Source: Oculina patagonica (Eukaryota). Taken from it: 64,000 bases of DNA. This document shows positions 1 to 64,000 of this stretch, piece by piece (within the stretch, counting starts at the first letter, position 1; every line of letters starts with the position of its first letter). The stretch spans positions 34,038,001 to 34,102,000 of the forward strand of contig NC_135759.1 in the NCBI RefSeq assembly GCF_052425735.1. The letters are read 5' to 3'. A program made the translations under genes and the position numbers. Below the pieces are notes generated by a model. The model was given only the letters and a program-made list of their open reading frames with translations, searched no databases and was not told the DNA's origin.

Positions 1-737
1 CACCGTCTCCTTTTGTTTTGGTCAGCACCAGGGTCCCGGACTCTGATGAGCACTCTGTGAATGCTCAAAAGCTCGAACCTGCCCAGAGTCTGCATCCTTG
101 GTGCTCTCCATTCTCCCTTAAAGGGTAATAACCTCTCGGGGGAGGGGGATGCAGGTAGGGAGAGGCCTGCCCCTCCTCCCCTTATGACTTCTACAGGCTC
201 CCTTTTAAAAGCAAGCAATGACCCATCTTCTCTTCCGATAGGCCCTTTTGAGCACCTAGCTCCTTTAAATCAGCCACTTATCTACTTTTGGGGCATAATT
301 TAAGAATAATTTGGTGTATAATTTTGAAAATACTGTGGAAACTTCACTTTTCTTTGAAAAGTAGGACTTAAACATCAGCTTTATTAAAGGTAATTTTTTT
401 TTACATCATATAATGGACTGGCATACAGGTAGCAGCCAGTCAGTCAAGAATTGGGATTTTTGAAATTCCTGTTGTTTTGCTGTGCCCTATCTTTTCAGAA
501 CACTAGTTATTTTACTGTACAACAGAACTGCAGAACTGCTAACCTGTACAAACTGGAAAACTGAAGAGTTATTCAAAAAAAACAGAGGATTTGTTTTGAA
601 ACCTAAAAGGTTGGACATTAATATAGCAATAAATCAAAGAAACTGAGCAACTTAATTGTGCTGGTTAGCATACCCTACTTAGGGGTGCTGGTAAAAAACT
701 GGAATTCTCTGAGTTGAAGTTTAGACCAGCCTCCAAC

Positions 738-949
738 GAGGCCTTCCAAGGGGTTCTGGCGACAGGCGACATTGCTCCAAAATAGCTAAAAATGTTGCAA
801 CAACCTTGTTCCAGAGCACCGACAGCCAACAGAACCTTGCACTGAAAGGGTATATATATTTACGACAGTGACAACGTTTCCCTCACTAAATAGGTGACTG
901 GTGCGACAAAGGCAACAAAGCGAAATTACACACCCCCTCGGAAGGCCCT
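738..949. mobile_element. MITE-like element
   Basis: Imperfect TIRs GAGGCCTTCCAAGGGG / CCCCTCGGAAGGCCCT; no ORF. Confidence 0.55.
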
Positions 950-1011
950 TCCAGCAGTGTTGAAATTACTTTAGACTCGATAATATAAGACTGTTGATTT
1001 TCTATCTATAG

Positions 1012-3491
1012 GTCTTAACAGTGTGCAGTTGATTGGTTATTCTGGAGGTGATCCTCTGAAGGGTAGCACCGACTACCAGCCAACCAAGTTCAGCTTAGCG
1101 ACAACACAATATTACCAGTCAAGAGAAGGTAAAGTAAAAGGAACAAAGTGCACTATTTTATAAACTCTATCTTTGATTGTTCTTTAGACAGACTCCACTG
1201 AAAGTTCAAGCAGTAAGTGCAAAAATAAATTATGTATAAAAATGTACTCACAGGGACGGCGGAGCCAAGGGGGGGGGGCTGGGGGGGCTTTAGCCCCCCC
1301 ACTTTTTTCCGAAAAAATAAAGACTTAGAGAAGAGTCTCTTAAGCCCCCCCACTTAAAGTCACTAGTCAGCCCCCTCACCTGGAAAACTGCTCCTCCGTC
1401 CCTGACTCATAGCACAGTTACATTTTGTATACTATTTGGAACATCTCGTTGTAATTCATTTCTCTAATTAACCACGCTATTAAATTCAAATTTGTTAGTT
1501 ATGATTTGTGTGGTGTGTAAGCTACATGTACAATATAGCTAAGGAATTGTCAATATTTTTTGGATTATAATAAAATTTTCACACACCACAAACTCTGATA
1601 AGTGAGGTAATCCATACACAATTCATGATTTATTGCATTTTCCCTTGTACATTTTCACATCTTTCTAAATTAAGTGCAAAAGATCAGATGTCAAAAACTC
1701 ATTCATTGACTGAGGTAGCTCTTTTTGGTACCACAGGGACCTTATTACACAAAGGTGTTGGTATAAATTGAAAATTACTAGTAGTGCCCTGGCCTTGCTA
1801 AAATGTACGTACTGTATTAGTCTGGAAATTTGTTAAACAAAGGTCTGGTAAAAGAGGCCTAAAACTTAAACAAGTTTGACAGTTTACTAAGAAGAAAATT
1901 TCTTATGACGCATCGATACTGGTTTATTCAAGAACTGAAAGGAATGAATTTATGCCATTCTTTTGTTGTTCAAAGGTCATTTTGTTGATCTGTGAGTGCA
2001 CCCTCATAATTGTAGCATAGCTTACACAATACAGAAACATCACATGACACTGCATTTTTAGGGGTTGTTTAGTCACATTTATAATTTTCACTTAGTTGTT
2101 TATCATCATCTGTGCAGAGAGTAATTTACTTTTCCTGATTTAATTTTTAGAACAAAAATTGGAAAGCAAGACCCAGTGGCACAATGTAGCAGTTTTCAAA
2201 CCTTGGTTACAAGATACCGTGAACTCCTATGTCAGGAAAGGGTAATGCTGTTCACTGAGGTGTTTTTGATGAATAACTCGCTGATTACCATGTTAACATT
2301 ATAGAACTGTTATCAGTAAAGTGTCGTAAATCCAAAACCAAAGTAATTACTCTGACCAATCACAAGGGCAACTTACAATGTAGTTAACCAATCAAAACTC
2401 GAAGTAATTACATGTAGCTGTCACTAAGTGCACAAAAACTGTGTGAGTAAACTCACAATAGTTGGTTTTGGCTTTGCTTCTAATTGGCTGAGAAAATGGT
2501 GGGATACTTTTGAGCCAATCAATAAGCGTAGTAATGCAAAACCAAAATAAAAGCAACTTATTTTGGACACTCAAGTGAAAACCGCTCTAACATAGAACTA
2601 AATGGGGAACTGAAACCTAGGGTTGCAAGTGACCTACAGAGTTAAAAGTTAGAGCCATCATGCTACTGTCAAAAATAAGCACCCCCCCCCCCAAAAAAAA
2701 AAAAATAATAATAATAATAATAATGATAATAAACTGCACCATTAGCAAAGTTCTTTATAATTACCCCAAGAGAACAATAGATAAAAAACACAAACAATAC
2801 CAGGAATGAACGTTTATTTGTTTGTCTCATGATAGAATCGCTTTGAGATGTTGATCGCGACATTTGGACTGCAATACTGCTAGTCTTCATCGCCTGATGA
2901 AGATTAGCAATATTGCAGTCGAAACATCTATGAACAATATTCACATCTTTGATAACAAATAATGCCCCTTGCTCTAGAAACAAAAGAGGCGCAGACTAAC
3001 AAAAAAAAAATGAAAGTAACAAACTGACTTTGGAGCTTGATAACCGGCCTATTGTTTTTGCTTTTTCCATAGAACTCGACTGTTTATTCAAGGGCATATA
3101 GACTACAGCAACTATGTTGACCAGGAAGGCATTAAAAGGTTTAACACAAGTATCATTCCTGGTAAGGATCTTAGAACTGAACTTTTGCAATTTATTCCCA
3201 CAGCGTTTTTTTTTTAAGGTTACCGTAACATCTTGTGCTCTTGTTGATATTTAGCCAAAGTTCGTAATGAGAGTGTAGAGCATAAAAATTGATGTAATTT
3301 CTAATGCCAACAGGGGGGGGGGGGGGTCCAAGCCAAAAAAAAAAACCACTTATGTGTAGGGGTGGTGGCAGGGGGAATGGATGTCTTTTTTGGAACTGCA
3401 CAATAGGTATAATACATTCTGTTACTTTTTTGCAGACAATATTATTATTCTATCTCAACCTGTATCAATGGAGGAAGAAACTGGCTATTAG
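1012..3491 (+). CDS. SSBP1: Mitochondrial single-stranded DNA-binding protein, last four coding exons (5' exons not identified, probably upstream of window)
   Basis: Exons 1012-1128, 2151-2241, 3073-3161 and 3436-3491 have AG/GT boundaries with consistent phases. They splice to LNSVQLIGYSGGDPLKGSTDYQPTKFSLATTQYYQSREEQKLESKTQWHNVAVFKPWLQDTVNSYVRKGTRLFIQGHIDYSNYVDQEGIKRFNTSIIPDNIIILSQPVSMEEETGY*, which carries the SSB OB-fold motifs (NxVxLxG, FSLAT, WH, KG..L...G.I). Confidence 0.93.
1251..1404. mobile_element. MITE with CA..TG ends and 5-bp TSD (hAT5-like)
   Basis: TIR CAGGGACGGCGGAGC / GCTCCTCCGTCCCTG; flanked by ACTCA on both sides. Confidence 0.7.
2301..2589. mobile_element. ~290-bp interspersed MITE-like repeat, copy 1
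   Basis: Colinear with 23401-23685 (CCAAAACCAAAGTAATTACTCTG.CCAATCAC ... ACACTCAAGT.AAAACCGCTCTA). Confidence 0.75.
2859..2928. ncRNA. Candidate minimal hammerhead ribozyme core in inverted duplicate (Penelope-like element remnant)
   Basis: + strand CTGATGA-AGATTAGCAATATTGCAGTC-GAAAC at 2894-2925. An inverted, slightly degenerate copy lies at 2859-2892. Confidence 0.5.
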
Positions 3492-3662
3492 CTTAGTACT
3501 GATAAATATTAAATGATTGTATATTATTGTAAGTTGTTCTAGTAAGCTGTACCTTAGTTAACAAGAATCTGAGGATAATGTTACAAGACACTTTTTTGTA
3601 CTGATAGTCGTTTTCCAGAGCTCAGATTTAGGTGCATAAGGTGTACAAATTCTTAGCTTGTT

Positions 3663-3879
3663 CAACCCTCCAAGTTTATTTTTTTCCTTAGTGGCCATTT
3701 GGCCACTGACTGCTCAAGTTTGGTCGCCACTGAAAAATTTTAGTTGCTAAATTAAGCTCACGATTCAATCCTTCTTCTCAATTTTGGTCGCCAGTCTGGC
3801 GACTTCGGTTCCAATTTAGTTGCCAGCTCCAAAATTTTGGTCGCCATGGCGACTAAAATGGTCTTAACTTGGAGGGTTG
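3663..3879. mobile_element. MITE with 5-bp TSD (hAT5-like), downstream of SSBP1 stop
   Basis: Perfect TIR CAACCCTCCAAGTT / AACTTGGAGGGTTG; TTGTT on both flanks; internal TTTGGTCGCCA repeats. Confidence 0.8.
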
Positions 3880-5308
3880 TTGTTTAAATTCCTTTCATTT
3901 TTCTTAGTTTTAAAATAATTATTGGTAAGCATGCAAAAAGATATGAGAATCTTTGAATCACTATATGTGCTAGTTTAAAAAAGTGTTGTAAGGGATAACT
4001 GTATACTGTTGTTTAGATACATTGGATGAAAAAAAGCTTTTAATGTTGTGTACTTTATTAATTCAAAAGTGATGAAAAATTTGTGACAGCTCTTTCACTG
4101 TCAAAAGCGTATGAACATTGAAAAATGATTTAGTTCATTGAGCTTTCATGTGCTATTGAAGCATATAGGTAGCAAAGCTTTGTTGGTTCAATTATACCTT
4201 GAGACACCATTGATACAGTCAAACCAATACAGCTGAATTAACTGTTCATTCAGATTGTAGAGAGGTGCCCATTGTTAAGAGGATTCAATCGATTCAATCG
4301 ATTTAGCCGTTGTTCGGGGAATAAGGGACAAACACCGGCAGAATTCGTGCCTATGTATGGTTGGGAAAAAACCTCCTGGCTGCTATAGAGAGGTTGCTGT
4401 TAGGTTTGGCTGTCGTTAGCTTTCGTTATGTTACTTAGGTTCAACTGTATTCAACAATACAAAAAAACAGTAAATTTTTAGTGCATTTACTTTTGCCGTA
4501 CCTGTCTTTTCTTGAACTAAGGTTCATAACTGAAGCAGTTGGAAACACTGCACGGATTTTTGAAGTACACTTCATCGTTGTGGAATTTAATTTTTCGGCT
4601 TTGTATGGAGTTCTGTGAGGCTTTCCGACTTTGGGGTGCTTTTTTGAACAAAACGTCAAACAACACACTCGCCAACAAGTTGTTGTGTTGTGCTTCTTTG
4701 GAGTGACTGGGGAACGTTTTGCATCATTACTCAGTTTAAAAGTGGGTCAGACCAACCCACTTCTTTAGCAGTTCTTCGGTCTTCTCCCTGGCGGCCGATC
4801 AACGTGGCTACCCTTTCATATCCGCCCTCATTCTGTTCCACGTACGTTATTTACAAAAACGGGGGCGTGACCAAGTGGTCCTCGCCCGAGCCCCTCTTGT
4901 TAGAAGCTCCTCCGCCAAAATAACCTGCGCACGAAATCCCGCCAGCCACGTAGGCTTAAATGGTCCGGACGAATCAGGCGCGTAGCTGAGGTTTTTTGGA
5001 AGGGTGTTCGTATTGACAGGAATATTTATTTGGGGGTTATTAAATACGAGCGCCGAAGGCGCGAGCCTCTAGGGGGGTCTGGGGGCATGTCCCCCCAGAA
5101 TCATTTGAAATCTAGAGGCCCGGAAATGCTATTTTCAGCATTGTGCACGTCAATATTTCAAACTCGATGGAGTTCAAAATAACAGGTATTTTTAGTCATA
5201 ACAACAATATTTCCGGCATTTTGTTTACTTGATACATTCATACATACATACCGGCTTAGTACACTAAACGTTTAACAAAAGCTTGACGTGTGCTGCAAAG
5301 GCATCTTA

Positions 5309-5830
5309 GGGCCTGTTTACATGATTCCGGAATGAAACTCGTTCCGGAATGAAGTTCGTTCTGCATTTACATGACAGAGTCGACCGGTTCAACCAAACGC
5401 ATTTTCACGTGCGTGGTTTTCGCGCGAGATCAAAACTAGGTGGCGCATGATTCGCGCAAACATGTTTTTGTGCCCATTAATGGCCGTATCTGCAATTTTA
5501 ACGGGTAATTTGACCATAGAGCTGCTGCTTTGGGCTAAACAGTAAATGCTTTTACGTTTTTCGCTCTGAATTCAAACTGTGGAGTCCGTATGCGGTTTCG
5601 CGAGTTGCAGTTTCATCTCGGAACGAAATTGGTTCTGTGTTTACATGATACCAGAATGAAATGTCATTCCAGAACGAAACTTTAATTCCGGAATGAAAAC
5701 CGGAATGAACTCATTCCGGAATGACTTGACTTTCGTCTCGGTATCATGTAAACAGATACAGAGAAATGTCTGGGGATGGAATGAACTCGTTCCGGAATGA
5801 AAGTCATTCCGGAATCATGTAAACAGGCCC
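5309..5830. mobile_element. PIF/Harbinger (Tourist-like) MITE
   Basis: TIR GGGCCTGTTTACATGATTCCGGAATGA / TCATTCCGGAATCATGTAAACAGGCCC; TTA on both flanks. Confidence 0.85.
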
Positions 5831-5858
5831 TTAGGGTTAATGCTTAAGCCCTACCGCA

Positions 5859-5929
5859 TAGCCTCCCACGCAGTCCTTCTTAGGGGCGATCAACACGATC
5901 GCCCCTAAGAACGACTGCGTGGGAGGCTA
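5859..5929. repeat. Short palindromic (hairpin) repeat
   Basis: TAGCCTCCCACGCAGTC.TTCTTAGGGGCGATC ... GATCGCCCCTAAGAACGACTGCGTGGGAGGCTA, near-perfect fold-back. Confidence 0.75.
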
Positions 5930-6998
5930 TCCACCCCCCGGCTCTACCGTCAATGTACTAAAAGCAGAGTCAAAGCGTCAATATGCACTAAATATGCACG
6001 TATCACCTGGGTCCCCCAAATTGTATTCCCCTCCTTTTGTCTATTGATACTCCATTTATCACATCCCGAACGCCTGTTTAGGAAATGTTTTTCAACGACG
6101 GGATTAATATTTATTTTGACTACATATAATACTAGGTCACTAGGATATATTGAGGTCACTTATTTACTAATTCACTACAAGACTATTCGTAAAGCAAACT
6201 TGGGGCGTGTTTAAAACACGAAATGGCGAAATGACGAAATGGCGAAACGGCGAAATGGCGAAATGACAAAAATTAGCAAAATGATAAGATAAACACACGT
6301 AAATAATATAGTTTGGTTTCCCTTGGAACTTCAAGGCAGTTCTGTTTACATTCTAGAGTGAATTATTTCAAGGGAACATTTCAATCTTCTTGCCCAGTAA
6401 TATAATAAATACTTCTCACTTGACAACGCCAAATTGAACGTATTGCTGAAAGGTCGCAGCAAACCAGGATATTTTTTTCATTTAGTACTTGCCAAGTTGC
6501 CTATCAGTATCTGCACTGCACTACAGAGCTTAAATTGTACCGAAGGACTGATATAGACATCGAACGTTACTCCGTTTCTGTACAAAGAACGTTTGCCACT
6601 GATATCGTGTATAAACTTTATCGCGAAGTAGGTTCGGTTTTGTTAATCCATTTCTTGTGAATATTGGAGCTCAAAGCATTACTTCTTAGCCGAGACTCGG
6701 TGGCAAATACGAGATAAACAAATCATTTTCTTCCTATGCTAAACGAAACGCCGACACCTCGATCAAGAATGTCCTAGGCATATCAAACAGCGCCCTGTTA
6801 ACAGGGAGAGACTGGAATCCAAATTACCCATAGTTATATTGACGGAATTTGTGATTGCAGTTTCTTTTATTTTTCGGGACTTATCTACAAGGATAAATTT
6901 GGCAACATATGAAAATTCCAGTAGAACGGTAATATCGTATAACTTTGGCTTTTATCTTCAGTATCATTTCGTCATTTCGCCATTTCGCCATTTCGTGT

Positions 6999-8555
6999 CA
7001 GGCGGTGTTGGACACGACTCGCAAAGCATGCCGGAAGAAATTTTCAATTGCACTTATTATCGTCTGATCGCCGATCTGTAAACATCTCCTCGCGGTGCGA
7101 AGATATTCCAATGCTGAAAAATATATCGTAGGAAATCCATATCAAATCTTTCGCGAGCCTAGTAGCACCTATAGATGATCATAGATGCGTATGGCTGGAT
7201 TCATAAAGGCGACATTTTACGGCGGAACAACTCATATTTTGGATTCGAAACATCGCGGTTCGTCGACTATGAGAAATATTATTTGATTCTAGCACGTTTG
7301 TGATCGAAGTAAACGGGCTTAAATTGAACTTATCTTTGGCGCTTTGTTTTTCAGAAATGTCGAGTTATGTATGAAGTACGTCGATGTACTACTGGCCAAC
7401 GCAGTTCGCCCTATCATGGTTTTTGATGGATTTTCGCTTGGTTGTTTTACTTGAAGGGCCCAACGGCCGTTTTGATATAATATGCCGAGTATCGGCGAAA
7501 CAAAATGATGATATTCGTCTTCTTGAATAGATAGGTGGAACACATGCATATTTCTCGTTCTTCGAGCGAGCTGCGCGGAGGATAAGTGGAACACATATAT
7601 ATTTATCGTTCTTAAAGCGTGCTGCGCGAAGGATAAGTGGAGTACATACACTGATTTTTCATTGTTAAAGCACGTTGCGCTAAGGATAAGTGGAATACGT
7701 GTATATTTTTCGTTCTTAAAGCGGGTGCGCGAAGTATAAGTGGAATACATGCAAATGTCTCGTTCTTACTAAAGCGTGTTGCGCGAAGGATAAGTGGAAT
7801 ACATGTGTATTTCTCGTTCATAAAGCATGTTGAGCGAAGGATAATTATTCGGGGACTGCGGGAGCATTATAGTTCAACTGCTTGTGGCTGGGGAATCGCT
7901 CCGACATGCCGAATATCGGCCAATCAAAAGGATGATATAAACACTACAATAACAAAAATGGCAAGTGAACATTAAAATATAAATACACATCAACGGAGAG
8001 TACCAAATTAAGCCCTTGTCCTGTAAGAACATCGACATAAATCACACTATCAACTCCCGCAAAATGCCGCGAAATGGAAGAGAACTAAGTGACATGTCAA
8101 GGAAAAAACCCCAACTTCAAGTCCAAATTTGACCGTTAAAACGGCGGGGCCCGCCCGGGCCCACCGTACTTTTCCTGAAGTTCAACTATCGAACTTAAGT
8201 TCTATGCAAAAATAATCTACAGTACTGATCCTTGTTTGTCAAGAAATGAGCAAATGTTCATCGACGTCGAACGCTTGCGCCAAACAACCCTTTACCATAT
8301 GGCATGATTTCAATCGACTAGTTTTGAGAGAAAAATCGCTTCCCTTAATTCAGAACTTGACAGATGACTGGCTTAGGTATTATTCTTCCAGCTCCAATAA
8401 AATAATCCGTAACAACCGTTAAAGTTTCGCCGGAATCGCACGAAGAAGATGAGACCTTCTCAAAATCCCGCGACAAAATTGTCCGCCATTGCTTCCACCA
8501 AGGTGACAAATGATTGGTCGAAAAATGTCACGTGAACCGTGTCCAACACCGCCTG
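6999..8555. mobile_element. Non-autonomous DNA transposon nested in the right TIR of the Mutator-like element
   Basis: TIR CAGGCGGTGTTGGACACG / CGTGTCCAACACCGCCTG; 9-bp TSD ATTTCGTGT at 6990-6998 and 8556-8564. Confidence 0.85.
7530..7844. repeat. ~51-bp tandem repeat, ~6 copies
   Basis: Unit ~GATAAGTGGAATACATGTATATTTCTCGTTCTTAAAGCGTGTTGCGCGAAG. Confidence 0.85.
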
Positions 8556-11500
8556 ATTTCGTGTTTTAAACACGCCCGCAAACTTGACAATTGCATCATC
8601 CTCGGGTGGAGGCCTTGAAATAGATTGACAATTTCGTCCAGATCGACAGGCATATCATACTTGATATGCATGAGAGCCAGTGAGGAGAGCCCATTCTCCT
8701 AACAATTTAATACTTTCCCGATACTTTTAGCGTTTTCTTGTAGGGTAATTTAAAAGCTGCAACACTCAAAGTTTGTTTTCCATTCCCCCACTATTTGCTA
8801 AAAGCTGAAAATCAACAGTTTGTGTTTTCAGTCCTCTATTATTGACCTCCAAAGGGGGGTTCGTTCGAACCCCTCGAACCCCCCCCCCTCCTACACGCCT
8901 GCGAACAACGCCCGAGTCTAGAGCAGATATACATGTAGCCCAACGGTTCCTTCAAGTTATGAGTTAGACTTGCCACAAGTAGACCTCACGAAGACGAAGG
9001 ACTTTATTGAAAGTCTAGTTATGAGTCTACTATCTGTCAAGACGGAAATACACTTTGTCACTGTTATTGATCATTTTCATTGTGTTCTCGTACAACGCAT
9101 ATTTAATTAACGTGCTTATATGGGAATTTAATAGATGTTCAATATTCTTCGTAAAATAAGAGTCGTCAACAATTTTATTTCTGTAAGCTTAAAGATACAT
9201 GGCCAAAAAATTACTGAACAAAAGTACCGTTTTTAGTTTTTTTTTCCATACTCTGATATGTCTGCTCATTATCCCGCGAACTTCTTTCTTATCTTAGAGA
9301 AAAATATGTCAAGAAAATGTTTCGATGAAGGAAACGTTTTACGGGGGTCGGACAAGAGAATATACAAATATTGAAAATTTTGAGAGTCAGTGAGAGAAGA
9401 AGCGAGATCAATTACTGACCAACAACTTCCGTCAAGTGAACTTAAAATGTGGTCCGGATGCACAAAATTTGTATCTCAAATAACTATTCAGGACCTATTC
9501 AGTCTGATTATATAAAAGCACGCCTCTCTTATTCATTTTAAAACGGACTACCATGATCAGAAATCTTTCTACCCAAGTCTTCTCAATGTTGCCAGGGTTT
9601 GTTATTATACTTTTAATGAGCTATTTTGTATTTTATGCATTTTTGGCATATACTCCATGCTATGCTCCATATAGTCACCCAGCTATCCTGTAATACTCTA
9701 TGAATATCCCTGTAAACCCCTGTATATTTGTATAAACCTTTGTATACCCCTGTATACTTCTGTAAACCCCTGTATTTGTATAAACCTTTGTATACCCCTG
9801 TATACTCCTGTAAACCCCTGTATACCCCTGAATACTTATGTAAATCTCTGTATACTTGTGTAAACCTCTGTATACCCTTGTATACTTATGTAAACCTCTG
9901 TATACCCCTGTATACTTATGTAAGCCTCTGGATACCCCTGTATACTTATGTAAACCTCTGTATACCCCTGTATACTTGTGTAAACCTCTGGATACCCCTG
10001 TATACTTATGTAAACCTCTGTATACCCTTGTATACTTATGTAAACTCCTGTATACTTATGTAAACCTCTGTATACCCTTGCACACTTATGTAAACCTCTG
10101 TATACCCTTGTATGCTCCTGTATACCCCTGTATACTCGTGTAAACCTCTGTATACCCCTGTATACCCCTGTATACTTATGTAAACCTCTGGATACCCCTG
10201 TATACTTATGTAAACCTCTGTATACCCTTGTATACTTATGTAAACTCCTGTATACTTATGTAAACCTCTGTATACCCTTGCACACTTATGTAAACCTCTG
10301 TATACCCCTGTATACCTATGTAAACCTCTGTATACCCCTGTATACTTATGTAAACCTCTGTATACCCCTGTATACTTATGTAAACCTCTGTATACCCCTG
10401 TATACTTGTGTAAACCTCTGGATACCCCTGTATACTTATGTAAACCCCTGTATACCCCTGTATACTTATGTAAACCCCTGTAAACCTCTGTATACTTATG
10501 TAAAACTCTGTATACCCCTGTATACTTATGTAAACCCCTGTAAACCTCTGTATACTTATGTAAACCTCTGTATACCCCTGTATACTTGTGTAAACCTCTG
10601 GATACCCCTGTATACTTATGTAAACCTCTGTATACCCCTGTACACTCCTGTAAACCTCTTTATACCCCTGTACACTCCTGTAAACCCCTGTATACCCCTG
10701 TATACTTATGTAAACTCCTGTATACTTCTGTAAACCTCCCCTGTATACTCCTGTAAACCTGTATACCCCTGTATAATTATGTAAACTCCTGTCTACTTGT
10801 GTAAACCTCTGTATACCCTTGCACACTTATGTAAACCTCTGTATACCCCTGTATACTTGTGTAAACCTCTGGATACCCCTGTATACTTATGTAAACCTCT
10901 GTATACCCCTGTATACTTATGTAAACCTCTGTATACCCCTGTATACTTATGTAAACCTCTGTATACCCCTGTATACTTATGTAAACCTCTGTATACTTGT
11001 GTAAACCTCTGTATACCCCTGTATACTTATGTAAACCTCTGTATACCCCTGTATACTTGTGTAAACCTCTGTATACCCTTGTATACTTATGTAAACCTCT
11101 GTATACCCCTGTATACTTGTGTAAGCCTCTGGATACCCCTGTATACTTATGTAAACCTCTGTATACCCCTGTATACTTATGTAAACCTCTGTATACCCTT
11201 GTATACTTATGTAAACTCCTGTATACTTATGTCAACCTCTGTATACCCCTGTATACTTGTGTAAACCTCTGGATACCCCTGTATATACTTATGTAAACCT
11301 CTGTATACCCCTGTATACTTATGTAAACCTCTGTAAACCTCTGTATACTTATGTAAACCTCTGTATACCCCTGTATACTTATGTAAACCCCTGTAAACCT
11401 CTGTATACTTATGTAAACCTCTGTATACCCCTGTATACTTATGTAAACCTCTGGATACCCCTGTATACTTATGTAAACCTCTGTATACCCCTGTATACTT

Positions 11501-12530
11501 ATGTAAACCTCTGTATACCCCTGTATACTTGTGTGAACCTCTGTATACCCCTGTATACTTGTGTAAACCTCTGGATACCCCTGTATACTTATGTAAACCT
11601 CTGTATACCCCTGTATACTTATGTAAACCTCTGTATACCCCTGTATACTTATGTAAACCTCTGTATACCCCTGTATACTTATGTAAACCTCTGTATACTT
11701 GTGTAAACCTCTGTATACCCTTGTACACTTATGTAAACCTCTGTATACCCCTGTATACTTATGTAAACCTCTGTATACTCCTGTACACTTATGTAAACCT
11801 CTGTATACCCTTGTATACTTATGTAAACCTCTGTATACCCCTGTATACTTATGTAAACCTCTGTATACTTGTGTAAACCTCTGTATACCCTTGTACACTT
11901 ATGTAAACCTCTGTATACCCCTGTATACTTATGTAAACCTCTTTATATCCTTGTATACTTATGTAAACCTCTGTATACCCTTGTATACTTATGTAAACCT
12001 CTGTATACCCCTGTATACTTATGTAAACCCCTGTATACCCCTGTATACTTATGTAAACCTCTGTATACCCTTGTATACTTATGTAAACCTCTGTATACCC
12101 TTGTATACTTATGTAAACCTCTGTATACCCTTGTATACTTATGTAAACCTCGGTATACCCTTGTATGCTCCTGTATACCCCTGTATACCCCTGTATACTT
12201 ATGTAAACCTCTGTATACTCTTGTATACTTATGTAAACCTCTGTATACCCCTGTATACTCCTGTAAACCCCTGTATACCCCTGTATACTTATGTAAACCT
12301 CGGTATATCCTTGTATGCTCCTGTATACCCCTGTATACTCCTGTATACCCCTGTATACTTATGTAAACCTCTGTATACCCTTGTATACTTATGTAAACCT
12401 CTGTATACCCCTGTATACTCCTGTAGACCTCTGTATACCCTTGTATACTTATGTAAACCTCTGTATACCCCTGTATACTCCTGTAAACCTCTGTATACCC
12501 TTGTATACTTATGTAAACCTCGGTATACCC

Positions 12531-12843
12531 TTTTATACCATGCCATAGAAAATACAGCCAATCAGAATACAGGAAAGCCGTTGTATATTCGACGGTATTC
12601 AACCCAACCTTCCCATCGTGCGCTGCGATTGTATTCTCGACGAAATTTAGTACGCGTATTTTCTATGGCATGGTATAAAATAGTTACACAACACTTTCTC
12701 GTGGTATACTATGGAATATCCCACTTGTCACTTGTATTTTCTTGGTATACACACTCGCCTAAAGGCTCGTGTGTATACCGAGAAAATACAAGTGATCGTG
12801 GGATATTCCATAGTATACCACTCGAAAGCGTTGCATAACTAGT
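12531..12843. mobile_element. ~310-bp double-hairpin insert, copy 1
   Basis: Interrupts the minisatellite. Hairpin A: TTTTATACCATGCCATAGAAAATAC...GTATTTTCTATGGCATGGTATAAAA. Hairpin B: TAGTTA...TAACTA. No TSD seen. Confidence 0.75.
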
Positions 12844-13252
12844 ATGTATGCTCCTGTATACCCCTGTATACTCCTGTATACCCCTGTATACTTATGTAAA
12901 CCTCTGTATACCCCTGTATACTCCTGTAGACCTCTGTATACCCTTGTATACTTATGTAAACCTCTGTATACCCCTGTATACTCCTGTAAACCCCTGTATA
13001 CCCCTGTATACTTATGTAAACCTCGGTATACCCTTGTATGCTCCTGTATACCCCTGTATACTCCTGTATACCACTGTATACTTATGTAAACCTCTGTATA
13101 CCCTTGTATACTTATGTAAACCTCTGTATACCCCTGTATACTCCTGTAGACCTCTGTATACCCTTGTATACTTATGTAAACCTCTGTATACCCCTGTATA
13201 CTCCTGTAAACCTCTGTATACCCTTGTATACTTATGTAAACCTCGGTATACC

Positions 13253-13560
13253 CTTTTATACCATGCCATAGAAAATACAACCAATCAGAATACAGGAAAG
13301 CCGTTGTATATTCGACGGTATTCAACCCAACCTTCCCATCGTCGTGCGATTGTATCGACGAAATTTAGTAGCGTATTTTCTATGGCATGGTATAAAATAG
13401 TTACACAACACTTTCTCGTGTATACTATGGAATATCCCACTTGTCACTTGTATTTTCTTGGTATACACACTCGCCTAAAGGCTCGTGTGTATACCGAGAA
13501 AATACAAGTGACTCGTGGGATATTCCATAGTATACCACTCGAAAGCGTTGCATAACTAGT
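13253..13560. mobile_element. ~310-bp double-hairpin insert, copy 2
   Basis: Near-identical to 12531-12843 with the same junctions; period ~717 bp. Confidence 0.75.
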
Positions 13561-16500
13561 ATGTATGCTCCTGTATACCCCTGTATACTCCTGTATACCC
13601 CTGTATACTTATGTAAACCTCTGTATACCCTTGTATACTTATGTAAACCTCTGTATACCCCTGTATACTTATGTAAACCTCTGTATACCCTTGTATACTC
13701 CTGTAAACCCCTGTATACCCCTGTATACTTATGTAAACCTCTATATACCCTTGTATACTTATGTAAACCTCTGTATACCCCTGTATACTTATGTAAACCT
13801 CTGTATACCCCTGTATACTTATGTAAACCTCTGTATACCCTTGTATACTCCTGTAAACCCCTGTATACCCCTGCATACTTATGTAAACCTCTGTATACCC
13901 TTGTATACTTATGTAAACCTCTGTATACTCCTGTAAACCCCTGTATACCCCTGTATACTTATGTAAACCTCTGTATACCTCTGTATACTTGTGTAAACCT
14001 CTGTATACTTATGTAAACCTCTGTATACCCTTGCATACTCCTGTAAACCCCTGTATACCCCTGTATACTTATGTAAGCCCCTGTATACCCCTGAATACTT
14101 ATGTAAACCCCTGTATACTTATGTAAACCTCTGTATACTTATGTAAACCTCTGTATACCCTTGTATACTTCTGTAAACCTCTGTATACCCCTGTATACTT
14201 GTGTAAACCTCTGTATACCCCTGTATACTTATGTAAACCTCTGTATACCCTTGTATACTTATGTAAACTCGTGTATACAGGGGTATACAGAGGTTTACAG
14301 GAGTATACAGGGGTTTACAGGAGTATATAGGGGTATACAGGAGTATACAGGGGTTTACAAGAGTATACATGGGTAATCAGGGGTATACAGAGGTTTACAG
14401 AAGTAAACAAGGGTAATCAGGAGTATACAAAGGTTTACAGGAGTATACAGGGGTTTACAGGAGTATACAGGGGTATACAGAGGTTTACAGGATTATACAG
14501 GGGTATACAGAGGTTTACAGGATTATACAGGGGTATACAGGGGTTTACAGGAGTATACACGGGTATACAGAGGTTTACAGGAGTATACAGGGGTTAACAG
14601 GAGTAAACAAGGGTTTACAGGAGTATACAGGGGTAATCAGGAGTATACAAAGGCTTACAGGAGTAGACAGGGGTATACAGAGGTTTACAAGAGTATACAG
14701 GGGTATACAGGAGTATACAGAGGTCTATAGGAGTACGCAGAGGTAATCAGGGGTAATCAGGGGTATACAGAGGTAATCAGGGGTTAACAGAGGTATTATG
14801 GGATATCTGGGTGACTATATGGTTCTGGTGACTATATGAATTTGCTTTCATCATAACAGACCATCATTGAATACAATTGTTTTAGTATTTAAAAAAAAAC
14901 AACTGATTTACTTTGTTTTTAGAATAATTTTGCTAATTATGTTAGCTGGGTTGTCGTACATTTCTTTTATATTTCAAGCCCCGACGGAATTACGTAACGG
15001 GATTACATAACATGAGCATTATGTTGTTCTTATTGAACTTTTCACAATGGAGCTAACAGAAATTAAAAGAATGAAGAAATTATTCCTTAGTACTTAATTT
15101 GAATTCTAAGGCGAAGGGAACTTGACAGGTTAAGTATATAAATATCATCTGTCAACATTTTACTCAAACGTAAAGATCCAAAACTATTTTTAATAGTTCT
15201 GTGAAGGAAAAAAAAAGTCATAAATAAAGCAACGAATGTCCCGCTCACACCATAACGCTTTCCACGCAAGCACTCTTGGTCAAGATCATCGAATCCAAGG
15301 AAAGGGCGTTGTCCCCGTGTCCATGTTCTGCTGAGCGACATGGGAATGTTGATCAATGGATTTTTCCACTTGAGTTTTATTTTCTTGTTGCTGAAACTCC
15401 AACCAACTATTACGCGTGCAAAAAAAAACTCCTTTCAATGGACGTCTATTTTCTGGAGCTCCTTTTAAATGCATCGAGAATTCAAGCGGTAAGGTTAGGG
15501 TTTCTTGCCAATTTATCGTTGATTGCTTTTAGTTTAGCGAAAATTAATGACTGATCCGTTTGTTCAAGCTTATTGTTTGCTTGCAGTTTTTTGCCAAAAA
15601 TATAAATAACAGCGAACAAAAGAAATTTCTGTCAGTTGAGCGATCAAGCGTGACTTTGAAATACTCACCGTTGTCAAAAAATTACAATATGTAATTTAAA
15701 AAATTCGACAGCGGCAGTCAGTTGTCGGCACTTATAGAACGTTCTCGGTAAGGCAGTTTATGAAGCTTACAAAAAAGGCAAGAAAACTAAAAGCTTGTGC
15801 AATTCGATGACAACATTTTAAAGAAAAACTCGATCACCCGAAGAACATCACACTCTCGCCGATGCCGTTTTTTAACAGGAGTTGTGAAGGTATTTAAAAT
15901 GCATATCTAGACTTCCAAGTATTGTGTTTAGAATTGATTTATTTGCGAATCGTGATTTTATTTTAGGATTCTTAAGACCAGTTTCAAATGTGCTTTCCTT
16001 GCAAGCAGTTTAATACGTTAGATTACCTTGAGTTTTTAATAGTCAAGTTAATTTTTCTGTTTATATGTAGTTCGCTTTGAGTTCACAACTTTGTGCAAAC
16101 ATTGTTTGCATAAACGTTCAGCTGCTTGGTTTTGGTCTAACCGCTACGAAACTTCGGGGATTTTAAATTAAGGGTTTCCGTTAAGTTTTTTAAACGCTCC
16201 AGTGATCGACCACGGGCTGGACGCTTAATACTCATTAAACGGTTCATGGAGGAATCATTCATTATTAACAATTGACAGATTTATACACGCGTTCAACCGA
16301 CTAGAACCAACTGTCGCCATTTGCTTTCGACGGTTCTACATTTACAGGCGTCGCCTAATCGAATGTCTTGTCAGTTTTGTACTGAAGTATATTCTATAAC
16401 AGAAGGACTTATTCTATGTATTCGAACTAAATTATGCTCGATCAGTGCGAATGCATGGTTCAGATTAAATCAAGAGTAAGGATTAACAGACGCTTCAGTG

Positions 16501-16995
16501 GAATGTCATTAGCAGCAGAATGCTGATTAAAACAATTTTATTTGCATTTATCCACGATGAAACAAACAGTCTGATATAGTACTCATTACTGATCAACAAA
16601 ACTGAGTACAATAAAACAGTACAACAATTTTATCACTGCAAATTTCCATTTTTGCATGTGCTCGATTCTATTTTGCGATAAGATTAGACATTGCGAAAAG
16701 ATTGGTATTCAAGAAAAGCTAAGATAACGTTTTAACAATGCATCAATATTTGCAACATAACACTTCCTTTGCATTCTGTGTTGTGCTATGCTAATTCATC
16801 TGAAAGTAACAAAACGCCTCGCAAATTCATTCACTGCCCTATATAATAGGCACAGTTTTTTTGTTGACTTAATTGATCTTTAACACTCACAGGTAAAATG
16901 TGAAAAATAGACAGTCGGCAGTTGGCAGACTGATATTCTAAACACCGCCTCTTTATCAAGACAATATTTTCTCTCTTTTCCAGTAGCACGCTTAA

Positions 16996-17725
16996 GGAGG
17001 CTCGATGTAGTTTTTAGCGGTTTTTGAATATTTCTAGACTCGATTTTGCCAAAATACACCATAATGATCAAATATGACCAAATTTTTTTTTTCTCTCACT
17101 TTTCAAAGGTTCCAAGCCTGACTTTTCTAAGATGACACTTGTATCATTTTTTGATATTTCAAGTACAGTACATACTACCTGGCTCAAAATTTTAGGAAAA
17201 TCTGTAAGAGCGTAGATTCAAATATTTTTGTATTTTCTTATAATTTCTTACAACGGCAGTCGATATTTTTAACAAATTAAAGAAAAAGTCTTTCGCTTTT
17301 AGTTAATGGTTTGATGGTGTAAGTATTTATATAGTGAAAGAAACTGTGCTCAAATAATACGAAAATTTAAGGCGCCTATTTTATATTAAAACTTCTGAAA
17401 ATTTCACTCCTGATTCACTTGAAAACGCTCTTACAGATTTTTCTAAAATTTCGTCAACAGTTAGTCAATCTACTAAACTTTAACATATCAAAAAATAAAC
17501 ACCAAGTGTCAGTCTAGATTTCGAGAAAATCAAGCTTGTTTGAGAACAAAAGAAAACGTCAATCGTTGCTATGGTAACCGTTGTGACTAAGTGACGGGTA
17601 TAAAATTAAAATTTGGTCACATTATCATTATGGTGTATTTTGGCAAAAATCGAACATTGGCTTCCTAGGTAATTTTAATTTTCAAAACAACCACCCCTAG
17701 TCTAAAAAAACTACATCGAGCCTCC
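16996..17725. mobile_element. Kolobok-like non-autonomous element (TTAA TSD)
   Basis: TTAA|GGAGGCTCGATGTAGTTTTT ... AAAAACTACATCGAGCCTCC|TTAA; purine-purine terminus rather than piggyBac CCC. Confidence 0.8.
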
Positions 17726-18580
17726 TTAAAACCTCTTTTACAACTTCTCCACTTCCCATTCCAAATGTCAAAGTTTTGCTAAATTGAAATTTATTTCCAG
17801 TAGTTGTAGTAAAAGTCATCACATCATGATATGATATGACCTGTTATTTAAAGAGGAACCATTGTCTTTTGGCGCTAAAAACACAAAACGTGACTTTTTC
17901 TGATCTTGCTATGTTTAACAAAAATAGTCCAGGGAAGGAAGTAATTATTCAGATTGTTCTTTGGAGCCTCACATGTCAGGGCCGTAACCAGACTTTTGGC
18001 AGACGAGGGAGGCTAGGAGGCGAGCCCCAGAAGTTTGGAGAACTAGAAACTCTGAAACTCTTTCTTAAACATTTTTTATAAGGTATTTCTTGAAAAAATC
18101 AATTTTGTTCAACTGAGGATTGTTTTCCCAACCAAACATCTTTTGTTTTTGACTTGCTAGTTACGGCCATGCATGTAGGACACGGGGTGAGTGTTGCTCC
18201 CAGTTCGTCTACTTGGCTGGATGTGCTCCGATTTGCGATCAGTGGATCAGTGGGATTTGCCCCAATCAATCAGCAGTGTCCAAAACTAGGGGTACTTATG
18301 AAACACAACGACGATTACAAACGTATTAAACGCTCGTGTTTGCAGACAAATTATCAAATGCTAATCCAGCAAATTGTATTACATTGTTCATAGTAGTGTC
18401 GAAATTGAAAATTGAACTAAATCCAAACACGACAAATAACTGAAAGATCATCTACGTTTCTCACGCTCTACAACGAAAATAACGTTAGTTTTCTTTCATT
18501 TTGTCTAGTACCTATCTTTCATCCCACTAGTTCAGTGGAAAATGCATGTTCCAGCCAGACTTCAGGGTGTTTTCCCCCTT

Positions 18581-19678
18581 TTAATCCATCTGATCTCTGA
18601 GGAACTGAATTTCAAGAGCGAGCTTTTCTTTCTCCATTACCAACTTCTCCTTTTCCAAAGCCAGCTTTTCCTTCTCTAGCATAAGCTTCTCCTTTTTGAG
18701 TTTCTCAATTTCTGCTCGCACGTGCGAGCTGAATGTCTCATCAGCGCCGTAATCGGCACATCTTCTCTTTTTGATCACGTGCGTGATAGGGGACGACAGC
18801 AACCGTTTCCCTGTGTGCTGTGGTACCACGAAGCGGTGCCTGCCTCCTCCGCCGCTCGTACCACTGGTAGAGATTACACGCGGTAATTGTCTGACTTCTG
18901 ACATAGAAGACACCACGGTCATTGGAATAGCAGATCTTGCAGTCTGACCACTGCTAGTTCCTGGAACTTCTGCTTGGGTCTTTTCTTGATCTCCTGCGCT
19001 GGGAGTCTGAGAGTTTAGAGCCGTGAGAGAGGATTCCCTGTTGGCATTTTGCTGCGAATCGCCCACACTCTGTTCTGTGTTTACAGCGGGTGAAACTATC
19101 GAGGGTTTTACATCGGGTTTTACAACAACATGTACAACTTGTTGCTCGCCATTAGTTTCTCTTTCGCCGTTTTCTTCTCCTCCTTCTTCCGAGAAAGTTT
19201 GCTCTGTTTGATCGTCGGCAAAATTATCGTCAAAGTTGATCCCCGCGGCCGCCTCCCCTGGTGACGAGAAGCCGCAATTTGCCACAGTAATCCGCAAAAT
19301 TTCTATTATTCTCTGACTAACCTGAGAAAGTTTTCGCGGTGCTAGCGTCTGGTCGCCGCTCTCTGAATGTGCTGTGGCTTCCAGGAGTTCCTTCTTTGCT
19401 GCACGAACCATGTTTTTCCACTTTCTCTTCAGGTCGTTAGCTGTGCGTAAAACGATGGGATTCCTGCTGTTGTAATCACTGCAAATGCGCTTCCACACTT
19501 CGACCTTTTGTTTATTGGTGGACGCATCGTTCAGCTTTGAAGTGAGTACCCCCGAATTTCGCTCAAACTGAGTGATTAAGTATAAACTTTCTCCTTCCGT
19601 AAAGTTGGGCTTCCGTTTGTTGGCGACTAGGAGCACATCTAGAGAGTCACCACTGCGACTTTCACCGGCGTAACTCAT
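18581..19678 (-). CDS. Myb/SANT-like DNA-binding domain protein (MSANTD3/4-NAIF1-like), intronless, 365 aa
   Basis: ATG at 19678. N-terminal KRKPNFTEGE...KVEVWKRIC...RTANDLKRKWKNM trihelix motif; C-terminal (LEKEKLA)-type heptad coiled coil. Confidence 0.88.
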   Translation of the reverse strand: MSYAGESRSGDSLDVLLVANKRKPNFTEGESLYLITQFERNSGVLTSKLNDASTNKQKVEVWKRICSDYNSRNPIVLRTANDLKRKWKNMVRAAKKELLEATAHSESGDQTLAPRKLSQVSQRIIEILRITVANCGFSSPGEAAAGINFDDNFADDQTEQTFSEEGGEENGERETNGEQQVVHVVVKPDVKPSIVSPAVNTEQSVGDSQQNANRESSLTALNSQTPSAGDQEKTQAEVPGTSSGQTARSAIPMTVVSSMSEVRQLPRVISTSGTSGGGGRHRFVVPQHTGKRLLSSPITHVIKKRRCADYGADETFSSHVRAEIEKLKKEKLMLEKEKLALEKEKLVMEKEKLALEIQFLRDQMD

Positions 19679-19970
19679 CGCTTCCAAACGAACCAAGGCA
19701 GCGATTGAAGAAAATCGCTCGGATTAAGCCGCCGCTTTGAATAAAATTAAAGCTTCAGCTCCCAGCTAGCTATTAAGCGAAGATCGTGCGGGAATCAACG
19801 TCTGAGACACAGTACTTACTCTCGGTGCCTATATCATGGTGACCTTTGCTGATATTGGCGCTAAGTCAAAGGCCTAACTTACCAAGAGACACGCTTCAAA
19901 CTAATACAGGTCTTAAAATAGAAATGGACGCCGAACAATGTGTTTGCCTGCACGCATTATGTTAATCCGC

Positions 19971-19978
19971 TGACGTCA
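19971..19978. promoter_or_regulatory. CRE palindrome upstream of the Myb/SANT gene
   Basis: TGACGTCA ~290 bp upstream of the ATG; motif match only. Confidence 0.35.
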
Positions 19979-20475
19979 CGGAGTGATTACGCATAGCTAA
20001 TAATGACAGCCTCTATATCAAGTTATCATCAAATGCTTTTACTATTAAAAAGACTTCTGTTTTACTTTCTTTTGCAACGGATCTCGTTTCTTGACAAGGA
20101 CTTTCCCTGGTTAAAAAAAAAAAGAAAAGCAAGCTCCTGGCGTACTTCATAAAATCCGATTTTAAGGCCTGATTTTAAATGTTGCGACAGAGAAATGTGT
20201 CATTATGTGTGAAATGTTGGCGAAATTCATAAAATCTTGATAAATACTTGATAGCTATATACTGTAGCAGCAAAACTGAAGGTAAAGCAAAATAAGTGAA
20301 AGTTCGTGCTGTTGCTGAAGTCAGTTGTTTATAATCTTTGCTCATGGACTAAACTAATCTCATAATCCAACTGATTTAATTAATCCGGTGGCCGCGTTTT
20401 CAGGTTTTCAGGCTGCTCCAGGTGGTCAATTAGTTCCGCTATTATTTTGCCAAGGCGCGAAAGGAGCGTGTCGCA

Positions 20476-20624
20476 GGGGTGGATTTCTTTGCAACATACG
20501 CGTATAGCCGTCGCATTTGCCCTGATGGAATTTTTTATTGTTTTTTTTTTTAGCTCGAAAACAATAAAAAATTACAACGGGCAAATGCGACGGCTATACG
20601 CGTATGTTGCAAGTAAATACGCCC
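20476..20624. mobile_element. Palindromic MITE
   Basis: TTGCAACATACGCGTATAGCCGTCGCATTTGCCC / GGGCAAATGCGACGGCTATACGCGTATGTTGCAA. Confidence 0.75.
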
Positions 20625-21048
20625 TAGTTTTACACTGTATGAATAATCTGTAATTTTGCCAGACTACTCACTGTCATGGAAGACATTTAGACATTTCAAT
20701 AGATACTTGGAGGGTCACAATATTACAGAAGAAAAATGAAGTAGCCACTTAGATTACTCCGCTGGTTATCTTAAAAACTCGACATGCCTCTTGCATCGTT
20801 TAAACCTTAGTCCCTGCGCGATCGTGCTTCTCATCACGCAACTTTTGAATCCTTCAAGATAGTTGAAAAATGGCCAAAAAATAGAAATCAAACCTTGTTT
20901 ACTTTACCACTTCAATTCCGGGCTCAATCATCCGCTGTGCGAATGAAAAACGAGGTCATGGGCTCCTGGTAAAACTTTGTTTTAACACTTGTTGCGTGTT
21001 GAACAGAAACAATAATAAGAGCTTATTTATTTCGTTGCTTGTTTTTAA

Positions 21049-21450
21049 AGGGACAGTGTCGCGGATTTTACCAGATTTTTGAACAGCCAAATTTTATATT
21101 TGTGTCGCAGTAAACCTAAAAATAATACCCCATTTTTATTAAAGATTGCTTTATTAGAGCACGTACTGAAACTGTTAACTAGCGTTTTGGCTGCAGATGG
21201 CCCGGGTGGAAATGGATTGCAACTTGAAAAATTGAGGCTAAACTTTTCAAGTTGTTCACGCGCCTGATCTAAAAAAAAAATAGATATTTATAGCTGTAGC
21301 TTGATTTTTATCCACAAAATTAGGTTACGTCTTCCTTTAGATGTTTAAAGTTAATGTTTTTTATGGGTAAAGTTGCCCACCACGATCTACCACTAATTTC
21401 AGAACAGTTTAGACCAAAAAATCTTGCGAAATCTCCGTGACGTAGCTTCT
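21049..21450. mobile_element. Degenerate Kolobok-like element
   Basis: TTAA|AGGGACAGTGTCGCGGA ... TCCGTGACGTAGCTTCT|TTAA, imperfect TIRs. Confidence 0.55.
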
Positions 21451-23400
21451 TTAAGCCTGTTGCGGAATGCCGTAATAGTCCGATAATGACCCTCCCCGGC
21501 AGAAAATAAGTCCCTTAGCCACCAAAATCGTATCAATGAATAAGCCCTCCCGCATAAATTAAGTCCATGGGTTCATAGGCTTATTTTAATAAGCTCATGG
21601 AGAGCCACAAGGTTTCTTTCGATCATAAAGCCCCATTACTGCGGAGGTGTTTTGCATTTCATATTGTTACCGTGAGTATATCTGTATTTTACAGACTTTG
21701 CAGGTATGTGAAAGGGGTACCATTTTCTATCAAAAGTATACAAACGGTTACCTTTTCTGTCGAAGGTGGGTTATGAAAGGGATACGTGTTTATTCGGGTG
21801 GCCCCCTCACGCCAACAGGGGTAAAACGTCCACCAAACAAACATCAAAGTAATCCCAGGGCTTACTAGCGTAATTTTATACCGACGCAGTACGTTAATTA
21901 CGGTGAGTACTAGTGGCTTTTGAACTAAGCTTAAAGGATATGCTGCAGTATGCAGAACGATAAATAACCCGGCGGCAATTCAAGTTTATGATAACATTTT
22001 GCAAACTTGTTTACACCAAAACTTTGTTGCGGCCATCTAAGGCGTTCCTATCACCTGGCATTACTGAGGCATTTGCATTTTATCGTATTAGCTTCAGTAG
22101 AGCTCCTCTGTGAGTGTAAGAATGTTGACTATAGCGGACTGTTTCATCTGATTTTTCTTCGATCGTTGAACGCAGAAAAAAAAATCACAAGAGAACTGAC
22201 CATGACGCCAGCGCGAAACGGAGGCGCGAGAGAGAGACTGTGAGCAGTCTATATTAACGAGTACTCAGTACTTATCGTCTTCATCGAAGCTAAGAAAAAC
22301 CTTTATGTTCCATTTCCAACCGCCCCACTACCCACGCGAACTCGAGCGATTTCTTTCTGAAGAGGATCTCGCGTGTAGCTCTCTCGCGTGCAACTCCCGC
22401 TCTCAACAGCTAGCAGGAAAATATCGAGAATATTAGGTTCCTGGCTTCATTGTAGCTAGGAAAGCCTGTTCACATAACAAGCATTTTGAAGATTGCATTT
22501 CAACTGCTGACGATCCAGATAATCCGTTCTGTTACTATGGAAGCGAATTAGTCGCGTTTTTAAATAGAAATGTTTGAAAAGCAAAAAGTGGACCTTACTC
22601 ATTCCAGCATTCAAGGAGCGGAAATACGGTAAAATGTATTGTAACTACGACTTAATGAGTGCTATTAAGTTATTGTTTTTGCCTAATAGTTGTACAAAAA
22701 ATTAGTCCAAGAAATTGATTTTGTTTTGTTCATTGTTGTTGCTGTGTGGAGTCAAATGTCTCATCATTCGCGGGTAAAACTTCATTTCGCGGGAACAAGT
22801 TATCGCATGCGCTATTGTGCGTTGTTCTTCGCAATCACTGTAACTCAATGTTCACTGTAGATGTTAACTGATTTCAAGGTATCTTTCTGCTTGATCGCTA
22901 TCCTCTGTAGCTGAATGTTTAAGACTTTATATTCATTTCTTTTGGCTTTTAATCCCAAATTACTGCGCTTTGAAATTTATTGAAACAGCTTTGTCACGGT
23001 TTATGTCCTTTTGTCTATACTGGAGAAAACAGAAAAGAAACGAACTACAGAGTGACGTTCAAAGTTTGCGTAAGAGGCACATTAATTTACAAATGTAACT
23101 GCTGAATAAAAAGTCAAAACGTAACCAAAAGAATGAGCTAAAACTGGTTTGTTTATTGGCGATGCATAGTTCAAGTTATTTTATGATTATGTTTATGCCT
23201 TGTCTAAGCCGTTTAACAAACACCTTAAAGCTGCTTTGAGACATATAGTTACGCATAGTCACGCTACCAACAGCATGGGTCCAGCATTAATGAGTCGCTT
23301 GTGAAACCATACGAGAAAGTGGATTTCCCAGTTTTTTTTTTGTTTCTTTTGATGTTTGTAATTTCTTTTCATCGCCTTCCTTTTAGCCATTGGTCCCACT

Positions 23401-23685
23401 TAGAGGAGTTTTCAATTGAGTGTAGTAAAACCAAAACCAAAGTAATTACTCTGGCCAATCACAAAGGACACAGACAATCTAGTGAACCAATCTAAATTCG
23501 AAGCAAATACATGTCGCAGGCACGAAGCGCGCGAAAACGTGCGTGTGCGAGTCATGATTGCTTTTGGTTTTACTTCTGATTGGTTAAGAAAGTGGCGCGA
23601 GATTTTTAAACCAATCACTAAGCTTAGTAATGGAAAACCAAAGCAAAGGCAAATTACTTTCGACACTCAAGTAAAAACCGCTCTA
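23401..23685. mobile_element. ~290-bp interspersed MITE-like repeat, copy 2
   Basis: Ends TAGAGGAGTTTTCA / AAAAACCGCTCTA; matches 2301-2589. Confidence 0.75.
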
Positions 23686-23898
23686 TTACAACTTAGTTAT
23701 TATAATGACTGATTATGGTCTAGTTTTTTTAATTGATTTCTTTTTGATTTTCAGTGATTTTCATCAATGGTGGTCATTTTGGTCCGTCTCCTGAATCGAC
23801 AGTTCTGTGTTCCAAAATTTAAAGTATGCCCTTATCAAGCGTCACGCTCACCTCGTGCAACGTGACATTTCTACCACACTTGCGTGACTGACAAGAAA

Positions 23899-25594
23899 AT
23901 GCCAAGGATTCCAGATGTGCATCGTGACAGCAACGCCGACTCCATCCTGAGTCTAACTGGAGGACTGATATTCCTATTTGTGACGTCAAGTGTGCTTGTT
24001 CTAGGCGCACTTTGTAAATATCTGCGAAATCTTTGTCGCAAAGTTATGAAAGATCGCTGGAAAAGGCGATCAAAGAGGAGGCATTCGAAACGAGGTGAAG
24101 AGGCAAAAGGGAGCAGGGCTGTCAAATGCAAACGTTCGGATTCATTTAGATCATACAAATCGAGAAAAGGCATGGTTACGGTGTCGCCGCAATTCTCGAT
24201 TCCAAGCTCTCGCAGCTGTGTGATACAACAGCCGGCTCCAGATCTCTCGCAAGGGAGGACGGGAAAGACTAATGAGGAGAAACGCCTTTCGTAAGTAATA
24301 ACTCATGAATGAACGAATAATAGTGATAAGAACAATTATTCCATAAGCCCGCGTTGGATATGAGATGGTAGATAGCTAACTAGGTGCGTAACGCCGAGTT
24401 GGCTATGTTGTGGTTCAATTTTGTCCTTGTATCAAATTTCATTTTCCTTTGTTTTTGGGTATGGTAATGTATGATAATTAGTTTAAAACAAAAGGAAATA
24501 AAATTTGAACCAAGGATAAAATTGAACCACAACAGCTATAACTATATCCAACAAGTGCAAGTAGTACAATTGTTTTATTAAAATCGCCCTAAGAATTGCA
24601 ATATTTGAACTCCCAGCTGTTCTCACTGCCATATTTGTGGTCCATGGTATATGAGCTCATATACCTTGGTCTGTAAACCAATCAAAACTCAGGAATTGAA
24701 ATATACCATGCTAGTTTTTAATAATGATGATGACTCGCCTCGATCAAAAGAAAAAAGGAAAATGCTAAGAAAGAATGAAGGAAAGAAGGTCGAGGGAACA
24801 AGAAATGAAGGAAGGAAGGAAGGAAGGAAGAAGGGACAGAGGGAGAGAGGGAAGTGATCTTTCACCAGCCTTATGAGTTAGTTATTGGGTACTAGTTCGC
24901 TTCAAGGAAGGCGATTTTCTCTTGATGAATTCTTTTTTTAATGCGATAATAGCATAGCATAGGTAAGGGTTGACGTCATGAGAAGCTAACAAAATCTAAG
25001 GAATGTCTAAATTTGTTTGAGGCTATCACCTATAGCATATAGCTTGAATCCCGTAAACGCATGATTCGCTCTATTGAGAACCGAAGCTTGGAAATCATTT
25101 CCCCAAAGTGCAGTTTGCGAAGTTGTGATCTTCGGATTTTATCAATTAACAACTTTTTACAAAAGAGAGCATGCTCTTTTGTTTTTGATTGTTTTAATGG
25201 AACTGTGTGTTCTCCGTTTAAAAATTACTTTGAACGATTACATCATAACGCCAGCACTAGAAACAACGGGAAAACAGCAAAACTGCCCAAAGTCAAACTT
25301 GATTTTGCGCGCCGTAGTTTTTATTTTTTAGGTGCCTCGATTTTTAATTCTTTACCTTTGAATTTAAGAAACATTAATTCTAGACTTTTATTTAGGAAAG
25401 CGTTGGACGGTTTTTACTTGTAATATTTTATTGTAGTTTTTTAAGGTTTTTAACTTAGTGCATGATCCGCTTTTTACACAATTTTCATTGTATATTATAT
25501 ATTTAGTAATTTTAGTAATTTTTAATTTTTAATCAGCAGGACCCCGTTGATAACAGTACGCATGTACTGAAGGGCTATCCTGGATAAACATTCG

Positions 25595-25672
<78 letters not shown>

Positions 25673-27499
25673 AAACGATTCGATTTGAAAAAAAACTGTA
25701 TCCAGAAACAATGAACGGCAAAATGAAAATTCTTAAGTAAGCATGGATTCATTCAGAATAAATAATAAACAAGTGTTATCTTTTTTAGAGTACTTCGCAA
25801 ACACGTTCCCGTATCAATCGTGCGTGACAATTTTAACGCTCTCCCTCTTTTCAGGTTAACGGCTCTATATTTCAAAGACGAACCAATAGGCGATCTGAAT
25901 CCTGAGCTGTACCAGAACCATGAAAGAACGGTACGGATAGGCAGGGACAAAGAACTAGGACAACTGAATTTAATCGTGAAATACAAACACAAGACTAAAA
26001 TCCTATCCGTCACGCTGGTCAGCGGTAAAGACTTTCCTCCGCGTGACTACTCTGGTAGCATTGATACTTGCGTGACCATTTGCGTACTCCCCAACCGTGA
26101 ACGACGGAAACAGACCGCGATTCATCGGCGGTCTATGAACCCTCCGTACAACGAGAATTTTGTTTTCAATATTCAAGTGGGTGAAGACGCTCATTCGCAC
26201 AGCTTGTTGCTGACTACATACTTTTACGACAGCCTCTCTCACGGTCACGTGTTAGGAGAGTGTCAAGTGCCACTCATTTATTGTGATTTTTCTGGTGAGA
26301 CCATTTTCTGGTGTTATCTGGATGATCCTAGTGGCTCGGTGAGTACCACAATCATGTGTCAAGACAACACCCTTTCAGTTGTAGATCAGTTAGTGTTTTT
26401 TTCTCTCAAATTTTCAAAGAAGTGCAGATTTGTTATATATGTAAACTTAACTAGCTGGAAAAAGATTCCATTGATGAAATTCGAGGGAACGAGTGGTGCC
26501 GAGATGCGAGCAATGACGTTTTCGTTTTTGATACATTTGTTTGTAGGCCATATCTAAAGGGGGACTGTACCCTATATAGAGAGCGTCAATTAACAAGGTT
26601 GCAAAGAATTAATTTAAAATTTGCTTTGTTTTTCCTGATGTTTTTCAGTATACCACCCTTGTGGGAGCTTTACAGAGTCTCGCGAATGCTGAATGTGGTG
26701 ATTTACTGCTATCTCTGTGTTACGTCACTAAGGATCAAACCCTCACTGTAGCTATTATGAAGGGAATTAACCTGGCCCAAGGCCTTCTGTCTTCTGTTGG
26801 TTAGTTTTAATCACATTAATTATGGCTGATATTTTTTTTCACCATCTTATTTATTTTTTAAAGTCTGCAGTGAACGCTCTTCGTTACGTCAAAAGCCTTG
26901 TCCTCGCTCTTTGCGTCACCCAACTCTCCCCTTTCCTCCGCGACTTATTCAAATGCACGAAATGAGGACAGACTTGTCTTTCAGTCATGTTCGATGTGAA
27001 GACATAATTTACGTTTCCTTTGAGACTAACTAACTTTTTAGCAGAATGTAAATATTTATACTAAAAAATCAAGTAAAAATGTAAAATCAGTCACAAAGAC
27101 TAAAAACTGCGACTCCTTCTTTTTATTAACACAGAAAAGTTATACACAAAAGCAACACTTCTCCACGATAACCAAAAACTTGGCAAAAGGAAAACAGGTT
27201 TGCAAGAGATCGGAGATCCTTACACGGTTTTCAACGAAGCTTTGTTGTTCCGTGTACCCGAAGAAAAGCTACACAACTGCACGCTGAAAATCTCCGTCAA
27301 CCATTACAATGTGATGGGAAAAAGTTCTACTGTCGGGGAGGTCAGCTTCAGCGCGGAGTCGACTGGGCTCGAGGATGCGCACTGGTCTAACATAACTTTA
27401 AAACACGATAAACCGGTAACAATGTGGCACACGTTGCGGGGATTCAAGTTCATGGAGACCGGACGAGATGACAGATCACAGCCTCTCTCACCAAATTAA
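23899..27499 (+). CDS. Synaptotagmin-like protein A (N-terminal TM + tandem C2A/C2B), predicted Ca2+-independent
   Basis: Exons 23899-24290, 25855-26338, 26649-26799 and 27135-27499 have consistent phases (2,0,1). TM segment ILSLTGGLIFLFVTSSVLVLGALC; linker IGDLNPELY; C2A LGQLNLIVKY...NPPYNENFVF; C2B GDLLLSLCY...VFNEALLF...PVTMWHTL. Confidence 0.88.
24406..24534. mobile_element. MITE with TGT..ACA ends and 4-bp TSD (Ginger-like)
   Basis: TIR TGTTGTGGTTCAATTTT.TCCTTG / CAAGGATAAAATTGAACCACAACA; GCTA on both flanks. Confidence 0.75.
25030..25671 (+). mobile_element. 5'-truncated CR1/L2-clade LINE fragment with 3' UTR and (TTA)n tail
   Basis: ORF 25061-25423 ends HNASTRNN...LPKVKLDFARRSFYFLGASIFNSLP...FRKAL, typical of a LINE ORF2 C-terminus. 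It is followed by a 3' stem-loop CAGGACCCC...GGGCTATCCTG and a TTA microsatellite at 25597-25671. Confidence 0.8.
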
Positions 27500-28757
27500 A
27501 CCCTTTAACCAAAAGTATCGCGTAGAACAATTTTCCTTCTCTCTATTTCATCCTATCGCGAGTCCAGAGTCCTCCTATATTGAATCAATTTCATTTCCAG
27601 GAGACGCTACTTTCCTGTATCACTCAAGAATAAAACAGAGGGGCTTGCTGGTCACCAAAGGCTCTGGAAATAAAATTATACTTTATACTACTGTACTCTA
27701 AAAATTCATTATATTATTAGTCCAGGAGCAGATCAAAATCAAAGCCTTTCATACAGTATAACTAAAATTAGTTAAAATCAAAGAAGAGGTTTAAGGCAGG
27801 CGTGCAAAATAAAGTGAAAACAGATATCTGTTCAAAGTGAACTGGCGTGCTGCATGTACCATTTATGGTCCATTCATTATCTGTTGTATGACCTTGTATT
27901 AGGGTAAAATTGTAGAATAGATTAGATTTTTTATCCTTCTGTTTTATGGTATGTGCTTTACCATAGACTGAAAGCAATGAAATAAACCAGCACTTTTACA
28001 TGGAATATAGTGTCATTGATTCAGTTGCGTTTTAGAAGTAACTCCGCTAGAGAAATAATAATAATAATAATAAAAAAACGGATTCGGCTTTTCCCTTTTC
28101 TCATCAAAAGGCACATTATTGTATTTTTCCTAAGAAGAAAGTTCTTTACGTGTGCAGCTTTTTGGAGCTGATCTGTAGCTTTACAGGACATTTCTAGCAG
28201 GAGCAGCAGAAACAGACAGACCATGCCCTGAATGATTCCTAGTCCAGTCCCTCGCGCGCCTTTTATAGGGGTTGAAACCGGCCAGGCGCGAGAAGAGAGA
28301 GTACAGGGACTGGACTATACTGATTCTGTGATCCATTGTTTTATCATTGTGGATGTTAATCAACCAAGACATAATCTTTTATTAGTTCCTTTTTTTTTTT
28401 AAAAAAAAAGATATATTTACATCGTTTGTTTGTGTCACTAAATCTCCGATCCCTGAAAAGAAGGATATTTCAAAATTATTTTCTTGTACAAGGTTACGAT
28501 GGCGTTCCCTAAAAAGAAGACCATACTGAACTAAACGGCCAGATCGCATTGCATTTATTTTTTGTTCCGTCGGTTTGAAAAGCGTGCAAACAAATATCAA
28601 ATACTTTCTTTAATATCCACAGTCTGTAGCCCACAAAAAAATACCCGTAGATGCGTGACTTTTTTGCTTCCTGAAAAGCCCGCGAGTCTATCTTCAACTA
28701 AATCTTCAACGCCCTGGGAACGAGGTTGCTTCATACCGCGGCGTTACTATCTTGCAT

Positions 28758-28809
28758 GTCACGTCACGTCAGGTCCATCATTTCCTGGAAGGAGGCGTAT
28801 AGACGTCAC
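28758..28809. promoter_or_regulatory. CRE/E-box-like motifs at putative promoter of the SLC46-like gene
   Basis: GTCACGTCACGTCA and GACGTCACG immediately upstream of a GC-richer first exon starting AATATGGCG; motif match only. Confidence 0.35.
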
Positions 28810-28819
28810 GAATTACAAT

Positions 28820-30703
28820 ATGGCGGGCGGTAGAGACGTGCGGAGAAGCATCGCGGCTTTTAATAAGATCCGACAAGAATACGACAAGAAAATTGTGAAT
28901 ACAGCAAGCTTAAAGGATCGCCGAAGATGGCCATATTCAGGTAATTAGTAATCGAAGTTTGTTTGCAAGTTTATGGTGAACATTTGACAAAGTTGGACGA
29001 AGTTTAACTATTGTATTAAGCTTAGCTTTTCCAACTTCCTCGAAACTTCCAGGTGATTTGACAACATCACAGAGCTTTGTAAACTAATCTTTCTAGTCTG
29101 ATGACGATATTTAGCTTGGTACTACTGCAGTGTGCAACTAAATCGGGGCAGTACATGGTAATGGAGGAAAATAGTGAATACAAAGTAATTACCTCCTAAT
29201 GCACCTATCAATGTAAATCCCGCGGGGGGAGTGCGGGCAAAGGCACGGGAGACAACAAGAACGATCCCCTCTGTCGGGCTGACTGCGAGTCGCGTCCCGG
29301 GGGTTGGGACATTTGACTTTGACCGGGAAGCGCCTAGATCCAATCTCAGACGCAATACCAGTTATTCCTTCTCGTGGCTGAAATCATATGCGTCAGCAAG
29401 GTACTGAGTTTTCACGGAATATCTGCCACGTTTAACGCCAGTCATAAAAGCAAATATTTTACTTTCAAGTACTTGGAGTAGGAACGGAAATCTAAGACGT
29501 CCGTGACTTTTTTAAATGAATACGAACGGTGAGAAGTGAGGATGTAAAACTACTTGTTAGTTTTGAATCTGCCCCTGGGTGGGTCCTAGGTACATTGAAC
29601 AAAAAATTTCCCACCTGGACTTGACTGCAATTTTTACTTTTCTGTCAAATCCCCACCCCTGGCCCGCACTCCCCCCCGCGGGATTAATTGATAGGTGCAT
29701 AAAATATAGCATTCTAAGATATTTTTCCTTGTTCAAATTTCTACCCCCCGGCCCTGGGTCATGATTAGAAAGGCTACCTTTTGCAACAGGGTTATTTCCT
29801 TATTTGCTTACTTTCTGTGTTTTGCAAAATACCTGTTGCCTTATCCTGGCTGCAAACAAAGATGTCCAAAATAAAATAATAGGGGACGATCATAGAGCTT
29901 AAAGTTGTGCAAGTCCTGGCAAAAAACATTGTTTAAATTATTAAACAATACCATTCAAAGTGGAACCTACCAGTGGTCATTCTGACAAAAATTAAATTAG
30001 GACACTGTATGAGGCAACTTTTTGAAACTTGAACTCTCACTGTTTCTCATGTAGTGATCAACTACCAGTACTTACAAATTTGTAGCCTATTATAAAGAGT
30101 AGAGAGGAAATGCGCTTGTTTCTCCTACGAGTGGATTCGCTAACGACCATTCGTAATGTCTTAGGTCGATTTTGCCTACGTCTAAAGTCGTTTCGCTAAC
30201 GAGCTGTAGTCACCCTTTGTTCATGCTAAAAGAACGAGGAATATTGTCGGTCATACTTTAAAGGGTGACTACAGCTTGTTAGCGAAATGTCTTAAGACGT
30301 TAGCAAAACGACCTAAGACGTCAGCGAACTGGTCGTTAGCCAATCCACTCGTAGGCAAAATGACTCAGTTACCGTAGAAAGTTTTCATTGACATAAAAAT
30401 ACCAAAACAAAAAAAATAAGAATCTCCCTGTAAACCTAATCCTCCTCACATCCTCTCTATCAAAGAGTGATCATTCCTTCAGTTTTCCTAGACTTCCACA
30501 GTTCCCCGTCGCTCACCGTTCCACGACGAGCTTGGACAGTCTACTATCTCCCCCTTTCCACCCCAGGCAAACAGGGCGTACCCTGGGCATTTGATTTGAG
30601 GTGAGCTTCATAAGCATTTATTTTTAATTTTGAAGCTCATCTTTTATTTACTCATTGATTTTGTTTGCTATTGAATTTAAATCTTTTTTTTTTTTCAGAG
30701 TAA
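28820..30703 (+). CDS. Putative spliced upstream ORF (41 aa) on the SLC46-like transcript
   Basis: AATATGGCG start; exon 28820-28940 (CAG|GTAATT) joins the acceptor at 30698/30699, giving MAGGRDVRRSIAAFNKIRQEYDKKIVNTASLKDRRRWPYSE*. Confidence 0.45.
29200..29699. mobile_element. PIF/Harbinger-type MITE
   Basis: TAA|TGCACCTATCAAT...ATTGATAGGTGCA|TAA; same family as 43879-44173. Confidence 0.8.
30124..30355. repeat. Long inverted repeat / MITE remnant
   Basis: CCTACGAGTGGATTCGCTAACGACCA ... TGGTCGTTAGCCAATCCACTCGTAGG with ~90-bp pairing arms. Confidence 0.7.
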
Positions 30704-30726
30704 GGTGACTCAACTTGTTGGATACA

Positions 30727-33700
30727 ATGGGAAGGTATTGGACTGTTGCTGTGGAGCTGATTGCATTTTTAACCTTCTTTGCAACAACTCTGCTGGAGAT
30801 CATCACTCAAAAGCACATCTACAACAATTTATCTAAGGATCACGCAAATACATCAGAGAATGTTGATTGTTGCAACTCCACTGCCGACATTGGGATAAAG
30901 ATGCAGAGTTCAGCAGATACAGAATACTGGCTGCTTTATATAAACTTGGCATCACTTTTGATGGCCATACCGTCAACAGTTCTTCTTGGGATCTGGAGTG
31001 AAACCGAGGGGCGCAAAGAGGTGCTTGTTGTCTCCTTGTTAGGTACAGTGCTGCGTGTGGCTTTGTTTATCATCGTCACACACTTTAAGGAGCCATTCCA
31101 CTTTTTCATTATTGCAAGTCTGGTGACAAGTACTTTGGGTTATAACACCAGCTTTATGGCAGCATGCATGGCCTTTATTGCTGATATTACTAGTAGCAGA
31201 CAAAGAACGTTGCGAATTGTTTTCTTAGACTGTGCCAAAGGGATTGGAATCGGCTTAGCTTATTTTATTAGTGGTTTCTATTTGGAGTGTAACTGGTTCC
31301 AGTATTTTCTCTGGGTTGTTCTTGCTCTCGGCATTTTTAACATTATCTATGTTATCTGCTTCTTAGAAAAGACGTCACTTGGCTATGATTCAACTCCAAT
31401 TTGTAGCTGCAATTATTTTGTTGGCATGTGCAGAGTTTTCAGTTTTGATCCAGGAAATGGTAGAAGATGGCGCTTACTGACTTTTGTTGCTACGTTTTTC
31501 ATTGGTGTGTTAGTTATTACTGGAACAAACAATTTGCTTATTTTGTATGCTCAAACATCACTTTCTTTTACTCTGGTTTTGACTGGCACTACTTATCAGG
31601 GGCTCTTGCATTACGTTTTATTACTAGCTTGGCTGGTGTCAAGTTATTTCAGACCATTTTAAAAATGTCCAACAACTGGCTCATTGAAGCAGGTTTGCTG
31701 TCTTTTTTTGCTGGCCTCATTTTGGCAGCGTTCAGCAGGACAACTCGTTTGTTTTTTAATGGTAAGTGCTATGTGATGTTTAGTAGGCAAGGTTACATTT
31801 TACAAGTTGTTCGGGGTGCCACTGATCTTGTTATCCCTAGTCAGTTATAAGATTCAAGTAAGGTTTAATGGACTTGTTCAAACTTAAGTCATCTTTTAGG
31901 TCAGGGGACACACTAGGTGACAAGTTGCTGCAACATGTTGCAGGGACAGGTCGCTGCAACATGTTGCCTTGTGTGACATGGTGCATTTTTGCGACAATGT
32001 ATCTCCATTGCTGCGACTGACCGCAGCGACAAAATGAGGGAAAGCAGCATGGGCTTACCCCAAGCTGCCTTAAAGCTAACTGTAGGCAAACCAGAGTGCA
32101 ATTAAGGCTTAGACTGGAGTGCCATATAGGCTAACCAATGTATTATTTAGGCTAACCAAAATGGCTTGCACACCTCGCTACTTTGCACTTTGTAACATCT
32201 TGGTACTGGTCATGATAACCTCCCTGTCATTTTACTAAATTAAATAAGTCCTGTGTCTCTATAAGCCCACCCTCCCACCCCATCTCCTCCACAAATGTGC
32301 TTGAAATAAATAAGCCCTTCAGTTGTAACTAATGTTATTCCAAAATCCAGTTATTGGACCTTGTACTTATTGGGGTTAGGGTTTCATAATTTTTGTTACA
32401 TCCAGATTAAAAATTTGTAAGACATGATTAGTGTTTCCACAAGCGTTGATCACAGGGTTGAGTCATGAGTGTAAATTTATGTTTATTTTTTGTATTTTCA
32501 GTTCCAGCATTTCAGTTTTTAGGTGCCATGCCACTAGCAGTGATGAAGGGCAGTATGTCCAGGCTGGTAGAGCCACAGGAACAGGGTAATTTTATAGAGT
32601 GAAGTTTTTTGTAAGTTTTAATGTTAATTTACTGTTGAAAATCAATGATAACCACAGATCCAAATGTGCAAAGTAGGGGGGGGGGGGGGGGGTTAGGTGC
32701 ATTATTGATTTTTTCAGGTTTAAAATTGATGCCTGGAGTTTGAAAATTAACCCTTTCTTGCTCCAAAGAGATGTGGGGTGTGGTTCCTTCAGGTCCCTCC
32801 CCTTTACTGCTGCTGGTAATGTTCAGCTTTTAAACTGCTGTCAGTCATTGGCAGTTTTTGTTTTTTAAAAATATAAGTTTAATGTACTTTTTCCTTATAG
32901 CAAGTAAGTTAATTTTGAATTTTTCTAAACAACTTTTTTCCTAGGAACATTGTTTGCAGTTGTTTCGTGTATGGAAAGTCTGGCATCTTTTCTGGGAGTC
33001 TTCATTTTCAGACATCTTTTTCATGTCACAAGTGATGTGTTTCCCGGGTTATCCTTTGTGATAGGAGCTTTATTACTGATTGTTCCAGCCATTCTTGTTG
33101 GGTATGTAAAACTGCCATTAATGAAGGCATACTTTTGTCAATTATTAAAGCCCGTAGTCATGATGAAAATGGCTCTTTTGATTTTAAAAGTGCTGATCTG
33201 TTTAACAAACACCCCGTTTTCAGTATTAAAGATTTTTGTTAATTTTTATAAATTTTATAAGCGTGATTAAAAATTGGAAGTTGATTAGAGATTAATTTAT
33301 TGGTTTGTTGTCATTGATTGATTGATTAAATGTCAAATAAACAGAAATTTCCATTTTTATTTTTATTTTTTGCCCATGTGTTTTTTAAGAGCCAAATAAA
33401 CATATCCCGAAGTTTCAAAGTAATCAGACATTGCATTGGAGAGATATTGCAAGTTGAAAAATGCTTTTTTAGTCCTTCATAGTCGTAGACTGCTCGGAAA
33501 AATTGCCGGAAATAAAAACTTGACATAATAATGGTGTTTTTGAAGACGACCGCAGACCGATTCCGCAGACCACACCTTAGAATTTAAATAAATGTGTTTG
33601 GTGACATTTCAAGCAGTTATTTTGTTCTGTTTGGCTGTTTTTCAGTTGATTGTTTGTTGGTTGTTGTTCAGAGACATAGATAAAATAGCTGAAGCGCAAA

Positions 33701-34800
33701 AAATAGCTTAAAGTTTTGTTTGCTGTCGTTTTGCATATCATGTGAGACATAGGTAGAATGCACGCTGGTATGAAAACAAATCAGCAATCTCTATTGTCCT
33801 TTCTCATTAGCATTTAACGTTAATGAGCAGAATTATCTACATGTGCGTTAACTCTGCACATGCATTTTGAATCTTGGTACATGTCAAAGCCGTTCTCTGT
33901 CGAACAACAACGTGAAATGTCCAAATTCTGCATATTTTGGACAATGTCAGCCACAACGGCTAATTTTTGGTTTTTCTATTTGGGGTTGAACCCTCTCTTT
34001 GAATATTCAGTGGGAGTTAGTTCTTAAAGCGATAAATAAGCAGAATACGTCTGGAAAGTTGCGAGATTCTCAGGTAAAACATAAATTCATTTTCCACCAG
34101 ACGATTTCGTTGATGTTGTCGTTGTCGTTGCTTATTAGCTCTCTATTGTCTTGAACTTTGACAAGCAGTGCCATCTGCGGAATCGGTCTGCGGTCGTCTT
34201 CAAAAACACCAATTATGACGTCAAAAACTCGTTCCATTCCTTCCATTTTAGTGCGCAGTCATTCAAAAACGTTTCTGTGAAGCCTTCGGAAATCTTCGTA
34301 TTTTTTGCTGTAATTTGGGCTTTGAGGCTCAGAAAGCAAAATTTTTTCTTTAATTCACTTAATAATGGATAATTTTAGTGTTTGGTTGGTTAAAATGGCA
34401 TTTTGAAATTTCTGTTCATTTGGCCTTTAATTGACAATATTAATGACGTAAAAATGCAGAGCCCGCCCATCCCCCCCAGGGACAAAAAAAAATGCTGGCT
34501 ATCATTTCAAACCTCCAATCCCTGGTGCTAAGCTAATTAAAGAAGCAACTTTTTTACACTGATACAATCTTTTAATCTTTCAGGATTATTCATAGAAATG
34601 AGCACACCACCTCAGGAAGTCTTTTCTATGAAGGTGAATCTTCAGAGTCTGACTTTGCACGACAGTGCTCAATAAGCACCAGATCAAGATCAAGCCCGCG
34701 TACTTGTAGTGTCCCTGTGGTGACGAGAGAGGACTTGAGCAGTTATCAGGAGTATAGTATTGTGACAAATGAGGATCTAGACCAAGGAATTTCTTTTTAA
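30727..34800 (+). CDS. SLC46-family (PCFT/SLC46A3-like) MFS transporter; apparent frameshift at ~31588
   Basis: Exons 30727-31761, 32502-32585, 32945-33101 and 34584-34800. Motifs GIWSETEGRK (MFS motif A-like), FIADITSSRQRTLRI, SRLVEPQEQGTLF, FPGLSF; C-tail has YSIV (YxxPhi). The reading frame switches near 31588. Confidence 0.85.
33533..34210. mobile_element. Non-autonomous DNA element with a nested interspersed repeat
   Basis: 37-bp perfect TIR GGTGTTTTTGAAGACGACCGCAGACCGATTCCGCAGA; TSD not resolved. Confidence 0.75.
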
Positions 34801-35142
34801 CCAGTGACTCTGCCCTTGCTGGTCCATTTATTTTCCCGCCTTTGGGACAAGGACATAAGAAGGAAGCCCCATAAGTAAGCCCCACATGGATCTGCCTTAT
34901 AGGCCTTGATGAGCACTATAAAATTGAAGTGACAGAAAACTGGAAGTGAAAGTAAACTTTCACTTTTGGTTTAATTATGATATTTTAAAGACAATAACTC
35001 TCAGTAAACAATGTCTTAAACTCTAGACAATTCTGAAATATGCTTATTAACGTAATAGTTTTGAGCTATCAGTATACAGGTCTCAATATTTTATTGACCA
35101 TTCATGTTTACACATTTTGGGGTCATGATCTGAATTGTGTAT

Positions 35143-35336
35143 TGTGTTGTTCCAGAAAATATCCATACCCTTTCCACAGAAGGCTTTTTGGTCTGAATTC
35201 CCCTACCTCTCTGGAAAGTCCAGTAAAGCCCCAAATTACTTTCCTCTAAAAATTTTGGCTTTTGAGACACACCACCCCCTTGGAATTTCCACTGAGCTTC
35301 CATGGGGTGGGTATGGATATTTTCTGGGACTGCACA
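35143..35336. mobile_element. MITE
   Basis: TGTGTTGTTCCAGAAAATATCCATACCC / GGGTATGGATATTTTCTGGGACTGCACA; a related end fragment lies near 3375-3402. Confidence 0.7.
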
Positions 35337-35347
35337 TTAGCATGATA

Positions 35348-35555
35348 GGGGTGGTGAATGATCCTTCAAAAAATGTGTCTCTCAAAATTTCTGCCAAATT
35401 TCAAGGGTCTTGTCGTCTCGAATTTTTCTTTGACGCCTTCTCGGAGTCTCGATTTCTTTTGCAAGGCTAAAAAGCTCTCAAAAGGTCTCGGGCTCACAGA
35501 AAAGATATCAGTCTCGCCGTCTCGCGAAGTCTCACATTTACCATTTGACACCCCC
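35348..35555. mobile_element. MITE family, copy 1
   Basis: GGGGTGGTGAATG ... CCATTTGACACCCC; colinear with 41589-41778; internal GTCTCG repeats. Confidence 0.7.
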
Positions 35556-37415
35556 GATGACAAGAAACAACAAAATAATGTTTTGCAAATCCTTTAAGCC
35601 CTGTTGTAAATGTCCACATGCTTCTTAATAATTTCCAGAGATTTCTTTAAATAAATATCGCTTCTGAGAATTACCCTATTTACATATAAAGACAATCTAC
35701 AGCTATCACTTCCTTCATTTTAATATTTTTGTGAAAGGGCATAATTATTTCAAAATAGTGACCATGAAATCTTTCGTTTGGCCATGTATGCAGTTTTTAT
35801 TCTGTGAAGTGACAGAAAAAAAAAATATTTAGTGCCAGAGATGATGGGGGGGGGGGGGGTACTCCCTACTTGCCCAACATTTACCCTGCTTTTTTCTGTC
35901 ATCAGGATGTGAGGGCTGTTTTAATTACATTTTACAGTTAACAAGTATGACTGATAAGTTATATATTATGAATAAATTATAAATGATAAGTTATAAATTA
36001 TAGTTAAATTTTTATTCCATAAGTTATACCTGGTAGTTAAATACTTTTATTCCTTAAGTTATAGTTAATAAATATTTTTATTCAATTAGATACCGTTAAG
36101 AACTCAAAAAAGAGCAACAATAAATTGCAAAATGAGAATATTGTCTGGGCATTATGCTATTGTTGTTTTTTTTTTATTGACGACTGTATTTCAATTGAAT
36201 TGTTTAACCATATTTGGTGAGCAGTGAAAAAAAATATTTTGAGGCCATAGAAAACCTTAAGTCATAGTTAAGGAAGGCTACAAAAACAAAATCTTACCGA
36301 TAGCGATCAACATTTCATTTAGATAGATACTTTATAGATAGATAAATATAAAAATGCTAGCTACTATAGATAATATAATTAACATGATTAAAAATATAAA
36401 AAATTAAAACACCTTGATTGATTAACATCGCTATAAAAAGTCCTAAAAAATAAAAACTTACAATTTAAAACGTTAAATTTCGAATGTTGCGTATAAAATC
36501 ATTATCCACCTTCTAAGAGCAGAGTACAAATAAATGAACAAAGTTATTAATTTTTAAAGAAAATGTGCTTCCTCGGTGGGCAAGTGAAACTATAACTAAA
36601 TACACAAAACCACAAAAGGAGTATAAATTTCCCGCGATATTTTATAGTTTTTCTTTGTTGTGTTACATCCAGTTTTCCTGAAAACCGTGCGGTTAAATAA
36701 TATTTTGCTTATTAGCCAAGTGACTTGAGTCTGTTGAGTGGAGAGTGTTTACTGTTTAGTTCCATATGTGTTTATCTTTTCTCTATCAGGGTTGAAATAT
36801 ATAGACCTTTGTTAACAGTGAGTGCTACAGTGGCCTTTGAAGACTAGAAGCAATTTCTCTAATCACTAAAGTGTGGCAAACTGACACCTGATTTAATCAA
36901 TAGAACACGCGATAAAAAGCATAACTACCTTATGGAAGCTTAGTGGAATATTGCGAAGTCTCGAAACTAATCGGCTTGGCTTTAAAAAGTGGGCAAATCA
37001 TTCTCTTTTGGCTATCCCATGGAAGTGTGAGAATACAAAATGCACGTCTGGTCTTGATTACGAACGGTATTTTTCACTGAAATTATATGCAGTCAGTTCT
37101 GTGCAGTGACCATTAAATTATTTGGTGGTGGACTTCTCCAGCTGTATGCACGCGTTGCGTGCGTATTTTTGATAGCCATACTCGATTTTGAACTGAGACA
37201 ATTTAACAGTAATCCCTGTGTAAAATATCAACGAGAACCGATAGCGTGCAAGAATTTAACAAAAAAAGTGTACAAGATTATCCTATGGAGTGCAATCTGA
37301 TGAACCTCACTAGGATCTTGTATGGAATTGTATGCGGGTCGTTTTATCCGTGTAGTGTATAATTGCAGCGGTTTTTTTTTCTTTTTTTTTTTCCATAAAT
37401 GTTTTTTCCCCACCA

Positions 37416-38846
37416 CTACCGTTCGTATTTTCCTCTGCGGGCTTCATGATGCTTGGCAGCATGTGTTAGTTTCTGAGGTTCTGTTTGTGGCCGTTCGATT
37501 GGCTGAAGCCGAAGCTTTGGAAAGTACGAAAATGTGAAAGATCTCGAGATAGAATTTGCAAGAACAGCCGAGTGGTAACTTTCCCAGAGCACTAGGTTAC
37601 GTTCGCGCTTTTTCTTTGCTTCTTCGACTCTCCTTTGCCTATCTACAGCTTCCTTCTCTTTCCGCTCAGCTTCAAGTTTCCTAATCTCCTCTAGCCGTTT
37701 TCTCTTTTCTTCTTGTCTCTGTTGCAATTTCTCAGCGTTTTTCAGACTTTTGATATTTCGCCGCTCTTCTTCCAGTTGGATGTCGAACTCTTTTTCCTTT
37801 TCTTCAGTGAAGGTCAGGGCGCGTTCAACATCCGTAGCTTGCTCATGTAAATTCCAGTGTGTCAACTCTGTTATTAAATGCTGCGCTTGAATTTTCTCGA
37901 TGTCTAAACATTCTTGCCTTTTACGCTGCTTTAGAAGATTGTTAGCTTTTGGACAGCCGTGCGCGCGTTTTCCTATCCAAATATCCTTTACCTTTGTGGA
38001 ATTTTCAAGAGAAGTGTCACTTTTCTTTGAGTTTGTCCAAGCGGCTGCGTTGTTTGTCTTCACTCTTTCAGTTTGCTTTTTACTGACAGCTTTTCTGCGT
38101 CCTGAGCTAATTTCATTCCTGTTTCTTTTTGCGCGCGTTTCTCGTAAAACCTTTCTTCCTTTCTTCACTATTTCTCGGAAATTGTTTCTCAAAGCTCTTT
38201 GCTTTTCTTTGATGTCTCGCTCGGTTTCTCGACGCTGATCAAATTTTTCACTAGAATTTATATTTTCTGTGCCATTTTCGGCAATCATGACAGAATTTTC
38301 CCTTAACATGGCTCGACCTGAAATTGATTCCTCGGCGGTATTTGCTTCACATCGAACATGATCATAAAAATTTGTATTAGGAGTTTCATCTGATATAAAC
38401 TTAGACTGAAATAGTAGTGTGGATAAACCATCTACTGTATCATTTCTATTGTCCCAAGTTGTGGTTTCGGATTTAAAACAGTCTTCATTTCTCTGACAAA
38501 TCTCTGCTGATTCGACAATTTTTTCAACAGGTCGTTTCACGCGACAGAACTCACTGTCAGTATAGTTCACAGCACTAGTGCCAGATGTCGAAGTTTCAGT
38601 TTCAGTATCGGATTCAAATGATGGAAGCGACAATTCTCTCGTGAAATTAGTGTCGCTCGGTTTTATCCCCTCTAGCTTTACTGGAAACGTTGGAGAAGTG
38701 AGTGACTCGTTACAGTTGAAGTATACGCTGTTATTTTCCACTTGTGCTCCAGGGCAGGTCAAGCTCTCGGTGTCTCCGTCATAAGATTCCGTAAGCGCTG
38801 AAAGTTTGCGGCTTACCAGTGTTGAAGAAGTTGACGGCCTGGACAT
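37416..38846 (-). CDS. Uncharacterised intronless charged-helix protein, SYF-tail paralog 1 (476 aa)
   Basis: Long open frame from ATG 38846; disordered S/T-rich N-half; E/K/R helix; ANSISRSFTFSYFPKL near the C-terminus. Confidence 0.82.
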   Translation of the reverse strand: MSRPSTSSTLVSRKLSALTESYDGDTESLTCPGAQVENNSVYFNCNESLTSPTFPVKLEGIKPSDTNFTRELSLPSFESDTETETSTSGTSAVNYTDSEFCRVKRPVEKIVESAEICQRNEDCFKSETTTWDNRNDTVDGLSTLLFQSKFISDETPNTNFYDHVRCEANTAEESISGRAMLRENSVMIAENGTENINSSEKFDQRRETERDIKEKQRALRNNFREIVKKGRKVLRETRAKRNRNEISSGRRKAVSKKQTERVKTNNAAAWTNSKKSDTSLENSTKVKDIWIGKRAHGCPKANNLLKQRKRQECLDIEKIQAQHLITELTHWNLHEQATDVERALTFTEEKEKEFDIQLEEERRNIKSLKNAEKLQQRQEEKRKRLEEIRKLEAERKEKEAVDRQRRVEEAKKKRERNLVLWESYHSAVLANSISRSFTFSYFPKLRLQPIERPQTEPQKLTHAAKHHEARRGKYER

Positions 38847-40637
38847 ATTTACTGACACTTTATGGGAAGAGTTAAACGCTGCAAGTTAGTCTCCAACTGA
38901 CGTTGTTTTTATACTGAAGACTTCTTTGGATTCTTTGTAGCCACAGACACTATAAGCAACAGCAAAACAACAAAGTTCCTCAGCATCTGAACAGTTTTAG
39001 TTCTAGTATCTCCGGCAAAAGCACCAGGTTCCTTCCTCAATTCAAAACAACAGGGAATACTTGCTTCTTTCTTCATTCAGCTAAGATATATGGGAGGATT
39101 TTCTTCTCGCGCCGAAGGGCGCACAAGAACCATTAAGGAAGAACATGCGGATTTTACACTTCCCTTCACCTGTCCGACCGAGATTTCAAGGTAAACACTG
39201 GAGTTCCACAACAACACGTCTTCTTCAAGCACCAATTTTTGAAAACATTTGGAAGGCTATTTAGCACAACAGAACGTCGATTTTTCAGCTGGGCTGTTTT
39301 ACTGTGATCATCCGTAACACTTCAGTGTGTAACATCAGATATAGATGTGTTTATCAACGCGATAAGAAAAACATGCGGACCTCTGTGGTGTATCGATGTT
39401 AATTTTGGTTTCCCGTTGCTTTGTTTGCGAGTTGCAAGACGTGCTCAGACGACATAACACCGAAGCTCAGCTGAAAGCTGTTCATATTTGATGAGCAAAG
39501 TTAGAAAAGAAAAATGACAAAGAACTGTTACCGTTTCCTAACTCATTATAATTATACTTTTTAGAAACGCCTAAATTTTTTGTGGCCACTGCTGTGAAAA
39601 TGGTGATAATTAAGATTTGCGTTGTTAGTCGAGCTGCGTCATTTGTTCGGAATCACTTGACATATTGTGATTTTGAAGACAATATTTTAACAGTGTATTA
39701 TTTAGAAGCATGTCTCGTCTTTAGTGTTTGAAATAAAAAACACGCATTTAAAATTTGTAACTCTGTGTATTATTGTAGATTGTATTGCATTATTGTATTA
39801 TTGCATGCAGCCCAGTGCTTGATTTTGTATCCATGCTCAGAAAGAACGAAACAAACAGCTTTCTTTTGAACCAAACAACAAAACTTGTACGTAATGCGCT
39901 CTTTAATTTATTAATGATGTTGAAAACACAAAGCGAGTAAACGATATATTATTTTATCTGTAACCTTCGGCCCAGATAAAAGATAATGACATATAATTAT
40001 TATTGGATCGGCACTAATCACCACTTAACCACAAAAGCAGCAAAGAAACGGGCTAAATAGATATAGAGAGTAAAGAATGTTTAATTGGTCACCTTCGGGA
40101 AGTAATAAGTTCGAAGCACTTATCAAACACAAAAGCATGAAGAATGGTTTTCTTCTCGAAAGGAAATCAGACAGCTAAAAACCAGACAGCTTCTAAGTAG
40201 GGTTTTTTGTATGATTTTTGATTTTATTGTAAATAGATTGTTTTTTTGTAAGAATTGTTTTAATTTTGGTTATAGTTTTATCTTTTGATTTGAGTAGGTC
40301 CACATCAGCTTTGTTGGAGATCTTTACAAAAATCCTGACTATATTTTGGTTGTTTCGTCGTTAAAGCTAACCAAAAAACGGTTTTGAATTTTTACGTGCG
40401 AAAAATGTCTCAATGAAATAAGGCCCGAGTAAAAATAAAAGTAACAAAATAAATTAAAGGACATGCGATGTTTAGCACCGCAGACATACTGGTAGCTAGC
40501 GCAGAGCCACCTTAACTTTCATGTGACCCAGACTCCTCTCGACCAACACTTGTTGCTATAGAATCTACACTCGTTCGAGCTTCGGGGAAGAATACATGAA
40601 TCGAAGGAAGGTTTCTTCCCAGTAATTCGCTTCCAAC

Positions 40638-41072
40638 ATGAATCAGATGGAACATAACGTCAAGATTAAAGACTACAAACGTTATGAAGCTCCAGGACCG
40701 TTTGTACGAACCGGCTACAGGCTAAACTATCCGCAAAACTACCCAAACGCGCAAGAGACGCGGCGGATGGAAGAACGATTCCAGACAATTCAGTGGCCGC
40801 GAAACAAAACCCTTGTTGGGCTCACGGATCAAGGAGATAGAATGAGGTTTACAAGAGACCAGCAGATAAGCGTTCTTACAAACCAAAGCGAAATTCTGAC
40901 CGATGTACAACATCATAGAAAAGTGCTTCTTGACACTGTCAAACGGAACGTTCACGTTGCTAGGGACGAGTTTGCACGTGAAGTTTACACTGGAAGACCC
41001 GGAGTTCGCGATATGCTGCGAGGAACTCAACCGCTTTATAAAGTCATTAACAATGGAACATTGTATGGCTGA
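40638..41072 (+). CDS. Uncharacterised 144-aa single-exon protein
   Basis: AACATG context; GC-richer coding-like composition within AT-rich flanks; AATAAA downstream (~41377, ~41412). No recognisable domain. Confidence 0.65.
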   Translation: MNQMEHNVKIKDYKRYEAPGPFVRTGYRLNYPQNYPNAQETRRMEERFQTIQWPRNKTLVGLTDQGDRMRFTRDQQISVLTNQSEILTDVQHHRKVLLDTVKRNVHVARDEFAREVYTGRPGVRDMLRGTQPLYKVINNGTLYG

Positions 41073-41588
41073 TGATTTGTCGACTTCAAGGATTAGATCC
41101 AGTGGTATTTTGTAGTTTAATTTTACATTCAGATAGCTAGACGTTTTGTTTACATTATGTTGATTAATATGTTATGTGTAAATGTAGTGAGAGCTAGTCT
41201 GCAAATTAGTCGAGTTTATGTTTTTCTTAAAATTGTTAACACTTGAAAGAACATCGAATGCTTGAGCTTTTAGACGTAAATAGTTGTATAAATATAAAAA
41301 GTGTGGTTCACCTTAAATGCAAAGAATGCTTTTACAGTGTTCAAACTTTAATATATTCAGAATTGAAAAGTTTATAATAAATTGTTAAATTTTAGAATTT
41401 TCTTTTGGGGCAATAAAACTTTAAAAGAAAATTTGTCGTCTACGATAACTTTTAGGACTTTTAGCTATAAAAATTTATTACCTATTAATTGCGTAACATG
41501 CCGAAGTTTCAGAAGCAGTATCCAAAGCTTTATAATGGGTGCTCGCTGGTGATGATTATTTATGCATGAGTTTGACTTTCATTTCTAA

Positions 41589-41778
41589 GGGGTGGTGAAT
41601 GGTCCTTCAAAAAGGCAAGTCTCGCAGAGTTTTAGCCAAATTTCAGGGCTCTCTTTGTCTTAAATTTTTCTTTGTTGCCTTCTTGGAGTCTCAATTTCTT
41701 TTGCAAGGCTAAAAAGGTCTTGGACTCGCAGAAAAGATATCAGTCTCGTAAAGTCTTGCAATAACCATTCGACACCCC
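41589..41778. mobile_element. MITE family, copy 2
   Basis: Colinear with 35348-35555. Confidence 0.7.
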
Positions 41779-43765
41779 TACTCTAGTACCAGCCTGTGAA
41801 GCTACATGGCAGTAAATGAGGAATAACTGTTTCTGGCTTTCCCCGCTTTCATTCTGTTAGAGCTCTAACTTCTATAGAGTTCAGGTTTGTCTGTGGATCT
41901 ACCTTTTGGGAATCGGACTGCTCAGTCATCAACAAAATATTCATAAACTGAACACTACCAAGTAGAGATCTTGTGTGCATGATATCGAGGAATTGCCCAT
42001 GAGATTTTACCATATAAATATAGTACAAGAACAATCGTCAGCACTTACTCTAGGCTATGCACATTATAACTGTCGTGCAGGTTTATTTCCCGATTCCTTC
42101 TAATAGCTGAATTATTGCTTTTATTGGTGTGACCTGGTGTGGGTCATAATAGTTGCTTAATTAGGGGGTAAACAATTATTTATTTTGAAATCAAGAGGTA
42201 ATAATTATTATTATTAAACCAGCTGGTTTTAATTTATATAAAGCAAAACTTGAGTGCTGGTAGACAATGTGTCTCTGATTAAATCAATTGTAGACACTGT
42301 CCTGGGATGGGGGGACATTTGGGTGGGGGTGCTCCGCTGGGATCTATGAACCCTTACCACGTCACTGCCCCAGAAAAGCTTAAATTTGTTAGCACCCCAT
42401 CTCATACTAGAGAGTTAAATTGTATACCCGTCTCAGACTCGAAGCGAACGGGATGTTTTCATTTTAAGATTTTCTTTATTGCAATACTACAGCATCCACT
42501 ATATATTTTTGATTACATTTCAAAACAACCTGAAGCAGAAAGTTATAAATTTGACATAATTTTTACTCATTTAGTGATCCCATCTCAGATTAAGGTGTTT
42601 TGGCCACTTTGGCTGTTCAAATCTCCCTCCCTCCCTGAAGGAGGTACTCCCTTAGATAAACAATATAGCAGTGTCAGATCTAGGGAAGGGCCCCCCACCT
42701 TATTTTCAGGCCAAACTTAGGCCCAAACGGTCGAGAAAAACTAATTTTGAGAGTGGGCCTCCCCCTTATAAATTATCAAGGTCTGGATGATCGGGGCTCT
42801 CACTTAGCCTAAGGTCTGGATCCGGCACCGTATAGGTATGTGTGAATCAAACTTCCATGTACATAATTTATGTGTTGGAAATCTTTTTTTCTTTTCTTTT
42901 CTTTTTTTCTTTTCTTTTCTTTTTTTCTTTTCTTTGCCGCGCAGGCGAAGAAATGCAACACGAGTCGATAAACGTTTCATTAATCTTTATTGAGATATTT
43001 AGAGCGAAATGTAGTTTAGATATTTAATTTCCAGCGCTTTATTTCAGTAACCCTTATACATTTCAAAATTTCTTTTGTTCGTCTCATGTCCACAACAATA
43101 ATTAACCACGAACACATAGGGTGGTCTGCCTGTGCTCTAGCTGCCAAGGAGCATACAGCTTTGTCCAGCTGCTGGTTCGAGCTGGTGGATAAAACTCTAT
43201 CGATTCGGTTCAGCAAGTTTTGGTTATACAAATGGACGCTTCATCTACTGGCGGATTTCATTGATGAATGAAGGTTATCCGTTGGGAAACAACTTGAGGC
43301 TTGGGATTAGCGCGCCTTCGCTGAAGTGCGTCAGCGGCGCGGCAGAACCAAAATTTCAAGATGGCTGCTCTCTCCTGTCTCTGCAGCTCACCTGGATGCA
43401 AAGGAAAACAAATGCAAATGAGGCTTATCATGCATACAGAGAGAAACACATCTTGTGAACAGGGCCTTGGAAACAGGTAAGGATGATGCTTAAGTACATT
43501 TCCCCAACATTAACCTATTCCTTTAATAAAGTCCTAATCAAGGCAACTGTGTCGTCTTGGGTTGTCTTGCGTCTTTGTTCAGCTTCGTTTGGCCAGGAAT
43601 TGCATGTACTTGCATTTAATACTTGTGATGTCTTGAGTACTTTCACCAAGACCATCTCACGCAATTTTTTTAAAAATTTTTAACCGGTCCTGGACTGTAG
43701 CGCGTGTGCTAGCCAGCATTTACCAAAATTGCGTGGAAAGACTGTTTGACAACTTGCGCGCACTA

Positions 43766-43853
43766 CATTCTCGACCCCAGAGCTATTGTCTTTTTCACGT
43801 GACTGACGGCGACAAACCACGCGCAAAAGAGAAGAGCTCTGGGGTCGAGAATG
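43766..43853. repeat. Short palindromic MITE
   Basis: CATTCTCGACCCCAGAGCT / AGCTCTGGGGTCGAGAATG. Confidence 0.7.
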
Positions 43854-43878
43854 GCGCGCAATAGTGTAGTGTATTTAA

Positions 43879-44173
43879 TGCACCTATCAATGTTAAGCCC
43901 GAGGGGGGGGGGGGGGGGGGGTCGGGCTAACCACGGGCATTTGATCGTGAGGTAGGTCCCCAGGGTAGGGATTTTGATCGTACGTGATGGCCCCAGGGTA
44001 GGGATTTTGGTCATTTATAGAAGGTTTGAAGGACATCTGACCACTTTTCATGGGGATTTTGACAAATTATTTTGTCCCGGGGGTGGGGAATTTGACATTT
44101 TTTTATAGAAAATGTCAAAATCCCCACCCCTTGCCCGACCCCCCCCCCCCCTTCGGGCTTAACATTGATAGGT
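43879..44173. mobile_element. PIF/Harbinger-type MITE, right end clipped
   Basis: TAA|TGCACCTATCAATGTTAAGCCC ... GGGCTTAACATTGATAGGT; same TIR family as 29200-29699. Confidence 0.75.
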
Positions 44174-45582
44174 AGCCTGCGAGCAAAGCGAGCCGATAAG
44201 GGAATGGGGGAAGAATAAAAACTTTCTTTTCGCCCCATCCTCGACCGGACAGCCTGTTCACAGCTAGGCTGGTGTAATTTATACGCTTGTTTTAGCTCGC
44301 AAAACACGTTTAATTGCGCATAAGGAAACAATAAAAAAACATTGTACTAGTATAAAGTAATGGACGAGAAAAACAGAGTGGGGCAACAAATTGTACAACC
44401 CTCGTCAAAAGTGTTGACACGATTGTCAAATTTCTCTCCTCTCTCGTTCCCGTCTCAGTGTTCAGCTCCCCATCCTTATCCACGAAGGGTTCGACATTGA
44501 AAGGAGGTAGAGCTATAAAATGTTTGCATGTCGCATTGATAAAGTTTAAGCGTAAAGTGTCCGCATTTCTATCGTCTTTCGTTTAGCGTTCAAACAACTG
44601 TTGTCTACCAGGCTTGGAGGGAGAGTTAATGCGTCAGTTTGAGAAAATTGAAATTTATCCTGAAAAAACTTGTGATTAATTATTTCAGCAAAGTGTGAGG
44701 CTATCAAGAGTTCAAACTGCCTGCTCCCTCTCTTCACGAGAAATTATCGTGTGAACAGCTCAAAGAAATCATAATTTGATTTGCTTTTAGTCAAGTGTTT
44801 GTGTTCTGTTAGATTAGCATTTCAATCAACGTAAGTTGAAATCTCAACTATAGGTAACGTTTTCTTTGAAGAAAAGTACAGTATCTATAAAAAGCTATCT
44901 TGTTATATGCCTCACAGAGGGCGCTGGGCCTATTTTAAGCTATCCCTGGCCATTTAAACACCAGAGATACAATTCAAAGATGTAAAAAAAAGATACGATC
45001 TCGGGTAATATATATTCAGATTTTTTTTTTCAGCTATCAGTCAAACGCTATTCACACCGTCCTTACATATAAACATACTGTAAAGGACGATCAAGCGCTT
45101 TGCCTTGAAAGGGAAAATTATTCTTCACATTTGGCTTAAAAATATCGTAAAATGGTATGTTTTTAAACTGTTACCCTTTATAGTGTCTACTAAAACAACT
45201 AGACGGCGAGCCCTTTAAGCTTTTTTTTTTTCGCTGTGCGCCTTGCTGATTACTCGCTCATAGAAAATTCAGTCTCATTGATGACTGTTATCAGAAGTTC
45301 ATAATCCTTTGCACATGTGACATCTAAATTTACAGTAGCTATATTATACTATTATACATTTTTTAAACTATCTTGATCTATTTTGCAGCATAAATAAAGC
45401 TATTGTTTATGTACATTATTTGATTTTGATTGGCTTCAATCAAACACTTAATTAACAACGATAGCGTTTACTTGTGGCGTCATACCTATAAATAATATCA
45501 TATTCAACCTCATCCAACAGTTGTAAACTATAGCATAAGTCTAAAGAGCAAAGCCTTGTTTCAGTAACAAGCAATTAGAAAA

Positions 45583-46737
45583 TTATTTCTTTAAGGACGG
45601 AAAATATGAGAAGCTAAATGGCCTTGAAACACTTGTGTTAAACATGGATTCTTTGTACATCTTTTTCATCGCCATATCCCTCGCCATCTTTTTTAACTTG
45701 GTCATTTCTCGTTCTCTTCGTTCTCTTTCCTGTCTCTCCTTCTCAAGCCTTTCCCTTTCTTCCCTTTCTCGTTCTTTGCGCTCCATCTCGGCCAAACATT
45801 CCTTCCGAACTTTCTGTATTTCGCTTTCTACAAGCTGTGCGGCTCGTCTTTTCGCTTTGACTTGATCTTCATGTAGTTGTGCACGGAATTTGTTCTCTGA
45901 TTCTTCCTTTCCTCTGAGAGCGTGCGTCAAGTCAATGGCAGATTCTGTTAATCCTAACGAGTAAAGCTCTACAATAATCTTCTGCACTTCCTCAGCTCTT
46001 TCAAGCCTTTTCACCTCGTGTTGTAACAGGTTTGCCACCTTGGCCTTTCCGTTCACTGTGGTTAGCGCAGCAGCTAGACTGTGTTTCCTTCGTGCGCGAG
46101 CACGATCCAAGTCTGACTGAATCTTTCGGAGCGAAGCGAGTTCTTCAGAATGCGCCCTACTTTTGTCGTACTCGCTGTTCTTTCCTTTCCCTTCCTTTTT
46201 CCGTTGTGCTCGCTCTTGTATAATCATCGCTTGCTGCATCTCCGCTCGTTCTTCTAACCTATCAATGGAAACTTTCTCAGCTTCGATGCGGGAAGCGATG
46301 AGTTGCGATCTTGCTTCGTCGATTACAGATTTAAACTTTCTGCGTGTGTCATTCTTTTTCGAGGCGGCCTCGAGTCGTATTCTTCTGAGTTCTTTCTTTA
46401 ACACTTCTTTTGCTCTTTGGCGAATTTCTTTTTCCGAAGTTATGGAAAGCTGTATATTACTTTCCTCTTTGTCGCCTTGTTTACGTTCATTTTCGCTACT
46501 CTCTTCCTCGTTCTCGTTCCCATCTTCTTCTTCGTCTTCTTCTTGAAGCGCCATATCCTCTAAGTCACTGTCTATATCAGGACTCAGTGAACTGGTGCTT
46601 GTTATGAGAGAAAACGTTTCTGATCCAGTGAGACTTCTCCTCTTTGTCCCTTCGATTTTCGGTAACACAAGGCGTGCATTGTTGTTAAAACCTGCGGCCG
46701 CGTCTTTTTTAAGTTCCACTTTGTCTTTACGTTCCAT
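45583..46737 (-). CDS. Uncharacterised intronless charged-helix protein, SYF-tail paralog 2 (384 aa)
   Basis: AAACATGG start; acidic patch; long E/K/R helices; ends NTSVSRPFSFSYFPSLKK*. Confidence 0.87.
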   Translation of the reverse strand: MERKDKVELKKDAAAGFNNNARLVLPKIEGTKRRSLTGSETFSLITSTSSLSPDIDSDLEDMALQEEDEEEDGNENEEESSENERKQGDKEESNIQLSITSEKEIRQRAKEVLKKELRRIRLEAASKKNDTRRKFKSVIDEARSQLIASRIEAEKVSIDRLEERAEMQQAMIIQERAQRKKEGKGKNSEYDKSRAHSEELASLRKIQSDLDRARARRKHSLAAALTTVNGKAKVANLLQHEVKRLERAEEVQKIIVELYSLGLTESAIDLTHALRGKEESENKFRAQLHEDQVKAKRRAAQLVESEIQKVRKECLAEMERKEREREERERLEKERQERERREREMTKLKKMARDMAMKKMYKESMFNTSVSRPFSFSYFPSLKK

Positions 46738-47749
46738 GTTTACGGTATAAAACCGCGTTAAAGTTGCGCGAACTTTACTTTCAATTCGTGTCTCAACGCA
46801 AACAGCGCCAGCGCATCAAGGAAATGTTTGAAAAATGTTTTTGTTCCTCTTTTTTCGTCGAACCAGGTTTTTATCTGTCGTGTATCTCAACAGAACTACT
46901 GGCCCAAATATTATTCTTCCTTTCAGTTATCGTCTTTTAATCTTGTCATTTATCTCCTCTCTTAGTCTCACGATTAAACATCAACATTTAACCAAAATTG
47001 ATGAGATTAGCTTGGCTTCAGCCAATAGCAAGCTTCATTTGTAAGGTGGTAACACGTCGAAGTGTTCGCTACTATAAAACTAAAAAAAGAAGGGCATCAA
47101 ATATGATAACTGGAATAATAGCCGTAGATACTAGAGGCTGTTGAAAACGATAATGAATGTCTAGTATTTTATTTTTTTAACGGTCTTTCGTAGTTTGGAT
47201 AAATAAGAGGTGATCACAGTTAATAATTATTGTTGTAAATAGATGTTGGGGTACATTCTTAGCATGATGTCTCGAGCGCTTTTTGGATGCTCCCCTTCCC
47301 TCTCCACTCTTTGCTTCTACTTAGTTGTGATCTCTTTTGCGGAGTAATTTCTTATGTACTTTCTTGTGTAGAGTAAACTGGCATAAGTAAAGTTTGTTAG
47401 TTTGTAATCTCACTACAAATAATGTAATCATGATGATATTAATTGAGTCTGTAATGAGAGGCTACATCTAGATATGCTTATCTCCGCATGGACAATAATT
47501 GGGCTAATCTTGAAGAGTCTGTCGCTGGGAGCCACACTAGCGTGTTGTTTATGTAAAATGTTCGAGCGGTACATCAGTTACTTATTGATGAAGCTATCGA
47601 AAGCAAGGATCCAAACCGTCTATCTTGAGATAAGATGGAATTCTTGAGTGATAAAACTATGTACAATCATAGTTAGTAGAGGTACAATGAAAACACGCCG
47701 TCTGACTGGCTTTCTTGTTACTGTAAACATGTTTATACCGGATCAGGTC

Positions 47750-48168
47750 CCGGGGGGGGGGGGGGGTATTCAAAAATATTTTATACGGGGAGGCTCCGCC
47801 CCAAGTTCTAACCCCTTACCCTTTTATATACCATTTTTGACAGAAATTGTACCCCTTTCATATACCTTTAACTGGAAAAAGGTACCCCTTTCATATACCT
47901 AAGAGACATGGCGTGGACTTAAAATAGGACGTTTTCTTGTCATTTTTATGTAGCGCTTAATAAATTAAAATAATACAGCCATAATTGCGTCTGTTCGAAA
48001 TATTTTTATTAAAGGCCCTTTTGAATAGCCAAATGACAGATTTCCATACCCTTTCATATACTTAAACTCGTGAAATCCCTACCCTTTTATATACCTGAAG
48101 CATGAAAAAGGTACCTCTTTCGGGCGGAGCCTCCCCGTATAGGGCATTATAGGGAGTACCTCCCCCGG
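47750..48168. mobile_element. Non-autonomous DNA element with clear TSD
   Basis: CCGGGGG... / ...CCCCCGG ends; GATCAGGTC duplicated at 47741-47749 and 48169-48177 (9 bp, or 7 bp if the ends extend by one). Related fragments occur near 21700-21810 and 42300-42660. Confidence 0.8.
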
Positions 48169-48680
48169 GATCAGGTCACGCCAAATTTATTGCTTTAATT
48201 TTATGATTGCGTGTGTGAGAACTCAAGCCTGTTTCTCAGTCAGGTTCACTGGACACACTTTTTGAGGTCACTCTCAAACTAAATCTTGTGTCTGTAGCAG
48301 GCTGAGTATTACGAATATGCGTGTTCTATCGCTATTTTGATTCTTGGCTAACCAGACAATCATAACAATTTAATTGTTAGAGAACTAATGAGAATTTCAA
48401 TTTTATTAAAATTTTTGAACCTGTCACAGTCTTAAATGGCAATTATTTTAACCACAACAGATAACGACGATATTATCCTCGGAAGTCTGCACGGAATGGT
48501 ATCAGTTTGTAACCATAGCAAGCAGGTAGTTACAACATAACAATTGCCCTTCCAGGTGTTGATTTAATTGTTACCAATGTGTTGTGGTTAAGAAAACTCT
48601 GCAGGTTACAAACCTGCAGATCATTAGTGTGTTTGTTTATGTTGTAGAAGACAGCCACGAGAACTCGTGTTGAAACTGAA

Positions 48681-49874
48681 CTATTTGCGTATTGGAGGAG
48701 AAAAATAGGTGAATGTATGCGATTTTGAGATCCTTGAATTTAACAGAGTTTGATCAAAACTTCGCCTCAATGCCTGATTGTGAGCTTTACGCGCCAAAGC
48801 GGCCATCACTCGCTCGCGCCTTTCCCTCTCCTCCCTGGCTTTTCTTTCTTTCTCTAGCCTCTCCATCTCGGCGATTCTTTTCTTACGCAACTTTTGTACC
48901 TCTTCTTCCTTTTTCTTTAAAGCCTCGATCCGCGCTTTACTCCTCTCTTCCTTCAATTGGATGCGTAATGAAAAGTCTGCCTGCTCTTTTGACTGTATTG
49001 AGAGGTGCAGGGAGTTAGCTTGCTCGCTTAACCCAAGACGGTTCAAGTCTTGAATCAGGTTCTGAATTTCATCGATTCTCTCAAGTTTGCGTATCTCCGT
49101 TTGCATAAGTTGCTTTATTTTTCCTTTCTTCTTTAAATTAAGTAATGAGACAAGTCCGGACGAAGTCTTTCGTCTTGCCCGAGCTCTGTCTAAATCTGAT
49201 TGGATTTTTCGCAAACTAGCCATTTCTTCCATTTGTTCTCGGACCCATTTACTGCCAGCGCCAGAGTTGTGTTTAATATCTATCTTCTGGTCTTTTTCGT
49301 TTAATATTTGCCACCTTCTTAAAGATCTTTTCTTCATTATTTCGTTCTGTTTTTCTTCTGCTTTCTCTTCTAATTTATTTACGGCCTCTTTCTCCCCGTT
49401 AACCCGAGCTTCTACCAGCATTTCACGCGCGTTGTCTATTACTTTCGTAAACTTCTTTTTTATCTTCAACTCTTTAGCCTTGGCATCTTGCCAAATCTTT
49501 TTGAAATCTTCCCTGAACTTTTCTTGAACTCGATGTTCGATCTCTTGCATATCTTTCTCAGTGAGCATGTACTCTTCCGCTTTTGTACCAGAGGAAAGTT
49601 TTTCATCATTCCGAAATTCATCGAAATCTTCCAATGAGAATTCGGAGGTTGAAATGCTTTTTTCGTCCTCGTGGCTATAGCTGTTGGAAACAGGGGACAA
49701 GCTTTCTGAGTCGCCATAAGCAGAATCTATACTTGGCAGGTTAAAGCTGCTGGTTTTCCGTGAATTTGCTTGACAAATTTCCTTGCCTGGAGTTTTCCCA
49801 TCTTCAAATACATTTCTTCTCTCATGTGCTTCATAAATGTCCGCCAGTAGCGGTCGATTGCGCGTAAACGACAT
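48681..49874 (-). CDS. Uncharacterised intronless charged-helix protein, SYF-tail paralog 3 (397 aa)
   Basis: Alignable by eye to paralog 2 over the C-terminal two thirds; ends NSRISKSHTFTYFSPPIRK*; AATAAA on the - strand at ~48402. Confidence 0.87.
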   Translation of the reverse strand: MSFTRNRPLLADIYEAHERRNVFEDGKTPGKEICQANSRKTSSFNLPSIDSAYGDSESLSPVSNSYSHEDEKSISTSEFSLEDFDEFRNDEKLSSGTKAEEYMLTEKDMQEIEHRVQEKFREDFKKIWQDAKAKELKIKKKFTKVIDNAREMLVEARVNGEKEAVNKLEEKAEEKQNEIMKKRSLRRWQILNEKDQKIDIKHNSGAGSKWVREQMEEMASLRKIQSDLDRARARRKTSSGLVSLLNLKKKGKIKQLMQTEIRKLERIDEIQNLIQDLNRLGLSEQANSLHLSIQSKEQADFSLRIQLKEERSKARIEALKKKEEEVQKLRKKRIAEMERLEKERKAREERERRERVMAALARKAHNQALRRSFDQTLLNSRISKSHTFTYFSPPIRK

Positions 49875-51659
49875 CCAGCCCTTTCGCTTCGTAGAAGTAG
49901 TAATAATTGATCGTCAATTTTCTTTATACAGCTTTACAGACGTGGGATGAAAATAATTTTCGGTACCTAATTAGATGTGATAATTATTTTATACGTTATG
50001 GAGATCTTGCACGACATGAGATTATTCAGCTATAGCCGCAAGAATCACGAAACCCAGTTGATTTTCCGAGATAAGAAATAATTGTTTTAGATAAACCATA
50101 CTCGGTCTTTGTGTTATTCCAGACGTTCATTTTAAATTTTGCACTGGAAGTTGTTTTTCCGCTTTTGGTACTATTTGTTGATCTCTTATCTTCCTCAAAA
50201 TTATTATGATGCATCTTTCAAGTGTGGCCAGAAACTCCTAAATCCGTTGTCATGTGTGTTACAAAAAAGTATGTTATGTTTACAACAACCTTCCTCTCTC
50301 AGTGGCTGCTACTGAAATGTCTTGTCAATATTTTTTTCAGCCGTGTTTATTTAAGTGCACAAAGAACCTCATATCTTAATAATAAAGCGGCGGACGATTC
50401 GCTTGCTTGAAGTACTTATATAGAGACTAAATGAAATACAATAAAATCAATCAATATACGGAAATTTATTAAGACAGTTTGAATAAGAGAAATGGCGCAG
50501 AACTGTCTCACTTAGATTTATTATATGAATCCTCCTGGCTTTGTTGCCTTAGTCGAGAAATTGATTTAATATCGATTTAGTGATTTTTTTCTATAGTCGG
50601 CATTAGAGCAGGTGATAGCAAGAGGGAAACCCACAATAACATACACAAAGCGTTTAATGATTGCTAATGGAAGCACCAAAGTATGTTATTTTTATTCAAG
50701 GGGCGTAATGTTCGAATTTTTATGAAACAGAATTCAAGTTTAAGGAGAATTAAAAAGGAAAAAATAAAAAAACACTCCATCAAATTGACTACCATTGCAC
50801 AAGAGAACTTCGCATACTGATAGCATTCTATTTTAATGTCCATCTATCAATTATTAACTAGAAAATTCGAATTCTTCCTTCTTTTTTTCAAATCCACAAA
50901 ACCATTCTTTCCTCCTCCCTCGTAAACATCTCTAAAAATCATTAAACAATTCTTAAAATTACGTAGAACCTTCCATTGAAAATCTGTGACGGCATTAGTA
51001 GATTGCATGAAACCTCACGATGAAGAAAGGTGTTAAAACAGAACAAACACAGCATTCAGTTATTCCGCCTATTATATCAAAGGGTCAAGCCGCCTTGCAG
51101 TGGTTAAACTGACTTGAATATCTAGTTGAGATATTTTTTTCTCCCCTTCTAAACTTCGTACAGAAATGTTTGGCAGGCCGATTTTTCAGTAAGATACAAT
51201 GTAAGCAGTGTGAGAAAATGTACGCATGCTTGTGTTTTCATGCAATTTCTGATGAACGTTTTTATACAAAGAACTATGAAAAAATGACTGAATAACCCTT
51301 TTCAGCTAAAAACAAAAAACTAAAAATATCATGCCTGCTGACTGCTGTTTTTGTCTGTAAGAGTGACTTTGAAAAATAACGAATAAAAGAAATAATATTT
51401 TGAGTTATTCTGTGCCTCTTTCCTTGACTCGCCTTTATGTGTTAGTGGGTCTGAAAAGTTCTTTAGTAGTGTCTTTTTGAGATCAGATTTCAATGACTTT
51501 GTGCTTTGTGAAGGAGCTTTTAAAGAAAGAAGTAAATAATTTCGTGTTTCCTTTTTTGCTGAGCTTGCTGAGTTAACCTGCTGTAACCATTCAGAGCAAA
51601 GATGGTTTTTATCAGGAAATTGAAAAACAGGCTAGCACCATCGAGATTTGGGTTCATTT

Positions 51660-51810
51660 CACTTTGCACGCGCTTGCCATTGGTTCCACCATGCAGTCAC
51701 ATGTTTTCCCGCGCTTGCTCCTGTTGCACGTTTTCCCGCGCCGCTTTTCATTAGCTGCATGTTTTCCCGCGCTTTCCATCAGTTACATGTTTTCCCGCGC
51801 TTTTCATCAG
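51660..51810. repeat. ~30-bp minisatellite (CATGTTTTCCCGCGCTT core)
   Basis: Four to five degenerate tandem copies. Confidence 0.7.
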
Positions 51811-51974
51811 TTGTATGTGTTCAGCATGTTATCGGTCACCGGTTGAATGTTTGCGGTTGCATGTTTTACTACGAGTTCTAATTGGTTAACTGCGCTGTTT
51901 GCGGGAGTATTGATTGGCTATGTGTTTCGTGTTATAAGAGTGTTGTTGGTTTAGTTTTGGTTTTTCTTATCATT

Positions 51975-53436
51975 TCATCTTGGTTGATTTATTTTTTTCT
52001 TCCTGGAATGTGAAGAGCAATTCTTTCTCTTGTTGCTTGATGACGCACATGTACATGCGGAGTTTTGGCGGGAAACCCGCTCGGTGGAATCTGAACTACT
52101 ACTATCGCTGTCCTCACTGCTTGACTGCTCATCAGAAGACGAGGATCTGGTGTCGTGTATGAGTAGAGGGAAATATGAGAATTTAAAAGCCCGTGATATC
52201 TTTGAGGATAAGATGGACTTTTGCTTTTCATTCCAAAGCGCAATGTTCTTCTCTCGTCGTTTTTGAGCTTCAGCTCGTCTCTTTTCTCTTTCACGCATTC
52301 TCGTTTCTCTCATTTCCTCTTCCAACCTTTCTAGCTCCTCCATTTTTAAAAAGAAAGCTTCTCGTCTGCTCTTCTCGAAGTTTTTCGCTTCCATTCTTTT
52401 TTTCTCTTCCCTTTCTTCTTGCAGTTCTCTCTTTATTGCCTTGTTCAACTCTTTTTCTGTCATCAATTTGGATTCCAAAAGATCGCTCAGGCTTTCGGCT
52501 TCATTCACTTTGTTGAGCTTGTAGAGTTGTCGTATAGTTTTGTTCACAGTTTTGGTCAGATTGTCCGGCTTCGAAGAACCATGCTTGCGCTCTTTAAGAA
52601 TGCTCTTTGATGGTAATCCACCTTCCTTTACAATGCGATTTAATTTTCCATCTGGCGACTTGCCGTCCTTCTCTCTAGTTGTTTGCTCAGTAATTTCTAG
52701 CATAGAAACTACATGTTTTTCTTTAGTTTCTGATCTTAATCTACCATCCTCTTCTTTTTCTCTCTGATCCTGTTGTTTTTGATAAGTTTGTCCAGGCGAT
52801 TCACTGTTTGGTTTTCTCAATCTTCTACCTTTCTTCTGAGCTGAAGCTTTCACTTTCGAAACTTTTTGTCGAGTCTTTCCCGGAATGCGAACCTTTCACG
52901 CTCCTTTCTCTTTGGCTTCCTGATGCAGTCGCCCTTTCCTGTTTTCCATCCATTTCTGCCTGTGAAATAGTTTCCTTCGCTGCCACTAAGTGCTTTTGTA
53001 CCTCGTCCTCAAGCACACGAATACGATCTTGTAGAAGCTTTGAAACTTTAAATGGTCTTTCGGGAAAGCCCGCGTCTTTTGCTGTGCTTGTTTTCTCAGT
53101 TTGTTCCAAATCCGAAAACGACACCAAATATTTCGACTTTTGTACATCAGGCAGCTCTAAACCGTCTTCACTTTTTCTCATTTCCTTGCCAGCCACAGAA
53201 AACGAGAAACTTTTACTTCGTACCTGTTGCATGTGTTTGTCAGGCAGACCGGGACAAAATGCTGACTTTATACGAGGCAGAGCTGATTCAATGCTATTCG
53301 GTCTTGTGTACATCGTATTCCCACTGCTGATTTCGCTCTCTGGTGAGATCATGTTAGCAACAGGAATCTCTATGGACCGAGTTTTCGATGAAGAACGAAG
53401 CAGATTTTCCATTGCAGAAATGTTAGCTTGTGACAT
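51975..53436 (-). CDS. Uncharacterised intronless charged-helix protein, SYF-tail paralog 4; split by a +1 frameshift at ~52828-52896
   Basis: ORFs 53436-52825 and 52853-51975 overlap on the same strand. The first has SALPRIKS and the second SSKISRAFKFSYFPLL; together they give the paralog-1-like architecture. Confidence 0.72.
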
Positions 53437-54205
53437 AAAAGGCCTTCGGATTGATTGAATGAAATCTTTGCCGTATTATATGTCTTGGTTGAAAGGAAAA
53501 AGCAACGAAAAATTTTGTTTGAAGTATTGCAATCTGCTGAAGTTTAGAAATACAGAAATACTATACTTGTGTTGTCAATGTCTGTTTTCTAGTTACACCT
53601 TTTGAATTTACTCCGTTGTTAGCGAGTTTTTAAATTCATTAGCGCCTTCAATTTTCCTCTACAAATGCCTCTAATTGTCTCTGCTAAGGTGTAAATTGAA
53701 TTGTTATCACGTTCAAGACTCTATGCGAATAACAAAACAAGAACATTGTGTGGTCGTTTTCACATTTTAATTGCTTTCTGCTAGTTGTCAGCTTGCTTCG
53801 TGTTTTTAATTACGGTGTTAATAAAGTGTAATATTCCTGATTTAAAAAGCAGTAAAAGCGAAAGCGGTACAACATGTACAGGAGCTGCCTGTTACGTGTT
53901 CGAGGCTAGTAAGTGTTTTGCAAATAAGAGGCAATTTTTAAAACAAAAGACAGTATAGAAATAAGTGTTTTAGACTGACAATGGCTTTACAGAACGTTCA
54001 TGTTCTAATAAACATTTTGTTGGAAAATCTCTCAGGCATCTTTTGCAAAACAACAGGCCAGGGATTTTGAGTTTTAGTATTAGGATTATGATTTTGAGTT
54101 TTAGCCTCTATTTTTTGTTTATATTTCTACACAGTTCTTGAAGTTAAATGTCGTATTATAGTCATGACTTCGAGGAGATACTCACTGCATGGGTGAATGA
54201 CGATT

Positions 54206-54377
54206 CAGTGGGATCCAAATTTCTCGAACCCTCGATTGTTCCAGCCTCCCAATAACTCGAACCAAAACTCGTTTCCTCGGATTTACTTCACTTAGTCGAA
54301 CACTGCAATTTTACCTCCCGATTTTTTAAGCCAATTTTCGTTTCCCCTGGGAGGTTTGAGAAATTGCGATTCCACTG
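54206..54377. mobile_element. Degenerate Tc1/mariner-type MITE
   Basis: CAGTGGGATC.AAATTTCTC / GAGAAATTGCGATTCCACTG. Confidence 0.5.
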
Positions 54378-56219
54378 CACTAAATCGCGTGATCTGTGCG
54401 TTGCTGTTTTCGTCATGGTTGCTTTAAAGTAGCTCCGTCACGGATCAAGGCGCGTCTTCAACAGTTTAGCCTTGAAATTTCATGTTCTTTGTAATCCATC
54501 TCAATCTTCTCCAATCTTCTAAACCATCCTTGTTATTTTTTGGTTGATTAGTACTTTAGTGGTGTCAGCAATGCCTTTACATGTTTTATTAGCTCCCGCT
54601 AACAAAGTACAGAAATACATGAAACGTGTACTATATACTCACTGAAATGTATAAAAAATGTTCATTTTGAGGTTTACTTCGGTTTAAAGGCATTTTTATA
54701 CATCACGAAGTAAAAACCCTTACCAGAAAATGTTTACGAGACAGTTCCTTGACAATAAACAGAATGAATAATTACTGAAAATAAAAACGGAAACGGACAT
54801 GCGAATAGAAGCCAAGCTTCCGTTACGGAAATATCACGAATAGGGATACAACAATTTACACAAGTGCCATCATTTTATTTTTACTGATATAAATTTGAGA
54901 ACGGTGCACCAACAACAAAATTCTTTTTCATTTTTTTTTGCATTCTCTTTTTTTTTTTCAGAAGATCTTGGTAGATCAAGAAACGTACAAGATCTTACGA
55001 GATATCAGAATGGAGAAAAATTTACACACGTCTCACTTCTGTCTCTTCCATCAGTGTAGAAAAGGTCCTCTGCAGCCGGGGATCACGTGATCTACAGCAA
55101 TACACTGAATACGAATAAGTACAAAATGGATTGGAATGGTTTTCTCTAGTGCATTTTTCAGTCGTCTTCCATAATTTTAGCGGGGAAAAACTATTTTAAG
55201 ACATTTAAAAGAGTATCGGGTTTCACTTACTTTTAAGTAAGCGGCGAGCGTGCAGGTTTGCGTCGGAAAGGTCTGCTTTTACAACTAAAACATTTTTATG
55301 TTCCCTGGAGACATTTACCTCCAAAGTCTATGTATGTACTGACTGAAAGAACTGTAGATTACTAAGACAAAGCGCGTTAGTAAATGTTTTTCACATGCAG
55401 CTTTTAGAATGACTAGAATGTGATTGGACTGATTGGATTGAATATTCACATCTCTGCTTTTGTATGGGTGGATCGATGATAGTATTAAATTTGTTTGATT
55501 TTTCAAAGGATATCTTTTTCCCTGCCGCATTGTTGTAAATGCGAACTTTGTTTCCTTGACTACAATTTACTTAATGGTGGCCAGCCAAAGTGTTAAACTC
55601 TCAAGGAAAGTTTCGCGAAACTGGGATGTCAGCGCGTTGAGCAAACAAAGAATAAAATTTTAGCAATAATTTTGTTTTTTAACTGCCAAACTATTTTTCG
55701 CGTAAAATGTGCCTTTGCCCCTACTATAAAAGAAAATAATAACTTTCCTTTTTCGAGTTTTGGGAACTATAGCTCAGCACATATGCTTACTGAATGCTAT
55801 TTTTGTTTTATCTGCAGGCATTTTTCTTTCAGACCCACTCAACCGAGCAGGTAGCTGTCGTTCTTGAACCACAAAGAGAACACATGTTTATTCATGTCGT
55901 TAAAGCTTCTGAAAGGATTTGACGAGTTTATTGTTCACGTCAACTCATGCACGTTAAAGCGGCGACGATGTTAGTTGAACAAATGAATACAAACCCAAGA
56001 GGAATTACACTCCAAAGGGTGGACACCTTTTGAAGCGCTGAACTTCTGCTGAATTTCCTTCGCGTGCTGCCCGTCTGCAACCGTCTCTCTGCGCCCCGGG
56101 CCAAGTTAAAAACACTCATGTAGCCTTTACATTAAGGTTTTATTTGGAATATAAAACGGCGCGGTCGGCAAATGATTACCACAATTTTAGAAGATTTGCA
56201 TTCGACGTGAGAAGACTCG

Positions 56220-59200
56220 ATGAAAGAAACCGACGACATCGACACATATCGCAGAGTTTTGGATTATTACACAAATGATGAAGAATCCGGCGAGTTCAGT
56301 GCTGGGTCAGGTTAGTTTAACTTAGAATCAGCGAGTTTCTAAACTTGTTTACAAGTGGAGGAACTTCAAACAAAGATTGCATGATTAATTTCTTACATGT
56401 TTTCGATACTGGTTGTTTCGCACAGACTTCCGTTCGAGAATCTACTCAAAATGTTTTCGTCGCTGTTCAGTGTGGTTTTGCGTTAGCTATCTTCGCTTAG
56501 TAGAGTTTTCCCCTAAGTTTCCCCTTGTTGGAGACTAAAAGCGGGAAATAACATTAAAAAACCACGAGGAGAATTAATTATGTTCTTTAACCTAACAATT
56601 GTTTTGATGAGACAAAATTGGTCGCTTGTAAGGGATTATATCGGTGGATATCGTCGGATGATTTTGTTCTTCCGTTACGCTCAGTGTTTGCGTCGTGTGT
56701 AAACCACATAAAGTCAATCGCAAATGAACACATCGATCGTCAATTGCGAAAACTTTAAACCGATTAAAATAACATTGTTTAGAACTGAATTAATTTCGTA
56801 TCAAAGCAAATATTAGAGTACTGGGCTGATGATTCAATCTAGTAGAAGAAAACATGGCATTTTGCTTTTTGCCTAAGAAGGGTACAATAAGGGAATGGTG
56901 CTGTAAAGTTAACACACTTTGAAACTTGTTCGGGAAGGCACGTTAATTCAATTATTCAATAGCCGCTCTTCAGAATGCATATATAATCAGTTTGATTTTT
57001 GTGCTTTTCAAGAATCCCCATTGTGAAGCTCTCTCGAATGACCTTGAAGATTAGCTTGAAATGTAAGATTTGCACGGTTTTTTTTCTTCACAAAGAACCA
57101 AAGTGTAGACAAGGATATTTTGGAAAAGGTTGAAGAATTTTTAGTGGCTTGAGTAGAAGTTTCTTTAAAAATTTTCACACCAGAGGAACTGTTTTGTTCC
57201 TTTGAAAAGCAAAAGGACAAAAGCTTTAAAAATCAGTGCCCGCAATTAAAATTTCATGTCTTCTAAAAGGTTATCGTGTAGCACAAATTTCTTGTCTTTA
57301 GATTGCTTTGAAAGGGAGAAACTTAAATGGCAGGTTGAAAAAGTAAAACAACGTACAAAATCAGGGAATATTCATATACCCTTGAAGAAAGTATAAATAG
57401 GAAATTTGATGCTTTTGTGCATATTCTTGAAGTAATCAGCTAATGCCTGTATTAGTTTTATCTTCGTGTTATGGTATTTGCAAATCGTGCGATTTACAAA
57501 TCTCACGCCTAAAGATTATATCTAAATGCTTCAAAACTGCCGAGCACATCTGCAAGATTTAGTAAACTGGCCCTTTTACGTGTAGGGTGTTCATTAACTG
57601 AAATGTGGCCTTCTCCACATTCTCAGAATAATTGGACTTGGCAATTGTATGCAACTCGCCAGTAAAGCAAGGAATTCGCTAGCATGTTCCAAGCGTTCGG
57701 TTAGTTGGGAACAGGCTAGGAATTCGCAGCAGAGGGTGGAATAAAGAAGTGATTTAAATAAAGGGTGGTCAGGTAGAGGGCGTTTACTAATAGTTGACTT
57801 GATCACGTGTCTGGTTCGTTTTCTTCACGGTATTGCTCACTTAAACCAATGACCAATTAAAGAGAAGAAAATTGCATAATTTGATAACATGCGGTCGTTT
57901 GCAATTGACAGTAAGCCACTACCTCTTTGGAACCTCTTTTATTCGTTCGTTTTAAACACTACCTCTATTGTTTTTTAGGGTTATGGTATTGATTTGATCT
58001 GTTTTCTATTGTTTTAAGAGCCAATAGCTTGCCTCGTTCCGAGAGTATCGCAATTTACGCAGATCACCCCCTCCGGCCGCCAGGCATATGCCACTCAAAG
58101 GATTTGTTTTCAAGCTGTTTTGGCCTGAATGAATTGAAAACTTTAGACTGGTAAAGATTTTTTTACGATTTCTATAAGTTTTTTTGAAATTCATTTTTCC
58201 ACACCCGGTCTTCCCACTGCGATTCGCTGTTACCTATTGCAGGTCGTACAACTTTTTTTTTCTTTTGTATAGAACAACTAACTTCAGGATTGTTGTTCCT
58301 CGTTGTTGTTGGGTACGGGTATTGAGGGCTGAATTGGACGCCCCAACCAAACATGTCGAGGTCAAAAAACCCCTTTATCAACCCTTAACATTACAACTTA
58401 ATTTGAGCCTACTTAGACTTGCTTAGGTCAGGTCATAGTAACTTAAAACCACCCATAAGAAAAACACAATGCACTGATTATCATTTTTTAACTTAAAGAA
58501 GTGTAAGGCACTTTTGCGCACACACATAATGTTAAGACAGTACGTTGAGTTTGTCAGATTATAATTAAATATTTGCTAATAAATTATGTTGTATAGTTCT
58601 GCCGTAGAAAATCTGTTTGAATAATCATCGACAATCGAACTTTTGTCATCTTTAAGAAACGCAGGGGATGAACTTTTGTATAAAAGACAATACGCTATAC
58701 AAACGTTACATAACAGGCGATAACAAGATATTTTTGTGCATTATATATGATTTCGAAATCTACGATCCCAAGAAGTGAAATATTTGCGAATTTATGATTA
58801 ATATATACTCGTGTCGGACAAGAAAGCTAGCCGCAAGGCGTCTATGTTAGGCTTGGAAGCGTCGTACAATATTTTTCGAGATGATTATAAGTGCGCAATG
58901 TTTTGTTGTGGTCGTTACGCGTCTATTGTTTAGAGATTATTCAGTTTTAACCGCCACAAAAGTATTGGCTTTACTGATCGTTTGTTACGAGACCTGATTG
59001 AAGTATTTTATGCTCATAAGGTTTAGTTGAGTAAAGGGCTTGTCATCTTGATATGCTGGAGTGAACATAGCTTGTGGAGATCACTGAACCGCTCGAGTCC
59101 AAATACGCGCGTGATCTAGCGCGGGAATGTGATTATATGTTCTCCGGCGATGATCACATGGCCTTCGCGTCTGCTGCAACTCTTAAATGAGTGCGAAAGA

Positions 59201-61039
59201 GGTAGTCTTACTAATTTCCTCCACTTGAGTTTTAGTTTACTATCAACTAACAGTTCTTTTCCTTTTTTCCAGCGGACAGAGTCAAAGTCAAAGTTGCCAT
59301 CGGATTTGCCATCGCTTGCGCTGTGCTTCTAGTAGGAATATTCATATTGTTGTTATACAAGGTACTGTGGTTTCGATCTAAGAGCAATGCCGCAAGCAAG
59401 CCACCAGCTAAAAGCGTCGTACAAAAGCGCGCGCCAAGTGTGACGGAACAAGACTTCCAACGAACTCGTCAACAATGCCGGCATCACCCTCTGATGAGAT
59501 CCGATAGCTCAGCGTCAGAGATCGACATTGATCAATCATGGTTGAAAAACAATAATATGTTATCATCTGAATCGGACAGCAGCCAAGAGCCAAGTTTTAA
59601 CCTAGGTAAGCTCGAATTTAACATCCATTACGACACAGAAACTGAGTCTCTACGAGTGACGCTAGTGGCTGCGTATGATTTACCATCTATTCACAGCACG
59701 AGTTACGTGGAATTGTACCTGTTGCCAGACAGAGTGGAAAAACATCAGACGAAAATTCATTATTCTAACTGCAGTCCTGTTTACAACGAAGAATTCGAGT
59801 TTGATATTGGGTTTTCGGAGTTGGCTGAGCGTACTTTACAGTGCTGTGTGTTTAGTTATGATGGATTTTCTCGGCATCAATCCATTGGAGAAGTTTTTTA
59901 TTCGTTTGGCGAGGACGACCAGTTATCTGAGTATACAGGTGTATCACTGTGTAAAGACATCAAGAGAGATGTGTTTTTGCTAAAGGTGAGTTTGTTAATC
60001 AGCTAAATTCTTTATTTATCATTTATTTAAAACCATGCATGCAGATCTGAGGCCCTGCTAGGGTTTATCGGGATACGGGATATTTAGGTAAACAATTGTA
60101 GGGATACGGGATGTTTTGGGGAGATACAATCCACAGGAATTAACGGGATACGGGATATTTCGACCGAAAATTAACGGGATACGGGATACTACCCACCCCC
60201 CCCCCCCCCCTTATTGGGCCTTTTTTTTTTTTTTTTTTTTTGCGGGTTTAAAAAAAAAAAAAAATTTTTTTTTTTTTTTATATCTTTAAAAAAAAAAAAA
60301 CCAGGAAGGGAGGGGCCCCACCCCAAAATACCTTAAAAGCTCTATGAATCCTCCGGAGGGCTTATGACTTTTTGACCTTCTGAAGGGGGAAGTCTGTCTT
60401 GGGGGTATAGAGAGGGCTTGTTGGAGGCGGGGTGACTTATTACAAATCATATTTCAGTTGCTGAAGGTTTAAAAAAATGTTTTAGTGTTGTTTGGTAACT
60501 CATTTTCATATAATAGCAACAATAATAAGCAAATGGTGGATTGAATAACTTTAAATTAAAGCGTAAAGTTTTCTTGTTCATGAGTTGTTATGATTTGCCA
60601 TCTATCTAGGGAAGGGGAGGGGGCTTATTGATAAATTTTTCTATAATTTTTAATTTTTAACACTTTTATATTGCATATAATTGTATTGTCCCAGGACCCC
60701 TATTGATACCAGTCTCGTTGCTGAATGGGCCACCCTGGTAAAATAAAGTCCCTTACCTACTAGCTTTTACGGTACTGTTGCTGTACTCTAGCTTAGTAGC
60801 ACACATAGGTCTATTAGGTGACTGAACTCCCAATGTGTATCCCTTTCAGACGCAGGCTGAGATACTCTGTCTCATTCTTGCATTTCTTTTCCCGTCACTT
60901 GTGTTATTTTAGGAGGATAGTCCATCTCGTGTAGGAGAGGTATTGGTGTCTCTTTGCTACCTTCCCACCACCAACAGGCTGACATTTGTCGTCCTGAAAG
61001 CGAGGCTGTCTAAAAACACATTTCCTGATGACTTGCCAA
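56220..61039 (+). CDS. Synaptotagmin-like protein B (TM + C2A + start of C2B; last exon(s) not found in window), predicted Ca2+-independent
   Basis: Exons 56220-56310, 59273-59985 and 60913-61039 have consistent phases (1,0,1). TM VAIGFAIACAVLLVGIFILLLY; C2A LGKLEFNIHY...SPVYNEEFEF...FSYDGFSRHQSIGEV; C2B GEVLVSLCYLPTTNRLTFVVLKAR. Exon 1 is less certain than the others. Confidence 0.83.
60049..60221. mobile_element. MITE with GGGATACGGGATA internal repeats
   Basis: GAGGCCCTGCTAGGG ... CCCTTATTGGGCCT; four GGGATACGGGAT units. Confidence 0.6.
60640..60760 (+). mobile_element. LINE 3'-end fragment
   Basis: CCAGGACCCC...CAGT...CTGAATGGGCCACCCTGGTAAAATAAA resembles the 3' stem-loop at 25535-25590. 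Confidence 0.5.
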
Positions 61040-61696
61040 GTGAGTAAATGTTTTTAAGGTTGTTTTTTTTTAACGTTACAGAGCTACTGGTGCTTGATTA
61101 TAAAATAGAATCCTTATTTAATAACTCTTGTAAAAGTTTAAAAATTACTTCATCAAATCTAAAATTATTTTTGCTCCAATCATTCGAGGTTATAGTGCAG
61201 TATTCGTGTGGCTGCATGATTTTCGCCCTTGCGCGCGCGCGAACCGTTTGTACTCCGTAAAAAATCTGAATTGTCTTGTATACGTTGCCGTGGCAGAGTT
61301 TTGGGTGAGCTTACTTAATAAAATGTCCAGTCTGTCCAAGGTCTTGTACCTAGTAGTTAACGTGTAACTTTAAAGACTGACCAATATCTAACTTCTCCAT
61401 AAAATATCAATGCACAGTCACACAGACAGGTAATAAGAACGTATAAAATCATCATGAGCATCAAAGTTTAGTAAATCGAACATAAAGAATTAAAAGATGA
61501 TGTTTTAAAAGGGAGACACAGGTATACTCGGAAAAAGAAATATGAGTATGCCAGCGTCGTTTACTAAAACATGATCTTTTACTTTTTAATCACCAGGCTT
61601 AAAATATACCATCTTAAATTTCGCGGATCATTGCGCAAAAGCATCGCATTAACATTCTTTTTCTAGAAGTAACACAGAATGTTTGTCACGTAAACC

Positions 61697-61830
61697 TAGT
61701 TAAATGGCCTAGCCACCACAAGTCTCCTATGGTAAAACGTGGAAATACTCATATCGGAAGAGTCATGGGATGGACTCCTGTTTGGAGCACTCGGAATTTC
61801 TGTTACCGAGTATGATAGTGTCACCTTACT
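61697..61830 (+). mobile_element. Degenerate tRNA-derived SINE-like remnant
   Basis: Decayed B-box-like GGGATGGACTCC followed by GGAGCACTCGGA..CCGAGT hairpin; cannot fold as an intact tRNA. Confidence 0.35.
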
Positions 61831-63390
61831 GAAAAGAAAAACATCATCTTTCACTTTTTTATCAATCATCAGGCTTAACAAAATACCATTTCCATTTCCA
61901 CCATCGATTAAAAGAAATGTTACACAGTCCATTTAGCGGAAGAATCAATATTTTTGAGTCTGGGATTGAAAGAGTGAACAGAAAAAATCCTCGGTCGACA
62001 TCAATACTTGATATATTTAATTTATTTAAATTTAAATGATGTAATAAAAACCCAGCACAAAGTACATGAGAAAAGAGCAAAATTGCAGTAACAAGTTTGA
62101 ATGCTTCTTCTAGACTTTCAGTTACTTTGGAAGCAATGCAAAGAATAGCGAATTGAAAAGAAAGACCAACGCCTAGAACAGGCTACAAGTCTAATAAGTG
62201 GCAAAGTTCTATTTACTATTCAAAGCAAAGCGTTTTGTTTGATTTAATAACATGCGAAACTCGCTCAAACATGACACTTGTCCGCCCCGTTCTTTGTAGT
62301 TCGAGCTCTTTTGTGCATTTGTTTCACATTAGTTCTCTTCAAACTCCAGCAGGGTTTATTTTTGATAATATCTTTATAAAAAAAAAGTTTGATTGTTCGT
62401 ACAGTAAATGAGCGTCCTAATGTATCATCTCTCAGCTGGAGGGTTTTATGAATGTTTTTATTCCTTGCTGTGCCGAGCAACTGCATTTTTATTCTTCTTG
62501 TTTTTACCCCCAGGCTTTACATTTGAGTTATTATCTATTGTTTTTAAAATAATTAATTCGTATTTCAGTACGTTGCCACGTAAAAGCGTCTTGCAAATTA
62601 TGGAAGCAAATGTTCAGATGTTGTATAATTCCAAACGCTTTGAACTTAAGCTCTTTGCGAAATTTGCCTTCGAAAACAATGAACAAAATATACCTCTTTG
62701 GTGGTTTATCTAAAAAGAAATGAGTTTGTGACAGAAGGCGTTCCTTGTTCTAATTAACATACAATATTAACCGCAGGTAAAAACAAACTCGCCCTATCCT
62801 TGTTATCTTGAATGTTCTTGTAGAATTAGTCATTTTTTTATTTAAAGTGTTCCGTGCTTTCTGCTTCAAAATGGCATATAAATATTCATTCTTATTTATT
62901 TGGCAGGGAAAGCCGCTATTTTGGAAGCTGCAGAGTTACATGTCAAAATGTCGTGACTTTGATATATACTGATTCTAGAAAATACAGCTTTCCAGCACTT
63001 CGAAATTTGTGGAACATTCTTGTTTCTCTGAAATTGATGCTTGATTCGTCTCTGATATACAGTATTCAACACTCTTGCATACAATTTTAAGTTTTGTTTA
63101 GCATTCAAGTTTAAATGTTTAAAATATCTTATTATACTTTTTGTAATTTCATTTCTATTAAAGAATAACTTTTGCGGTTTTTCTCCACAATATTACGATA
63201 AATATATTTCCATCAAATTGCGTAAGTCATAAGCCAATATCTCGGTAATTATTATATTGAATGCTTCTCGCAGTACCTTTCCATAAAACCTAAAAGTAAG
63301 AATTTCCATTTGTTTGTGATCATTTTCGCTTGGTTGCAGAATTAAATGGCTACATTAAATTGAAACAAAAACTGAAAGACTGCGTTCGTT

Positions 63391-64000
63391 CTAGTCGTTT
63401 GCAGCACTAGTTGTAGGTTCCGCATCCTCGGATGGCCCTAATTTCTGTCGAACGCTGTTCCTTATAAATTGCAGTGCTTCAGTACTTTGTGTCATAAATT
63501 TGTCAAGTAAAGTTAAATTTCCACGGCTGCCTGATTTTGAAGGCAAATGCGTCAAGTTTCGCTTTCTATGGTTTCTTGTATGTGACAAATCCGATGTCGA
63601 CCGTGCTCTTCTACCTGCCAAAGGTGGTGTTCGCTTGGCCAACCCTTCCGCTGTTTCAACTCGTAAATCCCACTGGCTAGCTGCTGTTGAAGTGGGAAAC
63701 CGGCTAGATCTCAAACGATGCGTTTGCCGGGAGGTTTCCTCGTTAATTCTTAAATTACTCCTCGACAAGAGTTTAAAATCAAGTTGTGCCACCTCTGGTA
63801 GTCTTGAATACTCAGACAATAGCTGTACATCATCGTCGTCGTGCGATGGTTTCCCGTTCAAAACGCGCTCCGACCGCAACGCAATTAGCAGTGCTTGCTT
63901 CTGCGCTTGAGACTGGCGAAGCTGCGACTTCACCAGCCTTATCTCCGACGCCAGCTCGTTCTGCCTGTTCCTCATATCGTTCACTGTGTCTTCTAACGTT
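63391..64000 (-). CDS. Uncharacterised coiled-coil protein, 3' part (frame open past window end)
   Basis: Frame is open from the window edge (TLEDTVNDMRNRQNELASEIRLVKSQL...) to TAG at 63391; heptad segment followed by an R/S-rich disordered tail. Confidence 0.72.
   Translation of the reverse strand, partial: TLEDTVNDMRNRQNELASEIRLVKSQLRQSQAQKQALLIALRSERVLNGKPSHDDDDVQLLSEYSRLPEVAQLDFKLLSRSNLRINEETSRQTHRLRSSRFPTSTAASQWDLRVETAEGLAKRTPPLAGRRARSTSDLSHTRNHRKRNLTHLPSKSGSRGNLTLLDKFMTQSTEALQFIRNSVRQKLGPSEDAEPTTSAAND

Follow-up and report, generated by a model that had tools for sequence, protein, structure and literature searches.

The window, a stretch of 64,000 nt from Oculina patagonica, contains four open reading frames, here called g1 to g4, whose coordinates and motifs are collected in Table 1. 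The original prediction had described them as same-strand single-exon genes. All four do lie on the minus strand, but g4 is split in the window haplotype by an 11-bp deletion, the resulting frameshift leading to a TAG stop at 52825-52827. On contig C1711 of the same assembly, which carries the other haplotype, g4 is an intact ORF of 491 aa (L007:1324-2799), and the g4 orthologues P0150, P0157 and P0160 are uninterrupted at 490-519 aa. The g2 allele on C1711 is identical to O. patagonica LOC144641240. g1 extends to 480 aa if read from an upstream GTG, as in the ORF listing. The N-terminal Leu-Pro and aromatic tail motifs quoted in the prediction were all recovered in the translations, the Leu-Pro motifs being at residues 78 (g1), 25 (g2), 46 (g3) and 53 (g4). 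Beyond its tail, g4 continues with an acidic Ser-rich stretch and then a Cys-containing basic end.

Table 1. Genes, motifs and other features of the locus (window positions)
Feature	Position	Strand	Description
g1	37416..38846	-	476-aa single ORF from ATG; g1-type; ~34-aa basic extension beyond tail
g1 C-terminal family domain	37503..37961	-	helix, turn, ~100-residue helix, aromatic tail
g1 tail	37521-37547	-	SRSFTFSYF
g1 LPSF	38616..38627	-	look-alike of N-terminal motif
g2	45583..46737	-	384-aa single ORF; g2/g3-type; ends 5 residues past tail
g2 tail	45601-45627	-	SRPFSFSYF
g2 N-terminal motif	46654-46665	-	LPKI
g3 extent in RNA-like contigs	48418..49931	-	two runs, X1 and X2; pieces colinear with genome, no joints
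g3	48681..49874	-	397-aa single ORF; g2/g3-type
g3 tail	48702-48728	-	SKSHTFTYF
g3 N-terminal motif	49728-49739	-	LPSI
g4	51975..53436	-	g4-type; broken in window haplotype into two frames with overlapping ORFs, 52825-53436 and 51975-52853
g4 tail	52170-52196	-	SRAFKFSYF
g4 frame break	52854..52855	-	11-bp deletion relative to contig C1711 (other haplotype)
g4 N-terminal motif	53269-53280	-	LPRI

The four proteins are homologous across their last ~150 residues. BLASTP with composition-based statistics gave E-values of 1e-45 for g2-g3 (over 297 aa), 3e-12 for g1-g4, 3e-11 for g1-g3, 5e-9 for g1-g2, 3e-6 for g2-g4 and 7e-3 for g3-g4, showing that the similarity survives the compositional correction that the original prediction had named as a test. 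At the DNA level, the only match among the genes was an 82-bp stretch of g2 and g3 with 72% identity, bearing out the remark that DNA similarity is not evident. A profile of the C-terminal region, the search that had been proposed, was run against 1.84 billion proteins and matched family members only, in 70 clusters; in full-length matches the domain sits at or near the C-terminus. No known family was matched in the local Pfam copy (PF28372 is not among its models), in keeping with the suggestion that the family is undescribed, and a profile search of the PDB returned nothing below E 0.38.

The tail has the near-invariant consensus [ST]-[RK]-x-aromatic-x-aromatic-S-Y-F-(P), which is present in nearly all of ~130 coral orthologues and in most distant representatives. 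It is preceded by a basic amphipathic stretch (K-R-x-x-x-N ... L) and, further upstream, by a hinge helix-turn-helix with the consensus L-I-x-E-L-x-x-L-x-L-x-E-x-A. The disordered N-terminal region carries a linear motif, hydrophobic-x-L-P-x-[ILV], and LPx[IF] was found in 35 of the 54 full-length family representatives compared to 18% of shuffled sequences. The claim that all four proteins share this motif stood for the g2/g3 subfamily, where LPx[IF] is kept, with the Pro conserved at 90% or more (alignment A6), and for g4-type representatives, which have it as ...LPRIN..., but not for g1, whose own orthologues do not keep the Leu-Pro and instead conserve an acidic Ser/Thr block, [FI]ES[DE]TETE-TSTS. 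g2 and g3 also have in common the block ASLRKIQSDLDRARARRK, followed within a few residues by Ser or Thr, a pattern resembling a basophilic kinase site.

In the AlphaFold2 predictions, the N-terminus is disordered and is followed by a helical hairpin, a charged helix of ~100 residues and a free aromatic tail. The model of the g1 C-terminal domain had a pLDDT of 93.5, with helices H4-35 and H39-140 and the tail as coil at a pLDDT of ~63-68. Like single alpha-helix (SAH) and other charged-rod spacers, the rod is predicted as an uninterrupted helix, with 51-59% of its residues charged and without clear heptad periodicity. In contrast to SAH proteins, it has only a modest number of i to i+4 salt bridges (0.07-0.12 E/D-to-K/R pairs per residue), and its conserved hydrophobic positions are scattered along its length. 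Strong hydrophobics make up 19-25%, and no 3.5-residue period dominates. The rod is only moderately SAH-like and could, on oligomerisation, form a coiled coil. Fold searches returned generic helical bundles only, and a shape match in the ESM Atlas to a TPH cluster reflects the overlap of a single helix.

Orthologues were found in the corals Oculina, Orbicella, Stylophora, Acropora, Desmophyllum and Porites and, beyond corals, in the sea anemone Actinia tenebrosa, in Sanderia and in the eukprot entry 'Seg2052.3' (probably Aurelia). Family proteins are 330-990 aa long, those of the g1 type being 428-549 aa in many corals, Porites lobata included. Coding regions elsewhere are also without introns: one in Actinia spans 2229 nt and encodes 742 aa, and a jellyfish-type gene encodes 633 aa in 1902 nt. 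The dN/dS values of g2, g3 and both g4 halves were 0.08-0.25, showing that the family is under purifying selection. Together with orthologues in Scleractinia, Actiniaria and Scyphozoa, these values agree with the original view of an old paralogous family kept by selection. Outside Cnidaria, the sturgeon gene LOC131737653 gave a weak match (E 1e-4 library-wide; 45.5 bits against a cnidarian-only profile).

In the 529-Mb genome, copies are present at the window locus and its haplotig only, and the order g4-g3-g2 is identical in a 95%-identical relative. Synteny in other anthozoans had been suggested as a check, and clusters were indeed found: A. tenebrosa has four members inside 12 kb, in gene orientations that differ from those in coral, and another hexacoral-like genome has at least three inside 16 kb. 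In the tree, the g2/g3 clade (support 100/97) and the g4 clade (97/92) each contain coral and anemone genes. The three subfamilies (g1-type, g2/g3-type and g4-type) are best explained as predating the coral-anemone split. Since A. tenebrosa also has four members in 12 kb, the clustering itself is probably older than this split.

g3 is probably transcribed and unspliced, as contigs were found in two RNA-like runs. These comprise one piece in X1 (48418-49834) and three in X2 (48421-49634, 49741-49843 and 49814-49931, with a gap at 49635-49740), and they imply a 3' UTR of ~260 nt and a 5' UTR of at least 57 nt. Coverage dropped to zero at 48200-48399 and across the intergenic flank 50000-51599; the RNA nature of the runs is the tool's guess, and the coverage pattern fits RNA. 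Runs with g3 contigs resemble routine coral RNA-seq and come from several studies. No g4 contig was present in the two RNA-like runs that contain g3. Because g4 is without a contig where g3 has one, simple co-regulation is disfavoured, contrary to the proposal of a co-regulated set.

The likeness might still be due to chance among low-complexity charged ORFs, or the ORFs might be decaying pseudogenes rather than a real family. The g4 frameshift in the window haplotype counts in favour, and the RefSeq names of the orthologues (trichohyalin-like, calponin homology domain-containing protein DDB_G0272472-like, vicilin-like seed storage protein) show how composition misleads. These names, which we reject as compositional artefacts, reflect E/R/K-rich composition only, as no CH, TPH or cupin domain was detected by Pfam in the scanned members; TPH (PF13868) was absent from the Pfam families returned for these proteins. 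This reading is refuted by the composition-corrected E-values, the specificity of the profile, the dN/dS, the phylum-wide orthologues and the g3 contig in RNA-like runs, leaving it a negligible probability. It is well supported that the four genes belong to a cnidarian family of long charged helical proteins that is both old and undescribed, and so is the clustering of its genes.

What these proteins do is less directly accessible, and several readings were weighed. The original prediction had suggested a possible ciliary or sperm role for a co-regulated set; the proteins would then be structural or accessory components of the cilium or sperm flagellum, such as microtubule-bound rulers. Axonemal microtubule inner proteins typically combine a long charged helix with aromatic anchors, testis-expressed genes often occur as intron-free tandem copies, and the possible resemblance to KIAA2012 discussed below points toward cilia. 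However, the 600 bp upstream of each of the four genes contained no RFX X-box, and the only X-box-like site in the window (17565) is at chance level. The PDB search, which covered many axoneme structures, matched no chain; a distribution of cnidarians plus a few weak matches is too narrow for a core ciliary part; and g3 appears in routine-looking coral RNA-seq from which g4 is absent. The proposed role in cilia or sperm gained no support, and we consider it improbable. A nuclear or RNA/chromatin-associated function, in which the basic clusters would be nuclear localisation signals and a conserved R-R-x-S/T would be kinase-regulated, could account for the high charge of the rod with its many K/R clusters and for the kinase-like site after ASLRKIQSDLDRARARRK in g2 and g3. 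Weak Pfam matches point the same way, two members matching ARGLU (E 3e-4) and two CAF1A_acidic (E 9e-3). These matches are isolated and below gathering thresholds and are therefore compositional. With no nucleic-acid-binding domain in the family proteins and an invariant aromatic tail that such a function leaves unexplained, this reading is very unlikely.

A relation to vertebrate proteins is compatible with an adaptor role: the genes may share a wider superfamily with EPSTI1 and/or KIAA2012, forming its cnidarian branch and working likewise. When the g1 C-terminal domain was used in an ESM Atlas feature search, EPSTI1 (PF28372; 0.81-0.83) accounted for all of the three best named clusters, and a KIAA2012/DUF4670 cluster scored 0.75; a score below 0.9 counts only as a lead, and the Atlas tool flagged the family assignment as probably wrong. 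EPSTI1 appears to have its parts in a similar order, an xAPNINR-like motif preceding a long coiled coil. Its make-up is also comparable, in that it is small and largely a charged coiled coil, but it is an interferon-induced vertebrate gene, whereas the coral genes have no standout upstream ISRE, STAT or NF-kB sites. According to the original prediction, KIAA2012 ends in ISRPWVYSYF after an E/R/K helix, and the weak non-cnidarian profile matches terminate in the similar ISRPWT[FY]SYF or KPWVFSFF. It shares a long E/R/K-rich helical region with the coral family but, at ~1150 aa, is longer than its members. Several searches gave no match. DUF4670 (PF15709; gathering score 27 bits), to which the original prediction had linked the genes, gave no match at E <= 1 in the window proteins and 20 distant representatives. 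It was missing from the families found at E <= 10 for member 1 and from the 25 matched most often over 64 domain sequences, and a six-frame search of the whole genome at E <= 10 gave none, although that search is weak, as control genomes gave no signal either. Foldseek with the C-terminal domain model against Swiss-Prot AlphaFold models returned four matches at E > 4, none of them EPSTI1 or KIAA2012, long single helices being poorly suited to this method. Among the matches of the 1.84-billion-protein search, most of them unnamed, none was identifiable as EPSTI1 or KIAA2012 at E <= 1e-3. The sturgeon homologue is flanked by MYRF-like and CNOT2-like genes, and the human EPSTI1 and KIAA2012 loci are presumably not beside MYRF or CNOT2. 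EPSTI1 is a reported cofactor of the VCP/p97 segregase; its coiled coil is needed for VCP binding, which is abolished by deletion of residues 71-180 (PMC11234217). KIAA2012 localises to motile cilia (bioRxiv 10.1101/2025.03.18.643967). On balance, membership of the coral genes in such a superfamily is possible but somewhat unlikely.

We favour, at a probability of about 0.45, the reading that the four genes are functional members of an ancient metazoan family of extended adaptors or spacers that is best developed in Cnidaria, the frameshifted g4 being one allele. The adaptor would be elongated and almost purely helical, running from the disordered N-terminus through the hinge and charged helix to the basic end and aromatic tail. 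An adaptor with a docking tail, as originally envisaged, is consistent with the AlphaFold2 models, in which a rigid helix is predicted to lead into an unstructured aromatic tail. We infer that the tail docks on one conserved partner, with its alternating aromatic side chains perhaps lying on one face of a beta-strand, while the N-terminal motif and the subfamily-specific extensions would recruit a second target at least ~15 nm away. The partner might be an acidic cytoskeletal lattice such as microtubules, which is a guess.

A bolder and rather unlikely extension is that the family represents a pre-bilaterian two-motif ruler, in which an N-terminal LPxI-type and a C-terminal [ST][RK]x-aromatic-x-aromatic-SYF motif are spaced by a charged helix and of which only parts survive in vertebrates, in the sturgeon gene and perhaps in EPSTI1 and KIAA2012. 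Joint action of the three cnidarian subfamilies on one partner would then be the reason why they have stayed in one intron-free cluster for over half a billion years. If this were true, the cnidarian genes would show what functional module was ancestral to two enigmatic human proteins.

The four neighbouring genes at 37416-53436, g1-g4, belong to a genuine, old protein family that selection has maintained and that has not yet been described; its genes lack introns and have stayed together in a cluster. The ORF listing shows five minus-strand ORFs in this interval. The original prediction of four single-exon ORFs holds at the level of the locus, but not for g4 in the window haplotype, where an 11-bp deletion between 52855 and 52854 shifts the frame. 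The junction was read and aligned to locus L007 on contig C1711 of this assembly, which carries the other haplotype. On C1711, g4 is an intact 491-aa ORF (L007:1324-2799); its counterpart in a 95%-identical relative has 490 aa, and more distant g4-type proteins have 490-519 aa. The deletion is either a true allele (heterozygous null) or an assembly error.

Coordinates and properties of the family genes, their homologues and other features of the window
Feature	Coordinates	Strand	Details
g1	37416-38858 from GTG; 37416-38846 from ATG	-	ATG-initiated product 476 aa
g2	45583-46737	-	384 aa
g3	48681-49874	-	397 aa
g4, two overlapping ORFs in different frames	52825-53436; 51975-52853	-	203 aa; 292 aa
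g4 C-terminal extension	window 51975-52170; L014:21831-22178		acidic Ser-rich run after the tail, then basic end
ORF between g1 and g2	40638-41072	+	144 aa, opposite strand
Myb/SANT-like DNA-binding ORF	18581-19696	-	PF13873, E 4e-19
Two C2-domain exons	25820-26557; 30715-31662	+	
MFS transporter exon	59323-60006	+	
Actinia tenebrosa g1-type gene		+	742 aa
Actinia tenebrosa g2/g3-type genes, two		+; -	429 aa; 384 aa
Actinia tenebrosa g4-type gene		-	annotated 562 aa
Sturgeon homologue (locus L016)	Acipenser ruthenus OV754676.1:66440120-66464832		multi-exon, 241 aa over 4.7 kb

The C1711 copies diverge from window 45583-53436 very unevenly among genes. The difference is 1 nt in g3 (dS 0.004) and 33 nt in g2 (dS 0.11), and dS reaches 0.12-0.28 in the g4 halves; gene conversion, mosaicism of the assembly or deep divergence between the haplotypes could account for this. 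The g2 allele on C1711 is identical to the RefSeq uncharacterized protein LOC144641240 [Oculina patagonica], which places the genome in O. patagonica or extremely close to it.

Every motif quoted in the original prediction was found in the sequence. To compare the four proteins pairwise, BLASTP with composition-based statistics was used. The closest pair was g2-g3 (E 1e-45, 38% identity over 297 aa), followed by g1-g4 (E 3e-12), g1-g3 (E 3e-11), g1-g2 (E 5e-9), g2-g4 (E 3e-6) and g3-g4 (E 7e-3). On these sequence comparisons, the similarity exceeds a composition effect. The region common to all four is the final ~150 residues, referred to here as the family domain (alignments A2, A3 and A5). 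At the DNA level similarity is indeed not evident, as had been stated, the sole remaining match being 82 bp at 72% between g2 and g3. These two proteins also share an identical 18-aa block, ASLRKIQSDLDRARARRK (approx. 46084-46200 and 49100-49220, alignment A6); BLASTN of the underlying DNA, g2 against g3, found no similarity. The g2/g3-type genes of Actinia keep the block as well, and an S/T comes within a few residues after it; from its sequence, it looks like a basophilic kinase site.

A profile of the family domain, searched against 1.84 billion representative proteins, matched 70 clusters at E <= 1e-3; for 45 of these, E was <= 1e-10. The C-terminal profile search, suggested as a check of the original prediction, thus recovered family members, with no recognisable unrelated E/K-rich proteins among the 70 clusters. 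The domain lies at or close to the C-terminus in all full-length matches. Nearly all of ~130 coral orthologues and most distant representatives carry the aromatic tail, [ST][RK]x-aromatic-x-aromatic-[ST][YF][FY].

Named coral orthologues were found in Orbicella, Stylophora, Acropora, Desmophyllum and Porites, and distant members in the sea anemone Actinia tenebrosa (named 'trichohyalin-like') and the jellyfish Sanderia malayensis. The eukprot entry 'Seg2052.3', probably from Aurelia to judge by its naming style, is a further distant member. Beyond Cnidaria, recognisable similarity is limited to the last ~60-80 residues. The sturgeon protein LOC131737653 scored E 1e-4 library-wide and 45.5 bits with a profile from cnidarian sequences alone, and carries L-K-L-P-S-I upstream. 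Its gene is flanked by MYRF-like and CNOT2-like genes, and a homologue search seeded with the protein recovered itself alone, with no other vertebrate relative. Two more weak profile matches end in ISRPWT[FY]SYF.

The 529-Mb genome holds no further family copies beyond the locus and its haplotig. On synteny in other anthozoans, a check suggested with the original prediction, Actinia tenebrosa has four members inside 12 kb, in orientations unlike those of the coral, and a further hexacoral-like genome contains at least three inside 16 kb. The coral coding regions are uninterrupted, as they are in Actinia, where 2229 nt encode 742 aa, and in a jellyfish-type gene, where 1902 nt encode 633 aa. 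In a maximum-likelihood tree, coral genes group with anemone genes in both the g2/g3 clade (support 100/97) and the g4 clade (97/92); resolution is poorer for the g1-type group, and sequences from jellyfish form a clade of their own. Since these clades mix coral and anemone genes and clusters occur in both, the subfamilies and the cluster arrangement are probably older than the divergence of corals and anemones. Compared with the 95% relative, g2 and g3 have dN/dS ratios of 0.08-0.21; compared with the other haplotype, the ratios of g2 and the two g4 halves are 0.08-0.25, and g3, which differs from the haplotig at one site, yields no ratio. Because dN/dS of g4 is low, its frameshift is recent or artefactual.

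To examine the architecture, AlphaFold2 models were built. The g1 C-terminal domain, modelled from a 64-sequence alignment (pLDDT 93.5), forms a helix at 4-35, a three-residue turn at a conserved W-N-L / L-G-L and a helix at 39-140, with the tail as coil (pLDDT about 63-68). In full-length g2, residues 1-84, which include LPKI, are predicted to be almost wholly disordered, and long helices at 85-181, 189-225 and 264-370 precede a free tail. The ~100-residue rod is 51-59% charged with 19-25% strong hydrophobics and no dominant heptad period, but its density of salt-bridge pairs (i to i+4) is only modest; an SAH-like rod is at most plausible.

The N-terminal LPx[IF] motif proposed as common to the four genes held only in part. 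Hydrophobic-x-L-P-x-[ILV] occurs in 35/54 full-length representatives compared with 18% of shuffles, and within the g2/g3 subfamily the Pro is conserved to 90% or more, but g1 orthologues do not retain the Leu-Pro and conserve the FES-D/E-TETE-TSTS block after it. Jellyfish-type proteins (P0182, P0184, P0186-P0188, P0190, P0192 and P0197) carry L-P-[SRK]-[VLI]-x-[EQ] followed by acidic residues. Those with Glu at position 6 (e.g. LPSVFE, LPSLFE, LPRVSE) fit LxxIxE, the PP2A-B56 docking consensus; the motif of the coral paralogues does not fit it. The basic end of g4-type proteins has a conserved C-x-C ... C pattern, common to coral and Actinia, that may bind metal or serve for lipidation. As to how the family acts, an extended adaptor that would dock via the invariant aromatic tail is the likeliest reading.

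The comparison with known families left two human proteins as leads. In the Pfam copy, the matches to the window proteins, to 20 distant representatives and to 64 domain sequences were all compositional and below threshold; a PDB profile search with the family domain matched no chains, and the fold searches, by Foldseek (Swiss-Prot AlphaFold models, PDB) and by shape in the ESM Atlas, yielded nothing but generic helical bundles. The ORF at 40638-41072 likewise had neither a Pfam nor a PDB match. In the Pfam test, the resemblance to KIAA2012/DUF4670 raised with the original prediction found no support: DUF4670 matches neither the family proteins nor the genome that carries them. KIAA2012 did score 0.75 against the g1 C-terminal domain in the ESM Atlas feature search, and three EPSTI1 clusters ranked highest among the named hits of that search (0.81-0.83); both are regarded as leads alone. 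The same search was uninformative with full-length g2 and gave no EPSTI1 link with the sturgeon protein. KIAA2012 is found at motile cilia (bioRxiv 10.1101/2025.03.18.643967) and EPSTI1 is reported to bind VCP via its coiled coil (PMC11234217). Literature searches found no paper mentioning DUF4670, nothing on KIAA2012 and EPSTI1 beyond these localisation and VCP-binding data, and no usable Oculina single-cell data. The proposed ciliary role finds no support: g1-g4 have no nearby X-box, the family has no axonemal PDB match and its distribution is narrow. A scan of 600 bp upstream of g1-g4 (X-box, FOXJ1, CHR, E2F, ISRE, STAT, NF-kB and others) found nothing above background except a slight MYB-like YAACNG excess at g1 and g2. 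A perfect RFX X-box-like palindrome, GTTGCTATGGTAAC, lies at 17565-17578, not close to g1-g4; by chance, a window can be expected to contain one such site (49/100 shuffles).

In two presumed-RNA runs, g3 was spanned by single contigs (48418-49834 with one mismatch, and 48421-49634), colinear with the genome and without joints, and the intergenic 50000-51599 had zero depth; the RNA nature of the runs is the tool's guess, which this coverage pattern fits. We read this as g3 being transcribed and unspliced. The same two runs contained no contigs over g4 (52000-53599), and two poly-A runs had only stray reads on it, suggesting to us that g4 expression is absent or very low in the runs examined. 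Parts of g1 were present in similar presumed-RNA runs. At 47800-48200 and 51600-51800, depth reached hundreds to thousands in RNA-like runs, with many variants and joints; these are probably dispersed repeats or transposon fragments, transcribed or abundant.

Together, these results provide a solid description of a family rather than of its function. The family they define is conserved and cnidarian-wide, is missing from the Pfam copy searched and goes by misleading RefSeq names. Its diagnostic C-terminal motif is easily mutated, giving a clean handle for finding partners. If the EPSTI1 or KIAA2012 link is real, the family would offer an evolutionary and structural framework for both of these poorly understood human proteins. 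The cluster itself is a microsyntenic unit that has probably persisted from a time before the split of corals and anemones.
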